In this document: positions 1-64,000 of the stretch, one piece after another | Layout of the letters: every line of letters begins with the position of its first letter | Position numbering within the stretch: the stretch's first letter is position 1 | Assembly: GCF_024700885.2 (NCBI RefSeq) | Contig: NZ_CP117016.1 | Reading direction: 5' to 3' (one strand) | DNA length: 64,000 nucleotides | DNA from: Escherichia coli | GTDB taxonomy: Bacteria > Pseudomonadota > Gammaproteobacteria > Enterobacterales > Enterobacteriaceae | Notes under the pieces: generated by a model | What the model saw: the letters and a program-made list of their open reading frames with translations, nothing else | Databases searched by the model: none | Told to the model about the DNA's origin: nothing | Program-made: the position numbers and the translations under genes

Positions 1-20
1 TCAGGTATGGTGCTGGCCTG

Positions 21-1685
<1,665 letters not shown>

Positions 1686-1772
1686 TTAATATGTCAAAAG
1701 ATTGGCTATCGACGAACAGGCGAGGTAACGCTATGTTAACGGTGTAGCTATCAGAATACGGAAGGCGCGAAG

Positions 1773-2516
1773 ATGAAAAACACCGAACTGGAACAACTGA
1801 TTAACGAAAAACTGAACAGCGCGGCGATTAGTGATTACGCGCCGAATGGTTTGCAGGTGGAAGGCAAAGAGACGGTGCAAAAAATTGTTACCGGTGTCAC
1901 TGCCAGCCAGGCTTTGCTCGATGAGGCAGTGCGTCTGGGCGCGGATGCGGTCATTGTGCATCATGGCTACTTCTGGAAAGGCGAATCTCCGGTCATTCGC
2001 GGCATGAAGCGTAACCGTTTAAAAACGTTGCTGGCAAATGATATCAACCTGTATGGCTGGCATTTGCCGCTTGACGCACATCCTGAGCTGGGCAATAACG
2101 CACAGCTGGCGGCGTTACTGGGGATCACGGTCATGGGCGAAATTGAGTCGTTGGTGCCGTGGGGCGAACTGACCATGCCTGTGCCGGGACTGGAACTAGC
2201 CTCTTGGATTGAAGCGCGTCTGGGACGTAAGCCGTTATGGTGTGGCGATACCGGACCTGAGGTGGTCCAGCGCGTTGCCTGGTGCACGGGCGGCGGGCAA
2301 AGTTTTATCGATAGCGCCGCGCGTTTTGGCGTGGATGCTTTTATTACTGGCGAAGTTTCTGAACAGACCATTCATTCAGCCCGCGAGCAGGGATTGCATT
2401 TTTATGCTGCGGGTCACCATGCCACTGAACGTGGTGGTATTCGCGCGTTGAGCGAGTGGCTGAATGAAAATACCGATCTTGATGTGACCTTTATTGATAT
2501 TCCTAATCCTGCATAA
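1773..2516 (+). CDS. ybgI: NIF3-family metal-binding protein YbgI, 247 aa
   Basis: ORF length and sequence consistent with E. coli YbgI; position upstream of pxpBCA. Confidence 0.92.
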   Translation: MKNTELEQLINEKLNSAAISDYAPNGLQVEGKETVQKIVTGVTASQALLDEAVRLGADAVIVHHGYFWKGESPVIRGMKRNRLKTLLANDINLYGWHLPLDAHPELGNNAQLAALLGITVMGEIESLVPWGELTMPVPGLELASWIEARLGRKPLWCGDTGPEVVQRVAWCTGGGQSFIDSAARFGVDAFITGEVSEQTIHSAREQGLHFYAAGHHATERGGIRALSEWLNENTDLDVTFIDIPNPA

Positions 2517-2538
2517 CGAATAATCAGAGGGATCGAAA

Positions 2539-3195
2539 GTGCAACGAGCGCGTTGTTATCTGATAGGTGAAACGGCGGTAGTGCTGGAGCTGGAACCGCC
2601 GGTGACGCTGGCTAGCCAGAAACGGATCTGGCGACTGGCGCAGCGTCTGGTGGATATGCCGAATGTGGTTGAAGCCATTCCCGGCATGAACAATATCACG
2701 GTGATTTTACGTAATCCTGAGTCGCTGGCGCTGGATGCCATAGAGCGTTTGCAACGCTGGTGGGAGGAGAGCGAGGCGCTGGAGCCGGAGTCTCGCTTTA
2801 TTGAAATTCCGGTGGTTTACGGTGGCGCAGGCGGACCGGATCTGGCGGTGGTCGCGGCGCATTGTGGGTTGAGCGAAAAACAGGTTGTTGAATTGCACTC
2901 CTCCGTGGAATACGTGGTCTGGTTTTTAGGTTTTCAACCGGGCTTCCCGTATCTCGGGAGTTTGCCGGAACAACTACACACGCCACGGCGCGCTGAACCG
3001 CGCTTGCTCGTTCCGGCAGGTTCTGTCGGGATCGGCGGGCCGCAGACCGGTGTTTATCCGCTGGCAACGCCGGGTGGCTGGCAGTTGATTGGTCATACCT
3101 CACTCAGCCTGTTTGATCCGGCGCGTGACGAACCCATCTTATTACGTCCGGGAGACAGCGTGCGCTTTGTACCGCAGAAGGAGGGAGTATGCTGA
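2539..3195 (+). CDS. pxpB: 5-oxoprolinase subunit B (YbgJ), 218 aa
   Basis: ORF in ybgJKL operon arrangement; length matches K-12 PxpB. Confidence 0.9.
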
Positions 3196-4121
3196 AGATT
3201 ATTCGTGCGGGCATGTATACCACTGTGCAGGATGGCGGTCGTCACGGTTTTCGCCAGTCGGGTATCAGCCACTGCGGCGCACTGGATATGCCTGCGTTAC
3301 GCATTGCTAACCTGCTGGTGGGTAATGACGCCAATGCCCCCGCGCTGGAGATAACGCTCGGTCAGTTAACGGTAGAGTTCGAAACTGATGGTTGGTTTGC
3401 CCTGACGGGGGCAGGTTGCGAAGCGCGGCTGGATGATAATGCCGTCTGGACTGGCTGGCGCTTGCCGATGAAAGCAGGCCAGCGTTTAACGCTTAAACGC
3501 CCACAGCACGGGATGCGCAGTTATCTGGCGGTCGCGGGTGGTATTGATGTTCCGCCGGTAATGGGGTCATGCAGTACCGATCTCAAAGTGGGGATTGGCG
3601 GGCTGGAAGGCCGTTTACTGAAGGATGGTGACCGACTCCCGATGGGTAAATCGAAGCGTGATTTTATGGAAGCGCAGGGCGTTAAACAGCTGCTGTGGGG
3701 CAACCGCATTCGCGCCTTGCCGGGGCCGGAATATCATGAGTTCGATCGCGCCTCGCAGGATGCATTCTGGCGTTCGCCGTGGCAGCTTAGTCCGCAAAGT
3801 AACCGCATGGGCTATCGCTTACAGGGGCAAATTTTAAAACGCACCACCGATCGCGAACTGTTATCTCACGGTTTGTTGCCGGGTGTGGTGCAAGTGCCGC
3901 ATAACGGCCAGCCGATTGTGTTGATGAACGATGCGCAAACCACCGGTGGTTATCCGCGTATTGCCTGTATCATTGAGGCTGATATGTACCATCTGGCGCA
4001 AATTCCGCTCGGTCAGCCGATTCATTTTGTCCAGTGTTCACTGGAAGAGGCACTGAAAGCGCGGCAAGATCAACAACGTTATTTCGAACAATTAGCGTGG
4101 CGGCTGCACAATGAAAATTGA
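3189..4121 (+). CDS. pxpC: 5-oxoprolinase subunit C (YbgK), 310 aa
   Basis: Overlaps pxpB stop by 7 nt (translational coupling); length matches K-12 PxpC. Confidence 0.9.
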
Positions 4122-4845
4122 CCTGAACGCCGATCTGGGCGAAGGCTGCGCCAGCGACGCAGAGCTATTAACGCTGGTTTCCTCTGCCAATATTGCCTGT
4201 GGATTTCATGCAGGCGATGCGCAAATCATGCAGGCTTGCGTGCGTGAAGCAATAAAAAATGGTGTCGCGATTGGCGCTCACCCGAGTTTTCCCGACCGGG
4301 AAAATTTTGGTCGCAGTGCCATGCAGCTGCCGCCAGAAACCGTTTACGCCCAGACGCTGTATCAAATTGGCGCGCTGGCAGCGATTACCCGTGCGCAAGG
4401 GGGCGTAATGCGTCATGTCAAACCGCACGGCATGTTATACAACCAGGCGGCGAAAGAGGCACAACTGGCAGACGCCATCGCCAGAGCGGTATACGCTTGC
4501 GATCCGTCATTGATTCTCGTCGGGCTGGCGGGAAGCGAGCTGATTCGTGCAGGCAAGCGATATGGTCTGATAACGCGCGAGGAAGTGTTTGCCGATCGCG
4601 GTTATCAGGCTGACGGCTCGCTGGTGCCGCGAAGCCAGCCAGGCGCGTTGATTGAAAACGAAGAACAGGCGCTGGCGCAAACGTTGGAGATGGTGCAACA
4701 CGGCAGAGTCAAAAGTATCACCGGCGAATGGGCAACGGTCACGGCGCAAACGGTCTGCCTGCATGGCGATGGCGAGCACGCACTGGCATTCGCCCGCCGA
4801 CTACGCTCTACATTTGCCGAAAAGGGGATTGTTGTCGCAGCATAA
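4111..4845 (+). CDS. pxpA: 5-oxoprolinase subunit A (YbgL, LamB/YcsF family), 244 aa
   Basis: LamB/YcsF-like sequence; operon position after pxpC. Confidence 0.9.
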
Positions 4846-4880
4846 TCCCGCTTAATAAAGAATGAAAAAAGGATATCACC

Positions 4881-5672
4881 ATGCCTGAAGGCCCGGAGAT
4901 CCGCCGTGCAGCGGATAACCTGGAGGCGGCGATCAAAGGCAAACCACTAACTGATGTCTGGTTTGCCTTCCCGCAGTTAAAACCTTATCAATCACAACTT
5001 ATCGGTCAACACGTTAGCCATGTGGAAACGCGAGGTAAGGCGTTGTTAACTCATTTTTCCAACGGTTTAACGCTCTACAGCCATAATCAGCTTTACGGCG
5101 TCTGGCGCGTGGTTGAAACCGGCGAAGAGCCGCAGACCACGCGAGTATTGCGGGTAAAACTGCAAACGGCTGACAAAACCATTCTGCTTTATAGCGCCTC
5201 GGATATTGAGATGTTGACCCCGGAACAACTGACCACGCATCCGTTTTTACAACGCGTTGGCCCCGATGTGCTGGATCCGAATCTGACGCCGGAGGTGGTA
5301 AAGGAACGATTATTGTCGCCGCGCTTTCGTAACCGTCAGTTTGCTGGATTACTGCTCGATCAGGCGTTTCTGGCAGGACTTGGCAATTATTTGCGGGTGG
5401 AGATCCTCTGGCAGGTGGGGTTAACCGGCAATCATAAAGCGAAAGATCTCAGTGCGGCGCAACTGGATGCACTCGCACACGCGTTACTGGATATTCCTCG
5501 ACTTTCTTACGCTACGCGGGGGCAGGTGGATGAGAATAAACATCATGGGGCGTTGTTTCGCTTTAAGGTTTTTCATCGTGATGGCGAACCGTGTGAACGC
5601 TGTGGCAGCATCATTGAGAAAACCACGTTGTCCTCGCGCCCGTTTTACTGGTGTCCAGGCTGCCAACACTAG
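4881..5672 (+). CDS. nei: Endonuclease VIII (Fpg/Nei family DNA glycosylase), 263 aa
   Basis: N-terminal MPEGPEI motif typical of Fpg/Nei family; C-terminal zinc finger CxxC...CxxC; conserved position. Confidence 0.95.
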
Positions 5673-6715
5673 GCCGACCGCTTCGGCGCATAGGTTGAAA
5701 TAAACCGCGCAATGGCTGGCCCCGTCAGCAAAATACTGAACAGGCGCAGGGTTTGCATCGCCATAATAAGCGCCATATCGGCATTGCTCCCTGCGGCGAT
5801 GACCGCCACGGTATCAAGCCCGCCGGGGCTGGTGGCGAGGTAGGCAGTCATAAAATCAATATGCATAAACCGGGTCAGTCCCCACGCCATACCTGCACAA
5901 ATAGCCAGCAGAGCAAAAATCGACAGCAAGATTTGTGGCAGCGGGCGCAATGCCCGCAGTAAGATTTGCTTATCGAAACCAAGACCAATCCGCCAGCCAA
6001 TTGCCATATACGCCATCGCCAGCAGCCATTCCGGGAGTTCAATCGTGATGAGCTGACCAGACTGGAGCACTGCGCCCGCCAGCATCGGGATGAGCATCGT
6101 GCCGGAAGGAAGACGTAGCAAACATCCCGCCGTACCGGCAACGACCGCGAGCAAAATCGTAAGCAGGAGATTAATGCTCACTGGCGGGAACCAGACGATC
6201 TGCTGGTTAACCGCTTCAGCGTTATCGCCCAGCATCATGCGGGTGACCAGAACAGCGGCCCCCGCGACGAACAGCACTCGCAGATATTGCATAAACGCCA
6301 CCAGGCGAATATCTGCGCCGTAATCTTGCGCCATAGCGACCATTGCCGCCGCGCCGCCAGGAGAAGAACCCCAGGCACCGGTATTTCCAGGCAGTGAGCT
6401 ATAGCGCACCAGTAGCCACCCAACAATGGCGCTGGAAAGCAGCGTCACCAGTAAAATTGTAAGCACGATCGGCCAGTTGACGGCCAGCGTGGTGAGAATC
6501 GAACCAGTGAGGTTTTGCGCAATCATGCAGCCAAGAATGGCCTGGGCGGCGAGAAAAGCAGAGCGGGGAAGTTGCAGAGTAATTCCGCGCATACTAAAGA
6601 TGATCCCGGCGATCATCGGTCCAAGTAATAGCGCCGCCGGGAGATGTAATCCGAGGAAGCCAATAGAAAGGAGAAGTGAGAGCACACATAACATTCCCCA
6701 CTGCAAAACTGGCAT
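5669..6715 (-). CDS. abrB: AbrB-family membrane protein (putative regulator/transporter), 348 aa
   Basis: Hydrophobic multi-pass ORF; start placed at [10 protein letters not shown] (ORF-track start 26 codons further upstream is probably not used) to match the K-12 length. Confidence 0.85.
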
Positions 6716-6867
6716 CCTTCGCTCCCTCATTATTTTTTCTTTGGTGTATCGATACAGCATAAAGAAAGCCGGGCCAGGAAAAAATAACAGCAATCAAGGA
6801 AAAGGGGAAAATCAGCAATTTTCTGAAAGAGAGGCCCTTTACTGACTGCAAAGGGCATCATGATAAA

Positions 6868-7929
6868 TTAGTTATAGTTAATCTTAAAAAGCACCACTGT
6901 ATCGAAGGGACCCGCTTCGATGGGGGTGCCGGGAATGGACGAAAGTTCAGCCGTATAGGTTTTTTCGTAGATCAGCATATCGCTGGTGAAATCAGCATAT
7001 TCGCTGTATTTGTTGAAAGTATAGGGTGAAGAATTTTCATCCAGCAAACGTAGCTTCAGTCCATTACCAATCAGCAGTGCTTTATCCTCTTCAATCAATG
7101 TTTCTTCGGTATAAAACGAAGAGCTGACCTTAAATCCGTCGGTGCACTGGTCATTTTGTGATTTTGTCGTCTTAATACTGAATGTTTTCGACATTGTGTG
7201 GCGGCGAATATCCAGCAGGTTAAATTTACCAAAATCAATCACCTGTGTTTCTGGTGAAATAGAAAAATTGACGCTGCAATCCAGTACACGAATGTTTTCC
7301 AGACCAGTAATATGGTATTTCAGGTTTTGGGCGGTAGGGTCTTCGTTAACGCTACCGGCACCATCAAATTGCACGACGATGTAGTCGCTAAGCGTACTTT
7401 GATAATCATGCGGCGGTATTTCGCGAATCTTAACGTATAACCGCATACGAGCAAGAAAGGTTCGCGACATGTGAATATTAGCGGGGTCACCCGAGCATAT
7501 TTTGTTCTGCCAGCCCATCGCGATAATCTGCTCAGGGGTATAAATGTTAATGTTCTTACTGTCGATACACTGGTTGGTGTCGATGCGGCTTTTCCCCTGG
7601 TTGGCGTCATAATCAACGCCATTGTAAGTTACGCCGAGTTGATAATAGCGATCCTGCACCCCCGGGTAGGGGTTTACCCAGGCGTAGACATGCTCACTTT
7701 CAAAGTTGCCGTTGGTATTGTTGTCACAATAGACGGGAATTTTAATATCGTCAGATTCCCAAATCTTATCGCCGGGTTTGGCATTGCCTGGTACAGCAAA
7801 AGGTTGAATCACTTCTGATTTTTCTACCGAACCACCGGATGAACCAAAGTAGCAGTTCAGGGCAAGCGCAGACTTCAACGGCAGAAATACCAGACAGATG
7901 ACGAGCAACACTCCCTTGCCAGCACTCAT
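6868..7929 (-). CDS. ybgO: Putative fimbrial adhesin/minor subunit YbgO, about 353 aa
   Basis: Last gene of chaperone-usher operon; signal-peptide-like N-terminus; start placed at MSAGKG, a 4-nt overlap with the ybgP stop. Confidence 0.85.
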
Positions 7930-8657
7930 TTCTTCGCCTCCACTGCTTGTAAACGGCATTGTCCGCTGCAGTTGAGCGTCGTCATGCGTAACGCGCCGTA
8001 ATCATCCATATAACCGAGATAAAACTGCCTGCCGCTATAACTTCCGGTGTTTGTAATTACTGTACTAAAAGGCGCAACCATCACGGTTTTGAAGCCCGGG
8101 AGAATACCTTGCTCATTTCGTCCCAGGTAGGCGATTGTCAGGTAATAGCCGGTCGGGTTTTTTAAGTTAAGTTGATTGCCCTGCTGGCTGACTTGTAACT
8201 GTAGCTCGACTTTTTCTCCTGCTTTCTTGCGTAACGCGGACGGTCTCCAGAACACCTTGATACGACTCTGGATAGCGACTTGCAGAACGGCATGGTCGCT
8301 ATTTTTTTCCGGGGCGGGAGGAATTTCACGCATATTGTAGAAAAATAGCGTTTCGCGATCGCCCGGTAATTTTGTGGTCGAGGCTTGCTTTACTATCCGT
8401 ACCTGCGTTGTTGCTTTCGGTTCCAGACGTTGTATCGGTGGCAGGGCAACCAGAAGATCATCGCTTTTCTCCCCTTTTTCATTTTCGAGCCAGGAATAAG
8501 CGAGGTAGGGGAGTTTATCGCTACGATTATCCACTCGCAGGCTGGTGGCTTTATCATTAGCGTTAAACACAATGCGAGTGCGATCGGGTTGTAGCGCAGC
8601 GTAGCTGCACAGACTGGCAATCAACAACAAAAGGGGAAGTCCTTTCATAAATGTCAT
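7926..8657 (-). CDS. ybgP: Periplasmic fimbrial chaperone YbgP (PapD-like), 243 aa
   Basis: Size and signal peptide typical of PapD-family chaperones; sits between usher and adhesin genes. Confidence 0.88.
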
Positions 8658-8672
8658 TTTTCATTTCCTTAA

Positions 8673-11132
8673 TTAATGACAAGGTAAAATCAGGCGATTT
8701 GCGGTGTCTTCCATATGTTCAGGAAGATGGATCGAGCAACGCTGGCTATCACCCCAGACCACGGTAAATTGTTGATTTTCAGCGACTCCACTTAACCAGG
8801 CGTGTCCTTCCTCGCCAACCATCCCCACGCTAATGCCGCTATCCTCCTGGCGGATATCCGCACCGAGGGGAGGGAACTGACCGCTGGCGTTGCGAATGAT
8901 GACGTTAACGTCTTTACCGGAACGGGAAGCCAGCGATTTGTAACCTATCGCGCCTTCAATCCACGTTTCTTTGATAACGTTTTCTGCCACTGTTACGCCG
9001 TCGGGTAAATCATTCATGTTCACCGCCACGGTGGAAGGCTGATAACTGGAAATCAACGGCACCACCGCAATGCCAAAATGGTTGGTGTAGTCGAGATTGC
9101 CCTGAACCGGAATATCTGCCACGCCATCAGTACTGACCATCAGACGTGGTTCATTGGTGGAGCTGCGACGATGGAACGCCGCACCATATTGAGTTGCCGT
9201 GAAAGAACCGCTCCAGCTGCTGCTGACGGAACTGTAATCATTGGCGGCATAGGTACCAGAAATATCCCACTCACCCGCTGAACTCAGGTGCTGATAGTTA
9301 CCGCTCACCTGGGCTCCATTATCCGGACGGTCGGATTGCAGTCCGGTAGACATGCCCCAGCTATTACGTTCATCTAACGTATCATTCCACGACATGCGGT
9401 GCGTGGTGCTGTGACTACTGTTTTGCATGTCATAACCGACCCGCCCCCCGTTACCGAAGGGGAGCGAAATCGACAGGTAAATCTGATTGTCGCGATCTTT
9501 ATCTTCGTAATGGGTTGTATTGAATGACGTCGAGATCGAGATATCTCTCCAGTTACCAATATCAACATTAAAACCCGCCGTGATGTTGGCGGTCGTGGAG
9601 GCGTCTGCATTCCACCAGGTTTGATGCAGCAGGTTGGCGTACAGATTGAGGTTCAGTGGGGTAATCGGTTGCCCCACGGATAAGCTGATCGTCTGTTTTT
9701 CGTCCTGCGCATCGTTGTCGTTGTATTTGTGATCCAGATAGTTGGCGTAGCTGTGAAAATGACGATCTGAGAAGCGATAAGCGGCGAGCGAAATCGTGCT
9801 GTTAGTGGCATCCACTTGTTTGCTGTAATTAAAGCGGTAACTTAAGCCCCGCTCGTCCTGCTGAGTATCAAACTGACTACTGGCCCAGGTGACATCAAAC
9901 GACAATGCACCAAGCCAGAGCATATTTTGCCCGATACCCATTGCGGCAGAATGGTAGTCGTCACCCGAAATCAGCAGGCCGCCGTACAGTGAGGTATTTG
10001 ACAGCATCCCCCAGGAAACTTCATTGCTAAAAAAGGTTTCATTTTCAGTTTGATGAGACATAGATGTTCGCGGCTGACCGGCAGCAAGTTTATAGCGAAC
10101 CTGCCCCTGGCGCGTAAGGAAAGGCGTCGATGCTGCCGAAACCTGGAAATTGTTCACCCGACCATCTTCTTCCGTCACTTTGACATCCAACGTACCCTGG
10201 ACGGACTGATTAAGGTCATCAATGATAAACGGACCTGGTGGGACTTTTTTCTGGTAAATAACTCGCCCTGAGTGACTCACGGTGACGGTGGCGTTGGTTT
10301 GTGCAATGCCGCTGATTTGTGGGGCGTAGCCGCGTAGCTCCCACGGTAACATCCGATCGTCACTTGCCAGTGCCGCGCCGGTATAAGAAAAGCCGTCGAA
10401 AATATTGGAACTGAAATCCGTTTCACCAAGGGTTAATTTTGAACCTAATTGCGGTAATGGACGAAAAAGATAGGTGCGTGATATTTCGCCTGACTGTTCA
10501 TGGTTATCATCGCTATCGGTCTGATTCAATTGGTAATCACTGCGTAAACGCCATGCTCCCGCGTTAATTCCGGCTGTTCCATAGGCGTTCAGGTTAGTGC
10601 TGTTGCTACCATCCTGTGGGCGGTAGCTGCTGGCAAACAGGTTGTAGTCCATCAGGACGCCGGCGACACCTTCTTTCCATGTTGAGGGGGGAGTCCAGTT
10701 ATCTGAGTGCCACGCCAGCCAGGCTTGTGGAATAGTGATATTCAGTTGCTGGCTAGCCTGATCAAAAATGAAGAGAATTTCAGGCCGGGAGCTAAAATCG
10801 ACGCACTGGTTTAACCGTGGTAACGACTGACGAACTTCAGGTTTTAAACCAAATTTATCTACCAGTAAATCATTAATACACGGAATGGTTTGGTCACCGT
10901 TCTTTTTCCAGTCAATTTTTTGTCCGTTACTGATTTGGTTGTTATTCACCGCAACGCTAACAAAATATTCACCGGGAGCAATGCCCCCTTTTTCCTTTAA
11001 TAATGAAATATCAATGCGATCTCGCATCGATTTATCGAGGACATTCAGGTTGAATTCGACCGCCAATGCGGAAGGTATCGCCATGACCAGGCAGGATATA
11101 AAAGAGAGTCGATAAATATTCACGGTGTCCAT
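8673..11132 (-). CDS. ybgQ: Outer-membrane fimbrial usher YbgQ, about 819 aa
   Basis: Usher-sized ORF ending with the LILPCH-type C-terminus; start placed at MDTVNIYRLS (ORF track extends 14 codons upstream); exact start uncertain. Confidence 0.85.
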   Translation of the reverse strand: MDTVNIYRLSFISCLVMAIPSALAVEFNLNVLDKSMRDRIDISLLKEKGGIAPGEYFVSVAVNNNQISNGQKIDWKKNGDQTIPCINDLLVDKFGLKPEVRQSLPRLNQCVDFSSRPEILFIFDQASQQLNITIPQAWLAWHSDNWTPPSTWKEGVAGVLMDYNLFASSYRPQDGSNSTNLNAYGTAGINAGAWRLRSDYQLNQTDSDDNHEQSGEISRTYLFRPLPQLGSKLTLGETDFSSNIFDGFSYTGAALASDDRMLPWELRGYAPQISGIAQTNATVTVSHSGRVIYQKKVPPGPFIIDDLNQSVQGTLDVKVTEEDGRVNNFQVSAASTPFLTRQGQVRYKLAAGQPRTSMSHQTENETFFSNEVSWGMLSNTSLYGGLLISGDDYHSAAMGIGQNMLWLGALSFDVTWASSQFDTQQDERGLSYRFNYSKQVDATNSTISLAAYRFSDRHFHSYANYLDHKYNDNDAQDEKQTISLSVGQPITPLNLNLYANLLHQTWWNADASTTANITAGFNVDIGNWRDISISTSFNTTHYEDKDRDNQIYLSISLPFGNGGRVGYDMQNSSHSTTHRMSWNDTLDERNSWGMSTGLQSDRPDNGAQVSGNYQHLSSAGEWDISGTYAANDYSSVSSSWSGSFTATQYGAAFHRRSSTNEPRLMVSTDGVADIPVQGNLDYTNHFGIAVVPLISSYQPSTVAVNMNDLPDGVTVAENVIKETWIEGAIGYKSLASRSGKDVNVIIRNASGQFPPLGADIRQEDSGISVGMVGEEGHAWLSGVAENQQFTVVWGDSQRCSIHLPEHMEDTANRLILPCH

Positions 11133-11182
11133 ACCTGATAAATATTTGAAGAAAGGCGGCGATGACGCCGCCAAAGTGATAC

Positions 11183-11749
11183 TTATTTATAATCCAGTAC
11201 GTAGGTCGCATTCGCCGTAACTGCGCCTGGTGTTACGGGCGTAGCCTGATCAATTTGTTCCATCCACGCAAAGAAATTTAACGTTTGTTCGCTGGAGGTT
11301 GGTGCCAGGTCGATATCTGGAGTAGCGGTGCCTAAAACGATATTGCTTTGATCTTTATTCATTAAACGCACGCCGACACCGGTCGCTTCACCCGTGCTGG
11401 TGTTGTTGAGAATCGGATCTGCGCCGGTGGTTTTCGCTGAGCTTTCAAAGGTGACTGCAACTTTAGAAATCTTGCCGCCGGAACCGTTGTTGGAGTTTTC
11501 CAGATCGCAGTTGACTAAGCGCAGGTCGACAGCAACGGCATCGCTGTGATGCGACTGATTAATATGGCTGGTGGTCACCTGACCGAGTTCAACCTCTTTA
11601 TCAATATCATCCTGATGTATTTCACACGGTGCTTCAATAACTTCACCTTTAAAGTGAATTTCACCGGATCCTTCATCAGCCGCATAAACAGGTGCTGTGA
11701 ATAGCAGAGATATGGCCAGTGCGGCCAATGTTTTTTGTCCTTTAAACAT
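11183..11749 (-). CDS. ybgD: Fimbrial major subunit YbgD, 188 aa
   Basis: Fimbrial subunit-like ORF with signal peptide MFKGQKTLAALAISLLFTAPVYA; first gene of the operon. Confidence 0.88.
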   Translation of the reverse strand: MFKGQKTLAALAISLLFTAPVYAADEGSGEIHFKGEVIEAPCEIHQDDIDKEVELGQVTTSHINQSHHSDAVAVDLRLVNCDLENSNNGSGGKISKVAVTFESSAKTTGADPILNNTSTGEATGVGVRLMNKDQSNIVLGTATPDIDLAPTSSEQTLNFFAWMEQIDQATPVTPGAVTANATYVLDYK

Positions 11750-12074
11750 AGCTGAGTCCTTTAAATAATGAGATAGAGTGTTGCGAGGCAAGAATATATT
11801 AACTGACAGTTGAATGTATTTGGTTTTATTTAACAATATTAAAAATCTTGTTATATAAAGAATGGAATAATTGAGTGTATAAATTTATTGTTTAATGAGA
11901 TGAAAGATGGGGTGGGATGGATATGCATAATTTTCATTGGGTTAACAATGCTACCGGCAGGAAAGTATAAAAATAAACTTATCATTCTGCTCAGTATGTG
12001 ACTTGTCACATTTTTTCACCTTATTAATGGGTATTTGCATCTGGTTTAATTTTTACAATTTATTATGTTCAGCC

Positions 12075-12110
12075 ATATAAAAAAGAACCCGCTCTATTAA
12101 AGGCGGGTCC
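12075..12110 (-). terminator. Rho-independent terminator downstream of gltA
   Basis: On the minus strand a GC stem (CCCGC...GCGGG) is followed by a T-run (TTCTTTTTTAT) immediately after the gltA stop. Confidence 0.7.
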
Positions 12111-12138
12111 GGAAAGTAAACGGCTTAGCAATCAACCA

Positions 12139-13422
12139 TTAACGCTTGATATCGCTTTTAAAGTCGCGTTTTTCATATCCTGTATACAGTTGACGCGGAC
12201 GGGCAATCTTCATACCGTCACTGTGCATTTCGCTCCAGTGGGCGATCCAGCCAACGGTACGTGCCATAGCGAAGATCACGGTGAACATAGAAGACGGAAT
12301 ACCCATCGCTTTCAGGATGATACCAGAGTAGAAATCGACGTTCGGGTAGAGTTTCTTCTCGATAAAGTACGGGTCGTTCAGCGCGATGTTTTCCAGCTCC
12401 ATAGCCACTTCCAGCAGGTCATCTTTGGTACCCAGCTCTTTCAGCACTTCATGGCAGGTTTCACGCATTACGGTGGCGCGCGGGTCGTAATTTTTGTACA
12501 CGCGGTGCCCGAAGCCCATCAGGCGGAAAGAGTCATTTTTGTCTTTCGCACGACGAACAAATTCCGGAATGTGTTTAACGGAGCTGATTTCTTCCAGCAT
12601 TTTCAGCGCCGCTTCGTTAGCACCACCGTGCGCAGGTCCCCACAGTGAAGCAATACCTGCTGCGATACAGGCAAACGGGTTCGCACCCGAAGAGCCAGCG
12701 GTACGCACGGTGGAGGTAGAGGCGTTCTGTTCATGGTCAGCGTGCAGGATCAGAATACGGTCCATAGCACGTTCCAGAATCGGATTAACTTCATACGGTT
12801 CGCACGGCGTGGAGAACATCATATTCAGGAAGTTACCGGCGTAGGAGAGATCGTTGCGCGGGTAAACAAATGGCTGACCAATGGAATACTTGTAACACAT
12901 CGCGGCCATGGTCGGCATTTTCGACAGCAGGCGGAACGCGGCAATTTCACGGTGACGAGGATTGTTAACATCCAGCGAGTCGTGATAGAACGCTGCCAGC
13001 GCGCCGGTAATACCACACATGACTGCCATTGGATGCGAGTCGCGACGGAAAGCATGGAACAGACGGGTAATCTGCTCGTGGATCATGGTATGACGGGTCA
13101 CCGTAGTTTTAAATTCGTCATACTGTTCCTGAGTCGGTTTTTCACCATTCAGCAGGATGTAACAAACTTCCAGGTAGTTAGAATCGGTCGCCAGCTGATC
13201 GATCGGGAAACCGCGGTGCAGCAAAATACCTTCATCACCATCAATAAAAGTAATTTTAGATTCGCAGGATGCGGTTGAAGTGAAGCCAGGGTCAAAGGTG
13301 AACACACCTTTTGAACCGAGAGTACGGATATCAATAACATCTTGACCCAGCGTGCCTTTCAGCACATCCAGTTCAACAGCTGTGTCCCCGTTGAGGGTGA
13401 GTTTTGCTTTTGTATCAGCCAT
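12139..13422 (-). CDS. gltA: Citrate synthase, 427 aa
   Basis: Sequence [35 protein letters not shown] matches E. coli GltA; divergent from sdhCDAB. Confidence 0.97.
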
Positions 13423-14130
13423 TTAAGGTCTCCTTAGCGCCTTATTGCGTAAGACTGCCGGAACTTAAATTTGCCTTCGCACATCAACCTGGCTTTACCC
13501 GTTTGTTATTTGGCTCGCCGCTCTGTGAAAGAGGGGAAAACCTGGGTACAGAGCTCTGGGCGCTTGCAGGTAAAGGATCCATTGATGACGAATAAATGGC
13601 GAATCAAGTACTTAGCAATCCGAATTATTAAACTTGTCTACCACTAATAACTGTCCCGAATGAATTGGTCAATACTTCCACACTGTTACATAAGTTAATC
13701 TTAGGTGAAATACCGACTTCATAACTTTTACGCATTATATGCTTTTCCTGGTAATGTTTGTAACAACTTTGTTGAATGATTGTCAAATTAGATGATTAAA
13801 AATTAAATAAATGTTGTTATCGTGACCTGGATCACTGTTCAGGATAAAACCCGACAAACTATATGTAGGTTAATTGTAATGATTTTGTGAACGGCCTATA
13901 CTGCCGCCAGGTCTCCGGAACACCCTGCAATCCCGAGCCACCCAGCGTTGTAACGTGTCGTTTTCGCATCTGGAAGCAGTGTTTTGCATGACGCGCAGTT
14001 ATAGAAAGGACGCTGTCTGACCCGCAAGCAGACCGGAGGAAGGAAATCCCGACGTCTCCAGGTAACAGAAAGTTAACCTCTGTGCCCGTAGTCCCCAGGG
14101 AATAATAAGAACAGCATGTGGGCGTTATTC
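13423..14130. promoter_or_regulatory. gltA-sdhC divergent promoter/regulatory intergenic region
   Basis: About 700-bp AT-rich intergenic region between divergent gltA and sdhC; individual promoter and ArcA/CRP sites not mapped by eye. Confidence 0.6.
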
Positions 14131-14520
14131 ATGATAAGAAATGTGAAAAAACAAAGACCTGTTAATCTGGACCTACAGACCATCCGGTTCCCCATCACGG
14201 CGATAGCGTCCATTCTCCATCGCGTTTCCGGTGTGATCACCTTTGTTGCAGTGGGCATCCTGCTGTGGCTTCTGGGTACCAGCCTCTCTTCCCCTGAAGG
14301 TTTCGAGCAAGCTTCTGCGATTATGGGCAGCTTCTTCGTCAAATTTATCATGTGGGGCATCCTTACCGCTCTGGCGTATCACGTCGTCGTAGGTATTCGC
14401 CACATGATGATGGATTTTGGCTATCTGGAAGAAACATTCGAAGCGGGTAAACGCTCCGCCAAAATCTCCTTTGTTATTACTGTCGTGCTTTCACTTCTCG
14501 CAGGAGTCCTCGTATGGTAA
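14131..14520 (+). CDS. sdhC: Succinate dehydrogenase cytochrome b556 subunit, 129 aa
   Basis: Start placed at [16 protein letters not shown] to match K-12 SdhC; membrane-anchor hydrophobic profile. Confidence 0.93.
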
Positions 14521-14861
14521 GCAACGCCTCCGCATTAGGACGCAATGGCGTACATGATTTCATCCTCGTTCGCGCTACCGCTATCGTCCTGACGCTCTAC
14601 ATCATTTATATGGTCGGTTTTTTCGCTACCAGTGGCGAGCTGACATATGAAGTCTGGATCGGTTTCTTCGCCTCTGCGTTCACCAAAGTGTTCACCCTGC
14701 TGGCGCTGTTTTCTATCTTGATTCATGCCTGGATCGGCATGTGGCAGGTGTTGACCGACTACGTTAAACCGCTGGCCTTGCGCCTGATGCTGCAACTGGT
14801 GATTGTCGTTGCACTGGTGGTTTACGTGATTTATGGATTCGTTGTGGTGTGGGGTGTGTGA
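14514..14861 (+). CDS. sdhD: Succinate dehydrogenase hydrophobic membrane anchor, 115 aa
   Basis: Overlaps sdhC stop; length matches SdhD. Confidence 0.95.
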
Positions 14862-16627
14862 TGAAATTGCCAGTCAGAGAATTTGATGCAGTTGTGATTG
14901 GTGCCGGTGGCGCAGGTATGCGCGCGGCGCTGCAAATTTCCCAGAGCGGTCAGACCTGTGCGCTGCTCTCTAAAGTCTTCCCGACCCGTTCCCATACCGT
15001 TTCTGCGCAAGGCGGCATTACCGTTGCGCTGGGTAATACCCATGAAGATAACTGGGAATGGCATATGTACGATACCGTAAAAGGGTCGGACTATATCGGT
15101 GACCAGGACGCGATTGAATATATGTGTAAAACCGGGCCGGAAGCGATTCTGGAACTCGAACACATGGGCCTGCCGTTCTCGCGTCTTGATGATGGTCGTA
15201 TCTATCAACGTCCGTTTGGCGGTCAGTCGAAAAACTTCGGCGGCGAGCAGGCGGCACGCACTGCGGCGGCTGCTGACCGTACCGGTCACGCACTGTTGCA
15301 CACCCTTTATCAGCAGAACCTGAAAAACCATACAACCATTTTCTCCGAGTGGTATGCGCTGGATCTGGTGAAGAACCAGGATGGCGCAGTGGTCGGTTGT
15401 ACCGCATTGTGCATCGAAACTGGTGAAGTGGTTTATTTCAAAGCCCGCGCTACCGTGCTGGCGACTGGCGGGGCAGGGCGTATTTATCAGTCCACTACCA
15501 ACGCCCACATTAACACTGGCGACGGCGTCGGCATGGCTATCCGTGCAGGCGTACCAGTGCAGGATATGGAAATGTGGCAGTTCCACCCGACTGGTATTGC
15601 CGGTGCGGGCGTCCTGGTCACCGAAGGGTGCCGTGGTGAAGGCGGTTATCTGCTGAACAAACATGGCGAACGCTTTATGGAGCGTTATGCGCCGAACGCC
15701 AAAGACCTGGCGGGCCGTGACGTGGTGGCGCGTTCCATCATGATCGAAATCCGTGAAGGTCGCGGCTGTGATGGTCCGTGGGGGCCACACGCAAAACTGA
15801 AACTTGACCACCTGGGTAAAGAAGTTCTCGAATCCCGTCTGCCGGGTATTCTGGAACTCTCCCGTACCTTCGCTCACGTTGATCCGGTGAAAGAGCCGAT
15901 TCCGGTTATCCCAACCTGTCACTACATGATGGGCGGTATTCCGACCAAAGTGACCGGTCAGGCGCTGACGGTGAACGAGAAAGGCGAAGATGTGGTGGTT
16001 CCGGGGCTGTTTGCCGTTGGTGAAATCGCTTGTGTATCGGTACACGGCGCTAACCGTCTGGGCGGCAACTCGCTGCTGGACCTGGTGGTCTTTGGTCGTG
16101 CGGCAGGTCTGCATCTGCAAGAGTCTATCGCCGAGCAGGGCGCACTGCGCGATGCCAGCGAGTCTGATGTTGAAGCGTCTCTGGATCGTCTGAACCGCTG
16201 GAACAACAACCGTAACGGTGAAGATCCGGTGGCGATCCGTAAAGCGCTGCAAGAATGTATGCAGCATAACTTCTCGGTCTTCCGTGAAGGTGATGCGATG
16301 GCGAAAGGGCTTGAGCAGTTGAAAGTGATCCGCGAGCGTCTGAAAAATGCCCGTCTGGATGACACTTCCTGCGAGTTCAACACCCAGCGCGTTGAGTGCC
16401 TGGAACTGGATAACCTGATGGAAACGGCGTATGCAACGGCTGTTTCTGCCAACTTCCGTACCGAAAGCCGTGGCGCGCATAGCCGCTTCGACTTCCCGGA
16501 TCGTGATGATGAAAACTGGCTGTGCCACTCCCTGTATCTGCCAGAGTCGGAATCCATGACGCGCCGAAGCGTCAACATGGAACCGAAACTGCGCCCGGCA
16601 TTCCCGCCGAAGATTCGTACTTACTAA
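14861..16627 (+). CDS. sdhA: Succinate dehydrogenase flavoprotein subunit, 588 aa
   Basis: ATG at 14861 overlaps the sdhD stop (TGATG); [27 protein letters not shown]-binding N-terminus. Confidence 0.96.
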
Positions 16628-16642
16628 TGCGGAGACAGGAAA

Positions 16643-17359
16643 ATGAGACTCGAGTTTTCAATTTATCGCTATAACCCGGATGTTGATGATGCTCCGCGTA
16701 TGCAGGATTACACCCTGGAAGCGGAAGAAGGTCGTGACATGATGCTGCTGGATGCGCTTATCCAGCTGAAAGAGAAAGATCCCAGCCTGTCGTTCCGCCG
16801 CTCCTGCCGTGAAGGTGTGTGCGGTTCCGACGGTCTGAACATGAACGGCAAGAATGGTCTGGCCTGTATTACCCCGATTTCGGCACTCAACCAGCCAGGC
16901 AAGAAGATTGTGATTCGCCCGCTGCCAGGTTTACCGGTGATCCGCGATTTGGTGGTAGACATGGGACAATTCTATGCGCAATATGAGAAAATTAAGCCTT
17001 ACCTGTTGAATAATGGACAAAATCCGCCAGCTCGCGAGCATTTACAGATGCCAGAGCAGCGCGAAAAACTCGACGGGTTGTATGAATGTATTCTCTGCGC
17101 ATGTTGTTCAACCTCTTGTCCGTCTTTCTGGTGGAATCCCGATAAGTTTATCGGCCCGGCAGGCTTGTTAGCGGCATATCGTTTCCTGATCGATAGCCGT
17201 GATACCGAGACTGACAGTCGCCTCGACGGTTTGAGCGATGCATTCAGTGTATTCCGCTGTCACAGCATCATGAACTGCGTCAGTGTATGTCCGAAGGGGC
17301 TGAACCCGACGCGCGCCATCGGCCATATCAAGTCGATGTTGTTGCAACGTAATGCGTAA
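16643..17359 (+). CDS. sdhB: Succinate dehydrogenase iron-sulfur subunit, 238 aa
   Basis: Cys clusters for Fe-S centres; operon position. Confidence 0.96.
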   Translation: MRLEFSIYRYNPDVDDAPRMQDYTLEAEEGRDMMLLDALIQLKEKDPSLSFRRSCREGVCGSDGLNMNGKNGLACITPISALNQPGKKIVIRPLPGLPVIRDLVVDMGQFYAQYEKIKPYLLNNGQNPPAREHLQMPEQREKLDGLYECILCACCSTSCPSFWWNPDKFIGPAGLLAAYRFLIDSRDTETDSRLDGLSDAFSVFRCHSIMNCVSVCPKGLNPTRAIGHIKSMLLQRNA

Positions 17360-17559
17360 TTAAATGTTGATGCCGGGGAAATCCCCCGGCTATTCAGGAA
17401 ATCTTTAAAAACTGCCCCTGACACTAAGACAGTTTTTAAAGGTTCCTTCGCGAGCCACTACGTAGACAAGAGCTCGCAAGTGAACCCCGGCACGCACATC
17501 ACTGTGCGTGGTAGTATCCACGGCGAAGTAAGCATAAAAAAGATGCTTAAGGGATCACG

Positions 17560-20361
17560 ATGCAGAACAGCGCTTTGAAAGCCTGGTTGGACTCTTCTTA
17601 CCTCTCTGGCGCAAACCAGAGCTGGATAGAACAGCTCTATGAAGACTTCTTAACCGATCCTGACTCGGTTGACGCTAACTGGCGTTCGACGTTCCAGCAG
17701 TTACCTGGTACGGGAGTCAAACCGGATCAATTCCACTCTCAAACGCGTGAATATTTCCGCCGCCTGGCGAAAGACGCTTCACGTTACTCTTCAACGATCT
17801 CCGACCCTGACACCAATGTGAAGCAGGTTAAAGTCCTGCAGCTCATTAACGCATACCGCTTCCGTGGTCACCAGCATGCGAATCTCGATCCGCTGGGACT
17901 GTGGCAGCAAGATAAAGTGGCCGATCTGGATCCGTCTTTCCACGATCTGACCGAAGCAGACTTCCAGGAGACCTTCAACGTCGGTTCATTTGCCAGCGGC
18001 AAAGAAACCATGAAACTCGGCGAGCTGCTGGAAGCCCTCAAGCAAACCTACTGCGGCCCGATTGGTGCCGAGTATATGCATATTACCAGCACCGAAGAAA
18101 AACGCTGGATCCAACAGCGTATCGAGTCTGGTCGCGCGACTTTCAATAGCGAAGAGAAAAAACGCTTCTTAAGCGAACTGACCGCCGCTGAAGGCCTTGA
18201 ACGTTACCTCGGCGCAAAATTCCCTGGCGCAAAACGCTTCTCGCTGGAAGGCGGTGACGCGTTAATCCCGATGCTTAAAGAGATGATCCGCCACGCTGGC
18301 AACAGCGGCACCCGCGAAGTGGTTCTCGGGATGGCGCACCGTGGTCGTCTGAACGTGCTGGTGAACGTGCTGGGTAAAAAACCGCAAGACTTGTTCGACG
18401 AGTTTGCCGGTAAACATAAAGAACACCTCGGCACGGGCGACGTGAAATACCACATGGGCTTCTCGTCTGACTTCCAGACCGATGGCGGCCTGGTGCACCT
18501 GGCGCTGGCGTTTAACCCGTCTCACCTTGAGATTGTAAGCCCGGTCGTTATCGGTTCTGTTCGTGCCCGTCTGGACAGACTTGATGAGCCGAGCAGCAAC
18601 AAAGTGCTGCCAATCACCATTCATGGTGACGCCGCAGTGACCGGGCAGGGCGTGGTTCAGGAAACCCTGAACATGTCGAAAGCGCGTGGTTATGAAGTTG
18701 GCGGTACGGTACGTATCGTTATCAACAACCAGGTTGGCTTCACCACCTCTAACCCGCTGGATGCCCGTTCGACGCCGTACTGTACTGATATCGGTAAGAT
18801 GGTTCAGGCACCGATTTTCCACGTAAACGCGGATGATCCGGAAGCCGTTGCCTTTGTGACCCGTCTGGCGCTCGATTTCCGTAACACCTTTAAACGTGAT
18901 GTCTTCATCGACCTGGTGTGCTACCGCCGTCACGGCCACAACGAAGCCGACGAGCCGAGCGCAACCCAGCCGCTGATGTATCAGAAAATCAAAAAACATC
19001 CAACGCCGCGCAAAATCTACGCAGACAAGCTGGAGCAGGAAAAAGTGGCGACGCTGGAAGATGCCACCGAGATGGTTAACCTGTACCGCGATGCGCTGGA
19101 TGCTGGCGATTGCGTAGTGGCAGAGTGGCGTCCGATGAACATGCACTCTTTCACCTGGTCGCCGTATCTCAACCACGAATGGGACGAAGAGTACCCGAAC
19201 AAAGTTGAGATGAAGCGCCTGCAGGAACTGGCTAAACGCATCAGCACGGTGCCGGAAGCAGTTGAAATGCAGTCTCGCGTTGCCAAGATTTATGGCGATC
19301 GCCAGGCGATGGCAGCTGGTGAGAAACTGTTCGACTGGGGCGGCGCGGAAAACCTCGCTTACGCCACGCTGGTTGACGAAGGCATTCCGGTTCGCCTGTC
19401 GGGTGAAGACTCCGGTCGCGGTACCTTCTTCCACCGCCACGCGGTGATCCACAACCAGTCTAACGGTTCCACTTACACGCCGCTGCAACACATCCATAAC
19501 GGCCAGGGCGCGTTCCGTGTCTGGGACTCCGTACTGTCTGAAGAAGCCGTGCTGGCGTTTGAATACGGTTATGCCACCGCAGAACCACGCACTCTGACTA
19601 TCTGGGAAGCACAGTTCGGTGACTTCGCTAACGGTGCTCAGGTGGTTATCGACCAGTTCATCTCCTCTGGCGAGCAGAAATGGGGCCGGATGTGTGGTCT
19701 GGTGATGTTGCTGCCGCACGGTTACGAAGGGCAGGGACCGGAGCACTCCTCCGCGCGTCTGGAACGTTATCTGCAACTTTGCGCTGAGCAAAACATGCAG
19801 GTGTGCGTACCGTCTACCCCGGCACAGGTTTACCACATGCTGCGTCGTCAGGCGTTGCGCGGGATGCGTCGTCCACTGGTCGTGATGTCGCCGAAATCCC
19901 TGCTGCGTCATCCGCTGGCGGTATCCAGCCTCGAAGAACTGGCGAACGGCACCTTCCTGCCAGCCATCGGTGAAATCGACGAACTTGATCCGAAGGGCGT
20001 GAAGCGCGTAGTGATGTGTTCTGGTAAGGTTTATTACGACCTGCTGGAACAACGTCGTAAGAACAATCAACACGATGTCGCCATTGTGCGTATCGAGCAA
20101 CTCTACCCGTTCCCGCATAAAGCGATGCAGGAAGTGTTGCAGCAGTTTGCTCACGTCAAGGATTTTGTCTGGTGCCAGGAAGAGCCGCTCAACCAGGGCG
20201 CATGGTACTGCAGCCAGCATCATTTCCGTGAAGTGATTCCGTTTGGGGCTTCTCTGCGTTATGCAGGCCGCCCGGCCTCCGCCTCTCCGGCGGTAGGGTA
20301 TATGTCCGTTCACCAGAAACAGCAACAAGATCTGGTTAATGACGCGCTGAACGTCGAATAA
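17560..20361 (+). CDS. sucA: 2-oxoglutarate dehydrogenase E1 component, 933 aa
   Basis: Length and sequence match E. coli SucA. Confidence 0.97.
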
Positions 20362-20375
20362 ATAAAGGATACACA

Positions 20376-21593
20376 ATGAGTAGCGTAGATATTCTGGTCC
20401 CTGACCTGCCTGAATCCGTAGCCGATGCCACCGTCGCAACCTGGCATAAAAAACCCGGCGACGCAGTCGTACGTGATGAAGTGCTGGTAGAAATCGAAAC
20501 TGACAAAGTGGTACTGGAAGTACCGGCATCAGCAGACGGCATTCTGGATGCGGTTCTGGAAGATGAAGGTACAACGGTAACGTCTCGTCAGATCCTTGGT
20601 CGCCTGCGTGAAGGCAACAGCGCCGGTAAAGAAACCAGCGCCAAATCTGAAGAGAAAGCGTCCACTCCGGCGCAACGCCAGCAGGCGTCTCTGGAAGAGC
20701 AAAACAACGATGCGTTAAGCCCGGCGATCCGCCGACTCTTGGCTGAACACAACCTCGACGCCAGCGCCATTAAAGGCACCGGTGTGGGTGGTCGTCTGAC
20801 TCGTGAAGATGTGGAAAAACATCTGGCGAAAGCCCCGGCGAAAGAGTCTGCTCCGGCAGCGGCTGCTCCGGCGGCGCAACCGGCTCTGGCTGCACGTAGC
20901 GAAAAACGTGTGCCGATGACTCGCCTGCGTAAGCGTGTGGCAGAGCGTCTGCTTGAAGCGAAAAACTCCACCGCTATGCTGACCACGTTCAACGAAGTCA
21001 ACATGAAGCCGATTATGGATCTGCGTAAGCAGTACGGTGAAGCGTTTGAAAAACGTCACGGTATTCGTCTGGGCTTTATGTCCTTCTACGTGAAAGCGGT
21101 GGTTGAAGCCCTGAAACGTTACCCGGAAGTGAACGCGTCTATCGACGGCGATGATGTGGTTTACCACAACTATTTCGACGTCAGCATGGCGGTTTCTACG
21201 CCGCGCGGCCTGGTGACGCCGGTACTGCGTGATGTCGATACCCTAGGCATGGCAGACATCGAGAAGAAAATCAAAGAGCTGGCAGTTAAAGGCCGTGACG
21301 GCAAGCTGACGGTTGAAGATCTGACCGGTGGTAACTTCACCATCACCAACGGTGGTGTGTTCGGTTCCCTGATGTCTACGCCGATCATCAACCCGCCGCA
21401 GAGCGCAATTCTGGGTATGCACGCTATCAAAGATCGTCCGATGGCGGTGAATGGTCAGGTTGAGATCCTGCCGATGATGTACCTGGCGCTGTCCTACGAT
21501 CACCGTCTGATCGATGGTCGCGAATCCGTGGGCTTCCTGGTAACGATCAAAGAGTTGCTGGAAGATCCGACGCGTCTGCTGCTGGACGTGTAG
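20376..21593 (+). CDS. sucB: 2-oxoglutarate dehydrogenase E2 dihydrolipoyl succinyltransferase, 405 aa
   Basis: Lipoyl-domain N-terminus ([11 protein letters not shown]), Ala/Pro linker, catalytic C-terminus DHRLIDG. Confidence 0.97.
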
Positions 21594-21686
21594 TAGTTTA
21601 AGTTTCACCTGCACTGTAGACCGACGTGGATATGGTGTCGGTCTACGGTTTAAAAGATAACGATTACTGAAGGATGGACAGAACAC

Positions 21687-22853
21687 ATGAACTTACATGA
21701 ATATCAGGCAAAACAACTTTTTGCCCGCTATGGCTTACCAGCACCGGTGGGTTATGCCTGTACTACTCCGCGCGAAGCAGAAGAAGCCGCTTCAAAAATC
21801 GGTGCCGGTCCGTGGGTAGTGAAATGTCAGGTTCACGCTGGTGGCCGCGGTAAAGCGGGCGGTGTGAAAGTTGTAAACAGCAAAGAAGACATCCGTGCTT
21901 TTGCAGAAAACTGGCTGGGCAAGCGTCTGGTAACGTATCAAACAGATGCCAATGGCCAACCGGTTAACCAGATTCTGGTTGAAGCAGCGACCGATATCGC
22001 TAAAGAGCTGTATCTCGGTGCCGTTGTTGACCGTAGTTCCCGTCGTGTGGTCTTTATGGCCTCCACCGAAGGCGGCGTGGAAATCGAAAAAGTGGCGGAA
22101 GAAACTCCGCACCTGATCCACAAAGTTGCGCTTGATCCGCTGACTGGCCCGATGCCGTATCAGGGACGCGAGCTGGCGTTCAAACTGGGTCTGGAAGGTA
22201 AACTGGTTCAGCAGTTCACCAAAATCTTCATGGGCCTGGCGACCATTTTCCTGGAGCGCGACCTGGCGCTGATCGAAATCAACCCGCTGGTCATCACCAA
22301 ACAGGGCGATCTGATTTGCCTCGACGGCAAACTGGGCGCTGATGGCAACGCACTGTTCCGCCAGCCTGATCTGCGCGAAATGCGTGACCAGTCGCAGGAA
22401 GATCCACGTGAAGCACAGGCTGCACAGTGGGAACTGAACTACGTTGCGCTGGACGGTAACATCGGTTGTATGGTTAACGGCGCAGGTCTGGCGATGGGTA
22501 CGATGGACATCGTTAAACTGCACGGCGGCGAACCAGCTAACTTCCTTGACGTTGGCGGCGGCGCAACCAAAGAACGTGTAACCGAAGCGTTCAAAATCAT
22601 CCTCTCTGACGACAAAGTGAAAGCCGTTCTGGTTAACATCTTCGGCGGTATCGTTCGTTGCGACCTGATCGCTGACGGTATCATCGGCGCGGTAGCGGAA
22701 GTGGGTGTTAACGTACCGGTCGTGGTACGTCTGGAAGGTAACAACGCCGAACTCGGCGCGAAGAAACTGGCTGACAGCGGCCTGAATATTATTGCAGCAA
22801 AAGGTCTGACGGATGCAGCTCAGCAGGTTGTTGCCGCAGTGGAGGGGAAATAA
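21687..22853 (+). CDS. sucC: Succinyl-CoA synthetase beta subunit, 388 aa
   Basis: [21 protein letters not shown]-grasp N-terminus. Confidence 0.97.
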
Positions 22854-23722
22854 TGTCCATTTTAATTGATAAAAACACCAAGGTTATCTGCCAGGGCTTT
22901 ACCGGTAGCCAGGGGACTTTCCACTCTGAACAAGCCATTGCATACGGCACTAAAATGGTTGGCGGTGTAACCCCAGGTAAAGGCGGCACCACCCACCTCG
23001 GCCTGCCGGTGTTCAACACCGTGCGTGAAGCTGTTGCTGCTACTGGCGCTACCGCTTCTGTTATCTACGTACCAGCACCGTTCTGCAAAGACTCCATTCT
23101 GGAAGCTATCGATGCAGGCATCAAACTGATTATCACCATCACTGAAGGCATCCCGACGCTGGATATGCTGACCGTGAAGGTGAAACTGGATGAAGCGGGC
23201 GTTCGCATGATCGGCCCGAACTGCCCAGGCGTTATCACTCCGGGTGAATGCAAAATCGGTATCCAGCCTGGTCACATTCACAAACCGGGTAAAGTGGGTA
23301 TCGTTTCCCGTTCCGGTACACTGACCTATGAAGCGGTGAAACAGACCACGGATTACGGTTTCGGTCAGTCGACCTGTGTTGGTATCGGCGGCGACCCGAT
23401 CCCTGGCTCTAACTTTATCGACATCCTCGAAATGTTCGAAAAAGATCCGCAGACCGAAGCGATCGTGATGATCGGTGAGATCGGCGGTAGCGCTGAAGAA
23501 GAAGCGGCTGCGTACATCAAAGAGCACGTTACCAAGCCTGTTGTGGGTTACATCGCTGGTGTGACTGCGCCGAAAGGCAAACGTATGGGCCACGCGGGTG
23601 CCATCATTGCTGGTGGGAAAGGGACTGCGGATGAGAAATTCGCTGCTCTGGAAGCCGCAGGCGTGAAAACCGTTCGCAGCCTGGCGGATATCGGTGAAGC
23701 ACTGAAAACTGTTCTGAAATAA
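22853..23722 (+). CDS. sucD: Succinyl-CoA synthetase alpha subunit, 289 aa
   Basis: Start overlaps sucC stop (ATAATG); CoA-binding [24 protein letters not shown]. Confidence 0.97.
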
Positions 23723-23822
23723 ATATCTGTAATAAGAAATAGCCCTCGCCGCTTCCCTCTACAGGAATGGCGAAGGGTTGTCGGTTTCGACATGGTTGGC
23801 CATCGTATGATGGCCTTTTTTA
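23723..23822 (+). ncRNA. sdhX: Probable SdhX (RybD) 3'-UTR-derived sRNA of the sdh-suc transcript
   Basis: About 100 nt between the sucD stop and a strong intrinsic terminator; in E. coli this 3' UTR is known to give rise to SdhX; exact 5' end not determinable from sequence. Confidence 0.5.
23798..23822 (+). terminator. Rho-independent terminator of the sdh-suc operon
   Basis: Hairpin GGCCATCGTATGATGGCC followed by TTTTTT. Confidence 0.85.
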
Positions 23823-24387
23823 TGCCTTAAATGTTAACCACGGTCGAAATCTGACCGCTGGCTTGACTGCATGACCACAGCCACTGTGGATTGCCGCAAC
23901 CGACCGCAAGCCACGAATAAGAACGACGGCGAATTTCGAATCGTTACCTGATGCACTGGCTTCCCAGCGTTTGACCGTAGCGTTAAGTAAATCAACAAAA
24001 GCGATGTTCACCGCTTATCGTCAAGTCGTGCCATTTGTCAGCCAGGATCGGGTCTTTACCCCGGATATTGCAGCATCGCAAAAATTCTTAGAGGGATATG
24101 CTATAAATCAAAAATAAAATCTTTGTTGATTGTTTATCATAATATCCACAGATATGATAAATGATATCAATTTAATAATTTTCACTTAATGTGATTCCGG
24201 ATAATTCGAAAGGCGCTGTGCTTTTCGGATTATTATTATCTGATTAAGATATTTGTCACGCCAGGCTTACTGGGTTATAAATGTCAATCATGATTCTTAT
24301 AAATTATTTATTGCTGCTTTGGTTACCATTACTTCGTAATAAGTAATGTATTTTTGATGGTTTAAACTATTTTTAAGGGACGGCATT

Positions 24388-25293
24388 ATGCGAGGAAAAA
24401 TACCTAAAACGGAGCTGCTGGTGACTTTTGAGGTCGTCGCACGTCATGAAAGTTATACCAGAGCGGCAGAGGAGTTAGCGTTAACCCAAAGTGCAGTATT
24501 CAGACAAGTGAGTGCGCTGGAGGAATTTTTACATACTCCGTTATTTTCACACTCTAAAAAACGTATTTTTCTTAATGATGCAGGGAAGTATTACCTGGGG
24601 ATAGTAAAAGAAACATTAAATAAGCTGGAACGCGATACCAATACCATTATGACCTGGCAGCCTACGGTTCAGGTTATTGAACTTGCCGTGAATCCTACGT
24701 TTAGTACCCACTGGTTAATCCCAAATTTACATGAATTCACAAAGTTACATCCCGATATTATTGTTAATATTCATTCTTTAGCTAATAACGGCGATTTTCT
24801 TAATCGGGAGTACGATGCTGTCATTATGCGCGAAAATTTTTGCGCGCCCTGGGCGGAAGTAGAATATCTCTTTGAAGAGGAGATTTTGCCGGTATGCAGC
24901 GGCAGTTTGCTTGCAATGTCCGATCAAAAACTGTCAGTGGCAGAACTGCTTACAGAGTTACCACTTCTGCATCAAAGTACCCGTATTACTGGCTGGGAAG
25001 AGTGGTTTGCCTTATCTGGCGTTAGCAGTCCGCTGGTCAACAACGGACCACGTTTCGATTTGCTTTCAATGCTGATTGCCGCCGTGCGCTCGAATCTCGG
25101 CGTGGCGCTGTTACCTCGTTTCGCTATTCAACATGATTTGGATAGTGGCGATATGGTGATCCCCTGTGATGTGCCTATTCGTACCGGTAATCGTTTTATT
25201 ATGACGTGGCAGGAAGAGAAGTCTGACTCACCGCACTTGCAGCAATTTCGTGAATGGTTGCTGGCGAAATCGGTCGTACCGCAGGAGATGTAA
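24388..25293 (+). CDS. LysR-family transcriptional regulator, 301 aa
   Basis: N-terminal HTH (ELALTQSAVFRQVSALEEFL) and LysR substrate-binding-like C-terminal domain; convergent with the distal end of the methylaspartate operon. Confidence 0.85.
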   Translation: MRGKIPKTELLVTFEVVARHESYTRAAEELALTQSAVFRQVSALEEFLHTPLFSHSKKRIFLNDAGKYYLGIVKETLNKLERDTNTIMTWQPTVQVIELAVNPTFSTHWLIPNLHEFTKLHPDIIVNIHSLANNGDFLNREYDAVIMRENFCAPWAEVEYLFEEEILPVCSGSLLAMSDQKLSVAELLTELPLLHQSTRITGWEEWFALSGVSSPLVNNGPRFDLLSMLIAAVRSNLGVALLPRFAIQHDLDSGDMVIPCDVPIRTGNRFIMTWQEEKSDSPHLQQFREWLLAKSVVPQEM

Positions 25294-25326
25294 AACCTGC
25301 GCCTGGCGGGATGCCAGACGCAGTTA

Positions 25327-25929
25327 TTACCAGTCGATACCCGGCTGGGCCTGAATGCCGTTATCAAAAGCATGTTTGACGGGGCGGATTTCGCTTACCG
25401 TATCCGCCATTTTTAATATCTGACTGTGGCAACCGCGTCCGGTGACAATGACACTTTGTTGTGCCGGGCGGTTTTGCAGAGAAGCGATCACTTCTTCGGT
25501 GTCCAGATAATGGTAAGCCAGCATATAGGTCAGCTCATCAAGCACCACTAAGTCGTAACGCTTGTCAGCCAGCATCCGTTTGCTTTCCGACCAGACCTCT
25601 TTCGCCGCGTCGATATCCGCTTGCCGGTTCTGTGTCTCCCAGGTAAAACCGGTTCCCATAATATGAAACTCAACCCCCAGCGGCTGGAGAAGGTTGTATT
25701 CACCGTTGTCCCATTGCCCCTTGATGTACTGCGCAACCCCCACCGTTTTGCCATGACCCACCGCGCGCGTCACAGTACCAAACGCGGCAGTGGATTTCCC
25801 TTTGCCGTTGCCGGTGAAAACAATCAAGATCCCTTTTTTCTCTATCGCCGCCGCGACGCGCGTATCGACCTGTTCCTTCAATTTCTGCTGGCGCTGCACA
25901 TGCCGTTCAGTTGAAATTCGCGCTTCCAT
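25327..25929 (-). CDS. ATP:cob(I)alamin adenosyltransferase (CobA/BtuR family paralog), 200 aa
   Basis: Strong resemblance to E. coli BtuR as I recall it (IIVFTGNGKGKTTAAFG P-loop, VVLDELTY, VITGRG, SELRPVKHAF motifs); last gene of the minus-strand operon. Confidence 0.85.
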   Translation of the reverse strand: MEARISTERHVQRQQKLKEQVDTRVAAAIEKKGILIVFTGNGKGKSTAAFGTVTRAVGHGKTVGVAQYIKGQWDNGEYNLLQPLGVEFHIMGTGFTWETQNRQADIDAAKEVWSESKRMLADKRYDLVVLDELTYMLAYHYLDTEEVIASLQNRPAQQSVIVTGRGCHSQILKMADTVSEIRPVKHAFDNGIQAQPGIDW

Positions 25930-25938
25930 TCATTTTCC

Positions 25939-27591
25939 TTAATGTCCCGCAGGGCAACTGGCGCAGCGGTGTTGCTGCTCAAACTGACTAAAGAAATTAT
26001 TGCCTTTATCATCTACCAGGATGAATGCGGGTAAATTTTCCACTTCCATCATCCACACCGCTTCCATACCCAGCTCCGGGTATTCCAGGCAACGCAGACT
26101 TTTGACATATTCTTGCGCCAGTAACGCAGCTGCACCGCCAATACTTCCCAGATTGAAGCCGCCATGTTTGTGACAGGCATCGGTGACCTGCTGGCTGCGG
26201 TTACCTTTCGATAACATCACCAGACTGCCGCCAGCCGCCTGGAAGGTATCGACATAACCGTCCATTCGTCCACCCGTGGTTGGACCCAGTGAACCGCAGG
26301 CCATGTTCTCCGGTGTTTTCGCCGGGCCAGCGTAATAGACAATATGATGCTTCAGGTAATCCGGCATCGATTCGCCGCTATCCAGCCGCGCTTTTATTTT
26401 GGCATGGGCGATATCGCGCGCCACTACGATGGGACCACTTAACGACACGCGGGTGCCTACCGGTAATCTGGCGAGATCCTGCATCACGTCACGCAACGGA
26501 CGGTTTAGATCCAGCTGTACATGTTGCGCGTGATTTTCTTCCCGCAGTGAGGCTGGAATATATTGCCCCGGATTGTGTTCGAGTTTTTCCAGCCAGATAC
26601 CGTGTTTGTTAATTTTTGCTTTGATATTGCGATCGGCAGAACAGGAGAGCGCCATAGCTATCGGGCAAGAGCCACCGTGACGCGGCAGACGAATGACGCG
26701 AATATCATGAGCGAAATATTTACCCCCAAATTGCGCACCAATACCAAATTGCTGACTGGCGTTGAGCAACGCTTTTTCCAACTCAATATCACGGAATGCT
26801 TGTCCCTGCTCGTTTCCGCTGGTGGGCAAATTGTCGTAATATTTCGTTGAGGCCAGCTTGGCAACTTTTAAGGTTTGATCGGCTGAAAGCCCTCCGACGA
26901 CAAAGGCGATGTGATAAGGCGGGCAGGCAGCGGTGCCCAGCGATTTCATTTTTTCGATTAAAAATGCGGTCAGTTTTTCTGGTTGCAATAGGGATTTTGT
27001 TTCCTGATAAAGCGCGGCTTTATTGGCAGAGCCCCCCCCTTTATTAATACAGAGAAAATGGTACTCATCACCAGCGACGGCGCTGATATCAATCTGCGCC
27101 GGTAGATTGGTTTGCGTATTGACTTCGGTATACATATCCAGTGGCGCATTTTGTGAAAAGCGCAGATTATTTTCCTGAAAAGTGGTGTAAATGCCTTTGC
27201 TTAAGGCTTCGGCGTCGTTACCTCCGGTCCATATCTGTTGCCCTTTACTGGCAACAATAGTTGCGGTGCCGGTATCCTGACAGTTGGGTAATACCCCTTT
27301 TGCTGAGACTTCAGCATTACGTAATAACTGCAACGCAACGTATTTATCATTACTGCTGGCCTGCGGATCGTTAAGAATGCTGGCGACCTGTTGCAAATGA
27401 GCGGAACGTAAGAAAAAAGAGGCTTCATAAAATGCCTGCCGGGCAAGCAGCGTTAATGCTTCAGGAGCGATTTTTATCACTTCTTCGCCGTCTAATTCCG
27501 TTACTGTAATATGTTGATCGCTAATTAATGTATATTCTGTACCGTCTTTATTTTGTAGATACGGTTCTTGCCAGATAAATGGTTTGGACAT
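25939..27591 (-). CDS. fumD: Class I (FumA/FumB-like) fumarate hydratase family protein, probable mesaconase, 550 aa
   Basis: FumA-sized single polypeptide of the Fe-S hydro-lyase family; location in the glutamate mutase/methylaspartase cluster corresponds to the mesaconase/fumarase FumD described for E. coli O157:H7 (from memory). Confidence 0.8.
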
Positions 27592-27698
27592 ATTTCACTT
27601 TTCACCTTAAACGTTAGTGTTACTTAATTGCCGTCTAACTTCATGATCCGGCTTATAAAAATGCGTAGTCATTGGCTTCTGATTGCTTAAGATCCCCC

Positions 27699-28979
27699 TC
27701 AGGGCAGAGCAACGTTCGATTCATTGGGTTTTAATGCTTTACCCCGACAACCCTCGCCGAAATGTTCGCCTTCCCACCGACTCACCAACGCAGCGCCCAT
27801 TGCGTTGCTCATGACGTTTGTCGCGGAACGCCCCATATCAAGGAACGGATCAACGCCCATCAGCAAGATCAGCCCCGCTTCCGGAATATTGAACTGGTTG
27901 AGCGTGGCGGCGATAACCACCATTGAGGCGCGTGGTACGCCAGCCATTCCTTTCGAGGTCAACATCAGGATCAACAGCATGGTGATTTGCTCACCGATGG
28001 ATAAATGGATATTGCAGGCCTGGGCGATGAAAACTGTGGCGAAGGAGCAGTAGGCCATTGATCCAACGAGATTAAATGAGTAGCCAATGGGTAAGACAAA
28101 GCTGGCAATTTTGGGGGAAACGCCAAATTGCTCCAGTTTTTCAAGCGTTCCCGGAAAAGCAGCTTCAGAACTGGATGTGGTAAATGCCAGCAGGGCGGGT
28201 TCCGAAAGGGCACGGGTCAGGCGTCTGATGCAGGGGCCGACATAAACGATGGCCAGACCGATAAGCAGCACCCAAAGTAACAACATGGTGAAATAAAATT
28301 CACCCATAAAGATCCCGGCGCTCACCATAACTGCCAGTCCTCGTTCAGCAATCAATGCTGAAATAGCGGCGAATACGGTCAGGGGAGCGAAGAGCATGAC
28401 GTAGCCAGTGAGCTTTAACATGGCATGTGCCAGCGAATCTAAGGCGTGAACGATGGCGCTGCCTTTCTCACCAATCGCCGTCAGGCTACAGCCGAGGAAA
28501 ATTGAGAACACCACGATTTGCAAAATTTCATTGTGCGCCATGGCATCGACAATGCTGGTGGGGAAAGCATGCGAAATAAATACTTTTAGCGTAAAGGGTT
28601 CTGACGCGACCACTCCGGTGGTTTCGGCACCGTGTGCAACAAAATTAATTCCTGTGCCTGGCATGAAGAAATTTACCGTTATCAAGCCTAAGGCAATTGA
28701 CAGCAATGAGGCGCAAATAAATAAAAAGAGTGTTTTAGAAAAAATACGACCAAGGGCTTTGGCATCGCCCATTTTAGCAATACCTACCACCAGGGTAGAG
28801 ACCACTAACGGAGCGATAATCATTTTTATCAGTCGTAAGAAAATCGTCGTGAATATCGATATTTCTTGCGCATAGAGTTTTGCTGTTTCCGGTGAAGCAG
28901 TGTTATTGATCACTACGCCGATAATCATTCCAAGTACCAGCGCCAAAAGAATCATCGTGGTTAAACTTATTTTCTTCAT
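27699..28979 (-). CDS. Dicarboxylate/amino acid:cation symporter (DAACS, GltP/DctA-like) family transporter, about 426 aa
   Basis: Multi-pass hydrophobic ORF with the family-typical N-terminus; start placed at MKKISL (ATG at 28979), preceded by GGAGGA 7 nt upstream; the ORF-track start at 29000 is a GTG. Confidence 0.8.
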   Translation of the reverse strand: MKKISLTTMILLALVLGMIIGVVINNTASPETAKLYAQEISIFTTIFLRLIKMIIAPLVVSTLVVGIAKMGDAKALGRIFSKTLFLFICASLLSIALGLITVNFFMPGTGINFVAHGAETTGVVASEPFTLKVFISHAFPTSIVDAMAHNEILQIVVFSIFLGCSLTAIGEKGSAIVHALDSLAHAMLKLTGYVMLFAPLTVFAAISALIAERGLAVMVSAGIFMGEFYFTMLLLWVLLIGLAIVYVGPCIRRLTRALSEPALLAFTTSSSEAAFPGTLEKLEQFGVSPKIASFVLPIGYSFNLVGSMAYCSFATVFIAQACNIHLSIGEQITMLLILMLTSKGMAGVPRASMVVIAATLNQFNIPEAGLILLMGVDPFLDMGRSATNVMSNAMGAALVSRWEGEHFGEGCRGKALKPNESNVALP

Positions 28980-29139
28980 TTTTTCCTCCATCAGGTGCAC
29001 GGCGATAAATCAGAATCAGGAGAAGTAGATGCCCGAATAAAAATTCAGGCATCTACCTGCTATTACAACCTTACAAATAGCTGAAGTGTTGAACTGCAAT
29101 AAGTGACGGGATGTCAGTTGGCTAAAAGTGTTCGGATTT

Positions 29140-29457
29140 TTACAAATCGAAACTCATATTTAATAAAGGTGCATGTTGCTGTGCACCATAGACATCATTG
29201 TCACCTACATTCCCGGAGATAATATCTCGTGGCATGACGATTTTTACTGCGTTAGAAGGATCAAACCAGACAATACGATGAATAAAGTCAGGTTCAACAT
29301 GATATAAGCGCGCGATCAGTTCTGGGGTTAATTGCCCTGATGATTTAACTCGCTCATAGTTTTCTTTGGTTTTAAATAAAATATCTAAAACCAGTTCGTA
29401 AGGTCCGGCATTTTTCGAACGAATGACTTGCGCCAGTGAGACAATTGACTGTTTCAT
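29140..29457 (-). CDS. DUF4387-like small protein, 105 aa
   Basis: Small soluble ORF whose start overlaps the stop of the upstream DUF1446-like gene by 4 nt; family assignment from recollection of the DUF1446/DUF4387 pair. Confidence 0.6.
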   Translation of the reverse strand: MKQSIVSLAQVIRSKNAGPYELVLDILFKTKENYERVKSSGQLTPELIARLYHVEPDFIHRIVWFDPSNAVKIVMPRDIISGNVGDNDVYGAQQHAPLLNMSFDL

Positions 29458-30824
29458 GCCTGAACTCCTTCTGGCGTCACCTGTTCAATATGGAAATCAA
29501 AACGCAGAGCGTCGTTGGCTTCAATCAGGTGATATATGGAAAATTCGTATACCGGCCCGCCCTGAATATCAGAAGGGGAGAACGGGAATGCCAGGTTGCC
29601 TGCGGTAGCGATGCGGTTTTCATAGCCGTAGTGCAGCATAGTAGAGCGCACCAGCGAGCAAACGCTATTGGCAATATCCTGGGTCGGTGCAACTACATCA
29701 AGGACAATCCCCAGCTCATGCCCGGCAGTTTGCATCGGTTCATGGTCGCCCATCACCCCGTTTTTGCCGTACAGGTGGAAATTGATGCGAATGCTGTCAT
29801 CGTCGAGCGACAGGTTACGCGAAACGCTGGTTTTGACTTCATCGATGATTTTATCGATCCCGGCGATCATGATCGGGTCGCGCGTTCCGGCGATGGTCAG
29901 ACAGCGGAAGCCCACCCGTCGCGCACCTTCCAGTTTCAGGGCATACGGCGTTTCTTCATGCTTAGAACCGCTGACGTACACTTCGCCGTCATTGACCGCT
30001 TTAAATGTGCAGCCTTTCAGGTTCAACACGCCGCCAGGTCCTGGCAGGAAGTAGGGATCGGATTTCTCATACAGTGTGTGTGCAGCTGCTGACGTTTCGG
30101 TAAATTTACGCTTCGGATTAAATGTCTTCAGCGTAAAGCCGTTGTCATCAATGATGCCCATCGCACAGTCAGAGCCTGAGCCGGGCGTTGCGGCGATTGC
30201 CGCGCATTCAAGGATTTTCCCACAATGCAGCGCCAGACCTTCATCAAAGCCTTGCATGATCGGTAGCGCAGCAAAGCAGGCCGGGTCGTAAGCGCGCCCG
30301 CCCAGCACCACTTGCGCGCCTTCTTTCAGCGCCTGCTGGAAGGGTTCGATGCCCATTTGCGCGACGATATACGTACTTTCGTCAATCGCGTCGTGGGTTA
30401 ACGGCGGGACAAAATCCAGCGCCGTGATTTTGCCGTTATCCAGCGCCTGGTGGACGATGGCTTTGTCAACGTCTGCCGGGATCAGCGCCATCGAGAACGA
30501 GAGGTGCTCTTCCCGGGCAATCTCATGAATTATTTCTCGGCACCACTCCAGGTGTGGAGCGGCACCAGAACCGCCGGCCGTTCCGATCACCACCGGTATA
30601 TTATTTTGCACGCCTGCGGTGATCATATAGCGCAGATCGCGCTTGACCCCTGCGCGATCGGTAAACGGTTTGCCCGCCCCGAGGTAGTGGGGGCCAGGAT
30701 CGGAAGAGCCAGCATCAACGGCGATCAGATCGGGCGATTCTGCCATCGCTTTGCGGAAGCTCTCCTCCGGGAATCCATACCCGAGGATTGCCGTAGGCGA
30801 TAAGACTTTAAAAGAACGAGCCAT
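29454..30824 (-). CDS. AtuA-like (DUF1446) family protein, 456 aa
   Basis: About 450-aa soluble ORF resembling acyclic-terpene-utilisation AtuA-like proteins (my recollection); 3 nt downstream of the methylaspartase gene in the same operon. Confidence 0.6.
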   Translation of the reverse strand: MARSFKVLSPTAILGYGFPEESFRKAMAESPDLIAVDAGSSDPGPHYLGAGKPFTDRAGVKRDLRYMITAGVQNNIPVVIGTAGGSGAAPHLEWCREIIHEIAREEHLSFSMALIPADVDKAIVHQALDNGKITALDFVPPLTHDAIDESTYIVAQMGIEPFQQALKEGAQVVLGGRAYDPACFAALPIMQGFDEGLALHCGKILECAAIAATPGSGSDCAMGIIDDNGFTLKTFNPKRKFTETSAAAHTLYEKSDPYFLPGPGGVLNLKGCTFKAVNDGEVYVSGSKHEETPYALKLEGARRVGFRCLTIAGTRDPIMIAGIDKIIDEVKTSVSRNLSLDDDSIRINFHLYGKNGVMGDHEPMQTAGHELGIVLDVVAPTQDIANSVCSLVRSTMLHYGYENRIATAGNLAFPFSPSDIQGGPVYEFSIYHLIEANDALRFDFHIEQVTPEGVQA

Positions 30825-30827
30825 TTG

Positions 30828-32069
30828 TTAATCCTTAGCCTGCAACAGCGCGATAGTACGATTCATTTCGTTGAAGACGATATCGAGGCCTTCGTCAAAG
30901 CCCATCCCTGGCTTTACCAGCATACGCATAGGGCGAGCGGCAAGGGCGATGTGGACACAGGTGCGGGCACTGACATCAGTTTCATTGCAGGTGCCGCCCT
31001 GGTACGCTTCCATGCTGTGGCTATTGCAGTAAAGAACCGCATCGACGATGTTGTGAATACTGCCCAGATCCGGGGTTTTGATTTGCACCATGTGACAACT
31101 GGCGGCATCAGTAAAATCAACAATATCCTGGTAGGTGTTACACCATTCATCGGCCACAATTTTCACGCCGGAACCGAGGCGCGTCAGCTCTTTGGTAATC
31201 GCGGTCAGCAGGCGAATTTGATCGGGCTTGTTACCGGCATCGACCGGACCTTCAATGTAGAGCGGCAGGCCTTGCGCTTCTTTTTCCAGGCTGGCGATGT
31301 ATTGCGCACAGCGAAGCGGATCCATATCGAAGATCAGACCGATAGTGCCGTATACATCGATGTGCAGGGTAGGGTGGTAGCGTGCGCTGGTGCGCTTGCT
31401 CAGAATACGATCCGACAGCCAGCGGACATATTCGCGCAGTTTTTCACCTTTAAAGCCCAGTTTCTCTTCGACGTTATTAATCAGTGCATGGGGCAGCACG
31501 TCGATGCCCTTAAGGATCATCTTATCGACGGCGATATATCGATCGTCGCCGCTCTGACCAAATAATGGAATGGATTCCGCCACGCGTGGCAACTGCCATT
31601 CATCACAGACCACTTCAGTTTTCAGACGGCCGGTTGCCAGCGCGGTAGCATCAAGCAGCGCCTGTGATAATCCGTAGCGCACGGCGGTATGCAGCAAGTT
31701 GCCGTCAATACGCAATTTGTCGAAGAAACGGGCATTCGGCAGGAAAGCATCTACATCGCGGCCTACCAGTAATGGCTTGATATGGTCGTTGAGGAACGGA
31801 ATAAAGTGCTCTGCGAGGAACAGTGGATCGCGACCACCTGCCCCGGAATACTGTACGGCAGCACAGTCACCTACGGCGACCGCGCCGTTTTCCAGAATCA
31901 ACTGTACCGATACGCACTCCCCGGCCTGACGTACGGCGTTAAACCCCTGTGTTACTGGCTCCCCGGTATAAAAAAAGCCGTCGTGACCCGCTCCGTTTTT
32001 TATCGCCTGCTGGTCATCGAAATAGAATGAGGAGTAGCCAGCGGTGAACAGGGCCTGTTTTATTTTCAT
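30828..32069 (-). CDS. 3-methylaspartate ammonia-lyase (methylaspartase, enolase superfamily), 413 aa
   Basis: N-terminus MKIKQALFTAGYSSFYFDDQQAIKNGAGHDGFFYTGEPVT and length are typical of methylaspartase; start overlaps the glmE stop. Confidence 0.9.
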   Translation of the reverse strand: MKIKQALFTAGYSSFYFDDQQAIKNGAGHDGFFYTGEPVTQGFNAVRQAGECVSVQLILENGAVAVGDCAAVQYSGAGGRDPLFLAEHFIPFLNDHIKPLLVGRDVDAFLPNARFFDKLRIDGNLLHTAVRYGLSQALLDATALATGRLKTEVVCDEWQLPRVAESIPLFGQSGDDRYIAVDKMILKGIDVLPHALINNVEEKLGFKGEKLREYVRWLSDRILSKRTSARYHPTLHIDVYGTIGLIFDMDPLRCAQYIASLEKEAQGLPLYIEGPVDAGNKPDQIRLLTAITKELTRLGSGVKIVADEWCNTYQDIVDFTDAASCHMVQIKTPDLGSIHNIVDAVLYCNSHSMEAYQGGTCNETDVSARTCVHIALAARPMRMLVKPGMGFDEGLDIVFNEMNRTIALLQAKD

Positions 32070-33514
32070 TATGGTCTTCCTATTAATTTACTGTGGGATA
32101 CAGCATTGATGTCATCTACAACCATCTGGAATGTCGGTTGGCGTCCTTCAAAGCGTGCGCGTTCCGCAACGTAATCGTGGTGGAGGTCGAGAATATCTTT
32201 TGGCAATGGAACGGCTCCGGCTTCCAGTACGCGTATCGCGCCGGTGTTGTCACGGACCGGAAGAATTTTGCCCGCGTTGCAGGCGGCTGGCGCAAACGGC
32301 ACATCCAGTACGCCCGCTTCAAATGCCAGCACCGTACCGCGCGCAATATCACCATTACCCAGTTCGAACACTTTATTCAGTACCGCGCGAACCTCGCTCT
32401 TAATCAGTTCAATTTCCAGTTCAACCGCAGGGCAAGGCGGGAATTTCTGCTCGTTGACCATGTTGAGCATCTGGCGGGAGGCTTTCAGCCCCTGAATGTT
32501 GGCAGCGGCAGTCGGGATGCCCCAGGCTTCGTGCGGACTTTTGGTGATGACTTTGGTGGCACCAGACATCCCCGCGACGGCTGCACCCCAGGAGATAATG
32601 GCGAACGCTTTCGATTCGTCTTCCGGAAAGCCGCCCATCCACTGGTGAAACACGGTACTTAATTCATAGTCGGTATAGCCATAGCTCTGAAAGTATTCGT
32701 GTGCAAGTTCACGCAGAGACTGGATCGCCGCGACATCCTGCGTCAGGCTGCCGACCTGTCCATAACCAACGGTGATAGATTTCACACCCTGTTCCAGCGC
32801 CAGTAATCCTTCGATTATCGCGATAGAGTGCGAGATAAACGGCGGGATCAGCGTACCCGTTAGTGGGCCAAACGGTTCGCGGTTGATGCGGATCCCGTGT
32901 TCTTCATACATCCCCATTAAACGATCGCAGTACTGCCAGTCGCGGATCGATTTTTCCAGCGTTACGCGCTTGGCATACGGAATATTGTAGGAAATGCCGC
33001 CGCCTTCATAACTGGTAAAGCCGCTGGCCATCGAGATTTCAGCCAGCAGACGCGCATCTGGCGTGCCGTGGCGGATCTGTAGCGGTTTTTGCAAAGTTTC
33101 GGTGAGGCGACGGCAAGCTGCGACGCCGTGGTTAACTACCGGTAAACCGTTCAGTTTAGAGGTTCCGGCTTCGATGGATTTTTTAATCCCTACAGCCGCT
33201 TCTTCGTACCGATTCAGACGGGTATATGCATCGATGGTGCTCGGCAGCAGATCGCACTCTTCTTGTGGTGTTTTCAGTAGTTCGATGTGTTCGTCCATCA
33301 GCGCCACGCCTGCGCGCGGTTGGCTAAGAGTTTTACCTTCCTTGTCTGCTTTCAGCAGGGCAAGAGAGAAGCGTTTATGCTCAGGAATGGTTTGTTGGTA
33401 TTTAACGCCATCTTCAAAGTTTTCAACATCCTTGCCGGTTTCCCAGGTTTTCAGTACCTGTTGCCGCTCGGTCATGAATTCGTCATGGGTTAATTTCTTA
33501 TTTCGAAGTTCCAT
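32069..33514 (-). CDS. glmE: Glutamate mutase epsilon (catalytic, E) subunit, 481 aa
   Basis: Length and sequence consistent with methylaspartate mutase E chain; sits between glmL and the methylaspartase gene as in clostridial glmS-glmL-glmE clusters. Confidence 0.88.
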   Translation of the reverse strand: MELRNKKLTHDEFMTERQQVLKTWETGKDVENFEDGVKYQQTIPEHKRFSLALLKADKEGKTLSQPRAGVALMDEHIELLKTPQEECDLLPSTIDAYTRLNRYEEAAVGIKKSIEAGTSKLNGLPVVNHGVAACRRLTETLQKPLQIRHGTPDARLLAEISMASGFTSYEGGGISYNIPYAKRVTLEKSIRDWQYCDRLMGMYEEHGIRINREPFGPLTGTLIPPFISHSIAIIEGLLALEQGVKSITVGYGQVGSLTQDVAAIQSLRELAHEYFQSYGYTDYELSTVFHQWMGGFPEDESKAFAIISWGAAVAGMSGATKVITKSPHEAWGIPTAAANIQGLKASRQMLNMVNEQKFPPCPAVELEIELIKSEVRAVLNKVFELGNGDIARGTVLAFEAGVLDVPFAPAACNAGKILPVRDNTGAIRVLEAGAVPLPKDILDLHHDYVAERARFEGRQPTFQMVVDDINAVSHSKLIGRP

Positions 33515-33749
33515 TGATTGCAGCCTTAATTGTTATAGGGTTAAGCATTGAATACTGGTGCGCGCGGCGGCCAGTGGATCGACTCTGGCGACGTTTGCCA
33601 GCAGTGGTAATAGCCCCCGGGAATCGCGGTAATATTCAAATTCGGTCGGTAAGAGAATGCGTTTACCGTCGTCGTTTAACTCGCGGTATTTCAACCAGTG
33701 ATGCATATCGAACTGACTGGCACGCGAGAGCCATCCGCCGGAACCAACG

Positions 33750-33757
33750 ACTTTACG
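33750..33757. repeat. Target-site duplication (left copy) ACTTTACG
   Basis: 8-bp direct repeat immediately flanking the IS26 left inverted repeat. Confidence 0.85.
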
Positions 33758-34577
33758 GGCACTGTTGCAAATAGTCGGTGGTGATAAACTTATCATCCCC
33801 TTTTGCTGATGGAGCTGCACATGAACCCATTCAAAGGCCGGCATTTTCAGCGTGACATCATTCTGTGGGCCGTACGCTGGTACTGCAAATACGGCATCAG
33901 TTACCGTGAGCTGCAGGAGATGCTGGCTGAACGCGGAGTGAATGTCGATCACTCCACGATTTACCGCTGGGTTCAGCGTTATGCGCCTGAAATGGAAAAA
34001 CGGCTGCGCTGGTACTGGCGTAACCCTTCCGATCTTTGCCCGTGGCACATGGATGAAACCTACGTGAAGGTCAATGGCCGCTGGGCGTATCTGTACCGGG
34101 CCGTCGACAGCCGGGGCCGCACTGTCGATTTTTATCTCTCCTCCCGTCGTAACAGCAAAGCTGCATACCGGTTTCTGGGTAAAATCCTCAACAACGTGAA
34201 GAAGTGGCAGATCCCGCGATTCATCAACACGGATAAAGCGCCCGCCTATGGTCGCGCGCTTGCTCTGCTCAAACGCGAAGGCCGGTGCCCGTCTGACGTT
34301 GAACACCGACAGATTAAGTACCGGAACAACGTGATTGAATGCGATCATGGCAAACTGAAACGGATAATCGGCGCCACGCTGGGATTTAAATCCATGAAGA
34401 CGGCTTACGCCACCATCAAAGGTATTGAGGTGATGCGTGCACTACGCAAAGGCCAGGCCTCAGCATTTTATTATGGTGATCCCCTGGGCGAAATGCGCCT
34501 GGTAAGCAGAGTTTTTGAAATGTAAGGCCTTTGAATAAGACAAAAGGCTGCCTCATCGCTAACTTTGCAACAGTGCC
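33758..34577 (+). mobile_element. IS26 (IS6 family), complete 820-bp copy
   Basis: 14-bp terminal inverted repeats GGCACTGTTGCAAA (33758-33771) and TTTGCAACAGTGCC (34564-34577); internal transposase matches IS26 Tnp as I recall; flanked by 8-bp direct repeats. Confidence 0.93.
33821..34525 (+). CDS. tnpA: IS26 transposase Tnp26 (DDE), 234 aa
   Basis: MNPFKGRHFQRDIILWAVRWYCKYGISYRELQEMLAERGVNVDHSTIYRWVQRYAPEMEK is the canonical IS26 transposase N-terminus (from memory); start placed at the ATG 18 nt inside the ORF-track start. Confidence 0.93.
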   Translation: MNPFKGRHFQRDIILWAVRWYCKYGISYRELQEMLAERGVNVDHSTIYRWVQRYAPEMEKRLRWYWRNPSDLCPWHMDETYVKVNGRWAYLYRAVDSRGRTVDFYLSSRRNSKAAYRFLGKILNNVKKWQIPRFINTDKAPAYGRALALLKREGRCPSDVEHRQIKYRNNVIECDHGKLKRIIGATLGFKSMKTAYATIKGIEVMRALRKGQASAFYYGDPLGEMRLVSRVFEM

Positions 34578-34585
34578 ACTTTACG
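34578..34585. repeat. Target-site duplication (right copy) ACTTTACG
   Basis: 8-bp direct repeat immediately flanking the IS26 right inverted repeat. Confidence 0.85.
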
Positions 34586-35748
34586 CACGGTTGTCAGGTC
34601 ACGTCCCATCTGTAAATCGACATTGCCGACGCAGGTGCAGACCTCTTTTTTGGTGCCCGCATGTCTTTCGGTGGCATAACCCACACACAGTCCGGCCAGG
34701 ACGGTATCGAAATATTTTTCTTCTGCATTCGCGGGTAAGTAGTCGGGATGAGCGACTAGATGGCGGAGGTAATGATAAAAAGCGTCCAGCTGTGCGGGTT
34801 GCTGAGCAAAATTCACATTGACTAACTCTTTCGCACTTTCACCAACCACCATTGCCGAGACGCGCATTCCCAGATCGCCTTCCACCGTCCGTTTCACGAA
34901 GGGTTCCGGTACGCCGTGTAAAACGGTGTCGGGCGAGAGCGTGTTGGCACAGGCGGAATAGACATCGGTGGTTGCGCCACCCATGTCGATCAGCATGAAC
35001 TCTTTCCAGCTGTGATCGACGTTACTGATTGCCTTAACCAGTTCAAAGACCGTCCATGGTGTCGGCATTGGTTCTTCGCCTGTTTTATCAACAATGACAT
35101 CCAACCCTTTCCCTTTAACGATGCGTTTAAGGAATATGTCGCAGATAGCCTGGCGTGCAGCTAAAGGGTTCGGATGGTCAAGATCGGGCAGAACGTTGTC
35201 GACGATGGTCAGGTCTTTATGCCCGAGGATCTCCTGCACCTCGTCCTGAATATCCCGGTTTCCGGCATAAATAATGGCGCAGTCGAGTTTGGATTCTGCC
35301 AACACACGGGCGTTATTCAGTCCGTAGCTTTCTTCTCCGCCATCGGTGCCGCCGGTGAACAAGAGAATATCGGGCTGCGTTTCTTCCAGTGCCTGGATAT
35401 CACGGCGGTTCAGCTTGTAGGCGTAATATTGCGCAATTTTAGCACCCGCAGAGTGAGCGGTTACTTTCGCGGTTTCCAGGGTGATAGAAGGCACCAATCC
35501 CATTGCGGCAACCGCCAGCCCACCTTTGGCAGAGGAGGAATACTTCAATGCAACCTCACCACTGTTTAACAGGGGGAGGGCATTATCTACGTTTAACACC
35601 TGGTCCAGGCTGGAGAAAAACCCCTTCGCCAGATGATGGGTGGTGGTTGGGGTCAGAACGTGGTTAACCAACGTTAACGCGTCCCCCTCCCGGGTGAAGA
35701 GGGCTGCTTTGGTCCACGTCGAACCAATATCGACAGAGACGATTTGCA

Positions 35749-36198
35749 TCAGATTGCCTCTTCAAGAATGCGAGTATCAACGTCATGACGTTGGTTGATA
35801 TCGTGGGCCATCAGCTGACAAACATCTTCTAAGTCATGACTTGGGGAAAAGACGCGATCAAATCCCATCTCTTTGAACTTGGTTTCCACGTCAGCGAAGT
35901 CATGTTTTCCGACCACCAGGTTACCGCCCACATAGAGCAGGATGTTACCCAGCCCACGCTCGATGCAGCGTTCGCGCATGCCCAGACAATCGATATCGCC
36001 ATGCCCATAGATAGAGGAGACGACAATCGCGTCAGCACCAGTTTCAATGGCAGCATCAATATATTCGTCCTGGCTGACCATTACGCCCAGATTAATAACT
36101 CTGAAGTCATGGTTGCTAAAAACGCGGTCCAGAACTTTATTGCCTACTGCATGGCAGTCCGCGCCAATAACGCCAATCACAAGTGTTGCTTTCTTCAT
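35749..36198 (-). CDS. glmS: Glutamate mutase sigma (B12-binding, S) subunit, about 149 aa
   Basis: [24 protein letters not shown] contains the DxHxxG cobalamin-binding signature; start at ATG 36198 preceded by AGGA; stop overlaps the glmL start (ATGA). Confidence 0.88.
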
Positions 36199-36745
36199 GG
36201 GTAATCCTTTGTAAGACAGAGAGTAAAATAAGTTACACACGTCGTATTTATGGCCGCTCATAACGGCACAGGTTTAATATCACAGGAGTGTCTTTATCTG
36301 ACCGTAATGTTGCAATTGATCTATTTTCAAAATGTCTTTCGGGAAATGATTGTTTAAAGTGTGTTTTCAAATTCTCATTTTAATTCAGTGTGTTATGTCA
36401 ACTAATGTCATGAATGTTAAATTTTTAAAATTAACTTGATTTGATGTATTGAGATAATTGTGATCAACTTCTAATTTGCATTTTTGTGACGTGGCTTTAG
36501 CCATGAGTAAATACATTTCATAAAAGTTAAGTCGAATTTCACTGCAATTCATCTCTGCTTAATGTAAAAATAATGTTGAAAATAACAAATAATTAATGAT
36601 TCATGCGAATTATGACCTTTGTTAGCTCTTTTGATTTTTCGTAAAAAAGAAAAGTACATGAAGGTGCTACCAGTACGAGTAACGTTAATCAAAAGTTTTA
36701 TTACGTCTGGCAATAACGCAGGCCATTTTTCGCGACAGGAGGGAT

Positions 36746-37168
36746 TTAATCAGTATAATCCTCATACAATAGGTCAGGATTTACTGAACCGTTAACGGGG
36801 ATTTGGTGTTGAAATTTAGAAATGGCGGAGTCAATTAATGAAGACAATATCGGAAAAATGACAGTGTCAGAATTAATTTCAATTAATCCTTCTCGTTGTT
36901 GACCAAAAAAGATATTTATCTTGATTTCATTTGTACTACGGCAATCAATATGCAGTAATTTTTGATCGCTGAGATTTTCTGTTTCATAAATGTTTTTGGC
37001 GATAGTCGGATGTATTGATGCCAGACATCTGCTCAGATAAGCCAGATCCTTTAGGGAACACCCCGCTGAGTAGAGGATGTCAGAGAATTTTTGTGTGTCA
37101 ACTGTTGTCTCTGAAGCGTATGTTGCATTGACAGGAAGGGTGTTGAAAGAGATTTGAGATGGGATCAT
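36746..37168 (-). CDS. Hypothetical protein, 140 aa, no recognisable family
   Basis: ORF in a markedly AT-rich block; co-directional with and 80 bp downstream of the 314-aa orphan ORF; coding status unverified. Confidence 0.45.
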   Translation of the reverse strand: MIPSQISFNTLPVNATYASETTVDTQKFSDILYSAGCSLKDLAYLSRCLASIHPTIAKNIYETENLSDQKLLHIDCRSTNEIKINIFFGQQREGLIEINSDTVIFPILSSLIDSAISKFQHQIPVNGSVNPDLLYEDYTD

Positions 37169-37248
37169 TATTTAAATCTTTCCGTGAGTAATAAAAATTA
37201 ATCCCCGGGCATTGTTTAGCAATATTTGCCACAGGGAATATATAAAAA

Positions 37249-38193
37249 TTAAAGTATTTGATTGGCATCGGTTAACTGATCAATAACCAGTGCCAGATTG
37301 GTAAACATTTTGAAAAAGCGATACTGGCTCGGAATATCTCTTTCAAAGACGAAACATTCAATGTCATTGTTTGAAAAATAAAGGACTAGTGTTGCTGATT
37401 CGTCAGGAAAAATATGGAAATATATCTGGTTACCAGAAGGAGGATAGTCCAGATGAAGGGTATCTTTGCCCGTCACATACCTGTTGTGGTCGTGGATGCT
37501 GCGCTCACACTTCATCAGAGGTGTCATGATACTCATGTATTCATCTGATGTTAATATATTAAAATCACCATCCATTTTAAAGAAACGATAAAGTAACAGT
37601 ACATCCTCTTGCGTAACCGGTTCGTTTGTTTTTAGAGGGAAATAAGTGGGAACCAGAAGATGAGGTTCTAATCTATTTTGTTGAGCGCTATAACTAAATT
37701 TGAACATAAATTCCGGATCGCTCATTAATTGAGCGACATAATTATGCCTGGCTTCAAAAATTTTAACTTTTATCAGGTTAAATAAGTCTGTTTCGTTATC
37801 CTGTATTAAAAGACATTGGCCATAGCAGCCAGGCTTTTTTTCATTATAAGCAGAAACGGTTATTCTGTCAGGAGTGTCAACGTTATATCCAAAAGCCAGA
37901 TAGTGACCTTCCTCATCGAGATTTGTTTCCAGGTTATTTAAATTCATCACATGAAGTGTTTGCAATGCTGATTCAATGAGCTGTTGACTCTCTGAGGTAA
38001 ATGTTTCGCGCTGCGTTGTATAAAGTGTATCGATTCCAACGACTATCCGATGTGGGTCAAGGATGGCGGCAATCATCTTTATTACCTGCACAGTCATGGG
38101 TGATGTCATTGATTCTTTATCTGTTTTTAGAGGATCATTAGATGGCCAACCTGAGAAGCGATTGACAGCAGAACTGATATTATCAGGACTCAT
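37249..38193 (-). CDS. Hypothetical protein, 314 aa, no recognisable family
   Basis: Longest ORF in an AT-rich region with no competing frame; no signal peptide or transmembrane segment evident; no motif I can assign. Confidence 0.55.
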   Translation of the reverse strand: MSPDNISSAVNRFSGWPSNDPLKTDKESMTSPMTVQVIKMIAAILDPHRIVVGIDTLYTTQRETFTSESQQLIESALQTLHVMNLNNLETNLDEEGHYLAFGYNVDTPDRITVSAYNEKKPGCYGQCLLIQDNETDLFNLIKVKIFEARHNYVAQLMSDPEFMFKFSYSAQQNRLEPHLLVPTYFPLKTNEPVTQEDVLLLYRFFKMDGDFNILTSDEYMSIMTPLMKCERSIHDHNRYVTGKDTLHLDYPPSGNQIYFHIFPDESATLVLYFSNNDIECFVFERDIPSQYRFFKMFTNLALVIDQLTDANQIL

Positions 38194-38647
38194 AGCAGCA
38201 ACCTCATTGTAATCAAGCGAGGCGCTGAGCGTACTCGGCTATAGAAAAACTAACTTGCAAAAATCGCTCATTTTTCATTTATCAGGCGAAAGTGGTCTCT
38301 GTTCACTCAGAAACAATCACTCCCGCTAAGTCATACCTGTATCATCGATACATTTAAGTGATTATTACTAATGAAACAATAACATAACGGGCTTACGGCC
38401 GGTGCTCATAAACGCAACAATCAATTAACTTTGATAAAAATATGTTATGTAAAATAGCAACAAATTGGCTAATCTAATCAATTGGTATTATAAAAAGTGG
38501 ATAAGGCGGTTCTGTTAAATAAAACACTGGTTTTTTATCTATACCTTTTCATTGTAATAATTGTGTTGCATAAATATTTCACAATAAATTAACAATAAAA
38601 TTACCAATGATCTATGGTTTATACATAATTAACATATTTGGTTGGTT

Positions 38648-38661
38648 TTGATATAAATCAA
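38648..38661. promoter_or_regulatory. FNR-type site TTGATATAAATCAA in the cydA upstream region
   Basis: Perfect TTGAT-N4-ATCAA palindrome about 340 bp upstream of cydA; cydAB is known to be FNR/ArcA regulated. Confidence 0.55.
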
Positions 38662-38998
38662 TTTTTAATTCTTGAAAAAAATCTGCAAAACACGATAAAT
38701 TGTCGTAGATCAAATTGGTGAGATCGTGACAATTTCGCTATAAATTGATCACTGTCGAAAAATGCAAATTTGCTCAATAAAAACCTGTTTATTGTAAGGA
38801 TTTTGCGGCGTAATATAATTACGGGATCAATTTGGTTTATTCATTAACATATTTGTAACTTTTTTATCATTGTCTTTTCCTCTTTTGATGAAATGGCAAC
38901 GATAGAGGCGAGCAAATAATTTTGTATTGGGGCATGCGTGTGACCCTTTCTAACGGGGTTCACTCTCGGAGTCTTCATGCGATGAGCAAGGAGTCATG

Positions 38999-40567
38999 AT
39001 GTTAGATATAGTCGAACTGTCGCGCTTACAGTTTGCCTTGACCGCGATGTACCACTTCCTTTTTGTGCCACTGACGCTCGGTATGGCGTTCCTGCTGGCC
39101 ATTATGGAAACGGTCTACGTCCTTTCCGGCAAACAGATTTATAAAGATATGACCAAGTTCTGGGGCAAGTTGTTTGGTATCAACTTCGCTCTGGGTGTGG
39201 CTACCGGTCTGACCATGGAGTTCCAGTTCGGGACTAACTGGTCTTACTATTCCCACTATGTAGGGGATATCTTCGGTGCGCCGCTGGCAATCGAAGGTCT
39301 AATGGCCTTCTTCCTCGAATCCACCTTTGTAGGTCTGTTCTTCTTCGGTTGGGATCGTCTGGGTAAAGTTCAGCATATGTGTGTCACCTGGCTGGTGGCG
39401 CTCGGTTCAAACCTGTCCGCACTGTGGATTCTGGTTGCGAACGGCTGGATGCAAAACCCAATCGCGTCCGATTTCAACTTTGAAACTATGCGTATGGAGA
39501 TGGTGAGCTTCTCCGAGCTGGTGCTTAACCCGGTTGCTCAGGTGAAATTCGTTCACACTGTAGCGTCTGGTTATGTGACTGGCGCGATGTTCATCCTCGG
39601 TATCAGCGCATGGTATATGCTGAAAGGTCGTGACTTCGCCTTCGCTAAACGCTCCTTTGCTATCGCTGCCAGCTTCGGTATGGCTGCCGTTCTGTCTGTT
39701 ATTGTTCTGGGTGATGAATCTGGTTACGAAATGGGCGACGTGCAGAAAACCAAACTGGCTGCTATTGAAGCCGAGTGGGAAACGCAACCTGCGCCTGCTG
39801 CCTTTACTCTGTTCGGCATTCCTGATCAGGAAGAGGAGACGAACAAATTTGCGATCCAGATCCCTTACGCGCTGGGCATCATTGCAACGCGTTCCGTGGA
39901 TACTCCAGTTATCGGCCTGAAAGAACTGATGGTGCAGCATGAAGAACGCATTCGTAACGGGATGAAGGCGTACTCTCTGCTCGAGCAACTGCGTTCTGGT
40001 TCTACCGACCAGGCGGTTCGTGACCAGTTCAATAGCATGAAGAAAGACCTCGGTTACGGTCTGCTGCTGAAACGCTATACGCCAAACGTGGCTGATGCGA
40101 CTGAAGCGCAGATTCAACAGGCAACCAAAGACTCCATTCCGCGTGTAGCGCCGCTGTACTTCGCGTTCCGTATCATGGTGGCGTGTGGCTTCCTGCTGCT
40201 GGCAATCATCGCGCTCTCTTTCTGGAGTGTCATCCGCAACCGCATTGGCGAGAAAAAATGGCTGCTGCGCGCCGCGCTGTACGGTATTCCGCTGCCGTGG
40301 ATTGCTGTAGAAGCGGGCTGGTTTGTGGCTGAATATGGCCGCCAACCGTGGGCTATCGGTGAAGTGCTGCCGACAGCTGTGGCGAACTCGTCACTGACCG
40401 CAGGTGATCTCATCTTCTCAATGGTGCTGATTTGCGGCCTGTATACCCTGTTCCTGGTGGCAGAATTGTTCTTAATGTTTAAATTTGCACGCCTCGGCCC
40501 AAGCAGCCTGAAAACCGGTCGCTATCACTTTGAGCAGTCTTCCACGACTACTCAGCCGGCACGCTAA
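38999..40567 (+). CDS. cydA: Cytochrome bd-I ubiquinol oxidase subunit I, 522 aa
   Basis: [41 protein letters not shown] matches CydA; start at the second ATG. Confidence 0.96.
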
Positions 40568-40582
40568 GACAGGAGTCGTCAA

Positions 40583-41722
40583 ATGATCGATTATGAAGTA
40601 TTGCGTTTTATCTGGTGGCTGCTGGTTGGCGTTCTGCTGATTGGTTTTGCAGTCACTGACGGTTTCGACATGGGGGTGGGCATGCTCACCCGTTTCCTCG
40701 GTCGTAACGACACCGAGCGTCGAATTATGATTAACTCCATTGCACCACACTGGGACGGTAACCAGGTTTGGCTGATCACCGCAGGCGGCGCACTCTTTGC
40801 TGCCTGGCCGATGGTCTATGCCGCTGCGTTCTCCGGCTTCTATGTGGCGATGATCCTCGTGCTGGCGTCTTTGTTCTTCCGTCCGGTCGGTTTTGACTAC
40901 CGCTCCAAGATTGAAGAAACCCGCTGGCGTAACATGTGGGACTGGGGCATCTTCATTGGTAGCTTCGTTCCGCCGCTGGTGATTGGTGTAGCGTTCGGTA
41001 ACCTGTTGCAGGGCGTACCGTTCAACGTTGATGAATATCTGCGTCTGTACTACACCGGTAACTTCTTCCAGCTGCTTAACCCGTTCGGCCTGCTGGCAGG
41101 CGTGGTGAGCGTAGGGATGATCATTACTCAGGGCGCAACCTATCTGCAAATGCGTACCGTGGGCGAACTGCACCTGCGTACCCGTGCAACGGCTCAGGTG
41201 GCGGCACTGGTGACACTGGTCTGTTTCGCACTGGCTGGCGTATGGGTGATGTACGGTATCGATGGTTATGTTGTGAAATCAACAATGGATCATTACGCGG
41301 CATCTAACCCACTGAATAAAGAAGTGGTTCGTGAAGCTGGCGCATGGCTGGTTAACTTCAACAACACGCCGATTCTGTGGGCTATTCCGGCACTGGGTGT
41401 GGTTCTGCCGCTGCTGACCATCCTGACTGCACGTATGGATAAAGCCGCGTGGGCGTTTGTGTTCTCCTCCCTGACGCTGGCCTGCATCATCCTGACAGCC
41501 GGTATCGCAATGTTCCCGTTTGTGATGCCGTCCAGCACCATGATGAACGCAAGTCTGACAATGTGGGATGCAACTTCCAGCCAGCTGACACTTAACGTCA
41601 TGACCTGGGTTGCGGTGGTTCTGGTACCGATCATTCTGCTCTACACTGCCTGGTGTTACTGGAAAATGTTCGGTCGTATCACCAAAGAAGATATTGAACG
41701 TAACACCCACTCTCTGTACTAA
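40583..41722 (+). CDS. cydB: Cytochrome bd-I ubiquinol oxidase subunit II, 379 aa
   Basis: Membrane ORF following cydA; length matches CydB. Confidence 0.96.
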   Translation: MIDYEVLRFIWWLLVGVLLIGFAVTDGFDMGVGMLTRFLGRNDTERRIMINSIAPHWDGNQVWLITAGGALFAAWPMVYAAAFSGFYVAMILVLASLFFRPVGFDYRSKIEETRWRNMWDWGIFIGSFVPPLVIGVAFGNLLQGVPFNVDEYLRLYYTGNFFQLLNPFGLLAGVVSVGMIITQGATYLQMRTVGELHLRTRATAQVAALVTLVCFALAGVWVMYGIDGYVVKSTMDHYAASNPLNKEVVREAGAWLVNFNNTPILWAIPALGVVLPLLTILTARMDKAAWAFVFSSLTLACIILTAGIAMFPFVMPSSTMMNASLTMWDATSSQLTLNVMTWVAVVLVPIILLYTAWCYWKMFGRITKEDIERNTHSLY

Positions 41723-41736
41723 GTAAGGAGCTAAAA

Positions 41737-41850
41737 ATGTGGTATTTCGCATGGATTCTGGGAACGCTTCTTGCCTGTTCGTTTGGGGTAATCACTGCGC
41801 TGGCGCTTGAGCACGTCGAATCAGGCAAAGCCGGTCAAGAAGACATCTGA
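41737..41850 (+). CDS. cydX: Cytochrome bd-I accessory small protein CydX (YbgT), 37 aa
   Basis: ATG 41737 after GGAG; translation MWYFAWILGTLLACSFGVITALALEHVESGKAGQEDI; too short for the supplied ORF track. Confidence 0.88.
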   Translation: MWYFAWILGTLLACSFGVITALALEHVESGKAGQEDI

Positions 41851-42143
41851 TGAGTAAGATTATCGCAACCTTGTATGCGGTAATGGACAAGCGCCCCCTG
41901 CGGGCGCTTTCCTTCGTGATGGCGCTTCTGTTAGCAGGATGTATGTTTTGGGACCCATCTCGTTTTGCCGCGAAGACCAGTGAACTGGAAATCTGGCATG
42001 GTTTATTGCTGATGTGGGCCGTCTGTGCTGGTGTGATTCACGGCGTGGGCTTTCGTCCGCAGAAGGTTCTCTGGCAAGGGATTTTTTGCCCATTGCTTGC
42101 CGATATTGTTCTCATTGTCGGGCTGATTTTCTTCTTCTTTTAA
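41850..42143 (+). CDS. ybgE: Small membrane protein YbgE, 97 aa
   Basis: Start overlaps the cydX stop (TGATG); hydrophobic 97-aa ORF as in K-12. Confidence 0.88.
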   Translation: MSKIIATLYAVMDKRPLRALSFVMALLLAGCMFWDPSRFAAKTSELEIWHGLLLMWAVCAGVIHGVGFRPQKVLWQGIFCPLLADIVLIVGLIFFFF

Positions 42144-42165
42144 ATCAGAATTCTCTTTAAAAAAT

Positions 42166-42196
42166 TATGGGCCGCTCCAGGCCCATAAATTTTTAC
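42166..42196 (+). terminator. Rho-independent terminator after ybgE
   Basis: Hairpin TATGGGCC-GCTCCAG-GGCCCATA followed by a T-run. Confidence 0.75.
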
Positions 42197-42292
42197 GCTC
42201 CCTTAACTTGCCCTCATTCCCAAACCTCAATCGCGCGCGTATAGTAGCAGCGTTTAAAAGCTCTAACTTTTGTTGCATTACCGGGATGTAAA

Positions 42293-43386
<1,094 letters not shown>

Positions 43387-43389
43387 GCC

Positions 43390-43818
43390 ATGGCCAGAGC
43401 GCGTGGACGAGGTCGTCGCGATCTCAAGTCCGAAATCAACATTGTACCGTTGCTGGACGTACTGCTGGTGCTGTTGCTGATCTTTATGGCGACAGCGCCC
43501 ATTATCACCCAGAGCGTGGAGGTCGATCTGCCAGACGCTACTGAATCACAGGCGGTGAGCAGTAACGATAATCCGCCAGTGATTGTTGAAGTGTCTGGTA
43601 TTGGTCAGTACACCGTGGTGGTTGAGAAAGATCGCCTGGAGCGTTTACCACCAGAGCAGGTGGTGGCGGAAGTGTCCAGCCGTTTCAAGGCCAACCCGAA
43701 AACGGTCTTTCTGATCGGTGGCGCAAAAGATGTGCCTTACGATGAAATAATTAAAGCACTGAACTTGTTACATAGTGCGGGTGTGAAATCGGTTGGTTTA
43801 ATGACGCAGCCTATCTAA
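43390..43818 (+). CDS. tolR: Tol-Pal system protein TolR, 142 aa
   Basis: ExbD/TolR family; single N-terminal transmembrane segment. Confidence 0.96.
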   Translation: MARARGRGRRDLKSEINIVPLLDVLLVLLLIFMATAPIITQSVEVDLPDATESQAVSSNDNPPVIVEVSGIGQYTVVVEKDRLERLPPEQVVAEVSSRFKANPKTVFLIGGAKDVPYDEIIKALNLLHSAGVKSVGLMTQPI

Positions 43819-43882
43819 ACATCTGCGTTTCCCTTGCTTGAAAGAGAGCGGGTAACAGGCGAACAGTTTTTGGAAACCGAGA

Positions 43883-45148
43883 GTGTCAAAGGCAACCGAA
43901 CAAAACGACAAGCTCAAGCGGGCGATAATTATTTCAGCAGTGCTGCATGTCATCTTATTTGCGGCGCTGATCTGGAGTTCGTTCGATGAGAATATAGAAG
44001 CTTCAGCCGGAGGCGGCGGTGGTTCATCCATCGACGCTGTCATGGTTGATTCAGGTGCGGTAGTTGAGCAGTACAAACGCATGCAAAGCCAGGAATCAAG
44101 CGCGAAGCGTTCTGATGAGCAGCGCAAGATGAAGGAACAGCAGGCTGCTGAAGAACTGCGTGAGAAACAAGCGGCTGAACAGGAACGCCTGAAGCAACTT
44201 GAGAAAGAGCGGTTAGCTGCTCAGGAACAGAAAAAGCAGGCTGAAGAAGCCGCAAAACAGGCCGAGTTAAAGCAGAAGCAAGCGGAAGAAGCGGCAGCGA
44301 AAGCGGCGGCAGATGCTAAAGCGAAGGCCGAAGCGGATGCTAAAGCTGCGGAAGAAGCTGCGAAGAAAGCGGCTGCAGACGCGAAGAAAAAAGCAGAAGC
44401 AGAAGCCGCCAAAGCCGCAGCCGAAGCGCAGAAAAAAGCCGAGGCAGCCGCGGCGGCACTGAAGAAGAAAGCGGAAGCGGCAGAAGCAGCTGCAGCTGAA
44501 GCAAGAAAGAAAGCGGCAACTGAAGCTGCTGAAAAAGCCAAGGCAGAAGCTGAGAAGAAAGCGGCTGCTGAAAAGGCTGCAGCTGATAAGAAAGCGGCAG
44601 CAGAGAAAGCTGCAGCCGACAAAAAAGCAGCAGAAAAAGCGGCTGCTGAAAAGGCAGCTGCTGATAAGAAAGCAGCGGCAGAAAAAGCCGCCGCAGACAA
44701 AAAAGCGGCAGCGGCAAAAGCAGCAGCTGAAAAAGCCGCTGCAGCAAAAGCTGCCGCAGAGGCAGATGATATTTTCGGTGAGCTAAGCTCTGGTAAGAAT
44801 GCACCGAAAACGGGGGGAGGGGCGAAAGGGAACAATGCTTCGCCAGCCGGGAGTGGTAATACTAAAAACAATGGCGCATCAGGGGCCGATATCAATAACT
44901 ATGCCGGGCAGATTAAATCTGCTATCGAAAGTAAGTTCTATGACGCATCGTCCTATGCAGGCAAAACCTGTACGCTGCGCATAAAACTGGCACCCGATGG
45001 TATGTTACTGGATATCAAACCTGAAGGTGGCGATCCCGCACTTTGTCAGGCTGCGTTGGCAGCAGCTAAACTTGCGAAGATCCCGAAACCACCAAGCCAG
45101 GCAGTATATGAAGTGTTCAAAAACGCGCCATTGGACTTCAAACCGTAA
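43883..45148 (+). CDS. tolA: Tol-Pal system protein TolA, 421 aa
   Basis: N-terminal anchor, long Ala/Lys/Glu-rich helical domain II, C-terminal domain III. Confidence 0.96.
   Translation: MSKATEQNDKLKRAIIISAVLHVILFAALIWSSFDENIEASAGGGGGSSIDAVMVDSGAVVEQYKRMQSQESSAKRSDEQRKMKEQQAAEELREKQAAEQERLKQLEKERLAAQEQKKQAEEAAKQAELKQKQAEEAAAKAAADAKAKAEADAKAAEEAAKKAAADAKKKAEAEAAKAAAEAQKKAEAAAAALKKKAEAAEAAAAEARKKAATEAAEKAKAEAEKKAAAEKAAADKKAAAEKAAADKKAAEKAAAEKAAADKKAAAEKAAADKKAAAAKAAAEKAAAAKAAAEADDIFGELSSGKNAPKTGGGAKGNNASPAGSGNTKNNGASGADINNYAGQIKSAIESKFYDASSYAGKTCTLRIKLAPDGMLLDIKPEGGDPALCQAALAAAKLAKIPKPPSQAVYEVFKNAPLDFKP
44130..44760 (+). repeat. Imperfect tandem repeats encoding TolA domain II (A/K/E-rich helix)
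   Basis: Recurring DNA units such as gctgcagccgacaaaaaagcagc / gaaaaggcagctgctgataagaaagc visible by eye. Confidence 0.8.
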
Positions 45149-45280
45149 TCGCGATGTTGACTTTTCCGACGGTCAACATCAGGCACCGGTTGCCACGGGG
45201 TTCTGGTAGTTTTGTGTATTTTAGTTTGTTAACATTCTGCTAAATTATCGTGGGCCATCGGTCCAGATAAGGGAGATATG

Positions 45281-46573
45281 ATGAAGCAGGCATTACGAGT
45301 AGCATTTGGTTTTCTCATACTGTGGGCATCAGTTCTGCATGCTGAAGTCCGCATTGTGATCGACAGCGGTGTAGATTCCGGTCGTCCTATTGGTGTTGTT
45401 CCTTTCCAGTGGGCGGGTCCTGGTGCGGCACCTGAAGATATTGGCGGCATCGTTGCTGCTGACTTGCGTAACAGCGGTAAATTTAATCCGTTAGATCGCG
45501 CTCGTCTGCCACAGCAGCCGGGTAGTGCGCAGGAAGTACAACCAGCTGCATGGTCCGCACTGGGCATTGACGCTGTAGTTGTCGGTCAGGTCACTCCGAA
45601 TCCGGATGGTTCTTACAATGTTGCTTATCAACTTGTTGACACTGGCGGCGCACCGGGTACTGTACTTGCTCAGAACTCGTACAAAGTGAACAAGCAGTGG
45701 CTGCGTTATGCTGGTCATACCGCCAGTGATGAAGTGTTTGAAAAACTGACCGGCATTAAAGGTGCGTTCCGTACCCGTATTGCCTACGTTGTTCAGACCA
45801 ACGGCGGTCAGTTCCCGTATGAACTGCGCGTATCTGACTATGACGGTTACAACCAGTTTGTCGTTCACCGTTCACCGCAGCCGCTGATGTCTCCGGCGTG
45901 GTCACCAGACGGTTCTAAACTGGCTTATGTGACCTTCGAAAGCGGTCGTTCCGCGCTGGTCATCCAAACGCTGGCAAATGGCGCTGTACGTCAGGTGGCT
46001 TCATTCCCGCGTCACAACGGTGCACCTGCATTCTCGCCAGACGGCAGCAAACTGGCATTCGCCTTGTCGAAAACCGGTAGTCTGAACCTGTACGTAATGG
46101 ATTTGGCTTCTGGTCAGATCCGCCAGGTGACGGATGGTCGCAGTAACAATACCGAACCGACCTGGTTCCCGGACAGCCAGAACTTGGCATTTACTTCTGA
46201 CCAGGCCGGTCGTCCACAGGTTTATAAAGTGAATATCAACGGCGGTGCGGCACAACGTATTACCTGGGAAGGTTCGCAGAACCAGGATGCGGATGTCAGC
46301 AGCGACGGTAAATTTATGGTAATGGTCAGCTCCAATGGTGGGCAGCAGCACATTGCCAAACAAGATCTGGCAACGGGAGGCGTACAAGTTCTGTCGTCCA
46401 CGTTCCTGGATGAAACGCCAAGTCTGGCACCTAACGGCACTATGGTAATCTACAGCTCTTCTCAGGGGATGGGATCCGTGCTGAATTTGGTTTCTACAGA
46501 TGGGCGTTTCAAAGCGCGTCTTCCGGCAACTGATGGACAGGTCAAATTCCCTGCCTGGTCGCCGTATCTGTGA
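45281..46573 (+). CDS. tolB: Tol-Pal system periplasmic protein TolB, 430 aa
   Basis: Signal peptide [21 protein letters not shown] and beta-propeller repeats. Confidence 0.96.
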
Positions 46574-46583
46574 TAATAATTAA

Positions 46584-47129
<546 letters not shown>

Positions 47130-47138
47130 GAGAATTGC

Positions 47139-47930
47139 ATGAGCAGTAACTTCAGACATCAACTATTGAGTCTGTCGTTACTGGTTGGTATAGCGGCCCC
47201 CTGGGCCGCTTTTGCTCAGGCACCAATCAGTAGTGTCGGCTCAGGCTCGGTCGAAGACCGCGTCACTCAACTTGAGCGTATTTCAAATGCTCACAGCCAG
47301 CTTTTAACCCAACTCCAGCAACAACTCTCTGATAATCAATCCGATATTGATTCCCTGCGCGGTCAGATTCAGGAAAATCAGTATCAACTGAATCAGGTCG
47401 TGGAGCGGCAAAAGCAGATCCTGTTGCAGATCGACAGCCTCAGCAGCGGTGGTGCAGCGGCGCAATCAACCAGCGGTGATCAAAGCGGTGCGGCGACATC
47501 AACGACGCCGACAGCTGATGCTGGTACTGCGAATGCTGGCGCGCCGGTGAAAAGCGGCGATGCAAACACGGATTACAATGCAGCAATTGCGCTGGTGCAG
47601 GATAAATCCCGCCAGGATGACGCAATGGTGGCATTTCAGAATTTCATCAAAAATTACCCTGATTCAACTTACCTGCCAAACGCCAATTATTGGCTGGGTC
47701 AGTTAAACTACAACAAGGGTAAAAAAGATGATGCGGCGTATTATTTTGCTTCGGTAGTGAAAAACTATCCGAAGTCACCGAAGGCTGCAGATGCGATGTT
47801 TAAAGTCGGCGTCATCATGCAGGACAAAGGTGACACCGCAAAAGCGAAAGCCGTATACCAGCAGGTTATCAGTAAATACCCTGGTACTGATGGCGCTAAA
47901 CAGGCGCAAAAACGTCTGAACGCGATGTAA
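47139..47930 (+). CDS. cpoB: Cell division coordinator CpoB (YbgF), TPR protein, 263 aa
   Basis: Signal peptide, coiled-coil and TPR-like C-terminus; follows pal. Confidence 0.94.
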   Translation: MSSNFRHQLLSLSLLVGIAAPWAAFAQAPISSVGSGSVEDRVTQLERISNAHSQLLTQLQQQLSDNQSDIDSLRGQIQENQYQLNQVVERQKQILLQIDSLSSGGAAAQSTSGDQSGAATSTTPTADAGTANAGAPVKSGDANTDYNAAIALVQDKSRQDDAMVAFQNFIKNYPDSTYLPNANYWLGQLNYNKGKKDDAAYYFASVVKNYPKSPKAADAMFKVGVIMQDKGDTAKAKAVYQQVISKYPGTDGAKQAQKRLNAM

Positions 47931-48094
47931 TGCATAACACACGACCAGAAGTCGCATTATTTCTGGTCGTGTCGTGCGAATCATAAGCAGTTGAGTGATC
48001 TACATCGAAATTTTTGTTGCGCTCAAGTCTGAAATCAGTAATATATGCCGCCGTTGCCACGGGATATCAAACAAACCGAAAGCAACGAAAAAGT

Positions 48095-48170
48095 GGGTCG
48101 TTAGCTCAGTTGGTAGAGCAGTTGACTTTTAATCAATTGGTCGCAGGTTCGAATCCTGCACGACCCACCA
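48095..48170 (+). tRNA. lysT: tRNA-Lys (anticodon UUU)
   Basis: 76-nt GGGTCGTTAGCTCAGTTGGTAGAGCAGTTGACTTTTAATCAATTGGTCGCAGGTTCGAATCCTGCACGACCCACCA; anticodon loop CTTTTAA; encoded CCA. Confidence 0.97.
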
Positions 48171-48198
48171 ATCGCTAAGGTGGACGCGGTAGTAAAAC

Positions 48199-48270
48199 GT
48201 GAAGGATAACGTTGCGTCAGCAACGGCCCGAAGGGCGAGACGAAGTCGAGTCATCCTGCACGACCCACCA
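48199..48270 (+). repeat. Spacer repeat ending in a duplicated tRNA-Lys 3' end (copy 1)
   Basis: GTGAAGGATAACGTTGCGTCAGCAACGGCCCG...TCATCCTGCACGACCCACCA recurs at 48694-48763; the last 20 nt equal the tRNA-Lys acceptor/T-arm end. Confidence 0.8.
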
Positions 48271-48305
48271 CTAACCTAGTTAGTTGTAGTATCCAGCGTA
48301 GTATC

Positions 48306-48381
48306 GGGTGATTAGCTCAGCTGGGAGAGCACCTCCCTTACAAGGAGGGGGTCGGCGGTTCGATCCCGTCATCACCCACCA
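48306..48381 (+). tRNA. valT: tRNA-Val (anticodon UAC)
   Basis: 76-nt GGGTGATTAGCTCAGCTGGGAGAGCACCTCCCTTACAAGGAGGGGGTCGGCGGTTCGATCCCGTCATCACCCACCA; anticodon loop CTTACAA. Confidence 0.97.
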
Positions 48382-48383
48382 CC

Positions 48384-48459
48384 GGGTCGTTAGCTCAGTT
48401 GGTAGAGCAGTTGACTTTTAATCAATTGGTCGCAGGTTCGAATCCTGCACGACCCACCA
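48384..48459 (+). tRNA. lysW: tRNA-Lys (anticodon UUU)
   Basis: Identical 76-nt tRNA-Lys sequence. Confidence 0.97.
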
Positions 48460-48510
48460 CTAATTACGGTGGGTTCGGTGGAAGTAGTTTGTAGTATCCA
48501 GCGCAGTATC

Positions 48511-48586
48511 GGGTGATTAGCTCAGCTGGGAGAGCACCTCCCTTACAAGGAGGGGGTCGGCGGTTCGATCCCGTCATCACCCACCA
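48511..48586 (+). tRNA. valZ: tRNA-Val (anticodon UAC)
   Basis: Identical 76-nt tRNA-Val sequence. Confidence 0.97.
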
Positions 48587-48589
48587 CTC

Positions 48590-48665
48590 GGGTCGTTAGC
48601 TCAGTTGGTAGAGCAGTTGACTTTTAATCAATTGGTCGCAGGTTCGAATCCTGCACGACCCACCA
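48590..48665 (+). tRNA. lysY: tRNA-Lys (anticodon UUU)
   Basis: Identical 76-nt tRNA-Lys sequence. Confidence 0.97.
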
Positions 48666-48693
48666 ATTTTAACATCAAACTCAGATGTTAAGC

Positions 48694-48763
48694 GTGAAGG
48701 ATAACGTTGCGTCAGCAACGGCCCGTAGGGCGAGCGAAGCGAGTCATCCTGCACGACCCACCA
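48694..48763 (+). repeat. Spacer repeat ending in a duplicated tRNA-Lys 3' end (copy 2)
   Basis: Near-identical to 48199-48270. Confidence 0.8.
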
Positions 48764-48811
48764 ATTTTAAAGATTGGTTCCGAGTAGAAATCTTTCAGGT
48801 AACACCCGTAT

Positions 48812-48887
48812 GGGTCGTTAGCTCAGTTGGTAGAGCAGTTGACTTTTAATCAATTGGTCGCAGGTTCGAATCCTGCACGACCCACCA
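48812..48887 (+). tRNA. lysZ: tRNA-Lys (anticodon UUU)
   Basis: Identical 76-nt tRNA-Lys sequence. Confidence 0.97.
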
Positions 48888-48920
48888 TCCTGAATGATTA
48901 AAGCAGCATAATCCCGCAAG

Positions 48921-48996
48921 GGGTCGTTAGCTCAGTTGGTAGAGCAGTTGACTTTTAATCAATTGGTCGCAGGTTCGAATCCTGCACGACCCACCA
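48921..48996 (+). tRNA. lysQ: tRNA-Lys (anticodon UUU)
   Basis: Identical 76-nt tRNA-Lys sequence, followed by a terminator. Confidence 0.97.
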
Positions 48997-49004
48997 ATGT
49001 AAAA

Positions 49005-49027
49005 AAGCGCCCTAAAGGCGCTTTTTT
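49005..49027 (+). terminator. Rho-independent terminator of the tRNA operon
   Basis: AAGCGCCCTAAAGGCGCTT hairpin followed by TTTTT. Confidence 0.85.
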
Positions 49028-49273
49028 GCTATTCAGGCATCTCTCAATTTCAATTCTTAACCCAGATGACATACTCCGCGTTTGCTGCGTAAACAACTTT
49101 ACGTCGGAGAAATAAGACGCAAAGTGTGGCATTCGGCATCTCATACGTAATTCGAGTGACTTTTCCCCACCATTCGACTATCTTGTTTAGCATATAAAAC
49201 AAATTACACCGATAACAGCGAATATTACGCTCATGTCGGTTTTAACGTTAAGCCTGTAAAACGAGATGGTAAG

Positions 49274-50317
49274 ATGAGCGTGATGTTTGATCCAGACACG
49301 GCGATTTATCCTTTCCCCCCGAAGCCGACGCCGTTAAGCATTGATGAAAAAGCGTATTACCGCGAGAAGATAAAACGTCTGCTAAAAGAACGTAATGCGG
49401 TGATGGTTGCCCATTACTATACCGATCCCGAAATTCAACAACTGGCAGAAGAAACCGGTGGCTGTATTTCTGATTCTCTGGAAATGGCGCGCTTCGGTGC
49501 AAAGCATCCCGCTTCTACGTTGTTAGTCGCTGGGGTGAGATTTATGGGAGAAACCGCCAAAATTCTCAGTCCGGAAAAAACAATTCTGATGCCGACACTT
49601 CAGGCTGAATGTTCACTGGATCTCGGCTGCCCTGTTGAAGAATTTAACGCATTTTGCGATGCCCATCCCGATCGTACTGTCGTCGTCTACGCCAACACTT
49701 CTGCTGCGGTAAAAGCGCGCGCAGATTGGGTGGTAACTTCAAGCATTGCCGTCGAACTTATTGATCATCTGGATAGTTTGGGTGAAAAAATCATCTGGGC
49801 ACCTGACAAACATCTGGGGCGTTACGTGCAAAAACAGACGGACGCAGACATTTTATGCTGGCAGGGTGCCTGCATTGTGCATGATGAGTTTAAGACTCAG
49901 GCGTTAACCCGCTTGCAAGAAGAATACCCGGATGCTGCCATACTGGTGCATCCAGAATCACCGCAAGCTATTGTAGAGATGGCGGATGCGGTCGGTTCCA
50001 CCAGTCAACTGATCGCTGCTGCGAAAACATTGCCACATCAGCGACTTATCGTGGCAACCGATCGGGGTATTTTCTACAAAATGCAGCAGGCGGTGCCAGA
50101 TAAAGAGTTACTGGAAGCACCAACCGCGGGTGAGGGCGCAACCTGCCGCAGCTGCGCGCATTGTCCGTGGATGGCCATGAATGGCCTTCAGGCCATCGCA
50201 GAGGCATTAGAACAGGAAGGAAGCAATCACGAGGTTCATGTTGAGGAAAGGCTGCGAGAGAGGGCGCTGGTGCCGCTCAATCGTATGCTGGATTTTGCGG
50301 CTACACTACGTGGATAA
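49274..50317 (+). CDS. nadA: Quinolinate synthase A, 347 aa
   Basis: [37 protein letters not shown] matches NadA; Fe-S cysteines. Confidence 0.96.
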
Positions 50318-50354
50318 CGAATAATAAGGCGTAACGTTACGCTTTGGGGGAAAG

Positions 50355-51074
50355 ATGGATTTTTTTAGTGTGCAGAATATCCTGGTACATATACCAATAG
50401 GGGCAGGCGGTTATGATCTCTCATGGATCGAAGCGGTAGGCACGATCGCCGGGTTGCTGTGTATTGGCCTTGCCAGTCTGGAGAAGATCAGCAACTACTT
50501 CTTTGGCCTGATCAACGTCACCTTGTTTGGCATTATTTTCTTTCAGATTCAGCTGTATGCCAGCCTGCTATTACAGGTGTTTTTCTTTGCCGCGAATATT
50601 TACGGTTGGTATGCGTGGTCGCGACAAACCAGTCAGAACGAGGCGGAGTTGAAAATTCGCTGGTTGCCATTGCCGAAGGCGCTAAGCTGGTTGGCGGTTT
50701 GCGTTGTTTCGATTGGTCTGATGACGGTATTTATCAATCCGGTGTTTGCATTTTTGACCCGCGTGGCAGTCATGATCATGCAAGCATTAGGATTACAGGT
50801 TGTGATGCCTGAACTGCAACCGGACGCTTTCCCGTTCTGGGATTCATGCATGATGGTGTTATCTATCGTGGCAATGATTCTGATGACGCGTAAGTATGTG
50901 GAAAACTGGCTGTTGTGGGTGATTATTAACGTGATTAGCGTCGTTATTTTTGCACTTCAGGGCGTTTACGCCATGTCTCTGGAGTACATCATCCTGACCT
51001 TTATTGCCCTCAACGGCAGCCGGATGTGGATCAACAGCGCACGCGAAAGAGGTTCACGCGCGCTGTCCCATTAA
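50355..51074 (+). CDS. pnuC: Nicotinamide riboside transporter PnuC, 239 aa
   Basis: Multi-pass membrane ORF after nadA as in K-12. Confidence 0.95.
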
Positions 51075-52012
51075 TGGTGATGATGTGAATGGCCAGACAC
51101 CCCTTCATTCAGGTGGCAGTCTGGCCCATGACAAGGTTGATATTCCATCTGAATGGTGGCGTGCTCAATCTGATAGTGATCCATCAGGTAGTGTTGGATC
51201 TGATCTAACAAGGCATCGTGATCGTGTGGCGGGATCACCTGCACATGCAGCGTCATCACCGGCTTCTCGCCTACCATCCATACATGTACATGGTGCACAT
51301 TGCGGACTTCCGGGATTTCCCGGCACATACGACGCTTCAGTTCGGCGATATCCAGCGATACCGGTGCACCTTCAAGTAATTCATTCACGCTATCTTTCAA
51401 CAGTCGCCACGCGCTACGCAGAACCAGAAGCGACACCAGTATTGAGAGAATGGGGTCAGCAGGTGTCCAGCCGGTCCAGATAATAATCAACGCGGCAATA
51501 ATAGCCCCAACCGAACCCAGCAGGTCCCCGAGCACATGCAGTGCCGCTGCTCGCACGTTGAGGTTTTTCTCTTCGCTGCCGTGATGAAGTAACCAGAAAG
51601 AAAGTATATTTGCCAGCAGCCCAGCCACGGCAATTGCCATCATCATGCCGCCCTCGACCGGACGCGGAGTGCGGAAGCGTTCTATCGCCTCCCAGACAAT
51701 CAAAATAGTAATCACCACCAGGGCGATGGCATTCACAAACGCCGCGAGCGTGGTCAATCTTAGCCAACCGAAAGTGTGGCGAATGGTGGGAGGACGACGG
51801 GAAAATTGCACTGCGAGTAGGGCGAAAAGCAGGGCGGCAGTATCGGTCAACATATGACCCGCATCGGCCAGCAATGCCAGAGAACCGGAAAGAAAACCAC
51901 CAATGACTTCTACGAGCATAAACCCGGCAGTCACGCCGAAAGCATACAACAAGCGACGAGCATTATTATCTTCTGGCAGGTGTGAGGAAGTGTGTGAGTG
52001 TGAGTGCGCCAT
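51071..52012 (-). CDS. zitB: Zn(II)/H+ antiporter ZitB (cation diffusion facilitator), 313 aa
   Basis: CDF family with His-rich N- and C-termini ([11 protein letters not shown]...GHSHHHH); convergent 4-nt overlap with pnuC. Confidence 0.95.
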
Positions 52013-52125
52013 GACGAGTCATCCCTTAATTATTCTCACTTAACTTTATGACATCATACTGCTTTTAGAAGGGAAAAATTAAAAGGGAGAGACTCCGCTC
52101 TCCCATTATTGGCTATTTCGCAGGG

Positions 52126-52506
52126 TTACTGCGTGGTACCGTCGGTTTTGGTATCGACATCATTGTTGATGCCATCACCGGTTTGGACTTTTTTATTGAT
52201 ATCCGGGCAGCGACCATCTTTGCACATGGTGTTCTTGTGCTCTTCATCTTTGGTCATGCCGTCGTTGTTCATTGAAGAACCATCCGGATGCAGCATTGTG
52301 CCTCCAGAACCGGTATTTACCCCGTTATTGTCGACGTTATTTGGCGCGACATTTTCACGGGCGTCAGGGGCTACCTGGCCCGCATCAGCTGCGGCGTTTG
52401 CCTGGCCGTTATTGCTTTGCGCTCCGCTATCGGCTGCCAGTGCGGCACCGCTGGCAAGGCTTAGAGTGGCAGTCAAAAATAGTGTGGCCAGTTTTGTCAT
52501 TTTCAT
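52126..52506 (-). CDS. ybgS: Secreted glycine/asparagine-rich protein YbgS, 126 aa
   Basis: Signal peptide [24 protein letters not shown] followed by a low-complexity N/G/D-rich sequence. Confidence 0.9.
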
Positions 52507-52733
52507 AGGATGCTCCTGTTATGGTCGTTATGTCGGATAACCTCTTCCAACAGTGCATTTGCAGGTGAATATAAGGCAATGGTTTAAGATTTCAGCCAGG
52601 CAAAGATACCCAGCAGAGAATCTTGAAATAATTAACAAACAAAGGAGTTACAGTTAGAAATTGTAGGAGAGATCTCGTTTTTCGCGACAATCTGGCGTTT
52701 TTCTTGCTAATTCCAGGATTAATCCGTTCATAG

Positions 52734-52751
52734 TGTAAAACCCCGTTTACA
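52734..52751. promoter_or_regulatory. TyrR box TGTAAA-N6-TTTACA upstream of aroG
   Basis: TGTAAAACCCCGTTTACA palindrome about 70 bp upstream of the aroG start; aroG is a known TyrR target. Confidence 0.7.
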
Positions 52752-52821
52752 CATTCTGACGGAAGATATAGATTGGAAGTATTGCATTCACTAAGATAAG
52801 TATGGCAACACTGGAACAGAC

Positions 52822-53874
52822 ATGAATTATCAGAACGACGATTTACGCATCAAAGAAATCAAAGAGTTACTTCCTCCTGTCGCATTGCTGGAAAAATTCC
52901 CCGCTACTGAAAATGCCGCGAATACGGTCGCCCATGCCCGAAAAGCGATCCATAAGATCCTGAAAGGTAATGATGATCGCCTGTTGGTTGTGATTGGTCC
53001 GTGCTCAATTCATGATCCTGTCGCGGCTAAAGAGTATGCCACTCGCTTGCTGACGCTGCGTGAAGAGCTGCAAGATGAGCTGGAAATCGTGATGCGCGTC
53101 TATTTTGAAAAGCCGCGTACTACGGTAGGCTGGAAAGGGCTGATTAACGATCCGCATATGGATAACAGCTTCCAGATCAACGACGGTCTGCGTATTGCCC
53201 GAAAATTGCTGCTCGATATTAACGACAGCGGTCTGCCAGCGGCGGGTGAATTCCTGGATATGATCACCCCACAATATCTCGCTGACCTGATGAGCTGGGG
53301 CGCAATTGGCGCACGTACTACGGAATCGCAGGTGCACCGCGAACTGGCGTCTGGTCTTTCTTGCCCGGTAGGCTTCAAAAATGGCACTGATGGTACGATT
53401 AAAGTGGCTATCGATGCCATTAATGCCGCCGGTGCGCCGCACTGCTTCCTGTCCGTAACGAAATGGGGGCATTCGGCGATTGTGAATACCAGCGGTAACG
53501 GCGATTGCCATATCATTCTGCGCGGCGGTAAAGAGCCTAACTACAGCGCGAAGCACGTTGCTGAAGTGAAAGAAGGGCTGAACAAAGCAGGCCTGCCAGC
53601 ACAGGTGATGATCGATTTCAGCCATGCTAATTCGTCCAAACAATTCAAAAAGCAGATGGATGTTTGTGCTGACGTTTGCCAGCAGATTGCCGGTGGCGAA
53701 AAGGCCATTATTGGCGTGATGGTGGAAAGCCATCTGGTGGAAGGCAATCAGAGCCTCGAGAGCGGGGAGCCGCTGGCCTACGGAAAGAGCATCACTGATG
53801 CCTGCATCGGCTGGGAAGATACCGATGCTCTATTACGTCAACTGGCGAATGCAGTAAAAGCGCGTCGCGGGTAA
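52822..53874 (+). CDS. aroG: DAHP synthase, Phe-sensitive, 350 aa
   Basis: MNYQNDDLRIKEIKELLPPVALLEKFPATENAANTVAHARKAIHKILKG matches AroG. Confidence 0.96.
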   Translation: MNYQNDDLRIKEIKELLPPVALLEKFPATENAANTVAHARKAIHKILKGNDDRLLVVIGPCSIHDPVAAKEYATRLLTLREELQDELEIVMRVYFEKPRTTVGWKGLINDPHMDNSFQINDGLRIARKLLLDINDSGLPAAGEFLDMITPQYLADLMSWGAIGARTTESQVHRELASGLSCPVGFKNGTDGTIKVAIDAINAAGAPHCFLSVTKWGHSAIVNTSGNGDCHIILRGGKEPNYSAKHVAEVKEGLNKAGLPAQVMIDFSHANSSKQFKKQMDVCADVCQQIAGGEKAIIGVMVESHLVEGNQSLESGEPLAYGKSITDACIGWEDTDALLRQLANAVKARRG

Positions 53875-53884
53875 GGTTTAATTG

Positions 53885-53960
53885 TCGGATGCGCCGTCAG
53901 AGTGGCGTATCCGATGAATCACCGTAGCCCTGACAAGACGCGTAGCGTCGCATCAGGCAA
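53885..53960. repeat. REP-type extragenic palindromic element(s)
   Basis: CGGATGCGCCGTC...GACGCGTAGCGTCGCATCAGGC palindromic units typical of E. coli REP/BIME downstream of aroG. Confidence 0.7.
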
Positions 53961-54039
53961 TGTGCTCCATTGTTAGCAACGACAAACAAAAAAGCCGGCT
54001 CACTTGCAGTCGGCTTTCTCATTTTTAAGCGAATGACGT

Positions 54040-54792
54040 TTACTTCGCTTTACCCTGGTTCGCAACGGCCGCTGCTTTCGCCGCGATCTCGTCAGCATTA
54101 CCCAGATAATAGCGTTTCAACGGTTTGAAATTCTCGTCGAACTCATACACCAGTGGCACACCAGTCGGGATATTCAGCTCAAGAATCTCTTCTTCGCTCA
54201 TGTTATCGAGATATTTCACCAGCGCACGTAACGAGTTACCGTGTGCGGCGATGATTACGCGCTCACCGCTCTTCATACGCGGCAGAATGGTTTCATTCCA
54301 GTAAGGGATCACGCGGTCAATGGTCAGCGCCAGGCTTTCCGTCAGTGGCAGTTCTTTCTCGCTCAGCTTCGCGTAACGTGGATCGTGACCCGGATAACGC
54401 TCATCATCTTTAGTCAGTTCCGGCGGAGTCACTGCAAAACCACGACGCCACTGTTTTACCTGCTCGTCGCCATACTTTTCAGCAGTTTCTGCTTTGTTCA
54501 GACCCTGCAACGCACCGTAGTGACGTTCGTTCAGTTTCCAGGATTTCTCAACGGGCAGCCATGCCTGATCCAGTTCGTCCAGCACATTCCACAGGGTATG
54601 AATAGCGCGTTTCAGCACAGAGGTGTAAGCAAAGTCAAAGCTGTAACCTTCCTCTTTCAGCAGCTTACCTGCTGCTTTTGCTTCGCTTACGCCTTTCTCA
54701 GACAGATCCACGTCGTACCAACCGGTGAAACGGTTTTCTTTGTTCCACTGACTTTCGCCATGACGAACCAGAACCAGCTTAGTTACAGCCAT
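54040..54792 (-). CDS. gpmA: 2,3-bisphosphoglycerate-dependent phosphoglycerate mutase, 250 aa
   Basis: [25 protein letters not shown] with the catalytic RHGE motif; start at the internal ATG to match K-12. Confidence 0.95.
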
Positions 54793-54994
54793 ATACTTAC
54801 TCCTCAAATCATCTTTTAATGATAATAATTCTCATTATATTGCCGTGACGAAGCAACAGCAATGCTTACGCATAACCATAGCGAAAATAGTGTCGCAGTG
54901 TAAGGTTGTTGTGAATATTGAGTTGCAAATATGTCGGTGTTTGCTGGTGATTTGAACAATATGAGGATAAAGCCCTCATGACGAGGGCTTAACA

Positions 54995-56035
54995 TTACTG
55001 AGCAATAAACTGATATTCCGTCAGGCTGGAATACTCTTCGCCAGGACGCAGGAAGCAGTCTGGTTGCGGCCATTCAGGGTGGTTCGGGCTGTCCGGCAGA
55101 AATTCGCTTTCCAGAGCCAGCCCTTGCCAGTCGGCGTAAGGTTCGGTTCCCCGCGACGGTGTGCCGCCGAGGAAGTTGCCGGAGTAGAATTGCAGAGCCG
55201 GAGCGGTGGTGTAGACCTTCAGCTGCAATTTTTCATCTGCTGACCAGACATGCGCCGCCACTTTCTTGCCATCGCCTTTGGCCTGTAACAAGAACGCGTG
55301 ATCGTAACCTTTCACTTTGCGCTGATCGTCGTCGGCAAGAAACTCACTGGCGATGATTTTGGCGCTGCGGAAATCAAAAGACGTTCCGGCGACAGATTTC
55401 AGGCCGTCGTGCGGAATGCCGCCTTCATCAACCGGCAGATATTCGTCCGCCAGAATCTGCAACTTGTGATTGCGCACGTCAGACTGCTCGCCGTCAAGAT
55501 TGAAATAGACGTGATTAGTCATATTCACCGGGCAAGGTTTATCAACTGTGGCGCGATAAGTAATGGAGATACGGTTATCGTCGGTCAGACGATATTGCAC
55601 CGTCGCACCGAGATTACCCGGGAAGCCCTGATCGCCATCATCTGAACTCAGGGCAAACAGTACCTGACGATCATTCTGGTTCACAATCTGCCAGCGACGT
55701 TTGTCGAACCCTTCCGGGCCGCCGTGCAGCTGGTTAACGCCCTGACTTGGCGAAAGCGTCACGGTTTCACCGTCAAAGGTATAACGGCTATTGGCGATGC
55801 GGTTGGCATAACGACCAATAGAGGCCCCCAGAAACGCGGCCTGATCCTGATAGCATTCCGGGCTGGCACAGCCGAGCAGCGCCTCGCGGACGCTGCCATC
55901 GGAAAGCGGAATACGGGCTGAAAGTAAAGTCGCACCCCAGTCCATCAGCGTGACTACCATCCCTGCGTTGTTACGCAAAGTTAACAGTCGGTACGGCTGA
56001 CCATCGGGTGCCAGTGCGGGAGTTTCGTTCAGCAC
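54995..56035 (-). CDS. galM: Aldose 1-epimerase (galactose mutarotase), 346 aa
   Basis: Last gene of the gal operon; length matches GalM. Confidence 0.95.
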
Positions 56036-57177
56036 TGTCCTGCTCCTTGTGATGGTTTACAAACGTAAAAAGTCTCTTTAATACCTGTTTTTGCTTCATA
56101 TTGTTCAGCGACAGCTTGCTGTACTGCAGGCACCAGCTCTTCCGGGATCAGCGCGACGATACAGCCGCCAAATCCGCCGCCGGTCATGCGTACGCCACCT
56201 TTGTCGCCAATCACAGCTTTGACGATTTCTACCAGAGTGTCAATTTGCGACACGGTGATTTCGAAATCATCGCGCATAGAGGCATGAGACTCCGCCATCA
56301 ACTCGCCCATACGTTTCAGGTCGCCTTGCTCCAGCGCGTTGGCAGCTTCAACGGTGCGGGCGTTTTCAGTCAGGATATGACGCACGCGTTTCGCCACGAT
56401 TGGGTCCAGTTCATGCGCAACAGCGTTGAACTCTTCAATGGTGACATCGCGCAGGGCTGGCTGCTGGAAGAAACGCGCACCGGTTTCGCACTGTTCACGA
56501 CGGGTGTTGTATTCGCTGCCAACCAGGGTACGTTTGAAGTTACTGTTGATGATGACGACAGCCACACCTTTGGGCATGGAAACTGCTTTGGTCCCCAGTG
56601 AGCGGCAGTCAATCAGCAAGGCATGATCTTTCTTGCCGAGTGCGGAAATTAGCTGATCCATGATCCCGCAGTTACAGCCAACAAACTGGTTTTCTGCTTC
56701 CTGACCGTTAAGCGCGATTTGTGCGCCGTCCAGCGGCAGATGATAAAGCTGCTGCAATACGGTTCCGACCGCGACTTCCAGTGAAGCGGAAGAACTTAAC
56801 CCAGCACCCTGCGGCACATTGCCGCTGATCACCATGTCCACACCGCCGAAGCTGTTGTTACGCAGTTGCAGATGTTTCACCACGCCACGAACGTAGTTCG
56901 CCCATTGATAGTTTTCATGCGCGACAATGGGCGCATCGAGGGAAAACTCGTCGAGCTGATTTTCATAATCGGCTGCCATTACGCGAACTTTACGGTCATC
57001 GCGTGGCGCACAGCTGATCACGGTTTGATAATCAATCGCGCAGGGCAGAACGAAACCGTCGTTGTAGTCGGTGTGTTCACCAATCAAATTCACGCGGCCA
57101 GGCGCCTGAATGGTGTGAGTGGCAGGGTAGCCAAATGCGTTGGCAAACAGAGATTGTGTTTTTTCTTTCAGACTCAT
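56029..57177 (-). CDS. galK: Galactokinase, 382 aa
   Basis: GHMP kinase motifs ([15 protein letters not shown]); operon position. Confidence 0.96.
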
Positions 57178-57180
57178 TTC

Positions 57181-58227
57181 TTACACTCCGGATTCGCGAA
57201 AATGGATATCGCTGACTGCGCGCAAACGCTCTGCTGCCTGTTCTGCGGTCAGGTCTCGCTGGGTCTCTGCCAGCATTTCATAACCAACCATAAATTTACG
57301 TACGGTGGCGGAGCGCAACAGAGGCGGATAAAAGTGCGCGTGCAGCTGCCAGTGTTGATTCTCTTCGCCATTAAATGGCGCGCCGTGCCAGCCCATAGAG
57401 TAGGGGAAGGAGCACTGGAAGAGGTTGTCATAACGACTGGTCAGCTTTTTCAACGCCAGCGCCAAATCGCTGCGCTGGGCGTCGGTCAAATCGGTGATCC
57501 GCAAAACGTGGGCTTTGGGCAGCAGTAGCGTTTCGAACGGCCAGGCAGCCCAGTAAGGCACAACGGCTAACCAGTGTTCGGTTTCGACAACGGTACGGCT
57601 ACCGTCTGCCAGCTCGCGCTGAACATAATCCACCAGCATTGGCGATTTCTGCTCGGCAAAATATTCTTTTTGCAGGCGGTCTTCGCGCTCAGCTTCGTTA
57701 GGCAGGAAGCTATTTGCCCAAATCTGTCCGTGCGGATGCGGGTTAGAGCAGCCCATCGCCGCACCTTTGTTTTCAAAGACCTGCACCCATGGGTATGTTT
57801 TCCCCAGTTCTGCGGTTTGCTCCTGCCAGGTTTTGACGATTTCCGTCAATGCCGCAACGCTGAGTTCTGGCAACGTTTTACTGTGATCCGGTGAAAAGCA
57901 GATCACCCGGCTGGTACCGCGCGCGCTCTGGCAACGCATCAGCGGATCGTTGCTTTCTGGCGCATCTGGCGTGTCAGACATCAAGGCCGCAAAGTCATTA
58001 GTGAAAACGTAAGTCCCGGTGTAATCGGGGTTTTTATCGCCTGTCACCCGCACATTACCTGCGCAGAGGAAGCAATCTGGATCGTGCGCAGGTAACACCT
58101 GTTTGGCTGGCGTTTCCTGCGCCCCCTGCCAGGGGCGCTTAGCGCGGTGCGGTGAAACCAGAATCCATTGCCCGGTGAGCGGGTTGTAGCGGCGATGTGG
58201 ATGATCAACGGGATTAAATTGCGTCAT
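57181..58227 (-). CDS. galT: Galactose-1-phosphate uridylyltransferase, 348 aa
   Basis: HIT-like HPHGQ motif; operon position. Confidence 0.96.
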
Positions 58228-58236
58228 GGTCGTTCC

Positions 58237-59253
58237 TTAATCGGGATATCCCTGTGGATGGCGTGACTGCCAGTGCCAGGTGTCCTGCGCCATTTCATCG
58301 AGTGTGCGCGTCACGCGCCAGTTCAGTTCACGGTCGGCTTTGCTGGCGTCCGCCCAGTAGGCCGGAAGGTCGCCCTCGCGACGCGGTGCAAAATGATAGT
58401 TAACTGGTTTGCCGCAGGCTTTGCTGAAGGCATTAACCACGTCCAGCACGCTGCTGCCTACGCCAGCGCCGAGGTTGTAGATGTGTACGCCTGGCTTGTT
58501 CGCCAGTTTCTCCATCGCCACGACGTGACCGTCCGCCAGATCCATTACGTGGATGTAATCGCGTACGCCAGTACCGTCTTCGGTCGGATAATCGTTACCA
58601 AAAATCGCCAGCGAGTCGCGACGGCCTACAGCAACCTGGGCGATGTATGGCATCAGGTTATTCGGAATGCCTTGCGGATCTTCGCCCATATCGCCCGACG
58701 GATGTGCGCCAACCGGGTTGAAGTAGCGCAGCAGGGCAATGCTCCAGTCCGGCTGGGCTTTTTGCAGATCGGTGAGGATCTGTTCAACCATCAGTTTGCT
58801 TTTGCCGTAAGGGCTTTGCGGTGTGCCGGTCGGGAAGCTTTCAACGTATGGAATTTTGGGCTGATCGCCATAGACGGTGGCGGAGGAGCTAAAAATAAAG
58901 TTTTTGACGTTCGCGGCGCGCATGGCGCTAATCAGGCGCAGGGTGCCGTTAACATTGTTGTCGTAATATTCCAGCGGTTTTTGTACCGATTCGCCAACGG
59001 CTTTCAGCCCGGCGAAGTGGATCACAGTGTCGATAGCGTGATCGTGCAGGATCTCGGTCATCAACGCTTCGTTACGGATATCGCCTTCAACAAACGTTGG
59101 ATGTTTGCCGCCTAAACGCTCGATAACAGGCAGTACGCTGCGCTTACTGTTACAGAGGTTATCAAGAATGATGACATCATGACCGTTTTGCAGTAATTGC
59201 ACACAGGTATGACTTCCAATGTAACCGCTACCACCGGTAACCAGAACTCTCAT
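58237..59253 (-). CDS. galE: UDP-glucose 4-epimerase, 338 aa
   Basis: MRVLVTGGSGYIGSH Rossmann N-terminus; start at the internal ATG 59253 rather than the ORF-track start. Confidence 0.96.
   Translation of the reverse strand: MRVLVTGGSGYIGSHTCVQLLQNGHDVIILDNLCNSKRSVLPVIERLGGKHPTFVEGDIRNEALMTEILHDHAIDTVIHFAGLKAVGESVQKPLEYYDNNVNGTLRLISAMRAANVKNFIFSSSATVYGDQPKIPYVESFPTGTPQSPYGKSKLMVEQILTDLQKAQPDWSIALLRYFNPVGAHPSGDMGEDPQGIPNNLMPYIAQVAVGRRDSLAIFGNDYPTEDGTGVRDYIHVMDLADGHVVAMEKLANKPGVHIYNLGAGVGSSVLDVVNAFSKACGKPVNYHFAPRREGDLPAYWADASKADRELNWRVTRTLDEMAQDTWHWQSRHPQGYPD
59219..59234 (-). promoter_or_regulatory. gal internal operator OI (GalR/GalS site) inside galE
   Basis: Minus-strand GTGGTAGCGGTTACAT matches the OI operator as I recall it. 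Confidence 0.75.
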
Positions 59254-59331
59254 AATTCGCTCCATTAGGCTTATGGTATGAAATAACCATAGCATAACAA
59301 AGATGCGAAAAGTGTGACATGGAATAAATTA

Positions 59332-59347
59332 GTGGAATCGTTTACAC
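59332..59347 (-). promoter_or_regulatory. gal external operator OE (GalR/GalS site) upstream of galE
   Basis: Minus-strand GTGTAAACGATTCCAC matches the OE operator as I recall it; the gal P1/P2 -10 region lies between it and galE. Confidence 0.8.
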
Positions 59348-59513
59348 AAGAATTTAGCCGTTTTTTATGCGCGATTAAGTGATTATAAAACAGAGGGTTT
59401 ATGAATGATTGCGCTTTTTATCTGAAAAAAGTCGCGGTTTCATGCCTGCATGCGTCGAACCGTTGGCCGGAGAGGGCGTTTAGGCCGCCTCCGGTACAGT
59501 CAGCATTACCGAC

Positions 59514-60986
59514 TCAGTTTATTTTTGTCAGCGCATAGCGATAAAAGTCACCGTCCGGCACGAACTCAAGACGATGGGTAATACAGGCAGGCGCATCTTC
59601 AGCGTGGTGCGAAACAAACAACAATTGCGTTTCACCTTCGCTAATCAGCACATCAACAAAACGGCGGATAAGCTGGCGATTGAGTGGATCAAGCCCCTGT
59701 AGTGGTTCATCGAGAATAAGCAACGTCGGATGTTTCACCAGTGCGCGGACAATCAGCGCCAGACGCTGCTGTCCCCAGGAAAGACTATGGAAAGGAGCGT
59801 CAGCCGTGCGTTTATCAATGCCGAGAATATCCAGCCACTGCTGCACCAGCTTTTGCTGGCGATCCGAAACGGCCTGATAAATGCCAATCGAATCAAAATA
59901 ACCAGACAGGATCACATTACGCACGGTAGTGCTGACCCGGTAATCCAGATGCAAACTACTGCTGACGTAACCGATATGCTTTTTGATATCCCAGATGGTT
60001 TCGCCGCTGCCGCGACGTCGTCCGAAAAGCGTTAAATCGTTGCTGTAACCTTGCGGATGATCGCCAGTAATCAGGCTTAATAACGTCGATTTTCCCGCGC
60101 CATTTGGCCCGACAATTTGCCAGTGTTCGCCTGGATTCACCTGCCAGCTAAGGTTATTAAGAATGGGGCGATCGTTATAAGAAACCACGCCATTGTTCAG
60201 CACAATGCGCGGTTCGTTGGCGGGTAAGGCGTGACGTGCTGAAGGTTCATCCGGCTCCGGCAGTTGTACACCTTCAAGCTGTTCGCTATGCGCCAGTTGC
60301 GCAACGAGTGCTTGTTGGAGCAGTTCCTCTTTAGCGCCCGTTTCCGCTAACGTACAATCCGCCAGCACGCCAGCAAACTGGACAAATTCCGGGATCTCAT
60401 CGAAGCGATTGAGCACCAGTACCAGAGTAATACCGGACTGATGTAACGAGGCGAGTAGCTCAGCCAGCTGCTGACGTGAGGCAACATCCAGGCCATCGAA
60501 CGGCTCATCAAGAATCAACAAGTCAGGCTCCGACATCAGCGCCTGACACAGCAGGGTTTTTCGCGTCTCGCCAGTGGAAAGGTATTTAAAGCGTCGGTCG
60601 AGGAGGGCGGTAATACCGAACTGCTGCGCCAGTTGCATACAACGCGGTGCATCCTTTACTTCATCCTGAATGATTTCAGCCGTGGTACGCCCGGTGTCAT
60701 CTTCGCCAGGGCCGAGCATATCGGTGTTATTCCGCTGCCATTCGTCGCTGACGAGCTTTTGCAATTGCTCGAAGGAGAGACGAGTGATGTGGGAAAACTG
60801 GCTTTGCCGCTCACCTTTCAAAAGCGGAAGTTCCCCCGCCAGCGCGCGGGCCAGGGCCGATTTCCCGCTTCCATTCGAACCGACAAACGCCCAACTATCA
60901 CCCGCGTTTAACGTTAGCTGAGGCAATTGCAGCGTTTTTGTGTCGCTAAGACGAAACGTGCCTTGCAAAATTTGCAATGATGACAT
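59514..60986 (-). CDS. modF: ABC-family ATPase ModF (two ATP-binding domains), 490 aa
   Basis: Two Walker A motifs (GSNGSGKS, GPNGAGKS); start at MSSLQ to match K-12. Confidence 0.93.
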   Translation of the reverse strand: MSSLQILQGTFRLSDTKTLQLPQLTLNAGDSWAFVGSNGSGKSALARALAGELPLLKGERQSQFSHITRLSFEQLQKLVSDEWQRNNTDMLGPGEDDTGRTTAEIIQDEVKDAPRCMQLAQQFGITALLDRRFKYLSTGETRKTLLCQALMSEPDLLILDEPFDGLDVASRQQLAELLASLHQSGITLVLVLNRFDEIPEFVQFAGVLADCTLAETGAKEELLQQALVAQLAHSEQLEGVQLPEPDEPSARHALPANEPRIVLNNGVVSYNDRPILNNLSWQVNPGEHWQIVGPNGAGKSTLLSLITGDHPQGYSNDLTLFGRRRGSGETIWDIKKHIGYVSSSLHLDYRVSTTVRNVILSGYFDSIGIYQAVSDRQQKLVQQWLDILGIDKRTADAPFHSLSWGQQRLALIVRALVKHPTLLILDEPLQGLDPLNRQLIRRFVDVLISEGETQLLFVSHHAEDAPACITHRLEFVPDGDFYRYALTKIN

Positions 60987-61053
60987 TTTATATCCCATTT
61001 TGTGCAGCGATTACTGACAGGGATACGTGTTTCATAACAAATTGTCAACACGC

Positions 61054-61842
61054 TTAGCACAGCGTGGCGATAATCACGCTGTCGGCATTAAAGTAGGCCG
61101 TGACATTCTGTCCTTGCTGAAGAGAAGTCGCTTCATTTACCGGCACTGTGGCGCACAGTGTTTGCCCGTCGGGTAGCGCCATTAATACTTCGCACTGCTC
61201 TGCGCCGCGCTCAATATGACTAATAATACCCGGTAATTGGTTGTCGGCGTTTTGTGCGACCGCTTCGTCCTGAGTAATGCCTACCCACGGCGCTTTTAGT
61301 AATATCAACACTTCTTTGCCTTCATCCAGCCCCAGACGCGCGCCGCTTTGTGCGGTAATTGCGACTTTCAGGCGTGTTTTTCCGTCAGCCAGTAAGACAT
61401 CAACATGCTGTTGAACGTCATCATGATCGCGGGCGGTGATGGTGCCAAACCATTGGTTACGGGCGCTGGTTTGCAGTGAAAAACGTGAGATCGCGGCCAG
61501 CAGGCTGTTCAGCGGCAGGGCGTCATCGTCACTTAACACATCAAAGGCTTTTTGCTGGATTTGCGCCAGTAAGTCATAGAGCTGAATCAGTCGCTGACCA
61601 TAGCGGGTCAGTACTGCGCCGCCGCCACCTTTACCGCCTGTTGCGCGCTCGACCAGAATATGCTCACTTAACTGATTCATTTCGTTAATGGCATCCCAGG
61701 CGCTTTTATAGCTGATACCGGCATCTTTCGCTCCCTGGCTAATGGAACCGGAAAGCGCAATGTGTTTTAGTAGCGAAATGCGGCGCGGGTCGGCGAATAA
61801 TTTTTGTTGGAGCTTAAGGGTGAGAAGGATTTCGGCCTGCAT
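61054..61842 (-). CDS. modE: Molybdate-responsive transcriptional regulator ModE, 262 aa
   Basis: N-terminal HTH and C-terminal tandem Mop domains; adjacent and divergent to acrZ-modABC. Confidence 0.95.
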   Translation of the reverse strand: MQAEILLTLKLQQKLFADPRRISLLKHIALSGSISQGAKDAGISYKSAWDAINEMNQLSEHILVERATGGKGGGGAVLTRYGQRLIQLYDLLAQIQQKAFDVLSDDDALPLNSLLAAISRFSLQTSARNQWFGTITARDHDDVQQHVDVLLADGKTRLKVAITAQSGARLGLDEGKEVLILLKAPWVGITQDEAVAQNADNQLPGIISHIERGAEQCEVLMALPDGQTLCATVPVNEATSLQQGQNVTAYFNADSVIIATLC

Positions 61843-61952
61843 AACAATATCCTGGCAAAAGTCTTATTGTGACGGAAAACGGACGCCACGCAAAGCTGAC
61901 CGCACAAAAGGGGAGTGCTTTTCTGTGCTTAGCGGTTAGAATAGTCTCATGA

Positions 61953-62120
<168 letters not shown>

Positions 62121-62240
62121 TTCCCTGAATGCCCGCTTAGTCGGGCATTTCTTTTTCTCAACTTCCTGCTTTTCCTGCCGATATTTTTTCTCATCTACCT
62201 CACAAAGGTTAGCAATAACTGCTGGGAAAATTCTGAGTTA

Positions 62241-62272
62241 GCCGTTATATTGTCGCCTACATAACGTTACAT
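62241..62272 (+). promoter_or_regulatory. ModE operator / modA promoter region
   Basis: CGTTATATTGTCGCCTACATAACGTTACAT just upstream of modA corresponds to the ModE-protected modA operator as I recall it. Confidence 0.75.
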
Positions 62273-62285
62273 TAAGGGGTTACCA

Positions 62286-63059
62286 ATGGCTCGTAAATGG
62301 TTGAACTTGTTTGCCGGGGCGGCACTCTCTTTCGCTGTTGCTGGCAATGCACTGGCAGATGAAGGGAAAATCACGGTGTTCGCCGCCGCATCACTGACTA
62401 ACGCAATGCAGGACATTGCTACGCAGTATAAAAAAGAGAAAGGCGTGGATGTGGTTTCTTCTTTCGCTTCGTCATCTACTCTCGCCCGTCAGATTGAAGC
62501 GGGTGCGCCTGCGGATCTGTTTATTTCTGCCGATCAGAAATGGATGGATTATGCGGTTGATAAAAAAGCGATCGATACAGCTACGCGTCAGACACTGCTC
62601 GGCAATAGCCTGGTCGTTGTAGCACCGAAAGCCAGCGAGCAGAAAGATTTCACCATCGACAGCAAAACCAACTGGACTTCGCTGCTGAATGGCGGTCGTC
62701 TGGCGGTTGGCGATCCGGAACATGTTCCCGCTGGCATTTATGCAAAAGAAGCACTGCAAAAACTGGGCGCATGGGATACGCTCTCCCCGAAACTGGCTCC
62801 GGCGGAAGATGTTCGTGGCGCGCTGGCGTTGGTCGAACGCAATGAAGCGCCGCTGGGCATAGTTTACGGTTCTGACGCAGTTGCCAGCAAAGGGGTAAAA
62901 GTGGTCGCCACCTTCCCGGAAGATTCGCATAAAAAAGTGGAATACCCGGTTGCTGTTGTGGAAGGGCATAACAATGCGACAGTGAAAGCATTTTATGATT
63001 ATTTGAAAGGGCCGCAGGCTGCGGAAATCTTTAAACGTTACGGATTTACAACCAAGTAA
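62286..63059 (+). CDS. modA: Molybdate ABC transporter periplasmic binding protein, 257 aa
   Basis: Signal peptide MARKWLNLFAGAALSFAVAGNALA; operon position. Confidence 0.96.
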   Translation: MARKWLNLFAGAALSFAVAGNALADEGKITVFAAASLTNAMQDIATQYKKEKGVDVVSSFASSSTLARQIEAGAPADLFISADQKWMDYAVDKKAIDTATRQTLLGNSLVVVAPKASEQKDFTIDSKTNWTSLLNGGRLAVGDPEHVPAGIYAKEALQKLGAWDTLSPKLAPAEDVRGALALVERNEAPLGIVYGSDAVASKGVKVVATFPEDSHKKVEYPVAVVEGHNNATVKAFYDYLKGPQAAEIFKRYGFTTK

Positions 63060-63748
63060 TGATACTGACCGATCCAGAATGGCAGGCGGTTTTACTAAGC
63101 CTGAAAGTTTCTTCCCTGGCTGTGCTGTTTAGCCTGCCGTTTGGGATCTTTTTTGCCTGGTTACTGGTGCGTTGCACGTTTCCGGGCAAAGCTCTGCTCG
63201 ACAGCGTACTGCATCTACCGCTGGTGTTACCGCCCGTGGTCGTCGGTTACTTATTATTAGTTTCGATGGGACGGCGCGGATTTATCGGTGAACGTCTGTA
63301 TGACTGGTTTGGCATTACCTTCGCCTTTAGCTGGCGCGGCGCGGTTCTCGCTGCCGCCGTCATGTCGTTTCCGCTGATGGTGCGGGCAATTCGTCTGGCG
63401 CTGGAAGGTGTTGATATCAAACTGGAACAGGCCGCAAGAACACTGGGTGCCGGGCGCTGGCGCGTTTTCTTTACTATCACGTTACCGCTGACCTTACCGG
63501 GCATTATTGTTGGTACGGTACTGGCTTTTGCTCGTTCTCTCGGTGAGTTTGGTGCAACCATCACCTTTGTGTCGAACATTCCTGGTGAAACGCGAACCAT
63601 TCCTTCTGCCATGTATACCCTGATCCAGACCCCCGGCGGGGAAAGTGGCGCGGCGAGACTGTGCATTATTTCTATTGCACTGGCGATGATCTCCCTGTTG
63701 ATTTCAGAATGGCTGGCCAGAATCAGCCGTGAACGGGCGGGGCGCTAA
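63059..63748 (+). CDS. modB: Molybdate ABC transporter permease, 229 aa
   Basis: Membrane ORF overlapping the modA stop; ABC permease signature region. Confidence 0.96.
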
Positions 63749-63750
63749 TC

Positions 63751-64000
63751 ATGCTGGAACTGAATTTTTCCCAGACGTTGGGCAACCATTGCCTGACCAT
63801 TAATGAAACGCTGCCCGCCAATGGCATCACTGCTATCTTTGGCGTCTCCGGTGCCGGAAAAACTTCGCTGATTAACGCCATCAGTGGACTGACGCGCCCG
63901 CAAAAAGGGCGGATTGTCCTCAATGGGCGGGTACTAAATGATGCCGAAAAAGGTATCTGCCTGACGCCAGAAAAGCGTCGCGTTGGCTATGTTTTTCAGG
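63751..64000 (+). CDS. modC: Molybdate ABC transporter ATPase, 5' fragment (truncated by window end)
   Basis: ATG at 63751 right after the modB stop; Walker [10 protein letters not shown] in the translation; runs off the window. Confidence 0.92.

Follow-up and report, generated by a model that had tools for sequence, protein, structure and literature searches.

The ybgDQPO fimbrial operon in an Escherichia coli chromosome: intactness, start codon of the usher gene and allele classes

We analyzed a window of 64,000 nucleotides of Escherichia coli DNA (contig NZ_CP117016.1) and conclude with high confidence that the minus strand between positions 6868 and 11749 is the intact and well-known ybgDQPO operon, which encodes the Ybg fimbriae, at its usual place between gltA and abrB. 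The operon is already known and annotated and its presence here is ordinary. We base its identity on annotated RefSeq genomes that are 100% identical to the window and on flanks like those of K-12. The 5.7-kb interval from 6500 to 12200 is matched at 100% in at least 20 complete E. coli genomes, and a segment of E. coli strain 1190 is the same as positions 3500-15200 of the window at all 11,701 bases; in that strain the RefSeq/PGAP limits of the four genes coincide with the open reading frames of the window (Table 1). The operon is flanked by abrB and nei on one side and by gltA and sdhCDAB on the other, an arrangement shared with K-12 MG1655, and the locus, the four genes, their order and the DNA at the start of the usher gene are as in K-12 ybgOPQD (b0716-b0719).

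The Ybg type of fimbriae is delimited by the phylogeny of the usher together with the locus (Wurpel 2013). The operon of the window is chromosomal and lies between abrB and gltA, and its usher is orthologous to K-12 YbgQ as judged by 93.7% amino-acid identity from end to end. The other products are 96% (YbgO), 88.5% (YbgP) and 78.2% (YbgD) identical to their K-12 counterparts. The initial annotation had described a complete four-gene ybgD-ybgQ-ybgP-ybgO chaperone-usher operon, and the coordinates, the K-12 alignments and the sets of Pfam domains all agree with this. We looked in particular for internal stops and frameshifts, which that annotation had named as the defects that would count against it, and end-to-end alignment of ybgD, ybgQ, ybgP and ybgO to K-12 revealed none in any of the four genes.

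Table 1. Coordinates and features of the ybg operon and its surroundings in the window
Feature	Position	Strand	Details
gltA	12139-13422		operon flank, as in K-12
gltA-ybgD intergenic region	11750..12078	-	AT-rich; presumed ybg promoter/silencing region
ybgD	11183-11749	-	major fimbrial subunit, 188 aa; ORF and PGAP coordinates, strain 1190 ("fimbrial protein")
hairpin after ybgD	11155..11172	-	GGCGGCG-tcat-CGCCGCC then TTTCTTC; 11 nt 3' of the ybgD stop
ybgQ	8673-11132	-	outer-membrane usher, 819 aa from ATG; ORF and PGAP
ybgP	7926-8657	-	periplasmic PapD-like chaperone, 243 aa; ORF and PGAP
ybgO	6868-7929	-	two-domain tip adhesin, 353 aa; ORF and PGAP start
terminator-like hairpin after ybgO	6834..6856	-	GCCCTTTGCAGTCAGTAAAGGGC then CTCTCTTTCA; 11 nt past the stop; consensus match only
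abrB	5669-6715		operon flank, as in K-12
YbgD signal peptide cleavage			VYA/ADEG; heuristic check
YbgQ signal peptide cleavage			ALA/VEFN from both starts; heuristic check
YbgP signal peptide cleavage			SYA/ALQPDRTR; heuristic check
YbgO signal peptide cleavage			ALA/LNCY; heuristic check

The products carry the domains that characterize a chaperone-usher system, namely a three-domain usher, a two-domain chaperone and at least one subunit with a pilin fold (YbgD), with Sec signal peptides throughout. YbgD matches the Pfam family Fimbrial (PF00419, 3.5e-30), YbgQ matches PapC_N (PF13954, 7.6e-33), Usher (PF00577, 2e-187) and PapC_C (PF13953, 1.1e-13), and YbgP matches PapD_N (PF00345, 4.3e-34) and PapD_C (PF02753, 2.2e-13). 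The C-terminal part of YbgO (218-353) reaches 24.1 bits with Pfam Fimbrial, slightly under the cut-off of 25.6. YbgO is a two-domain tip adhesin with a receptor-binding domain at residues 24-217, the structure of which has already been solved, and a pilin domain at about 218-353, because residues 24-217 match PDB 9rx0/9rww. These entries, named 'Fimbrial protein', cover residues 24-217/222 with four differences over 24-217. The only PDB relatives of the receptor-binding domain are 9rx0, 9rww, 9rwu and 9rwe, and it is unrelated in sequence to PapG.

The Ybg system is predicted to be of the Pap-like (PapC/PapD) type. YbgQ aligns with PapC over its full length at 524 bits, against 271-276 bits for FimD, and YbgP scores 166 bits (1e-47) with PapD and about 96 bits with FimC. 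The usher may belong to the Pap-like (pi) clade of Nuccio and Baumler, to judge from the higher bit score with PapC than with FimD. The P pilus system (PapC, PapD) of uropathogenic E. coli is the nearest relative of the Ybg usher and chaperone with a solved structure, and the mature N-termini align (VEFN... for the usher; A-x-x-x-DRTR for the chaperone). In contrast to the P pilus, Ybg consists of a major subunit and an adhesin only, and the 4.9 kb of the operon contains no equivalent of the adaptor, terminator and minor pilins (PapH/E/F/K) or of the regulators PapB/PapI. The best NCBIfam profiles are those of the StdB, StfC and SteB ushers for YbgQ (636, 633 and 532 bits) and of the StdC, StfD and SteC chaperones for YbgP (171-180 bits). 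The Std, Stf and Ste fimbriae of Salmonella have a similarly compact operon layout, but every profile score is far short of its equivalog cut-off (636 against 1289 in one case), which excludes orthology of Ybg with any of these systems.

We assessed the signal peptides with a simple heuristic check of n-, h- and c-regions and of the (-3,-1) positions for AXA-type sites, and predicted one for each product. Three alignments agree with the predicted cleavage sites: residue 1 of mature PapC aligns with V22 of YbgQ (in the numbering from GTG), which is the V of VEFN, residue 2 of mature PapD aligns with residue 22 of YbgP, and the crystallised YbgO construct (9rx0) starts at L24. The initial annotation had likewise assigned signal peptides to all four products. 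Its 'coupled starts' hold for one junction out of three: ybgP and ybgO overlap by ATGA (in GAAATGAGT), whereas ybgQ and ybgP lie 15 nt apart, with a Shine-Dalgarno (SD) sequence AAGGA of its own for ybgP, and ybgD is separated from ybgQ by 50 nt (to the ATG) or 59 nt (to the GTG) with a hairpin in between. The first gene, ybgD, starts at ATG 11749 with the SD sequence AAAGGA 6 nt upstream. Its longest open reading frame would begin at TTG 11836, a start that we rejected given the SD sequence, the canonical signal peptide and the K-12 and PGAP annotation of ATG 11749. For ybgO we likewise discarded ATG 7959, with its weak SD sequence (-3.2 kcal/mol) and a negatively charged n-region, in favour of ATG 7929, which has the strong SD sequence GGAGG (-9.7 kcal/mol).

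From what is known of the family, all four products would be exported by Sec and their signal peptides removed, the YbgP chaperone would cap the YbgD and YbgO subunits in the periplasm and the YbgQ usher would form a pore in the outer membrane. The adhesin YbgO would be loaded first at the usher, and YbgD would then be polymerised beneath it by donor-strand exchange. Efficient assembly of YbgQ requires TAM (PMC11014939). On expression the operon reportedly gives rise to fimbriae and adhesion (PMC3559732 and PMC6033998, both citing Korea 2010), including adherence to bladder cells (PMC6033998, citing Korea 2010).

The initial annotation had given a length of 815 aa for K-12 YbgQ, which is indeed that of the curated K-12 annotation with its GTG start, and had offered two readings of the 819 aa in the window, an N-terminal region slightly different from K-12 or an imprecise figure for K-12; neither holds. 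The two annotated lengths are what speaks for an N-terminus truly different in length, a reading that direct alignment refutes and that we regard as next to impossible. The start-region DNA common to K-12 and the window is tatcaggtATGGACACCGTGaat, and the two sequences are identical over the stretch that begins 28 nt before the ATG and ends 26 nt past the GTG (-28 to +35; ...aaatatttatcaggtATGGACACCGTGaatatttatcgactc...). Of the four 'extra' residues, three (MDT) stem from the choice of start codon, which is ATG in PGAP and in the initial annotation and GTG in the curated K-12 entry. The fourth is a real one-codon indel located 20 codons from the C-terminus of YbgQ (GDSQRCS in the window, GE-QSCI in K-12) and is the sole real change in length. 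This codon is present in the window, in 042, in O55:H7 CB9615 and in a Vietnamese isolate and is deleted in K-12, which is the odd allele. The apparent N-terminal difference is an annotation choice of three codons added to a deletion of one C-terminal codon in K-12. RefSeq carries 815-aa (GTG) and 819-aa (ATG) forms of YbgQ over the same start DNA, an inconsistency that this comparison tidies up, and comparing protein lengths with K-12 can mislead.

Which of the two codons initiates ybgQ is a separate question. The three alternative starts listed by the initial annotation (TTG 11174, ATG 11132 and GTG 11123) all exist, together with an internal ATG at 11084. Checked for signal peptides one start at a time, as had been proposed, ATG 11132 and GTG 11123 both pass with the same cleavage site. 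TTG 11174 would give a leader of 38 residues, lies within a hairpin stem and is devoid of an SD sequence, and in O55 the equivalent frame is closed by an in-frame TAA/TAG; ATG 11084 leaves no signal peptide. We rejected these last two candidates. The start chosen in the initial annotation (MDTV at 11132) matches PGAP and yields the 819 aa given there. The evidence is nonetheless slightly in favour of GTG 11123, which we consider probably the true initiation codon and which gives an usher of 816 aa in the window.

Four weak lines of evidence point to the GTG, namely the SD spacing, the charge of the n-region, the StdB profile together with other gene calls, and the start of a distant ortholog. 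The sole SD-like element, AGGU, is 8-9 nt from the GTG and directly abuts the ATG (spacing 0); neither candidate has a good SD energy (-3.4 and -3.9 kcal/mol). The n-region has a net charge of +1 from the GTG and of 0 from the ATG, since the extra Asp cancels the positive charge of the signal peptide. Position 2 of the StdB profile falls on residue 5 of the ATG form. Among homologs of the N-terminal 200 aa of the usher, where the hits are mostly fragments, several independently called genes begin with MNIYR. Lastly, we identified an ortholog (L010) that is about 53-66% identical, with the order subunit-usher-chaperone-adhesin as in ybg. Its usher gene has an ATG exactly at the position equivalent to the GTG, a signal peptide of 21 residues and an in-frame stop four codons upstream. 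The SD sequence AGGTAAGGA of this ortholog stands where E. coli has AGGTATGGA, and from this alignment the E. coli ATG appears to sit within the ancestral SD sequence.

A start at ATG 11132 (MDTV..., 819 aa), with the K-12 GTG annotation three codons short, appears to us rather unlikely in the face of these four lines, even if several observations speak for it. PGAP annotates the 2460-nt form in 1190, 042, CB9615 and 2018-05-2CC, and ATG is an intrinsically stronger initiator than GTG. The ATG also occurs in every one of the five E. coli allele classes examined, but the GTG is just as invariant in them, so that conservation does not decide between the two. The two intervening codons show one synonymous change (GAC/GAT), which would count for the ATG, and one non-synonymous change between classes, and are not discriminating. 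Whether ATG 11132 or the favoured GTG 11123 is used, the mature usher (VEFNLNVLDK...) is the same, because the N-terminal difference is removed by signal peptidase.

The interval between ybgD and ybgQ contains a hairpin of seven G-C pairs, detected by a scan for terminator-like structures. The region 11115-11195 folds with -21.3 kcal/mol (z = -3.05). The position of the hairpin is kept in five E. coli allele classes (including K-12, 042, O55 and L011) with different loops, and the O55 class carries one compensatory change from a G:C to a U:A pair. The 53%-identical ortholog L010 has a hairpin at the same position with an unrelated stem (GUGGCC/GGCCAC). In the P pilus operon the major subunit gene papA also has a hairpin 3' of it. 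By analogy with papA, the Ybg hairpin is likely an intra-operon attenuator or a stabiliser of the mRNA 3' end, and this conserved element probably increases the amount of major subunit relative to usher. Its T-run is weak (TTTCTTC) and it may therefore stabilise the mRNA rather than terminate transcription. The hairpin after ybgO likely marks the end of the operon, as its terminator-like sequence suggests. An Rfam scan of 6500-12300 returned no match.

Transcription would begin upstream of ybgD in an AT-rich region (31% GC) that is reportedly silenced by H-NS in laboratory culture. The GC content drops to 30.7% in 11700-12099 from 48-53% in neighbouring windows, the identity to K-12 is 61% in 11855-12053, and a single weak sigma-70-like match lies at 12009-11981. 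For 11750-12078, a role as promoter and the binding of H-NS are presumed from the literature (PMC3559732, citing Korea 2010), and the GC content of about 31% in this 330-bp region fits the silencing by H-NS that is reported for the cryptic fimbriae of K-12.

Comparison of this locus among E. coli genomes revealed at least four deeply diverged allele classes of the ybg operon, all under purifying selection. The window and K-12 belong to different classes, and ybgQ and ybgP of the window have one additional codon each relative to K-12. Along the locus, identity to K-12 is 99-100% in gltA, 61-77% in the promoter region and ybgD, and 80-97% in the remaining operon genes as well as in abrB and nei. 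With four alleles compared, dS in ybgD is 1.2-1.8 between the window, K-12 and O55 classes (1.56 between the window and K-12), and against the O55 class all four genes reach dS values of 1.4-2.1. The same four alleles give a dS of 0.05-0.12 in gltA, and the ybg values are roughly 15-30 times higher. YbgQ and YbgO of a fourth class (L011) share about 81-83% identity with each of the other classes, and its YbgD shares 68-84%. YbgD varies in the middle and is conserved at the N-terminal donor-strand region and at the C-terminal strand. Major pilins with antigenic variation, FimA among them, typically show such conserved termini and a variable middle, and deep allele divergence is a familiar feature of fimA and other surface antigens.

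The commonest class in ybgD (at least 90% identity) is that of the window, found in about 2829 of the 5426 complete genomes; about 1331 fall in the K-12 and O55 classes combined, and the K-12 class is a minority. In total ybgD and the 5' end of the usher gene are present in 4188 of these genomes and about 23% are without that segment. In B2 strains such as Nissle 1917 only about 3 kb is left for abrB, a fimbrial remnant and gltA, and in FAM21845 copies of IS1 stand in place of ybgD. These counts agree with the picture drawn by Wurpel et al. 2013 (PMC3559732) of a "core-associated" chaperone-usher type with a fixed locus that is often disrupted, and which is intact mainly in commensal and diarrhoeagenic strains.

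Such losses raise the question of whether the operon is a silent relic heading for decay, with its intactness in the window being incidental. The genomes that lack the segment, the scar left in strains of the Nissle 1917 type and the removal of ybgD by IS1 would fit this reading, as would the description of the K-12 operon as cryptic (PMC3559732) and the ybgO pseudogene of S. flexneri (PMC6854044). We nevertheless hold it to be very improbable. Between the deep classes dN/dS is 0.04-0.14 in all four ybg genes despite saturated synonymous divergence, which indicates that function has been maintained, and all four genes are intact in each of the four classes examined. In STEC isolates, moreover, the operon was transcribed and showed differential expression (PMC6033998), and BolA overexpression induces ybgD (PMC4337573). 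The pattern of alleles and of dN/dS argues that the operon is kept by selection and is not decaying, and it hints that a fimbria described as 'cryptic' is under selection in the wild.

A pattern scan of species-representative genomes returned only three loci. Escherichia sp. E1V33, the representative of a separate species, carries the O55 class at 97-99% protein identity. Ancient intact classes, one of them shared with E1V33, might tentatively be ascribed to long-term balancing or frequency-dependent selection, by immune or phage pressure, or to repeated replacement across species, an explanation that we put forward as a possibility on the doubtful side. If it were true, the ybg fimbria would have to be expressed in nature. 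We found no paper describing such allele classes for ybg. The deep classes also call for caution in read mapping and GWAS that use K-12 as the reference at ybg.

Comparison of the ybg operon and its promoter (window 5000-12450) with the corresponding regions of K-12, O55:H7 (CB9615), 042, L011 and L013 separated at least four deep allele classes, L011 standing for the fourth. Synonymous divergence among the classes reaches a dS of 1.2 to 2.1, compared with 0.05 to 0.12 for gltA, and dN/dS lies between 0.04 and 0.14. One of the classes is common to E. coli and Escherichia sp. E1V33, the representative of a separate species. The divergence of the window from K-12 starts in the 3' end of gltA (around 12450) and runs on through abrB and nei.

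In true length the usher differs only by the indel of a single codon in the C-terminal region of ybgQ (K-12 position around 749,785), this codon being present in the other classes and missing from K-12. About 10 nt away, at K-12 position 749,777, lies a ybgQ 'high-impact frameshift' listed in a 2025 STEC GWAS (PMC12547504). This call may be spurious and stem from the use of K-12 as mapping reference for a divergent allele class.

Two sorts of natural loss were found at the ybg locus. In E. coli FAM21845, ybgD and the 5' end of the usher gene are replaced by two IS1 copies, and in genomes of the B2 type (e.g. Nissle 1917) an abrB-remnant-gltA arrangement of about 3 kb is without ybgD, ybgQ and ybgP. 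A 3.2-kb contig (JAIJJM010000367.1) of a MAG labelled Collinsella sp. codes for YbgD and YbgQ 100% identical to those of K-12; it almost certainly represents contaminating E. coli DNA in the bin.

Between sucD/sdhX and cydA, the site of mngR-mngA-mngB in K-12, the window carries about 14.8 kb without K-12 counterpart. The annotation of strain 1190, an E. coli genome identical to the window over 3500-15200, identifies this island as a methylaspartate-pathway cluster; the island is also known from O157:H7. Its methylaspartate mutase accessory gene, glmL, is interrupted by an 820-bp IS26 with terminal inverted repeats of 14 bp (GGCACTGTTGCAAA), flanked by an 8-bp target duplication (ACTTTACG). 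This IS26 is not in strain 1190, which is otherwise 99.95% identical to the window, indicating that the window belongs to a closely related genome rather than to that of strain 1190.

Features of the window
Feature	Coordinates	Basis or remark
One-codon ybgQ indel	8730-8745	
sdhB-sucA intergenic stretch	17360-17391	not aligning with K-12
sucB-sucC intergenic stretch	21624-21637	not aligning with K-12
Methylaspartate island	23826-38622	
Glutamate mutase glmS, glmL, subunit E; methylaspartate ammonia-lyase; AtuA-family protein; DUF4387 protein; dicarboxylate symporter; class I fumarate hydratase; cobO; LysR regulator; two hypothetical proteins	within 23826-38622	strain 1190 annotation
IS26	33758-34577	in glmL
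IS26 transposase ORF	33803-34525	240 aa, DDE_Tnp_IS240
CpoB/ybgF thermometer element	47030-47168	Rfam scan
Seven tRNAs, two RtT elements	48095-48993	Rfam scan

The seven-tRNA array is the counterpart of K-12 lysT-valT-lysW-valZ-lysY-lysZ-lysQ; its spacing is slightly unlike that of K-12. At the two short intergenic stretches the K-12 gaps are longer (about 130 nt for sdhB-sucA and about 195 nt for sucB-sucC), probably reflecting variation in REP-element content.

Follow-up and report, generated by a model that had tools for sequence, protein, structure and literature searches.

SdhX, also named RybD, is an RNase E-processed, Hfq-dependent small RNA (sRNA) that derives from the 3′-terminal part of the sdhCDAB-sucABCD transcript and represses ackA (PMC6393394; PMC9438474). 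Neither a start site for its transcription nor a conserved promoter was reported, it is lost in an RNase E temperature-sensitive strain, and its terminal 38 nt alone constitute a fully functional regulator (PMC6393394). The seed, which includes the core CGACAU and lies just 5′ of the terminator, was determined experimentally by Miyakoshi et al. (PMC6393394). In the numbering used for the E. coli sRNA, which starts from the end of the sucD coding sequence, G62 pairs with C-13 of fdoG and marks the processing site of the 38-nt short form, and C34 takes part in a near-perfect pairing of 14 bp with the katG Shine-Dalgarno region, a feature specific to Escherichia and Shigella (PMC6393394). The Salmonella enterica forms, SdhX1 (87 nt) and SdhX2 (38 nt), come from the same operon 3′ end, include the same CGACAU core followed by the terminator and U-tail, and share with the E. 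coli sRNA the primary target ackA and the biogenesis by RNase E. However, the Salmonella sRNA lacks the katG-pairing region, has a U in place of G62, and represses fumB and yfbV but not katG or fdoG (PMC6393394). A similar organization, in which the operon terminator serves as the Hfq module, the seed is located just upstream, and RNase E releases the RNA, was described for CpxQ, NarS, SroC and MalH (PMC9438474). These four sRNAs differ from SdhX in their parental operons, seeds and targets, and they have no sequence relation to it.

The window analysed here, a 64,000-nucleotide stretch of an Escherichia coli genome, includes the complete sdhCDAB-sucABCD operon. Each of its eight genes (sdhC, sdhD, sdhA, sdhB, sucA, sucB, sucC and sucD) has its full length, and their order is that of K-12. 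The last one, sucD, ends with a TAA codon (23720..23722), is collinear with its K-12 counterpart, and has the same locus name in the annotation of identical E. coli records. The original prediction described a 100-nt 3′ UTR with a GC hairpin and a U-run behind sucD, at 23723..23822, and proposed it as the location of SdhX. In K-12 MG1655 (NC_000913), the ncRNA sdhX (b4764, 'small regulatory RNA SdhX') occupies nucleotides 765050..765150, i.e., 101 nt beginning at the first base past the sucD stop codon. The K-12-equivalent segment is found at the same place in the window, within one base of the interval that had been proposed; the portion that reaches the last T of the six-T run is 99 nt long. 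The coordinates of all relevant features are listed in Table 1.

Table 1. Features of the sdhX locus and its surroundings, with their coordinates in the window.
Feature	Coordinates	Strand	Basis or remarks
sucD coding sequence (succinyl-CoA synthetase alpha)	22853..23722	+	289-aa ORF; last gene of sdhCDAB-sucABCD
sdhX (SdhX/RybD sRNA), long form of ~101 nt	23723..23823	+	aligns with K-12 b4764, no gaps
5′ stem-loop of the long form (nt 20-56)	23742..23778	+	predicted MFE and centroid structures
katG-pairing region GCUUCCCUCUACAG (nt 29-42), E. coli-specific	23751..23764	+	14-bp duplex with the katG Shine-Dalgarno region
C56U polymorphism	23778	+	one position within the transcribed body of the sRNA that differs from K-12; there is no other
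G62, fdoG-pairing base and SdhX2 processing site	23784	+	unchanged with respect to K-12
Expected short form, SdhX2-equivalent, 38 nt	23784..23821	+	seed and terminator; inferred from PMC6393394
Seed UUCGACAUGGU, core CGACAU (23788..23793)	23786..23796	+	defined in PMC6393394; identical to K-12
Rho-independent terminator hairpin	23798..23815	+	GGCCATC-GTAT-GATGGCC; 7 bp, 5 G-C pairs, 4-nt loop
U-tail, six T's	23816..23821	+	expected 3′ Hfq-binding element, role per PMC6393394
Decayed rtcB-family remnant	23820..24108	-	tblastn; query, intact RtcB from strain 806883-9-2019
Left junction	23826 ± 3 nt		K-12 homology ends
LysR regulator gene	24388..25293	co-oriented with sdhX	Pfam HTH_1 and LysR_substrate

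An alignment with K-12 sdhX and an inspection of the seed had been suggested together with the prediction. When they were carried out, 99 of the 101 positions were the same, no gaps were introduced, and the seed was identical. The two mismatches are a T for C at 23778 (nt 56) and an A for G at 23822, just past the U-run, and neither of them touches the seed, the katG-pairing region, G62 or the terminator. C34, which corresponds to position 23756 inside the katG-pairing region, is also unchanged with respect to K-12. Thus, in comparison with the K-12 SdhX, the window sRNA has the same location behind sucD, the same length, and identical seed, katG region, G62, terminator stem and U-tail, and it differs in having U56 and the A at 23822. 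In the two features that set the Salmonella sRNA apart, the katG-pairing region and G62, the window carries the E. coli version. We consider it almost certain that the segment is the sdhX gene, coding for a processed, Hfq-dependent sRNA that originates in the sucD 3′ UTR and represses ackA; the regulation of ackA by the processed sRNA, named in the original prediction, agrees with the literature (PMC6393394; PMC9438474). SdhX in this window is an already known, experimentally characterized sRNA and not a meaningful new member or variant.

Among 5426 complete E. coli genomes, 5416 carried the sdhX 101-mer, nearly always without annotation, and the other ten had no match. A search of the whole window with Rfam 15 at the gathering thresholds produced no match over the sdhX segment, and a permissive search (E ≤ 10) of the 23500..24400 region did not identify an SdhX family. 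The permissive matches over the terminator were at chance level and belonged to unrelated models (isrD, 17.3 bits; tmRNA, 7.2 bits). Since no hit was obtained even though the query shares 99% identity with K-12 sdhX, Rfam 15 evidently does not include an SdhX model, which also explains why PGAP leaves the gene unlabelled in most E. coli records. The practical use of these results is to label the segment as sdhX and to record that the junction with a variable cassette is flush with its terminator. Beyond correct annotation their importance is small; the gene in question is a link between the TCA-cycle operon and acetate kinase.

The 3′ end of the sRNA is formed by the terminator hairpin, which has a stem identical to that in K-12 and a free energy of -11.5 kcal/mol by itself, followed by the U-tail. 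Both components of the putative Hfq-binding 3′ module are present. A scan of 2 kb for the terminator consensus detected three matches where 1.9 were expected, and the match by itself is not significant. The fold of the 103-nt 3′ UTR, on the other hand, has a predicted energy of -39.9 kcal/mol versus -25.2 ± 3.2 kcal/mol for dinucleotide shuffles (z = -4.68), and none of the 200 shuffles was as good. The seed, immediately 5′ of the terminator, is the same in the window as in every intact allele that was examined. In five other sdhX alleles, the remaining variation affects either the 5′ stem-loop or the loop of the terminator and leaves both the seed and the terminator stem untouched. A natural disruption of sdhX is found in E. 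coli FDAARGOS_944 (NZ_CP065613.1, L006 1573..2330), where an IS1 lies within the gene directly behind the seed (...GACATGG) and separates it from the terminator.

By analogy with the published work, the sRNA would be expected to be transcribed, processed by RNase E, bound by Hfq and able to repress its targets in the strain that carries the window. SdhX would be transcribed, without a promoter of its own, as the tail of the sdhCDAB-sucABCD mRNA, transcription would end at the intrinsic terminator (23798..23821), and RNase E cleavage would release forms of ~101 and ~38 nt. The lone RNase E-type motif (RN↓WUU) in the UTR is GG↓UUU, nt 61-65, and it coincides with the published short-form processing site, which is a hint at the level of the motif. 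The terminal 38 nt are the same as in K-12. The seed is predicted to be unpaired 58% on average in the long form versus 93% in the 38-mer, and its core to be partly sequestered in the long form by a small hairpin comprising nt 57-70. A different origin for the sRNA, independent transcription from a promoter inside sucD, could find some basis in a weak promoter-like match on the + strand within that gene (23277..23304, 9/12). We regard this origin as extremely unlikely: the match is about 450 nt upstream of the sRNA, the promoter-like sites are not enriched over those in shuffled sequences (4 versus 3.2 ± 2.0), with none above chance upstream, and neither the published lack of a start site or conserved promoter nor the loss of SdhX in the RNase E temperature-sensitive strain (PMC6393394) would be expected from it. 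The lack of enrichment is consistent with SdhX being made by processing.

All three published pairings were recovered when the interactions with the K-12 targets were predicted as local duplexes. Pairing the full-length sRNA with target windows of 100 nt yielded duplexes of unrealistic length, and local segments accompanied by shuffle controls were used instead. The seed is complementary to the start codon and second codon of ackA (CCAUGUCGAG, -2..+8), with which it is predicted to form 10 bp at -16.7 kcal/mol, a value equalled or improved by 17 of 1000 shuffled segments. Nucleotides 29-42 would form 14 bp with the katG site (CUGUAGAGGGGAGC) at -28.2 kcal/mol, and none of 1000 shuffles was as good. 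The predicted duplex with fdoG, which places C-13 opposite G62, has an energy of -15.9 kcal/mol that is indistinguishable from that of the shuffles, 171 of 1000 being as good. Since the ackA and fdoG energies are weakly or not separable from those of the controls, the support for the pairings comes from their identity to the experimentally validated ones. The window includes both features of the E. coli clade, the 14-nt katG-pairing region and G62.

The window itself does not contain ackA, katG or fdoG, and the state of the target sites in its own genome was inferred from their conservation across the species. Windows of 40 nt around the sites are identical in 5422 (ackA), 5425 (katG) and 5406 (fdoG) of 5426 E. 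coli genomes. The 40-nt queries were centred on the sites in such a way that a mismatch in the pairing site leaves no 28-nt megablast word. Because the three sites are near-invariant across these genomes, the source genome almost certainly has them intact. The seed would then pair across the ackA start codon and repress the synthesis of acetate kinase, which would tie the metabolism of acetate and acetyl phosphate to expression of the TCA-cycle operon. G62 together with the seed would, in E. coli, also pair with fdoG, and nt 29-42 would pair with the katG ribosome-binding site.

The T at 23778 was found in 44 of 5426 genomes (0.8%) using a 31-nt query centred on the position, and C56U is considered a rare, lineage-specific allele because of this frequency. 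The substitution is predicted to convert the G20-C56 pair, which involves the closing base of the 5′ stem-loop, into G20·U56. The predicted ensemble free energy changes from -42.2 to -40.2 kcal/mol, the seed opening cost from 2.66 to 2.97 kcal/mol, and the opening cost of the katG region remains constant at 6.31 kcal/mol. The rarity of the allele, the loss of ~2 kcal/mol in ensemble stability, and the fact that the flanking DNA departs from K-12 from ~23826 on could be taken as signs that the segment is a mere operon 3′ UTR with its terminator, in which C56U or the changed downstream context blocks the accumulation of a functional sRNA. This is very improbable. The substitution retains a base pair, falls in none of the functional elements (seed, katG region, processing site, terminator), and shifts the seed opening cost by just 0.3 kcal/mol. 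It is also outside the 38-nt portion that is sufficient for ackA repression (PMC6393394) and that is identical to K-12 here. Furthermore, sdhX is intact in about 835 genomes, O157 among them, that have this cassette downstream of it. The folding results predict that C56U is neutral, and the reading of the segment as a gene for a functional SdhX is retained.

The original prediction also stated that an island begins shortly after the terminator and that the sRNA and the terminator were retained on the core side of the junction. The second statement was confirmed, both elements being upstream of the point where K-12 identity ends. The first one held with respect to the position and needed refinement with respect to the nature of the island and to its distance from the sRNA. 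BLAST comparisons showed that the segment 23830..38622 (14.8 kb) stands in for 5.9 kb of K-12 DNA, made up of the mngR-mngA-mngB genes and a portion of the intergenic region next to them, and that K-12 homology returns upstream of cydA. As judged from these alignments, the difference between the two genomes is a cassette-for-cassette replacement and not a simple insertion.

In the window, the first ~290 bp behind the sdhX terminator are a decayed remnant of an rtcB-family gene on the minus strand. Its last 15 amino acids are identical at 13 of 15 positions to those of the intact RtcB of strain 806883-9-2019, encoded at the equivalent position (L005 1598..2995), and a segment upstream is 32% identical and contains stops and frameshifts. 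The gene has also lost 175 bp through an internal deletion. A Pfam search with the 63-aa ORF of the remnant found no domain match. The SdhX U-tail shares its last two T's with the stop codon of the remnant (23822..23820), and for this reason the junction is described as flush with the 3′ end of the sRNA and not merely near it. The variable DNA likewise abuts the sRNA in K-12, where the downstream neighbour is the convergent mngR, with its stop codon 2 nt past sdhX, instead of the rtcB remnant and the cassette that follows it. Right past the 3′ end of the sRNA the DNA departs from K-12, and at this very place sdhX, including its E. coli-specific pairing regions, was kept intact. The list of reading frames mechanically includes a 35-aa ORF (23767..23874, + strand) that has its start within the 5′ stem-loop and continues past the terminator. 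The idea that the locus codes for this small protein is next to impossible, since the ORF spans the terminator and the junction at ~23826, its C-terminal half lies in DNA that is wholly different in K-12-type strains, and its ATG is sequestered by the 5′ stem, with the sole purine-rich stretch abutting it and leaving no spacer.

Downstream of the remnant, 565 nt from sdhX, begins the LysR regulator gene of the cassette, whose methylaspartate genes belong to glutamate catabolism. In near-identical records, the genes of the cassette include cobO and those coding for a class I fumarate hydratase, a dicarboxylate symporter, methylaspartate ammonia-lyase and methylaspartate mutase. The arrangement is common to ~835 genomes, including O157. 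Across the E. coli strains compared (the window, L001, L003, L004 and L005), at least three gene sets were observed behind the same sdhX terminator: mngR-mngA-mngB in K-12 and SaT040, an intact rtcB-family gene in 806883-9-2019, and the rtcB remnant with the LysR/methylaspartate cassette in the window and O157. The sdhX-cydA interval looks like a recombination hotspot. The geometry of the genes, taken by itself, would also accommodate a reading in which what matters is the neighbourhood and not the sRNA, either through read-through of the SdhX terminator that couples transcription of the TCA operon to the cassette or through altered SdhX levels due to the lost convergent transcription or to C56U. 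We find this unlikely to a high degree.

The cassette gene glmL, which codes for the methylaspartate mutase accessory protein, is interrupted by an 820-bp insertion sequence (33758..34577). Because of this interruption, the methylaspartate pathway may be inactive in the strain of the window. The element has 14-bp perfect terminal inverted repeats (GGCACTGTTGCAAA), is flanked by an 8-bp target-site duplication (ACTTTACG, 33750..33757 and 34578..34585), and codes for a 240-aa transposase of the DDE_Tnp_IS240 type (E = 2.5e-48). These features fit IS26, of the IS6 family. Strain elppa4, which is identical to the window over 801 bp at the sdhX locus and 99.98-100% identical otherwise, does not have the 820-bp element.

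Two intergenic regions inside the SdhX-producing operon are longer in K-12 than in the window. These are the sdhB-sucA region, by ~100 bp (17359..17392 in the window; L007 17406..17539), and the sucB-sucC region, by ~180 bp (21623..21638 in the window; L007 21770..21966). The extra K-12 DNA may consist of REP/BIME-type elements. Identity to K-12 is 94.4% over positions 1..17359 of the window, which include the ybgO-ybgD fimbrial region and gltA, ~98.3-98.7% for the segments that align between sucA and the tRNA cluster, and 97.6% past that cluster. The lower value in the first portion suggests, at the level of sequence comparison, that a segment upstream of the sdh operon is divergent or has recombined. 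Rfam matches elsewhere in the window include a CpoB/ybgF ICR thermometer (142 bits), seven tRNAs and two RtT RNAs (47030..47168; 48095..48993). The tRNA cluster aligns with the K-12 lysT-valT-lysW-valZ-lysY-lysZ-lysQ array, and all these are ordinary core-genome features.

Follow-up and report, generated by a model that had tools for sequence, protein, structure and literature searches.

The closest described systems are the clostridial methylaspartate pathway, encoded in the glm-mal-mes-cit clusters of C. tetanomorphum, C. cochlearium, and C. tetani, and an enterobacterial ‘glutamate fermentation’ cluster that was described together with its mesaconase FumD and its distribution by Kronen and Berg (2015; PMC4682846). 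The two share the same chemistry up to citramalate and a glmL/mutL gene placed between glmS and glmE. They differ in the mesaconase, which is the single-chain FumD in the E. coli cluster and the two-subunit MesAB in clostridia, and in the presence of a DAACS transporter, CobA, and a LysR regulator in the E. coli cluster (PMC4682846). Cleavage of citramalate is likewise assigned to different enzymes, CmlAB in the former and a CitDEF-type lyase in the latter. Expression, methylaspartate ammonia-lyase activity, and glutamate-dependent growth all went undetected in an O157:H7 strain (Kronen and Berg, 2015; PMC4682846), and hence any physiological role that the pathway has in E. coli is putative.

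The copy considered here lies in a 64,000-nucleotide stretch of E. coli contig NZ_CP117016.1, referred to below as the window. Comparison by blastn with K-12 and O157:H7 Sakai delimits a variable segment of 14,797 bp (13,969 bp once an IS26 and one of the two target-duplication copies are subtracted) between sucD/sdhX and cydA, where K-12 has mngR-mngA-mngB (Table 1). Homology to K-12 stops at 23825, two bases past the sdhX sRNA/sucD terminator, for which the terminator scan found a hairpin at 23798-23815 followed by a T-run; a three-allele alignment places the left breakpoint after this terminator in all alleles of the locus. On the other side, homology restarts at 38623 for K-12 (373 bp upstream of cydA) and at 38358 for CFT073, so that the island end at 38400 proposed in the earlier note is slightly short by the first and about right by the second.

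The absence of mngRAB was borne out, as the three K-12 proteins had no match in the whole 64-kb window (tblastn, E<=1e-3). The K-12 cassette shares the interval and the left breakpoint with the island, but its genes (5.9 kb, for mannosylglycerate uptake and hydrolysis) are unrelated to those found here. Among 5426 complete E. coli genomes, 3864 have the mngR-mngA-mngB cassette and 1116 (~21%) carry at least 80% of the present segment. The sucD-cydA locus is variable in the species, and the segment is one of several cassettes that can occupy it. To speak of mngRAB as lost fits less well. An integrase, a tRNA, and att repeats are all absent from the island, and the core genes on either side have diverged from O157:H7 at synonymous sites (dS) to the same degree as the island has. 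The GC comparison proposed earlier gave 49-55% for most operon genes, close to the 53-54% of the flanking core genes; the AT-rich exceptions are cmlB (39%), the LysR gene (45%), the two orphan genes (37-38%), and the intergenic edges (30-40%).

Table 1. Coordinates in the window of the features of the sucD-cydA interval.
Feature	Position	Strand	Evidence
sdhX sRNA / sucD 3' UTR, retained core	23723..23825	+	K-12 sdhX annotation, K-12 homology end
Variable segment replacing K-12 mngR-mngA-mngB cassette (5,932 bp)	23826..38622	.	blastn vs K-12 and Sakai
LysR-family regulator, GcvA-like, convergent with operon end	24388..25293	+	NCBIfam GcvA, MLI114 and Sakai annotation
Hairpin between LysR gene and cobA, 11-bp stem with 8 G-C pairs	25297..25323	-	terminator-like scan, consensus match only
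cobA/btuR-like cob(I)yrinic acid a,c-diamide adenosyltransferase	25327..25929	-	NF004637, TIGR00708
fumD, class I (Fe-S) fumarase/mesaconase	25939..27591	-	NF011921, Sakai ECs_0757
DAACS-family dicarboxylate/amino acid:cation symporter	27699..28979	-	DctA/GltP models below cut-off
cmlB (DUF4387), putative small subunit of citramalate lyase	29140..29457	-	9ERQ chain B, cmlA overlap
cmlA (DUF1446/AtuA family), putative large subunit of citramalate lyase	29454..30824	-	9ERQ/9EVF chain A
mal, methylaspartate ammonia-lyase	30828..32069	-	TIGR01502, 1KKO
glmE, catalytic subunit of glutamate (methylaspartate) mutase	32069..33514	-	TIGR01503, 6H9E/1CCW
glmL 3' fragment, last 71 codons + stop, severed from start	33533..33757	-	in silico IS removal
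IS26, 820 bp	33758..34577	+	IRs, 8-bp duplication, NF033587
IS26 transposase, 234 aa	33821-34525	+, opposite to operon	NF033587
glmL 5' fragment	34578..35749	-	ORF list and translation
glmS, B12-binding subunit of glutamate mutase	35749..36198	-	NF002612, DxHxxG, 1I9C
orf140, AT-rich orphan, 37% GC, pI 4.7	36746..37168	-	no family match
orf314, AT-rich orphan, 38% GC, pI 4.8	37249..38193	-	no family match

The island is the known enterobacterial cluster, and almost nothing in it is new. O157:H7 Sakai (ECs_0755-ECs_0767) is collinear, with the same site, gene order, and strands, ~98.5% DNA identity, and pathway proteins 98-100% identical, which agrees with the mention of a FumD-containing O157:H7 cluster in the earlier note. 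The extra genes and the lack of mngRAB had been regarded as peculiar to this copy. However, Sakai carries the same two orphans and likewise lacks mngRAB, so that both features are the norm, and the orphans are found in 1134 genomes as against 1116 for the island. Sakai differs in that glmL of the present strain is interrupted by IS26 (820 bp plus an 8-bp duplication).

The earlier note was right on the order, the strands, and the approximate coordinates of the genes. From the sdhX side, the LysR gene is followed by the minus-strand operon (in its reading direction glmS, glmL, glmE, mal, DUF1446, DUF4387, the DAACS transporter gene, fumD, and the cobA-like gene) and then by the two orphans toward cydA. 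The overlap sizes also stand, namely 1 nt at glmS/glmL (TGATG) and glmE/mal (TAATG) and 4 nt at DUF1446/DUF4387 (cmlA/cmlB), but the label ‘ATGA’, given in the earlier note to the 1-nt overlaps, is correct for the last pair only. The transporter gene is preceded by a gap of 160 bp and fumD by one of 107 bp; as regards polarity within the operon, these gaps could hold internal promoters. The hairpin downstream of the cobA-like gene is probably the terminator of the operon. The dN/dS ratios of the pathway genes against Sakai range from 0.02 (glmE) to 0.16.

Every enzyme call passed its curated (equivalog) NCBIfam cut-off. GlmS reached 252 bits with NF002612 (cut-off 110), has the DxHxxG motif as DCHAVG at residues 14-19, and matches the clostridial structure 1I9C (E=3e-49). 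Similarly, GlmE scored 861 bits with TIGR01503 (cut-off 390) and matches clostridial GlmE structures 6H9E and 1CCW (E=1e-189). The methylaspartate ammonia-lyase (TIGR01502, 544 bits vs 286) aligns full-length with the Citrobacter amalonaticus enzyme 1KKO (E=5e-270) and keeps Q172, H194, D238, E273, D307, Q329, and K331. These three proteins are clear homologues of solved clostridial enzymes. FumD, whose activity has been demonstrated (PMC4682846), is 98.2% identical to Sakai ECs_0757; it exceeded the cut-off of NF011921 (1280 bits vs 1060) and fell below those of the FumA model NF011919 and the related class I fumarase model NF011920. In an alignment with the Leishmania class I fumarase 5L2R, its Cys104, Cys223, and Cys317 fall within conserved motifs. 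With the CobA/BtuR-type protein also above its cut-offs, the proposed B12-dependent methylaspartate pathway is upheld: the enzyme homologies hold, and mngRAB is not in the interval. GlmS and GlmE, with GlmL as accessory protein, would use adenosylcobalamin to convert L-glutamate into (2S,3S)-3-methylaspartate, from which the ammonia-lyase would form mesaconate and NH3, and FumD would hydrate mesaconate to (S)-citramalate.

The DUF1446/DUF4387 pair, left unexplained in the earlier note, matches the chains named citramalate lyase in PDB entries 9ERQ and 9EVF. All 456 residues of the larger protein, which has the Pfam domain AtuA (PF07287), align with chain A, ‘Citramalate lyase, subunit A (cmlA)’, of both entries (E=1e-292, roughly 90% identity on inspection of the alignment by eye), and 104 of the 105 residues of the smaller one align with chain B of 9ERQ, ‘Citramalate lyase, subunit B (cmlB)’ (E=5e-57). 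A Raoultella planticola enzyme from the Berg laboratory was employed as citramalate lyase in a preprint (bioRxiv 10.64898/2026.01.16.699985), and we infer that the crystallised CmlAB is this R. planticola Cml. The same two-subunit DUF1446 + DUF4387 architecture is seen here at the sequence level, and the molecule names in PDB together with the use of the enzyme in one preprint suggest that the pair is CmlA/CmlB, which would cleave (S)-citramalate to pyruvate and acetate. The pathway was earlier traced from glutamate to mesaconate; those steps stand, and via FumD and CmlA/CmlB it would go on beyond them, so that the intact cluster is predicted to encode a complete B12-dependent methylaspartate pathway from glutamate to pyruvate and acetate.

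The remaining genes would serve this pathway in regulation, cofactor supply, and uptake. The LysR-family protein, annotated as LysR also in MLI114 and Sakai and labelled LTTR in Fig 5 of PMC4682846, has GcvA as its best NCBIfam match (221 bits, below the cut-off of 288) and is the presumed regulator of the operon. The CobA-like adenosyltransferase (NF004637, 296 bits vs 185; TIGR00708, 247 vs 168; 100% identical to Sakai ECs_0756) would adenosylate the corrinoid cofactor for the mutase. The DAACS symporter, labelled GltP in Fig 5 of PMC4682846, scored below the cut-offs of both the DctA (314 bits vs 513) and the GltP model (302 vs 638) and thus belongs to a separate subfamily; it presumably brings in glutamate or a C4/C5-dicarboxylate. 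These scores, the placement of the mutase genes ahead of mal, cmlAB, the transporter gene, and fumD, and the missing expression and glutamate-dependent growth in O157:H7 would also suit a cluster devoted mainly to exogenous C5-dicarboxylates (mesaconate, citramalate, methylaspartate) imported by the symporter, rather than to glutamate fermentation. If so, damage to the mutase module by IS26 would be of little consequence. Such a role is improbable, however, as the tight glmS-glmL-glmE-mal coupling and a dedicated cobalamin adenosyltransferase make sense only with the mutase in use, and glmE is under strong purifying selection.

The IS26 in glmL is the sole strain-specific feature of the island, and its junction with glmL occurs in none of the 5426 complete E. 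coli genomes. The element, of the IS6 family, is typical in its length, its exact 14-bp inverted repeats GGCACTGTTGCAAA (just these two copies in the window), its 8-bp target duplication ACTTTACG (read directly at 33750-33757 and 34578-34585), and its 234-aa transposase (NF033587, 276 bits vs 125). It is present as a single copy that forms no part of a composite or pseudo-compound transposon in the window, and it is taken to have entered glmL by simple transposition. The earlier note had listed IS26 as carried by the island and glmL as a normal gene of one translationally coupled unit; the element and the coupling overlaps are indeed there, but IS26 sits inside glmL and splits it, and the unit is not intact. 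The insertion cuts GlmL short at residue 391 of 462, and the 5' fragment consists of 391 native residues and five IS-derived codons, with its stop at 34559. When the element and one copy of the duplication are deleted in silico, a GlmL of 462 aa is recovered, 459 residues of which are identical to Sakai GlmL; the IS-free homologue of strain MLI114 passes the GlmL equivalog model (511 bits vs 475).

Approximately 1 kb that is untranslated in the glmL frame now separates the promoter-proximal genes, glmS and the 5' glmL fragment, from the remaining eight genes. GlmL function is likely lost, and expression of the downstream genes is likely reduced by polarity of the Rho-dependent type. Hence the copy of this strain is read as a recently crippled version of the known pathway, and to this reading, taken jointly with those of a known cluster, an alternative cassette, and separate orphans, we assign a probability of about 0.88. 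In vitro, the S and E subunits of the clostridial glutamate mutase suffice for activity, so that loss of GlmL might leave some mutase activity. On these grounds the operon may still be functional, with GlmL dispensable or the 391-residue fragment enough, read-through or internal promoters serving the distal genes, and the route from glutamate to pyruvate kept. The other genes all have their full length and share 98-100% identity with those of Sakai, the minus strand of IS26 contains no predicted intrinsic terminator, and the two intergenic gaps noted above are available. Such continued function is nevertheless unlikely. Wherever the cluster is found, glmL is conserved and evolves under purifying selection, and its translation is coupled to that of glmS. 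The stretch before glmE that is untranslated in the glmL frame would favour Rho-dependent polarity, and the IS26 end nearest glmE has no outward-facing promoter-like hexamers. The crippled state is thus preferred.

The two orphans are probably outside the pathway. Matches to orf140 were found in none of Pfam, NCBIfam, PADLOC, and PHROGs, and orf314 had no family match either; among 5.8 billion clusters only close homologues of orf314 turned up, and an exhaustive HMMER search gave no remote ones. Their proteins are 96% and 93% identical to the Sakai counterparts, with dN/dS of 0.17 for orf140 (vs Sakai) and 0.44-0.47 for orf314. A part in the pathway, such as that of a regulator or an accessory factor, would agree with their near-perfect co-occurrence with the island in E. 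coli (1134 vs 1116 genomes), with their location immediately ahead of glmS in the same orientation, and with both being intact at dN/dS below 1, and yet it is very improbable. Their GC content is well below that of most operon genes, and a 547-bp gap of 32% GC separates them from glmS. The cluster spans many genera (PMC4682846), whereas named homologues of the two orphans come from Escherichia and Shigella only, some of those of orf140 being frameshifted. The orphans are rather a separate module next to cydA, limited to these two genera; a 65% identical homologue of orf314 adjoins cydA in L004, which is without any glm operon.

Between sucD and cydA this contig carries an accessory metabolic operon that is already known and published and is widespread in E. 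coli and other enterobacteria. The glm cluster has been described in E. coli O157:H7 and other enterobacteria together with GltP, FumD, CobA, an LTTR and a DUF1446 protein; FumD was shown to be a mesaconase/fumarase, and the pathway activity was not detected in O157:H7 cells (Kronen & Berg, PMC4682846). At least 80% of the segment is present in 1,116 of the 5,426 complete E. coli genomes, and mngRAB in 3,864 of them. E. coli O157:H7 Sakai has the same sucD-cydA arrangement (ECs_0755-ECs_0767), with both hypothetical genes and without mngRAB; the window is collinear with it at about 98.5% DNA identity, equal to that of the flanks, and the pathway proteins are 98.2-100% identical. The earlier note had regarded an IS26, the absence of mngRAB and extra genes as special to this copy. 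The latter two are standard for the island since Sakai has them, and the only strain-specific feature is the IS26 in glmL, this copy being an IS26-disrupted allele. With such corrections the observation is confirmed and its interpretation supported, and it is of little importance beyond bookkeeping.

The homology to K-12 MG1655 ends on the left at position 23825, two bases past the sdhX sRNA and its terminator, and restarts on the right at 38623, 373 bp 5' of cydA. The same interval in K-12 is mngR-mngA-mngB (5,932 bp), and none of the three K-12 MngRAB proteins has a tblastn match anywhere in the 64-kb window. Hence, it was correct to describe the island as lying in place of mngRAB. The sdhX region (23723-23823) is conserved and differs from K-12 at about one position of the aligned part; an Rfam scan of 23000-39500 at E<=0.1 gave no match, sdhX itself not being reported either.

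Gene layout between the sucABCD genes and cydA, from the ORF listing (positions in the window)
Feature	Coordinates	Strand
sucABCD core genes	end at 23722	
LysR gene	24388-25293	+
cobA-like	25327-25929	-
class I fumarase (fumD)	25939-27591	-
DAACS transporter	27699-28979	-
DUF4387 (cmlB)	29140-29457	-
DUF1446 (cmlA)	29454-30824	-
methylaspartate ammonia-lyase (mal)	30828-32069	-
glmE	32069-33514	-
glmL, interrupted	33533-35749	-
glmS	35749-36198	-
orf140, 140 aa	36746-37168	-
orf314, 314 aa	37249-38193	-
cydA	start 38996	

The gene overlaps had been given with the right sizes, which are 1 nt at glmS/glmL (TGATG), 1 nt at glmE/mal (TAATG) and 4 nt at cmlA/cmlB (ATGA); the label 'ATGA' fits only the last of these junctions.

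The identities of the enzymes were judged by NCBIfam equivalog models with their curated cut-offs. GlmS scored 252 bits with NF002612 (cut-off 110) and 246 with TIGR01501 (cut-off 136), GlmE scored 861 bits with TIGR01503 (cut-off 390), and both also match the PDB entries 1I9C, 1CCW and 6H9E. In the small subunit of B12 mutases the base-off/His-on cobalamin-binding motif is DxHxxG, and residues 14-19 of GlmS (DCHAVG) fit it. The assignment of GlmS/GlmE as a glutamate (methylaspartate) mutase is supported, with the AdoCbl-dependent conversion of glutamate to 3-methylaspartate as its predicted reaction. Likewise, the methylaspartate ammonia-lyase scored 544 bits with TIGR01502 (cut-off 286) and gives a gap-free alignment with 1KKO, the enzyme of Citrobacter amalonaticus, in which Q172, H194, D238, E273, D307, Q329 and K331 are all kept at the same numbering; in 1KKO and 1KCZ these residues act in catalysis and Mg binding. 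The fumarase passed the FumD-type equivalog NF011921 (1280 bits, cut-off 1060) and fell below the cut-offs of the FumA model NF011919 (930 bits against 1105) and of the related class I model NF011920 (924 against 1094). It is an orthologue of the characterised O157:H7 enzyme, being 98.2% identical to ECs_0757 of Sakai. Class I fumarases have three conserved cysteines as ligands of the [4Fe-4S] cluster, and Cys104 (NCQDTG), Cys223 (AACPPYH) and Cys317 (LSCSADR) are kept when the protein is aligned to 5L2R, a class I fumarase of Leishmania. The CobA/BtuR-type adenosyltransferase scored 296 bits with NF004637 (cut-off 185) and 247 with TIGR00708 (cut-off 168). The earlier calls of glutamate mutase, methylaspartase, class I fumarase and adenosyltransferase stand, with the equivalog cut-offs passed and the residue checks in agreement. 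The DAACS transporter is below the cut-offs of both the GltP model (302 bits against 638) and the DctA model (314 against 513), and so no substrate was assigned to it.

The two DUF proteins of the operon find their counterparts among solved structures. In a PDB sequence search, residues 1-456 of CmlA, the DUF1446/AtuA-family protein, align with residues 1-456 of 9ERQ_A (E=1e-292), and likewise with chain A of 9EVF, at roughly 90% identity as judged by eye from the alignment; residues 1-104 of CmlB, the DUF4387 protein, match 9ERQ_B (E=5e-57). The depositors named these chains 'Citramalate lyase, subunit A (cmlA)' and 'subunit B (cmlB)', and the enzyme from Raoultella planticola, presumably the crystallised one, is stated to cleave (S)-citramalate to pyruvate and acetate (bioRxiv 10.64898/2026.01.16.699985). 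The pair thus appears to be the citramalate lyase CmlAB, with the same cleavage predicted. The idea that DUF1446/DUF4387 form the missing citramalate lyase also arose here, from the proposed lyase role of AtuA; however, it is already established by the PDB entries and is not a new proposal. Searches of the literature on DUF1446/DUF4387, CmlAB and ECs0766/ECs0767 found nothing beyond PMC4682846 and that one 2026 preprint. Because the DUF pair matches the citramalate lyase chains, the operon would encode the whole route, from glutamate through 3-methylaspartate, mesaconate and (S)-citramalate to pyruvate and acetate. With the CmlAB structures, the fate of citramalate, the last unknown step of the pathway, seems to be resolved. 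In the RefSeq annotation of Sakai (L003 16934-18618) CmlB is named 'acyl-CoA synthetase' and CmlA '3-methylaspartate ammonia-lyase', and PGAP names them 'DUF4387' and 'AtuA family'; in view of 9ERQ and 9EVF these names are outdated, and the cmlA/cmlB orthologues can be re-annotated as citramalate lyase.

The insertion that marks this copy is well defined. Exact copies of the 14-bp terminal repeat of IS26, GGCACTGTTGCAAA, lie at 33758 (+) and 34577 (-) and nowhere else in the window, with 0.05 expected. The element is 820 bp long, encodes an IS6-family transposase of 234 aa on the + strand and is flanked by a perfect 8-bp target-site duplication, ACTTTACG. A full-length GlmL ORF (462 aa) is absent between glmS and glmE as IS26 splits the gene, and the present product has 391 native residues followed by five IS-derived codons. 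In silico excision of IS26 with one copy of the duplication gives a 462-aa GlmL, identical to that of Sakai at 459 of the 462 residues; the GlmL of the near-identical strain MLI114, which has an IS-free island copy, scored 511 bits with NF040745 (cut-off 475). At the IS26 end that faces glmE no outward promoter-like hexamers were found, and within IS26 the operon strand has no predicted intrinsic terminator. We infer a probable loss of GlmL function and a probable Rho-type polarity of IS26 on the downstream genes. None of the 5,426 complete E. coli genomes matched a 300-bp query spanning the insertion junction.

GC content is 49-55% in most genes of the operon, as in the flanks; the AT-rich exceptions are cmlB (39%), the gene of the LysR regulator (45%), both orphans, orf140 and orf314 (37-38%), and the intergenic regions at the edges (30-40%). 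Against Sakai, the pathway genes show dN/dS of 0.02-0.16 and dS of 0.03-0.09, the same dS as sucD and cydA, which indicates a long residence under purifying selection. A classical integrative genomic island was considered and rejected, as there is no integrase ORF, tRNA or junction repeat, the GC of most operon genes is core-like and the dS equals that of the flanks.

Signals for expression are few. Promoter consensus scans gave counts not above the shuffle expectation, with no candidate consensus sigma-70 promoter on the operon strand 5' of glmS, and Rfam (E<=0.1) found no cobalamin riboswitch in 23000-39500. The gap 5' of glmS (36199-36745) is 547 bp long with 32% GC. ECs_0765 is missing from the Sakai locus-tag series at this gap, which suggests the withdrawal of a small ORF call. 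The 33-bp gap between the LysR gene and cobA has a strong hairpin at 25297-25323 (-) with an 11-bp stem and 8 G-C pairs, probably a terminator for both. The LysR gene and the operon converge instead of diverging, which is unusual for the family; the LysR protein is presumably the controller of the operon.

Genomes differ in what lies between sucD and cydA. This multi-allelic variable locus has a fixed left breakpoint (23823-23825) just past the sdhX terminator and right breakpoints spread over 38358-38623. Five states were seen (L002, L004, L005 and L006 compared), namely the mngRAB of K-12, the island with the glm operon, a CFT073 cassette of 1.9 kb that contains a TPR pseudogene, a gene pair in a contig of another Escherichia lineage (L004), and a remnant in 23CRST031. 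About 400 of the 5,426 genomes have neither main cassette, and a joined-flank query for an empty site matches no E. coli genome. The L004 pair consists of an OMP-like 258-aa gene and an orf314 homologue (65% identical), without the glm operon. This divergent contig is from Logan SRR11658232; its 258-aa protein (11786-12562, +), in the slot adjoining sucD, has a signal-like N-terminus and a beta-rich, OMP-like look, and matches nothing in NCBIfam or PHROGs. In 23CRST031 the island is gone and a truncated LysR gene remains beside IS1 and IS903B, which is an IS903B/IS1-mediated deletion remnant. The knock-out of glmL by IS26 and this deletion show that some lineages can dispense with the operon, which is decaying in them, and the disrupted strains are natural mutants for testing the in vivo role of the pathway.

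The two orphans (ECs_0766 and ECs_0767 in Sakai) have no match in Pfam, NCBIfam, PADLOC or PHROGs, and their named homologues are only from Escherichia and Shigella; they appear to be absent from other genera with the glm cluster. For orf314, an exhaustive HMMER search against 1.84 billion representatives returned only close fragments (>=74% identity) and nothing remote. AlphaFold2 on the small alignments gave a mean pLDDT of 44 (orf314) and 46 (orf140), too poor for a fold search of the models. In E. coli the orphans occur in 1,134 genomes against 1,116 for the island, co-occurring with it. Their dN/dS (0.17 for orf140, 0.44-0.47 for orf314) suggests that they are real but fast-evolving genes, and the frame of orf314 is kept down to 65% identity with the same 314 codons. 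As their composition differs, as other genera with the cluster appear to lack them and as an orf314 homologue exists without the operon, they were treated as a module separate from the glm operon. A bolder and improbable reading of the pair is a real two-gene module restricted to Escherichia/Shigella with its own function unrelated to glutamate catabolism; in its favour, no remote homologue or fold relative was detected, the frame is kept, and another lineage has it beside cydA in the absence of the glm operon. Examples would be a secreted protein that works with a partner, or a regulator acting on the adjacent cydAB promoter region.

Beyond cydA, the tRNA array at 48095-48996 has seven genes (Lys, Val, Lys, Val, Lys, Lys, Lys) against six in the Sakai annotation of the matching region; such variation in copy number is nothing unusual for the lysT-valT cluster.

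Follow-up and report, generated by a model that had tools for sequence, protein, structure and literature searches.

We analysed a stretch of 64 kb of E. coli DNA (the window) in which the gene for a transcriptional regulator of the LysR type (LTTR; 24388-25293, plus strand) lies beyond the last gene of an operon of nine minus-strand genes, glmS-glmL-glmE-mal-atuA-DUF4387-gltP-fumD-cobO. The first gene is glmS, which encodes the B12-binding subunit of glutamate mutase (35749-36198; PF02310, RefSeq start). It is followed by glmL (mutL), encoding the glutamate mutase reactivase (33533-35749; PF13941, split over two ORFs by IS26), glmE for the glutamate mutase E subunit (32069-33514; PF06368), mal for methylaspartate ammonia-lyase (30828-32069; PF05034/PF07476), an atuA-like gene (29454-30824; PF07287), a DUF4387 gene (29140-29457; PF14330), a gltP-like gene for a dicarboxylate/amino acid:cation symporter (27699-28979; PF00375, RefSeq start), fumD for a class I fumarase/mesaconase (25939-27591; PF05681 and PF05683) and, as the last gene, cobO for an ATP:corrinoid adenosyltransferase (25327-25929; PF02572, E 5e-64, RefSeq). 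All genes from cobO to glmS (25327-36198) are on the minus strand and are separated by gaps of 0-160 bp. The longest ORF would start glmS at 36261, but the ATG at 36198 is preferred because it is the RefSeq start and belongs to a ribosome-binding site plus ATG, AGAGGATTACCCATG, that is conserved in all genera.

The co-localization of glmS, glmE, glmL/mutL, mal and fumD, seen in the Pfam content and in an identical locus in RefSeq, identifies a methylaspartate cluster, in which the atuA-DUF4387 pair is kept 3' of mal in most loci. Among the cluster genes examined, no regulator gene besides the LysR one was found. The cluster occupies the slot between sdhX and cydA that holds mngRAB in K-12, and homology to K-12 stops at 23829, just past sdhX. 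Every operon gene is intact in the reference strain, but not in the window strain, where an 820-bp IS26 (33758-34577, plus strand) splits glmL, as is evident when it is aligned with glmL of strain elppa4, which is intact. The transposase of the element matches the NCBIfam IS6-family profile NF033587 (275.5 bits, cut-off 125) and Pfam DDE_Tnp_IS240. Moreover, its ends, GGCACTGTTGCAAA and TTTGCAACAGTGCC, carry 14-bp terminal inverted repeats, an 8-bp target duplication (ACTTTACG) can be read from the sequence, and BLAST matches to the element are annotated as IS26.

The regulator is an intact LTTR of 301 aa, with the size (about 300 aa), the N-terminal winged helix-turn-helix (PF00126 HTH_1, residues 9-67, E 7.3e-18, 64.7 bits against a Pfam cut-off of 26.6) and the C-terminal effector-binding domain (PF03466 LysR_substrate, residues 96-293, E 4e-28, 98.7 bits against 28) of this family. 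It is 100% identical to P0001, a protein cluster with 1620 member sequences. The closest named profile is that of GcvA (NCBIfam NF008352, E 1e-65); however, the score of 221.5 bits is under the family cut-off of 288, and therefore the regulator is not GcvA, to which it shows 31.5% identity in E. coli K-12. DsdC was rejected likewise, as the score for its profile (NF007491, E 1e-42, 145.8 bits) is below the curated cut-off of 316. Searching the literature for the locus tags, and for work on the regulator in general, returned nothing past a figure label in Kronen & Berg 2015 (PLoS One 10:e0145098, Fig 5; PMC4682846), where the cluster is drawn with a "putative LTTR".

The sequence-only reading had placed the regulator gene tail to tail with the 3' end of the operon, which is correct; the gap between it and cobO is indeed short but measures 33 bp (25294-25326) rather than the 34 bp given there. 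The distance of about 11 kb to the operon promoter region also holds, with the stop codon about 11.0 kb and the start codon about 11.9 kb from the conserved site upstream of glmS described below. The convergent gap contains a hairpin (25297-25323) of 11 pairs, 8 of them G-C, with a loop of 5, and the minus-strand tail after it reads GTTTTACATC (GTTTTAC). The hairpin resembles a terminator of the minus-strand operon and may act in both directions.

Cross-genus conservation and a position weight matrix (PWM) revealed a 21-bp candidate LTTR recognition box, TTTTGAAAATAGATCAATTGC (36312-36332, minus strand), centred about 125 bp 5' of the glmS start codon. Its core, TGAAAATAGATCA (36317-36329), has the form TGA-N7-TCA and is a T-N11-A imperfect dyad, which is the general architecture of LTTR sites (PMC11495319). 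In all E. coli-type loci the box is kept with at most one mismatch, amid flanking spacer DNA that does not align. It is the unique top PWM match in the window, with 29.6 bits against 14.1 for the second, on a background of only about 6-7 matches of at least 15 bits in 3.3 Mb of strand. Plain pattern counting is uninformative on its own, since TGA-N7-TCA occurs 23 times in the window and 16.4 +/- 3.9 occurrences are expected; neither this pattern nor T-N11-A can serve as a site finder, and the true site is singled out by cross-genus conservation only.

Variants of the box are recognizable in Gamma-, Beta- and Alphaproteobacteria and lie 104-246 bp 5' of the glmS ATG in 55 of the 69 loci. Within the fetched DNA, the regulator is present in 39 of the 55 box-positive loci versus none of the 14 box-negative ones, a count that is partly circular because the glmS sites themselves served to train the PWM, and that is confounded by phylogeny because all box-negative clusters come from distant lineages. 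Among the fetched clusters, those of Firmicutes, Acidobacteria and other distant lineages carry neither the LysR orthologue nor the box, and Telmatospirillum has the box with no regulator orthologue seen in the fetched 13 kb. Additional boxes occur about 100-160 bp 5' of fumD in loci that have fumD-cobO as a unit of its own (four Yersinia species, Enterobacteriaceae bacterium B14, and loci L083 and L084), and Yokenella and Enterobacter sp. ENT03 have a further box in the spacer between lysR and the btuC-like gene. Alternatively, another factor could bind the box, or the box could be an element of a promoter. CRP and FNR half-sites follow the consensus TGA-N6-TCA and the ARG box has a spacing of N8; CRP, FNR and ArgR were rejected as binders on account of the N7 spacing in the box. 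Additionally, an IHF consensus match over GATCAATTGC was discarded because it is not kept within E. coli itself.

The box lies in an AT-rich region upstream of glmS (36199-36745, minus strand) that presumably holds the operon promoter. Scanning the operon strand 5' of glmS for a consensus sigma-70 promoter gave no match, which suits an activator-dependent promoter without proving anything. Comparison of the glmS upstream regions also revealed a second conserved block, GATCACAA (around 36455-36480), and another one about 215 bp 5' of the glmS ATG. Inside the operon, the gltP-fumD spacer (107 bp) and the DUF4387-gltP spacer (160 bp; 28980-29139, minus strand) are free of boxes of at least 3 bits and, on the operon strand, of consensus promoters. 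The search for T-N11-A motifs that had been recommended therefore ended in a conserved site upstream of glmS and in no box in the operon-internal spacers, and the proposal that the regulator controls an internal promoter is not borne out. The DUF4387-gltP spacer holds a conserved hairpin with compensatory changes (alignment and RNAalifold, 12 genera), which is unlikely to be a terminator because a T tract is missing in most genera. Control by RNA in place of protein, for example by a cobalamin riboswitch, was rejected, as Rfam searches found no family, the cobalamin riboswitch included, either in the whole island or in the loci of Yokenella, Yersinia, Morganella and Paludibacterium.

The promoter of the regulator itself is presumed to lie in an island-specific AT-rich region (23830-24387, plus strand; GC 0.36) that begins where K-12 homology ends; the GC content is also 0.36 over 24000-24499. 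Simple scanning of the plus strand 5' of the regulator for the sigma-70 consensus gave no match. This region includes an inverted repeat read from the sequence, TTTATCATA-N11-TATGATAAA (24134-24162); at 24157-24177, a site on the minus strand weakly resembles the box (12.1 bits with an enlarged PWM). Both are E. coli-specific and show no conservation in other genera, and their meaning is doubtful; the box-like site may be a relic or a chance match. Across E. coli-type loci, the box PWM found no position-conserved site 5' of the regulator (best scores 3-11 bits), and a box-mediated autoregulatory site was rejected for these loci because nothing is conserved in position.

Of 5426 complete E. coli genomes, 1127 carry the regulator and 1131 carry mal-glmE, so that the cluster is present in about a fifth of them, O157:H7 strains included. 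The distal-convergent position recurs in 33 species-level loci from about ten genera, and is thus more than a peculiarity of a single genome; regulator orthologues in the genera with E. coli-type gene order are 71-93% identical. At least 7 of these 33 loci lie in another chromosomal context, since neither sucD nor cydA is found in their fetched flanks. In 9 other loci the regulator is on the glmS-upstream side, and in Yokenella, ENT03 and Yersinia it is there on the opposite strand. It is divergent from btuC/BtuB/BtuF-like genes preceding glmS in Yokenella and ENT03; the Yersinia regulator is the first gene of lysR-fumD-cobO, a set transcribed divergently from cobalamin genes and glmS. The order cob operon, lysR, fumD, cobO occurs in B14 and in a related MAG, with the glm genes on the same contig. 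In the Betaproteobacteria Azoarcus and Paludibacterium, the regulator is directly divergent from glmS and the box lies inside the 189-313-bp spacer (189 bp in Azoarcus, about 300 bp in Paludibacterium). The betaproteobacterial regulators show 45% identity, and their orthology is taken from synteny and the shared box together with this modest margin over GcvA (36%). The fumD-cobO pair adjoins the regulator in all arrangements but the Yokenella type, with one gene between in L084, the regulator being either co-directional upstream or convergent downstream of the pair.

The regulator has thus been retained in the cluster through at least four gene orders and two proteobacterial classes. The comparison of gene orders suggested in the sequence-only reading links it to the cluster in the 33 convergent and 9 upstream-side loci, and co-occurrence and conserved synteny clearly contradict a regulator whose linkage to glutamate mutase clusters is consistently absent. 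The premise that an LTTR outside a divergent arrangement is out of the ordinary holds only mildly, as trans-acting LTTRs are well known (PMC11495319). Divergence from a target gene across a shared operator, which is usual but not required in LTTRs, is absent in the window and present in the Azoarcus, Paludibacterium, Yokenella and ENT03 orthologues; the position of orthologues upstream of or divergent from glmS in outgroups supports the earlier idea of a remnant of another ancestral arrangement. Circularly permuting the Yokenella order gives the one found in Escherichia, Citrobacter, Salmonella, Klebsiella and Enterobacter. Circular permutation is therefore a possible route that fits the gene orders, and paths through inversion plus transposition are also conceivable.

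GcvA, the best profile match of the regulator, shares its two-domain architecture and sets a precedent for LTTR action in trans on an unlinked operon (gcv). The GcvA gene adjoins gcvB and is divergent from it, and GcvA works with GcvR. Unlike that of GcvA, the proposed target of the regulator lies in cis, 11-12 kb away. DsdC, the D-serine deaminase activator, belongs to the same LTTR subgroup by profile and, together with other amino-acid-catabolic LTTRs, offers a parallel for pathway-specific control in which the target is a small operon of amino-acid catabolism; dsdC and dsdXA are transcribed divergently, whereas the divergent layout of the regulator survives in outgroup lineages only. In clostridial glutamate-fermentation clusters, the same role of a cluster-encoded regulator of the methylaspartate pathway falls to a GntR-type regulator, which is from an unrelated family (Kronen & Berg 2015, Fig 4; PMC4682846). 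What Kronen & Berg drew as an LTTR is this very gene within this cluster (glmS, glmE, mutL/glmL, mal, DUF1446/AtuA-like, gltP, fumD and cobA/cobO), given with a family label only, without an operator, a comparison of regulator positions or expression data. New relative to that work are the box, the other gene orders and the divergent form seen in Betaproteobacteria; otherwise, the regulator is an ordinary pathway-specific LTTR and not a new kind of system.

We consider it likely from the comparative sequence data that this protein is the pathway-specific LTTR of the methylaspartate cluster and acts in trans at the glmS promoter within a derived gene order. Action in trans on the distant promoter, one of the possibilities raised before, is supported because the sole strong conserved operator-like site in the window lies about 125 bp 5' of glmS. 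In the proposed mechanism, the regulator would be expressed from its own presumed promoter beside sdhX and would diffuse to one high-affinity site, the 21-bp box 5' of glmS. Bound there, it would control, most likely as an activator, one long transcript from glmS to cobO that would end at the hairpin in the convergent gap. Glutamate, 3-methylaspartate or mesaconate are effector candidates by analogy with DsdC, an amino-acid-responsive LTTR. The tail-to-tail order would be derived and the ancestral side would be upstream of glmS, as in the outgroups; the regulator may have moved to the other end of the cluster in the Escherichia-Citrobacter-Salmonella-Klebsiella-Enterobacter form, a move that would have cost it the box in its own upstream region.

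Alternatively, the regulator might mainly control its neighbours fumD-cobO (perhaps gltP) from an internal promoter, with glmS controlled otherwise. Its adjacency to fumD-cobO in all but the Yokenella-type arrangements, the boxes of separate fumD-cobO units and the existence of 107- and 160-bp internal spacers, the latter with its conserved hairpin, speak for such control. However, the spacers in the window contain no box of at least 3 bits or operon-strand consensus promoter, the hairpin, lacking a T tract in most genera, is unlikely to end transcription, and the strongest and best-conserved box is 5' of glmS in all lineages, which makes local control quite improbable. The regulator could also be a linked passenger with unrelated targets or a response to a general signal, in which case the box would belong to another, unlinked factor or to the core promoter. 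Close paralogues in other contexts fit this possibility (a 69%-identical one in Citrobacter portucalensis; homologues of 41-45% identity also lie in non-glm contexts), as does the lack of a conserved box 5' of the regulator gene in E. coli-type loci. GcvA, the closest named relative, is itself unlinked to the gcv operon. Many LTTRs, moreover, work in trans or globally (PMC11495319). Nevertheless, a passenger seems unlikely, given that the regulator stays in the cluster across these gene orders and both classes, that the box tracks it, and that it is found in none of the 14 box-negative clusters. In addition, TGA-N7-TCA is unlike the TGA-N6-TCA of CRP and FNR but fits T-N11-A.

According to another explanation, the cluster is cryptic: in E. 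coli, operon and regulator alike would be evolutionary leftovers, the regulator would no longer do anything, and its position would be a scar left by an old rearrangement. In E. coli O157:H7, FumD has been characterized as a mesaconase. The methylaspartate pathway was not inducible in this organism under any condition tried, and neither methylaspartase activity nor a growth benefit was seen in any tested condition (Kronen & Berg; PMC4682846); pathway function in E. coli is therefore only putative. Tolerance of IS26 in glmL by the window strain and truncated regulator alleles in the protein database (for example P0074, 189 aa, 180 member sequences) are also in keeping with decay. On the other hand, the dN/dS of 0.042 between the regulator and its orthologue in Escherichia sp. 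E1V33 indicates strong purifying selection, and the regulator is full-length with at least 95% identity in 1119 of 1127 carrier genomes. Furthermore, the operon of the reference strain is wholly intact, the box is invariant across genera, and the IS26-glmL junction is private to the window strain, being found in none of 5426 complete genomes. We thus regard a mere leftover as very unlikely.

Going beyond pathway-specific control at the glmS promoter, the box and the regulator might define a small regulon conserved in Alpha-, Beta- and Gammaproteobacteria, in which a rearrangement uncoupled the regulator and left the pathway silent in E. coli; we put this forward as a tentative possibility. Such a regulon would join fumD-cobO to the glutamate mutase/methylaspartase operon and would extend in some genera to B12-uptake genes, and the permutation-like rearrangement would have separated the regulator from its operator, after which operator-coupled autoregulation would have been lost. 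If true, the uncoupling together with a putative effector could account for the failure so far to induce the pathway in E. coli, and supplying the regulator or its ligand could wake a silent B12-dependent glutamate fermentation in pathogenic E. coli. The cluster encodes the B12-dependent conversion of glutamate to citramalate, and no expression condition has been found for it in E. coli so far (PMC4682846). The regulator and its precise candidate operator offer a direct experimental handle on the cluster, and they present a case of an LTTR and a putative operator that were parted by rearrangement and yet remain in one cluster. The GC content of the regulator gene is low (0.45 vs 0.53 for glmE), which at first sight could point to a separate origin. 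This reading was dropped, because the regulator gene is 2-13 points under glmE in all 42 loci compared, whatever the gene order.

The LysR-type regulator (LTTR) gene at 24388-25293 (+) encodes both LTTR domains. It converges on the 3' end of the methylaspartate (glutamate mutase) operon, as the sequence-only reading had described, with cobO as the neighbouring gene; the convergent gap, given there as 34 bp, is 33 bp long (25294-25326). Within this gap, an 11-pair hairpin (25297-25323) precedes GTTTTAC on the operon strand. The regulator matches a protein cluster of 1620 member sequences at 100% identity, shares 31.5% identity with E. coli GcvA, and scores under the GcvA and DsdC cut-offs; it is an uncharacterised LTTR of a known type. 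The methylaspartate-pathway cluster of E. coli O157:H7 and other enterobacteria has already been described, and the regulator's gene and position were drawn there in 2015 (Kronen & Berg, PMC4682846).

The window belongs to the E. coli chromosome, where sucD (22853-23722) ends the sdhCDAB-sucABCD run and cydA starts at 38996. Homology to K-12 ends at 23829, just past the sdhX sRNA, and picks up again at 38623; between sdhX and cydA, a 14.8-kb cassette (23830-38622) stands in place of K-12 mngR-mngA-mngB. A terminator hairpin just past sucD (23798-23815; GGCCATCGTATGATGGCC, then a T run) corresponds to the end of the K-12-annotated sdhX sRNA. Rfam at the gathering threshold returned no family for it, nor did an Rfam search of the island find one. 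On the minus strand, the operon comprises glmS (35749-36198), glmL (33533-35749), glmE (32069-33514), mal (30828-32069), an AtuA-like gene (29454-30824), a DUF4387 gene (29140-29457), a gltP-like symporter gene (27699-28979), fumD (25939-27591) and cobO (25327-25929). Neighbours in this row overlap or are 3-18 bp apart, with longer spacers, of 107 and 160 bp, at two places only; glmS starts with the ATG at 36198, and AGAGGATTACCC precedes this ATG in every genus. Two low-GC minus-strand ORFs of 140 aa (36746-37168) and 314 aa (37249-38193) separate the glmS promoter region from cydA. Neither has a Pfam or NCBIfam match, and, bar one hypB match at 50% identity in an Escherichia sp., all loci in which they were seen share 97-100% identity with E. 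coli.

Gene-order comparison, proposed in the sequence-only reading as a check that could have shown the regulator to be consistently unlinked to glutamate mutase clusters, showed that the two are linked. Regulator and mal-glmE occur in 1127 and 1131 of 5426 complete E. coli genomes, respectively, near-equal counts that show only that they form one island. Across species, the comparison covered 80 loci around Mal relatives, one genome per species, onto which the window proteins were mapped. The window-like order is found in 33 loci from Escherichia, Citrobacter, Salmonella, Klebsiella, Enterobacter, Lelliottia, Pluralibacter, Buttiauxella, Raoultella and Pseudescherichia, with regulator orthologues (71-93% identity) convergent behind cobO, or behind fumD where cobO is absent. 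The cluster uses the sdhX-cydA slot in Citrobacter, Salmonella, Klebsiella and Pseudescherichia as well, but the identical gene order sits at another site in Enterobacter, Lelliottia, Buttiauxella and Pluralibacter; at least 7 of the 33 loci have neither sucD nor cydA in the fetched flanks and thus lie in another chromosomal context. Two Escherichia loci (L004, Escherichia sp. E1V33; L064, E. whittamii) lack a full gltP match and have a fragmentary cobO while keeping the regulator and the glmS-upstream site described below, indicating that accessory cluster genes decay independently of the regulator.

In nine further loci, the regulator lies on the glmS-upstream side, on the opposite strand. 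In Yokenella and Enterobacter sp. ENT03 (57-58%), it is divergent from the genes preceding glmS, which encode a BtuC-like FecCD permease, an ABC ATPase, a TonB-dependent receptor and a BtuF-like protein; the ATPase gene is apparently split into two ORFs. In four Yersinia species (62-65%), it is the first gene of lysR-fumD-cobO, divergent from a tetrapyrrole methylase gene, a PduX-like kinase gene and glmS. In Paludibacterium and Azoarcus (45%), regulator and glmS are directly divergent, separated by ~300 and 189 bp, respectively. The reverse search from regulator homologues agrees with the Mal-based survey: homologues at 60-72% identity adjoin fumD-cobO, and in Enterobacteriaceae bacterium B14 and one other contig (L040) a homologue follows the cob operon, with glm genes on the same contig. 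The betaproteobacterial proteins are nearer to the window regulator (45%) than to E. coli GcvA (36%). Since a 69%-identical paralogue in Citrobacter portucalensis (L085 10001-10906) lies away from the glm cluster and homologues at 41-45% are not glm-linked, glm linkage marks a sub-clade rather than the whole similarity neighbourhood. This paralogue adjoins an MFS transporter and a porin gene, near B12-dependent diol/glycerol dehydratase genes.

Apart from a few blocks, the upstream regions of glmS from fifteen E. coli-type genomes, in which the regulator is convergent as in the window, have essentially no alignable sequence. The strongest block is a 21-bp box, TTTTGAAAATAGATCAATTGC (36312-36332, minus strand), which every E. 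coli-type locus matches with at most one mismatch. The core of the box, TGAAAATAGATCA, forms a T-N11-A dyad (TGA-N7-TCA). In the window, 114 bp separate the end of the box from the glmS ATG. Variants precede glmS in Yersinia (TCCTGACAATATATCAATTGT), Hafnia (TCCTGACGAGATATCAATTGT), Morganella (TCCTTACTTTATATCAATTGT), Yokenella (TCTTCAAATTTTATCAATTGC), Paludibacterium (TAGTGATTTTATATCGTTTGC), Azoarcus (TCCTGATGATATATCGTTTGC) and Telmatospirillum (ATCTGAAAATAGATCGTTTCT). The Azoarcus box lies 27 bp from the regulator ATG at one end and 142 bp from the glmS ATG at the other, a classic LTTR shared-operator layout. Another conserved element (GACACTCC in E. coli-type loci, GCACATTA in Yersinia) is found 18-19 bp downstream of the box, and we infer that it could serve as an activation site or belong to the promoter. 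A simple promoter scan placed neither the glmS nor the regulator promoter. Two more cross-genus blocks precede glmS on the minus strand: AAATnAGAnnnnGATCACAAA at 36455-36480, with a good TCACA half-site and a poor partner for CRP, and ACAnnTGAT ~215 bp before the ATG.

With a weight matrix built from these glmS-upstream sites, the box is the sole outstanding match in the 64-kb window (29.6 bits; the next, inside tRNA genes, reaches 14.1 bits), against a background of ~6-7 unexplained matches of at least 15 bits in 3.3 Mb of strand. Enough upstream sequence was available for 69 loci, and 55 of them carry a box of at least 19 bits. The regulator is present in 39 of these 55 within the fetched DNA, the remainder being truncated or having it farther away on the same contig, and in none of the 14 box-negative loci. 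This co-occurrence is strong circumstantial evidence rather than proof, because the matrix was trained on the same sites and all loci without a box belong to distant lineages. In Yokenella and ENT03, a box-like site also lies in the spacer between lysR and the btuC-like gene (L045 1749-1769, L042 1748-1768), where Rfam found no cobalamin riboswitch, and B12 uptake may share the regulon there.

Taken together, the regulator is most likely the cluster's own LTTR, acting in trans at one recognition site 5' of glmS; a single glmS-to-cobO transcript would end at the hairpin in the convergent gap. Action on the distant promoter was among the options of the sequence-only reading and is favoured by the conserved box. 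In the general LTTR model, a high-affinity T-N11-A regulatory site is combined with weaker activation sites (PMC11495319). Three rivals jointly hold about a third of the probability. The regulator might control an internal fumD-cobO promoter only: matrix sites do occur ~100-160 bp 5' of fumD, but only in genomes with a separate fumD-cobO unit (B14, L083, L084 and Yersinia vastinensis, with a lower-scoring conserved block in three other Yersinia), and the window has no box of at least 3 bits in either internal spacer or the convergent gap. The regulator could also be a passenger, with another factor binding the box, or the system could have decayed; the regulator itself is under strong purifying selection (dN/dS 0.042 versus Escherichia sp. 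E1V33; synonymous sites are saturated versus other genera).

The suggestion that the position is a remnant of a different ancestral arrangement is supported by the outgroups: all of their arrangements place the regulator on the other side, and the convergent position is thus a derived order. As candidate routes, the E. coli order could be a circular permutation of the Yokenella order, and the Yersinia order the Yokenella order plus one inversion. In E. coli-type loci, regulator and target no longer have an operator in common, and classic autoregulation through that site would therefore have been lost or replaced. E. coli-type loci have no positionally conserved box 5' of the regulator; the window has one weak, E. 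coli-specific box-like site there (24157-24177, 12.1 bits), adjoining an inverted repeat (24134-24162).

LTTR genes typically lie divergent from a target gene, and LTTRs that act in trans are common (PMC11495319); a non-divergent LTTR is unsurprising. The present analysis adds evidence across genera that ties the regulator to the cluster, traces how its position has changed and defines a precise candidate operator. So far, nobody has switched the pathway on in E. coli (PMC4682846), and regulator and candidate operator offer a practical handle on this modest problem.

In the window strain, the operon under this regulator is probably non-functional. An IS26 copy (IS6 family, 820 bp; 33758-34577), flanked by the 8-bp target duplication ACTTTACG, splits glmL into two ORFs and is likely polar on glmE through cobO; its junction with glmL is found in 0 of 5426 complete E. 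coli genomes and is thus private to this strain. The ~160-bp DUF4387-gltP spacer (28980-29139, minus strand) is conserved across genera and folds into a long hairpin in which several base-pair changes are compensatory (RNAalifold -36 kcal/mol over 12 genera). A T tract is missing in most genera and Rfam gave no match; the spacer may act in the processing, stability or translation of gltP. Behind mal, most proteobacterial clusters carry the AtuA-like and DUF4387 genes (29140-30824), as do some Firmicutes and Acidobacteria loci (e.g. L063, L070, L072, L079). Neither protein matched an NCBIfam model. The fate of citramalate in E. coli has been described as unknown (PMC4682846); the conserved pairing with mal suggests that the AtuA-like and DUF4387 proteins serve an unassigned pathway step.

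Follow-up and report, generated by a model that had tools for sequence, protein, structure and literature searches.

The classical enzyme for the last step of glutamate breakdown through methylaspartate is the clostridial citramalate lyase (EC 4.1.3.22), in which CitDEF together with CitC, CitX, and CitG converts (S)-citramalate to pyruvate and acetate. Catalysis by CitDEF proceeds via an acetyl-thioester attached to an acyl-carrier subunit, with phosphoribosyl-dephospho-CoA as the prosthetic group, and three helper genes are required. [quoted passage not shown] Neither of these clusters contains an AtuA or DUF4387 gene.

In another study, Kronen and Berg (2015) described a cluster in E. coli O157:H7 with GlmS/L/E, Mal, DUF1446, a GltP-like transporter, FumD, CobA/CobO, and a LysR regulator, and found it in 26.5% of strains (PMC4682846). 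They characterized FumD as a mesaconase, left DUF1446 without a role, did not mention DUF4387, and stated that the "fate of (S)-citramalate is still unclear." Neither expression of the cluster nor growth on glutamate was achieved in O157:H7, and methylaspartase (MAL) was undetectable in the extracts. Citrate-grown extracts contained citrate lyase (0.48 U/mg) and no citramalate lyase, and growth on acetate or propionate likewise gave extracts without citramalate lyase, at a detection limit of 1 mU/mg (PMC4682846). Because the cells did not express the cluster, as the undetectable MAL indicates, these extracts are uninformative on the DUF1446/DUF4387 pair that the cluster encodes.

A different type of enzyme is represented by PDB entries 9ERQ and 9EVF, released in October 2025, whose chains A and B were named by the depositors "Citramalate lyase, subunit A (cmlA)/B (cmlB)." Their titles are "Citramalate lyase - AMPPNP - citramalate complex" (9ERQ) and "Citramalate lyase - ADP - pyruvate complex" (9EVF). 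The source organism is given as Raoultella planticola (bioRxiv 10.64898/2026.01.16.699985), and the crystallized chain A is identical to the product of a gene of Klebsiella michiganensis DSM 25444. The same 2026 preprint employed cmlAB in vivo as a CoA-independent citramalate lyase: an acetyl-CoA auxotroph needed the cml plasmid to grow on mesaconate, and the route was confirmed by isotope labelling. Growth supported by Cml appeared only after laboratory evolution and was absent on racemic citramalate (bioRxiv 10.64898/2026.01.16.699985).

The family has a further described member in AtuA of acyclic terpene utilization, a protein of 615 aa encoded in the atu context (PMC4847356). AtuA likewise combines Pfam PF07287 with PF14330, and it is proposed to split acetate off a tertiary 3-hydroxy acid. 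AtuA differs from CmlAB in being one fused polypeptide of about 600 aa, in acting on a CoA ester, and in belonging to an operon with geranyl-CoA carboxylase, whereas CmlAB has DUF4387 as a separate polypeptide, a free dicarboxylate as substrate, and a glm-mal context.

Organization of the E. coli island

The window, a stretch of 64,000 nucleotides (64 kb), carries the E. coli chromosome from sucABCD through the island to cydAB. Positions 25327-36198 are bounded exactly by the cobO stop at one end and the glmS start codon at the other, and every gene of the operon lies on the minus strand. Genes were assigned by Pfam and NCBIfam profile searches covering 13 ORFs in and around the island. The features are as follows.

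24388..25293, + strand: LysR-family regulator (GcvA-like), Pfam HTH_1 + LysR_substrate, convergent with the operon
25297..25323, - strand: terminator-like hairpin by consensus match only, 11-pair stem with 8 G-C pairs, then a T-rich tail
25327..25929, - strand: cobO/btuR-like ATP:cob(I)alamin adenosyltransferase, PF02572 E=5e-64, NF004637 296 bits (over cut-off)
25939..27591, - strand: fumD-type class I fumarase/mesaconase, Fumerase + Fumerase_C, NF011921 1280 bits
27699..28979, - strand: DAACS (SDF) cation symporter, PF00375 E=3e-102, start codon per RefSeq
29140..29457, - strand: cmlB, DUF4387 small subunit, PF14330 E=3e-39, match to 9erq_B
29454..30824, - strand: cmlA, AtuA/DUF1446-like large subunit, PF07287, match to 9erq_A/9evf_A
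30828..32069, - strand: mal, 3-methylaspartate ammonia-lyase, MAAL_N + MAAL_C, TIGR01502 544 bits
32069..33514, - strand: glmE, glutamate mutase E (catalytic) subunit, PF06368 E=3e-213
33533..33757, - strand: glmL 3' remnant, about the last 72 codons, MutL profile positions 378-446
33758..34577, + strand: IS26, 820 bp, perfect 14-bp inverted repeats, tnp26 at 33821-34525
34578..35749, - strand: truncated glmL 5' part, glutamate mutase accessory/reactivating protein, codons 1-390 of 462, MutL profile positions 1-383, E=4e-125
35749..36198, - strand: glmS, glutamate mutase S (B12-binding) subunit, first gene of the operon, PF02310

These profiles confirmed the genes for glutamate mutase, methylaspartase, and mesaconase, as the initial annotation had assigned them. 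The mal product matches the Citrobacter MAL structure 1KKO at E=5e-270, and RefSeq gives the name glmS to a gene identical to the one found here. For fumD, the NF011921 score lies over the cut-off of 1060, while the FumA model stays under its own cut-off (NCBIfam). The symporter resembles both DctA and GltP, with scores under both cut-offs, and is presumed to take up glutamate or a dicarboxylate. GcvA is the top NCBIfam match of the LysR regulator, at a score under the GcvA cut-off, and a LysR gene beside cobO is kept in most enterobacterial loci. The hairpin directly 3' of the cobO stop is the probable end of the operon, judging from its consensus features. An Rfam scan of positions 23000-39500 for a cobalamin riboswitch or other RNA element gave no match at E<=0.1.

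This is the same chromosomal island, with the same gene set, as the FumD cluster of O157:H7, and the window also carries a strain-specific IS26 in glmL. The island is present in 1,117 of 5,426 complete E. coli genomes.

Absence of a classical citramalate lyase

The initial annotation's view that the island lacks a CitDEF-type or HpcH-type lyase and a CoA-transferase is borne out, for the island and for the 64-kb window alike. No island ORF matches PF03328 (CitE/HpcH), PF04223 (CitF), PF06857 (CitD), or the CoA-transferase families, and neither a CoA-transferase nor a PF03328 lyase, as a citramalyl-CoA route would use, is among the Pfam and NCBIfam matches of the 13 ORFs. When all six frames of the window were searched by tblastn with CitE/F/X/G of E. 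coli and CitD/E/F/C of C. tetani, the best match was E=0.14 (25 bits), while the same queries recovered the clostridial genes at E<=1e-67. Because genes and IS26 occupy 97% of positions 25327-36198 and the biggest gap is 160 bp, there is no space for a hidden gene.

Identity of cmlA and cmlB

Immediately after mal, within a cluster of glmS, glmL, glmE, and mal that has no citDEF, lie two adjoining genes that encode a PF07287 protein of 456 aa and a PF14330 protein of 105 aa, the start of cmlB overlapping the stop of cmlA by 4 nt (ATGA). The larger product aligns with 9erq_A/9evf_A over its full length without gaps (E=1e-292; 92.3% identity over 456 aa), as does the smaller one with 9erq_B (E=5e-57; 84.6% identity over 104 aa), and the predicted fold of CmlA is that of 9ERQ chain A. 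The pair thus shares with the crystallized enzyme its two-gene architecture, its subunit sizes, its predicted fold, and its place directly after mal. It differs in being the E. coli orthologue, known from sequence, and in having IS26 upstream in its operon.

A fused AtuA-DUF4387 protein in an atuABCDEFGH context is not what the window holds, and CmlA matches the AtuA Pfam model weakly (72 bits). Compared to CitDEF, the CmlAB proteins are unrelated and have none of the CitDEF domains; according to the PDB titles, an adenine nucleotide is bound instead.

From this similarity we infer that E. coli CmlAB shares the activity of its crystallized orthologue. That activity is taken from the PDB names, the ligand complexes, and the in vivo use in the 2026 preprint. 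A search of the accessible literature returned only the 2015 FumD paper and this preprint using the enzyme, and the activity rests on the PDB names and titles and one preprint because no primary paper with CmlAB kinetics was found. A lyase annotation of the pair is absent from Pfam, NCBIfam, RefSeq, and UniRef, where the current labels are AtuA-family, DUF4387, "methylaspartate ammonia-lyase," and "acyl-CoA synthetase." A bona fide citramalate lyase in an island ORF, which the initial annotation had named as the finding that would refute it, emerges from a search of solved structures; Pfam and NCBIfam profiles still return the AtuA-family and DUF4387 labels.

Neighborhood of cmlAB across genomes

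A comparison of 80 genome loci with a CmlA at least 60% identical spanned Enterobacterales, Betaproteobacteria, Riflebacteria, Spirochaetes, Lentisphaerae, Myxococcota, and others. The mal gene is directly upstream of cmlA in 78 of these 80 loci and cmlB directly downstream in 76, and none has citE/F/X/G within about 10 kb. Conserved neighbors that would point to acetyl phosphate were also looked for: neither ackA nor pta was found, and the conserved genes encode a fumarase, a GntR regulator, and an uncharacterized P-loop protein. The clostridial contexts that served as controls came from a MAL homologue search seeded with C. tetanomorphum MAL, an earlier MAL search having given close relatives only.

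Proposed pathway and alternative explanations

Collectively, the gene identities, the near-identity to crystallized CmlAB, the linkage of cmlAB to mal across phyla, and the absence of citEF make it very probable that the island encodes a genetically complete enterobacterial methylaspartate (mesaconate) pathway of glutamate breakdown with CmlAB as its last enzyme. Both glutamate mutase subunits (S and E), methylaspartase, mesaconase, and a match to the citramalate-cleaving enzyme are all encoded in the island, with the accessory glmL disrupted. Glutamate would enter through the DAACS symporter and be converted to 3-methylaspartate by GlmS/GlmE, for which CobO would supply adenosylcobalamin and which GlmL would maintain. 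MAL would then remove ammonia to give mesaconate, FumD would hydrate mesaconate to (S)-citramalate, and the two-subunit CmlA/CmlB enzyme would cleave (S)-citramalate to pyruvate and acetate without CoA or an acyl-carrier protein. CmlAB would thereby take the place of the six-gene clostridial CitDEF/CXG system. The missing final step was the published question of 2015, and CmlAB has already answered it.

The initial annotation had the pathway apparently stop at citramalate and offered three ways out: a chromosomal enzyme elsewhere, the DUF1446/DUF4387 pair, or a different end such as production or detoxification of mesaconate or citramalate. The full-length match to chains crystallized with citramalate and with pyruvate favors the pair and speaks against both a stop at citramalate and a different end. 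A pathway that ends at citramalate or mesaconate, with secretion of the product, for example as a host-directed metabolite, and an unrelated role for the pair is very improbable. It would fit the lack of citramalate-cleaving activity in the O157:H7 extracts of 2015, whose authors explicitly considered secretion (PMC4682846), and the fact that no sequence database calls the pair a lyase. However, the cluster was not expressed in the cells that yielded those extracts, and the pair follows mal in nearly all loci across phyla, with citEF in none. Supply of the last step in trans by the chromosomal citCDEFXG citrate lyase, isocitrate lyase, or methylisocitrate lyase is hardly credible. Citrate lyase is homologous to the clostridial citramalate lyase, and strain MLI114 does have citE-citF-citX-citG-citT about 97 kb from the island, but published O157:H7 extracts with citrate lyase, isocitrate lyase, or the methylcitrate pathway lacked citramalate lyase activity (PMC4682846), and the operon itself encodes a dedicated lyase.

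A different question is how CmlAB cleaves its substrate. It is conceivable, though unlikely, that the enzyme consumes ATP and phosphorylates the C4 carboxylate of citramalate, so that end products and energy balance differ from those of the textbook pathway. On this tentative proposal, CmlAB would perform a third, thioester-free cleavage of 3-hydroxy acids, in which a kinase-like N-terminal domain uses ATP to form a C4 acyl phosphate and a retro-aldol reaction releases acetyl phosphate (or acetate and Pi). By an equally speculative extension, the whole AtuA/DUF1446-DUF4387 family, including its fungal and plant members, may consist of nucleotide-dependent lyases that free acetate from tertiary 3-hydroxy acids. 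If CmlAB used ATP in this way, the ATP balance of enterobacterial glutamate breakdown would be altered, which might explain the failure of these bacteria to grow on glutamate alone.

With CmlAB as a compact, CoA-independent citramalate lyase, the cluster provides the genes for converting gut glutamate to pyruvate, acetate, and ammonia in the presence of B12. About one in five E. coli carry it, among them most O157:H7, as do many opportunistic enterobacteria. Since databases keep the old labels for cmlA and cmlB, automated metabolic reconstructions will keep reporting a broken pathway.

IS26 insertion in glmL

In the strain analyzed here, IS26 splits glmL after codon 390 and is flanked by an 8-bp target duplication, ACTTTACG, at 33750-33757 and 34578-34585. 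Strain MLI114, which matches the window at 100% identity except for IS26, has an intact glmL with which the remnants are colinear, and the insertion junction occurs in none of the 5,426 complete E. coli genomes searched. This insertion had gone unmentioned in the initial annotation. An outward promoter reading from IS26 into glmE was considered and rejected, as TTGGTT, which lies 17 nt beyond the outward TTGCAA of the inverted repeat, makes a poor -10 box. Downstream of IS26, glmE, mal, cmlA, cmlB, the symporter gene, fumD, and cobO are tightly packed in one direction of transcription, so that the insertion has probably silenced the operon or left the pathway poorly expressed in the IS26-bearing strain.

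Gene content of the glutamate island

The window is part of the E. coli chromosome, with the gene order dtpD/ybgI, gltA, sdhCDAB, sucABCD, the island, cydAB, tol-pal, gal and mod. It is colinear with, and about 100% identical to, the chromosome of strain MLI114 (NZ_CP117013.1), the sole difference being an extra 820 bases at 33758-34577. The interval 25327-36198 is read on the minus strand, and its ends coincide exactly with the stop codon of cobO and the start codon of glmS. Every substantial ORF was scanned with Pfam and NCBIfam models, and the following assignments were obtained.

Genes of the island and its flank
35749-36198, minus strand: glmS, B12-binding subunit of glutamate mutase
34578-35749 and 33533-33757, minus strand: glmL, MutL-type accessory protein, in two pieces
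32069-33514, minus strand: glmE, E subunit of glutamate mutase
30828-32069, minus strand: mal, methylaspartate ammonia-lyase (MAL)
29454-30824, minus strand: AtuA/DUF1446 ORF (cmlA), PF07287 protein
29140-29457, minus strand: DUF4387 ORF (cmlB), PF14330 protein
27699-28979, minus strand: symporter gene, DAACS family
25939-27591, minus strand: fumD, class I fumarase matching NF011921 and not the FumA/FumB models
25327-25929, minus strand: cobO, corrinoid adenosyltransferase
24388-25293, convergent with the island genes: LysR gene

Eight genes are co-directional, with intergenic gaps of -4 to 160 bp. A strong terminator-like hairpin with 8 G-C pairs among its 11 (25297-25323, minus strand) lies within the 33-bp spacer that separates cobO from the convergent LysR gene, and it probably terminates both the cobO-side and the LysR transcripts. 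Between glmS and cydA are ORFs of 140 and 314 amino acids (36746-37168 and 37249-38193, minus strand), which have no Pfam or NCBIfam match and are hypothetical proteins in RefSeq. The G+C content of the stretch that holds them is only about 36%, and they may have been acquired horizontally as a separate piece bordering the island.

The citramalate-cleaving step

No match to the CitE/HpcH (PF03328), CitF, CitD or CoA-transferase families was found by Pfam and NCBIfam in any scanned ORF. The whole window was also searched in six frames by tblastn with E. coli CitE, CitF, CitX and CitG and C. tetani CitD, CitE, CitF and CitC; the best hit reached only E=0.14, and the same Cit queries recovered the clostridial genes at E<=1e-67. 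Of the interval 25327-36198, 97% is occupied by genes and the insertion sequence and no gap exceeds 160 bp, which leaves no space for a hidden gene. Thus, the observation in the initial annotation that the island encodes no CitDEF- or HpcH-type lyase or CoA-transferase is correct.

The AtuA/DUF1446 and DUF4387 pair was identified by a sequence search of solved structures. The 456-aa ORF aligns end to end and without gaps with 9erq_A and 9evf_A (E=1e-292, 92.3% identical), both named [quoted passage not shown], and the 105-aa ORF matches 9erq_B, "Citramalate lyase, subunit B (cmlB)" (E=5e-57, 84.6% identical). The structures are entitled "Citramalate lyase - AMPPNP - citramalate complex" (9ERQ, released 2025-10-22) and "Citramalate lyase - ADP - pyruvate complex" (9EVF, released 2025-10-08), and their chain A is identical to the product of a Klebsiella michiganensis DSM 25444 gene. 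A literature search found no primary paper on CmlAB. In a preprint, an acetyl-CoA auxotroph that had undergone laboratory evolution needed the cml plasmid to grow on mesaconate, and labelling confirmed carbon flow into acetyl-CoA (bioRxiv 10.64898/2026.01.16.699985). The chemistry of CmlAB fits that of the AtuA/DUF1446 family, and we infer that the E. coli orthologue behaves as the crystallised enzyme does.

The initial annotation had the pathway stop at citramalate and offered three ways out, namely an enzyme encoded elsewhere, the DUF1446/DUF4387 pair, or a different end for the cluster. This interpretation is partly supported: given the near-identity of the pair to CmlA and CmlB, the headline does not hold, and only the second way out is upheld. 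An ordinary citE-citF-citX-citG-citT locus is present in near-identical MLI114, about 97 kb from the island. The idea of an enzyme elsewhere was tested by Kronen and Berg (2015), who reported the same cluster from E. coli O157:H7 and demonstrated that FumD is a mesaconase. Their citrate-grown extracts had citrate lyase (0.48 U/mg) and no citramalate lyase, and citramalate lyase was likewise absent from extracts that contained isocitrate lyase or the enzymes of the methylcitrate pathway (PMC4682846). The cluster was not inducible in their study and MAL activity was undetectable (PMC4682846); therefore, these assays are uninformative on proteins encoded by the cluster itself. They also remarked on the unexplained DUF1446 gene following mal (PMC4682846). 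The matter is already known, the question dating from 2015 and the answer from the structures released in 2025.

Sequence databases lag behind this assignment, which has an implication for the large and poorly understood AtuA/DUF1446 family. Public names are inconsistent and partly wrong: CmlA appears as "acyclic terpene utilization AtuA family protein", "DUF1446" or "3-methylaspartate ammonia-lyase", and CmlB as "DUF4387", "hypothetical protein" or "Acyl-CoA synthetase". Among the sources of names for these two proteins, only the PDB uses citramalate lyase.

Proposed pathway

Given the observed gene identities, near-identity to CmlAB and linkage pattern, and with the lyase activity taken from the work of others, the most likely route is as follows: the symporter would import glutamate, adenosylcobalamin-dependent GlmSE would rearrange it, MAL would deaminate the product, FumD would hydrate the product of MAL, and CmlAB would cleave the resulting compound to pyruvate and acetate. 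CobO would supply the coenzyme and GlmL would keep the mutase working. The preprint names only acetate as product and found up-regulation of Acs beneficial (bioRxiv 10.64898/2026.01.16.699985). A sequence profile search detected no kinase, and neither ackA nor pta is a conserved neighbour of cmlAB.

cmlAB loci across phyla

One genome per species was scanned with a CmlA alignment, and the best 80 loci (60-99% identity) were kept, spanning Enterobacterales, Betaproteobacteria, Riflebacteria, Spirochaetes, Lentisphaerae, Myxococcota, Holophagaceae and others. Among them, the order glmS-glmL-glmE-mal-cmlA-cmlB is conserved, with mal immediately upstream of cmlA in 78 and cmlB immediately downstream in 76 (the contig ends there in two of the four exceptions), and none has citE, citF, citX or citG within about 10 kb. 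Unlike these loci, the clusters of the clostridial controls C. tetani and C. ljungdahlii lack both the AtuA and the DUF4387 gene and read glmS-mutL-glmE-mal-mesA-mesB followed by citD-citE-citF-citC, with additional citX and citG in C. tetani. Two unrelated lyase systems filling one slot of the same pathway is what non-orthologous replacement would be expected to produce. The regulator also differs: the E. coli island has one of LysR type, clostridia and Riflebacteria one of GntR type.

Just two loci among the 80, one from an Accumulibacter MAG (L055, cmlA-cmlB 67% identical) and one from a Holophagaceae MAG (L083, 62% identical), have no mal or glm gene within about 10 kb of cmlA-cmlB; their cmlAB may serve the use of citramalate or mesaconate from another source. 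Genes in the order glmE-mal-cmlA-cmlB-symporter-fumD-cobO, with 98-100% protein identity to E. coli, are found on a 7.3-kb contig labelled "MAG: Collinsella sp." (L005); though binned as this actinobacterium, the contig almost certainly comes from E. coli and was mis-binned. Directly after cmlB, a protein of roughly 317 aa that bears a Walker-A motif (GAEGSGKST) is encoded at 10609-11562 (plus strand) in locus L057 and at the corresponding place in 19 of the 34 non-enterobacterial cmlAB loci (Riflebacteria, Spirochaetes, others). It belongs to no Pfam family and is only weakly similar to ABC-type ATPases, and the E. coli island lacks it; it could assist either the lyase or the mutase as an accessory factor.

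An IS26 insertion in glmL

The extra 820 bases (33758-34577) are a single complete IS26. Its 14-bp inverted repeats (GGCACTGTTGCAAA) are perfect, its tnp26 is intact and lies on the plus strand, and it is flanked at 33750-33757 and 34578-34585 by the two copies of an 8-bp target duplication (ACTTTACG). The element cuts glmL after codon 390 of 462, and a search of 5,426 complete E. coli genomes found this IS26-glmL junction in no other strain. No convincing outward promoter was seen in the IS; since the genes are co-directional with gaps of -4 to 160 bp and end at the hairpin, the insertion probably has a polar effect on glmE, mal, cmlAB, the symporter gene, fumD and cobO. The pathway may therefore be off in this isolate, for a reason other than the one first proposed.

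Follow-up and report, generated by a model that had tools for sequence, protein, structure and literature searches.

A predicted second CobA/BtuR-type adenosyltransferase gene, cobO, at the end of a methylaspartate-pathway gene cluster of Escherichia coli

Introduction

The closest described relatives of the gene analyzed here, cobO, are the housekeeping adenosyltransferases Salmonella CobA and E. coli BtuR (PDB 1G5R, 1G5T, 1G64, and 4HUT), which belong to the same fold family, align to its product without gaps at 67 to 68% identity, and have in common with it the P-loop, F91, W93, E128, R161, and the C-terminal KHAFD. They differ in that cobO has 4 extra N-terminal residues and carries the changes T42S, P70D, R/K74Y, V86I, and Arg165 to Ser, Ala, or Thr, and also in their setting, since cobO sits after fumD with a convergent LysR gene, whereas BtuR is encoded in a yciK-btuR operon that is usually followed by rluB. 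As for the FldA-coupled housekeeping CobA, its Arg9 is common to cobO, whereas its Arg165 is a Ser in cobO.

[quoted passage not shown] The operon logic is the same for cobO, but PduO and EutT have folds unrelated to CobA and work inside bacterial microcompartments, whereas cobO is of the CobA type and would act outside any microcompartment. Pseudomonas denitrificans CobO is a member of the same family and has the same PGAP product name, cob(I)yrinic acid a,c-diamide adenosyltransferase; it functions in de novo corrin synthesis with CobR as the electron source (PMC7242693), whereas the island cobO is linked to a catabolic operon. In the MMAB/ATR system, with MeaB and methylmalonyl-CoA mutase, an adenosyltransferase is dedicated to loading or repairing one AdoCbl mutase (PMC11841063), yet this enzyme, unlike the CobA-type cobO, has a PduO-type fold, and it transfers its cofactor directly.

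The window examined in this work is a stretch of 64,000 nucleotides of E. coli DNA (assembly GCF_024700885.2, contig NZ_CP117016.1). Both the gene and its position are already known, as it is drawn as 'CobA, cob(I)alamin adenosyltransferase' in a published cluster figure (Kronen & Berg 2015, PMC4682846, Fig. 5), and PGAP names the identical sequence cobO, cob(I)yrinic acid a,c-diamide adenosyltransferase, in all records inspected; the identification is therefore a confirmation and not a discovery. Our literature search found no paper testing this cobO. What is new here is the quantification of synteny and selection, the set of substitutions that define the clade, among them the loss of Arg165, and the conservation of the coupling junction.

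Results

Gene cluster and predicted pathway

In the window, a piece of E. coli chromosome, sdhA, sdhB, sucA, sucB, sucC, and sucD occupy the plus strand up to position 23722 and are followed by a cluster that is absent from K-12, which instead has mngR, mngA, and mngB between sucD and cydA. The cluster comprises the following features:

24388 to 25293, plus strand: LysR-family regulator gene, convergent with cobO and found at this position in all island-type loci
25327 to 25929, minus strand: cobO, the btuR paralog of the island, predicted to encode a CobA/BtuR-type ATP:co(I)rrinoid adenosyltransferase of 200 aa (profile matches and alignments)
25939 to 27591, minus strand: fumD, class I fumarase/mesaconase of 550 aa (NCBIfam NF011921, 1280 bits)
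27699 to 28979, minus strand: GltP/DctA-like dicarboxylate/amino acid:cation symporter (family matches and PGAP)
29140 to 30824, minus strand: AtuA-family and DUF4387 gene pair, matching the citramalate lyase CmlA/CmlB (PDB 9ERQ/9EVF)
29140 to 29457, minus strand: DUF4387 gene of this pair, cmlB (9ERQ/9EVF chain B, E=5.2e-57)
29454 to 30824, minus strand: AtuA-family gene of this pair, cmlA (9ERQ/9EVF chain A, E=1.2e-292)
30828 to 32069, minus strand: mal, methylaspartate ammonia-lyase (TIGR01502, 543.7 bits)
32069 to 33514, minus strand: glmE, glutamate (methylaspartate) mutase E subunit (PF06368, E=2.8e-213)
33533 to 35749, minus strand: glmL, MutL-type accessory protein, split by IS26 into two ORF fragments that match the MutL profile
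35749 to 36198, minus strand: glmS, B12-binding S subunit of glutamate mutase (PF02310 and PGAP)

An earlier note, made from the letters of this DNA, had described the adenosyltransferase gene as neighboring an AdoCbl-dependent mutase, and this was borne out by the presence of glmS, glmL, and glmE, together with mal, upstream on the same strand. The FumD enzyme has been characterized biochemically (Kronen & Berg 2015, PMC4682846). Chains A and B of 9ERQ/9EVF were deposited as 'Citramalate lyase subunit A (cmlA)/B (cmlB)', and Raoultella Cml was used as a citramalate lyase in a preprint (bioRxiv 10.64898/2026.01.16.699985). Because the AtuA-family/DUF4387 pair corresponds to the citramalate lyase CmlAB according to 9ERQ/9EVF, the cluster appears to encode a full route to pyruvate and acetate, in which glutamate would be converted to methylaspartate, mesaconate, and (S)-citramalate, the last of which would yield the two end products. 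The cluster additionally encodes functions in uptake and cofactor activation, as well as a chaperone and a regulator. No microcompartment shell proteins were present among the cluster genes identified in profile searches.

The strain from which the window derives carries an insertion in glmL:

33758 to 34577, plus strand: IS26, 820 bp, encoding an IS6-family transposase, with the 8-bp target duplication ACTTTACG at 33750 to 33757 and 34578 to 34585

The insertion shortens GlmL after about 390 residues, and the two glmL fragments match positions 1 to 383 and 378 to 446 of the MutL profile. An intact glmL of 1389 bp was found in strain 1190, which differs from the window by 5 substitutions in 28.6 kb, and the glmL::IS26 junction was absent from the 5426 complete E. 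coli genomes searched. IS26 may be polar on the downstream genes, cobO included, and the pathway served by cobO is probably impaired in this strain.

Family membership and conserved motifs

The cobO open reading frame starts with an ATG at 25929 on the minus strand and encodes 200 aa. Its product matched PF02572 (CobA_CobO_BtuR) at 216.2 bits (cutoff, 25.7; E=4.7e-64) over the whole profile (positions 1 to 172 of 172), TIGR00708, the NCBIfam cobA equivalog, at 246.6 bits (cutoff, 167.75), and NF004637 (NCBIfam) at 295.6 bits (cutoff, 185), all three above cutoff, in agreement with the earlier assignment of the gene as BtuR-like. The match to PF12557 (Pfam Co_AT_N, the N-terminal helix) reached 20.6 bits against a cutoff of 21.4, and this helix carries a 4-residue extension.

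Pairwise alignment, which the earlier note had proposed as a check on its view of cobO as a close paralog of the housekeeping gene, gave 132 of 196 identical residues (67%) and 83% positives with E. coli K-12 BtuR, without gaps (E=3e-105), and 134 of 196 (68%) with Salmonella CobA; for comparison, K-12 BtuR and Salmonella CobA are identical at 175 of 196 residues. Residues 6 to 200 of the cobO product aligned without gaps to residues 2 to 196 of 1G5R (E=2.5e-88), and 4HUT was also aligned end to end. Two motifs were located within the gene:

25789 to 25812, minus strand: P-loop GNGKGKST, residues 40 to 47 (36 to 43 in Salmonella CobA), read from the sequence
25639 to 25647, minus strand: F95-T96-W97, corresponding by alignment to F91/W93 of Salmonella CobA

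The P-loop, which fits the G-x-G-K-G-K-[ST]-[ST] pattern for MgATP binding, did not vary among the 116 island-type cluster representatives. In the wider family (124 representatives), its residues G36, G38, K39, G40, K41, and T43 (Salmonella numbering) were conserved, and Ser at position 42, the seventh residue of the loop, was the second commonest state (52/124). Both the P-loop and the C-terminal RPVKHAFD...GID are common to cobO and K-12 BtuR, as the earlier note had judged by eye, and KHAFD also occurs in Salmonella CobA. F91 and W93, island F95 and W97, were invariant in 84/84 Enterobacterales sequences and were found in 102/124 and 96/124 family representatives, respectively; to go by the title of Moore et al. 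2012 (cited in PMC5282855), these residues generate four-coordinate cob(II)alamin.

Altogether, 80 residues, the P-loop, R51, F91, W93, E128, R161, K181, and H182 among them, were invariant in the 84 Enterobacterales homologues. The last seven of those named (Salmonella numbering) were also conserved in the 124 wider-family representatives and are present in cobO, and the Arg9 equivalent, R13 in the island protein, was invariant in the 84 Enterobacterales sequences. The core residues are intact: neither loss of the P-loop or of catalytic residues nor low similarity to CobA-type enzymes, the findings that the earlier note had named as contrary to its proposal, was observed. Family membership and motifs confirmed the prediction that cobO is an intact second CobA/BtuR-type adenosyltransferase gene.

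Junction with fumD and 3' end of the operon

The two boundaries of cobO are marked by the following features:

25930 to 25941, minus strand: fumD stop codon TAA and 9-nt spacer up to the cobO ATG, with a Shine-Dalgarno-like AAGGA overlapping the stop
25291 to 25323, minus strand: intrinsic-terminator-like hairpin, an 11-bp stem followed by GUUUUA, between the convergent cobO and LysR genes

The fumD stop codon lies at 25939 to 25941, and the 9 nt that separate it from the cobO start (GGAAAATGA) agree exactly with the spacing given in the earlier note. On the minus strand, the junction reads ...GGA CAT TAA GGAAAATGA ATG GAA..., in which TAAGGA forms a Shine-Dalgarno-like site across the fumD stop. 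The arrangement TAAGGAG-N6-ATG, with its spacing of 9 nt, was kept in 14/14 island-type loci. Translation of cobO is probably coupled to that of fumD, and from the arrangement of the two genes we infer that they would be cotranscribed.

Directly after the cobO stop codon, an 11-bp stem (8 G-C pairs) is followed by GUUUUA, at 25323 to 25297 on the minus strand. This hairpin was the top terminator-like site in positions 24000 to 37500, a 76-nt stretch containing it gave a folding z score of -3.5 against shuffles, and an inverted repeat just past the cobO stop was seen, as judged by eye, in most of the 14 island-type loci. Since the hairpin and U-tract come right after the stop codon, the position of cobO as the last gene of the operon, likewise claimed in the earlier note, is well supported by the sequence.

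Within the cluster, gaps of 107 and 160 nt lie upstream of fumD and of the gltP-like gene, respectively. Our promoter scan detected no sigma-70-like sites on the minus strand in the gaps upstream of the gltP-like gene, fumD, and glmS; promoter-like matches were overall fewer than in shuffled sequence, and the scan is uninformative on internal promoters. No cobalamin riboswitch or other Rfam family was found in positions 23500 to 39200 at E<=1.

Distribution, synteny, and selection

A scan that took one genome for each GTDB species gave 80 loci, the flanks of which were classified by tblastn, and the identity of these loci to cobO proved sharply bimodal. All 13 loci with 80 to 86% identity encode a 200-aa protein directly after fumD in a glm-mal cluster with the LysR gene convergent, and these 13 other Enterobacteriaceae species, together with E. 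coli, make up the 14 species of the 14 island-type loci. The sources as listed were nine Citrobacter genomes, a Raoultella MAG, Lelliottia, two Buttiauxella genomes, and Klebsiella michiganensis. The gene order was glmL-glmE-mal-cmlA-cmlB-gltP-fumD-cobO, with sucD nearby in most, and both glmE and glmL were present in every island-type locus whose fetched flank extended far enough upstream. The other 67 scanned loci were all <=71% identical to cobO, and 66 of them stood in the yciK-btuR housekeeping context, with rluB next in most. Nine genomes of this one-genome-per-species scan held both gene copies.

The exception was Morganella morganii, in which a 196-aa CobA follows gltP-fumD beside cobT, cobS, and cbiP, and no glm or mal genes were found within the 10 kb fetched on each side. 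This fumD-linked CobA appeared as the sister of the island clade in a midpoint-rooted NJ tree, a placement that we rejected when its support came to 15% with outgroups and 100 bootstraps.

A protein database search added island-type cobO from E. coli, Salmonella enterica, several Enterobacter species, Citrobacter koseri, C. amalonaticus, C. farmeri, and C. freundii. The encoded protein is exactly 200 aa long in 116 of the best 120 cluster representatives and in 14/14 island-type loci. Among complete E. coli genomes, cobO alone, fumD plus cobO, and full-length glmE were each found in 1121/5426. A btuR-like match was obtained in 5422 E. coli genomes, at a total of 6546 places over 5425 records; from these totals, island-bearing E. 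coli genomes apparently all keep btuR and hold two copies each, and the three island-bearing records among those listed had two btuR-like places each. The earlier suggestion that cobO may be redundant with the core btuR is thus plausible, as carriers apparently hold both.

In a phylogenetic tree, the island-type proteins formed one clade (100/100 bootstraps), whose branch point falls within the BtuR radiation of the Enterobacterales or close to its base, and island and housekeeping Enterobacterales sequences together were monophyletic against the outgroups (81/100 bootstraps). By this topology, cobO is an old paralog that arose within the Enterobacterales, neither a recent duplicate nor an import from a distant phylum. 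Identity ranged from 62 to 73% between the clades and from 80 to 100% within the island clade. The nearest representative beyond the Enterobacterales set (P0121; 58% identity) lies on a 3.4-kb contig whose context is uninformative.

Pairwise dN/dS within the island clade had a median of 0.051 and ranged from 0.011 to 0.094, with dS saturated between genera. Between E. coli and Citrobacter, dN was about 0.09 to 0.10 for the island gene and 0.063 to 0.074 for btuR of the same genomes. Thus, cobO is under strong constraint, and its rate of evolution exceeds that of the housekeeping paralog only slightly.

Clade-specific substitutions and the loss of Arg165

We compared 15 island with 68 housekeeping sequences and examined 116 further island-type representatives. 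Nine alignment columns had nonoverlapping residue sets in the two groups. Two of these lie in the 4-residue N-terminal extension (MEAR...) of the island clade, and the other discriminating changes, from housekeeping to island, were R28K, P70D, R/K74Y, V86I, A/G112S, L140T, and Arg165 to Ser, Ala, or Thr. S42, D70, Y74, and I86 were invariant in 116/116 further representatives. In the window, the last of the changes maps as follows:

25423 to 25425, minus strand: Ser169, the position of Arg165 in Salmonella CobA by alignment

Position 165 was Arg in 68/68 housekeeping BtuR sequences and Ser, Ala, or Thr in 15/15 island sequences; in the 116 further island-type representatives, it was Ser, Ala, Thr, Asn, Val, Ile, or Lys and never Arg (0/116). 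It was also variable among the 124 representatives of the wider family, and therefore the fixed Arg of enterobacterial housekeeping BtuR looks lineage specific. In Salmonella CobA, Arg9 and Arg165 are reportedly needed for docking of flavodoxin (FldA) and dispensable for catalysis, and the Arg165 lost from the island clade is what we take to be this FldA docking residue. If Arg165 does have this role, the island enzyme may depend less on FldA, which we offer as a minor hypothesis. The idea that the island clade is globally less basic, and would for that reason dock more weakly to the acidic flavodoxin, was rejected, as net charge and pI fully overlap those of housekeeping BtuR.

Discussion

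We consider it likely that cobO, the terminal gene of a methylaspartate-pathway cluster made up of glmS, glmL, glmE, mal, cmlA, cmlB, the gltP-like gene, fumD, and cobO itself, encodes a catalytically competent adenosyltransferase (EC 2.5.1.17) that supplies or regenerates AdoCbl for glutamate mutase, an enzyme that requires this cofactor. Upon induction of the cluster, the cobO product would accept cob(II)/(III)alamin that had been salvaged or released from enzymes; this would be reduced to cob(I)alamin in the active site and receive the adenosyl group from ATP, and the supply of AdoCbl would rise in step with glutamate mutase. The enzyme would also re-adenosylate cofactor lost on inactivation of the mutase, with GlmL as the presumed releasing chaperone. 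From the sequence we infer both the enzymatic activity and the physiological link to glutamate mutase; the strict synteny in 14 species and the purifying selection strengthen the earlier suggestion that the gene may provide local cofactor supply or reactivation.

The rationale given for this suggestion in the earlier note, namely, that E. coli lacks de novo corrin synthesis, does not account for the gene. Citrobacter, Salmonella, and Klebsiella are known to make B12 de novo, and cobO is equally conserved in these genera, so the inability of E. coli to make the corrin ring is not the reason for the gene. In O157:H7, no growth on glutamate occurred with or without three cobalamin forms, attempts to induce the cluster failed, and no methylaspartate ammonia-lyase activity was detected (Kronen & Berg 2015, PMC4682846). 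Given cyanocobalamin, K-12-derived E. coli can grow by means of a heterologous glutamate mutase, and an added adenosyltransferase is not mentioned there (bioRxiv 10.1101/2025.11.12.688011). For such a mutase in these strains, the adenosyltransferases of E. coli itself therefore seem to be enough, and a second copy would be helpful at most and not strictly required.

The substitutions of the island clade raise the question of whether it has changed its partner or substrate preference, toward a donor other than FldA or toward other gut cobamides, such as pseudocobalamin, which we regard as unlikely. Such a change would fit the replacement of Arg165 by Ser, Ala, or Thr in 15 island sequences and its absence from 116 more, the presence of D70 and Y74 in 116/116 each, and the conserved 4-residue extension on the helix that bears Arg9. 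It would also fit the distribution of residues at position 165, which is 100% Arg in Enterobacterales housekeeping BtuR and variable elsewhere, as expected of a lineage-specific docking residue, and the reported dispensability of the docking residues Arg9 and Arg165 for catalysis. In E. coli, moreover, BtuR dosage is of specific importance for the use of pseudocobalamin (PMC11841063). However, Arg9 is kept in the island clade, net charge and pI are equal overall between the clades, and the variability at position 165 in the island clade resembles relaxed constraint rather than a new fixed function. That the enzyme has diverged to the point of being uncoupled from FldA, the loss of Arg165 and a reshaping of the N-terminal helix being the cause, with the corrinoid-facing loop WPNGER changed to WDNGEY and retuned for another reductant or for non-cobalamin gut cobamides, seems to us quite doubtful; were it so, glutamate mutase would have its own cofactor-activation channel, apart from housekeeping salvage.

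The co-location of cobO with glmL and glmS/glmE, kept in 14 species, could also be read as a sign of a mainly noncatalytic or escort partner that delivers cofactor to glutamate mutase or takes part in GlmL-linked reactivation and does not produce AdoCbl in bulk. PduO-type enzymes (the PduO/MMAB fold) are documented to pass AdoCbl directly to a client enzyme, whereas those with the CobA fold are not known to do so. The loading of methylmalonyl-CoA mutase by adenosyltransferases, together with an unexplained BtuR need for MetH-dependent growth that is partly rescued by AdoCbl and hints at noncatalytic roles (both in PMC11841063), lends the notion some substance. Nevertheless, all residues conserved in the wider family, the P-loop included, are kept under strong purifying selection, an argument for continued catalysis; the linkage that is closest and best conserved joins cobO to fumD and not to the mutase genes, and the 10 kb retrieved to each side of the Morganella gltP-fumD-cobA module contain neither glm nor mal genes. 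We judge an escort role very unlikely. Still more improbable, in our estimation, is an evolutionary hitch-hiker, a btuR duplicate captured beside fumD and lacking a selected role. The apparent redundancy with btuR in carrier genomes would be in keeping with it, as would the Morganella fumD-cobA pair, which abuts cobT, cobS, and cbiP and suggests a possible origin of the linkage next to a cobalamin operon, for unrelated reasons. Yet the median dN/dS of 0.051, the 200-aa length in 14/14 loci and 116/120 best cluster representatives, and the conserved coupling signal at the fumD junction all speak for a selected role, frequent pseudogenization of cobO was absent from the genomes examined, and a neutral passenger would not be expected to have lasted from a time preceding the divergence of Escherichia, Citrobacter, Klebsiella, and Buttiauxella.

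As a likely AdoCbl-supplying enzyme, cobO would complete a self-contained catabolic cluster that comprises transport, a B12-dependent mutase with its chaperone, ammonia-lyase, mesaconase, citramalate lyase, cofactor activation, and a regulator, and that is carried by about one fifth of complete E. coli genomes, O157:H7 included, and by many other enterobacteria. If the supply role is true, the CobA type would be a third kind of operon-embedded adenosyltransferase beside PduO and EutT, and if the pathway operates in the gut, the capacity for B12 adenosylation could influence glutamate use by the carriers.

Predicted citramalate lyase genes

The B12-dependent glutamate cluster to which cobO belongs contains a gene pair whose products match the chains of PDB 9ERQ/9EVF; the 2015 paper (PMC4682846) gave it the label "unknown function (DUF1446)".

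29140-30824, minus strand: AtuA-family (456 aa) and DUF4387 (105 aa) genes

The AtuA-family protein matched the chain deposited as citramalate lyase subunit CmlA with an E value of 1.2e-292, and the DUF4387 protein the chain deposited as subunit CmlB with an E value of 5.2e-57. Because of these matches, the pair is a predicted citramalate lyase CmlA/CmlB, which supplies the final step that the pathway had lacked. Both rank with the cluster's most conserved proteins: in the AtuA-family protein, E. coli and the other genera share 91-92% identity.

Transcriptional organization of the cluster

Two larger intergenic gaps and a hairpin lie among the genes of the cluster.

27592-27698: gap of 107 nt, setting fumD-cobO apart from the upstream genes
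28980-29139: gap of 160 nt, setting the gltP-like gene apart from the upstream genes
29059-29046: weak terminator-like hairpin, in the 160-nt gap

Since these features divide it, the cluster may comprise two or three transcription units instead of a single operon. Given that 23500-39200 (the cluster and its surroundings) yielded no match at E<=1 to any Rfam family, the cobalamin riboswitch among them, B12-responsive RNA control of this B12-dependent cluster is not apparent.

Interruption of glmL by IS26

An insertion sequence breaks glmL, the glutamate mutase accessory gene that lies upstream of cobO in this cluster.

33758-34577: IS26 (820 bp, IS6-family transposase), inside glmL
33750-33757 and 34578-34585: 8-bp target duplication, ACTTTACG

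This insertion is absent from the near-identical strain 1190, and the glmL::IS26 junction was not found in any complete E. coli genome of the collection.

Distribution and chromosomal site

The cydA-glmS interval contains two conserved hypothetical genes, encoded on the same strand as the cluster.

36746-37168, minus strand: 140 aa
37249-38193, minus strand: 314 aa

Their products had no match in Pfam or NCBIfam; both genes occur in strain 1190 and O157:H7 (93-96% identical), and tblastn gave no match in other genera, where the flanks searched mostly ended within glmL.

In Morganella morganii, cobA and fumD occur in a module with gltP.

NZ_CP066129.1, 6573-17112: gltP-fumD-cobA module and LysR gene

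The gltP-fumD-cobA module directly adjoins cobT, a histidine-phosphatase gene, cobS and cbiP of the cobalamin operon. Neither glm nor mal genes are present in the 10 kb fetched to each side of it, and its fumD-linked CobA (196 aa) retains Arg165.

The sucD-cydA interval (23723-38995) holds the glutamate cluster here and mngR-mngA-mngB in K-12. In Klebsiella michiganensis, as in most Citrobacter loci, the distance from sucD to the cluster is ~3-4 kb or less. For these reasons, the glutamate cluster appears to be an old, alternative occupant of the sucD-cydA locus (a cassette) and not a recent island specific to E. coli.
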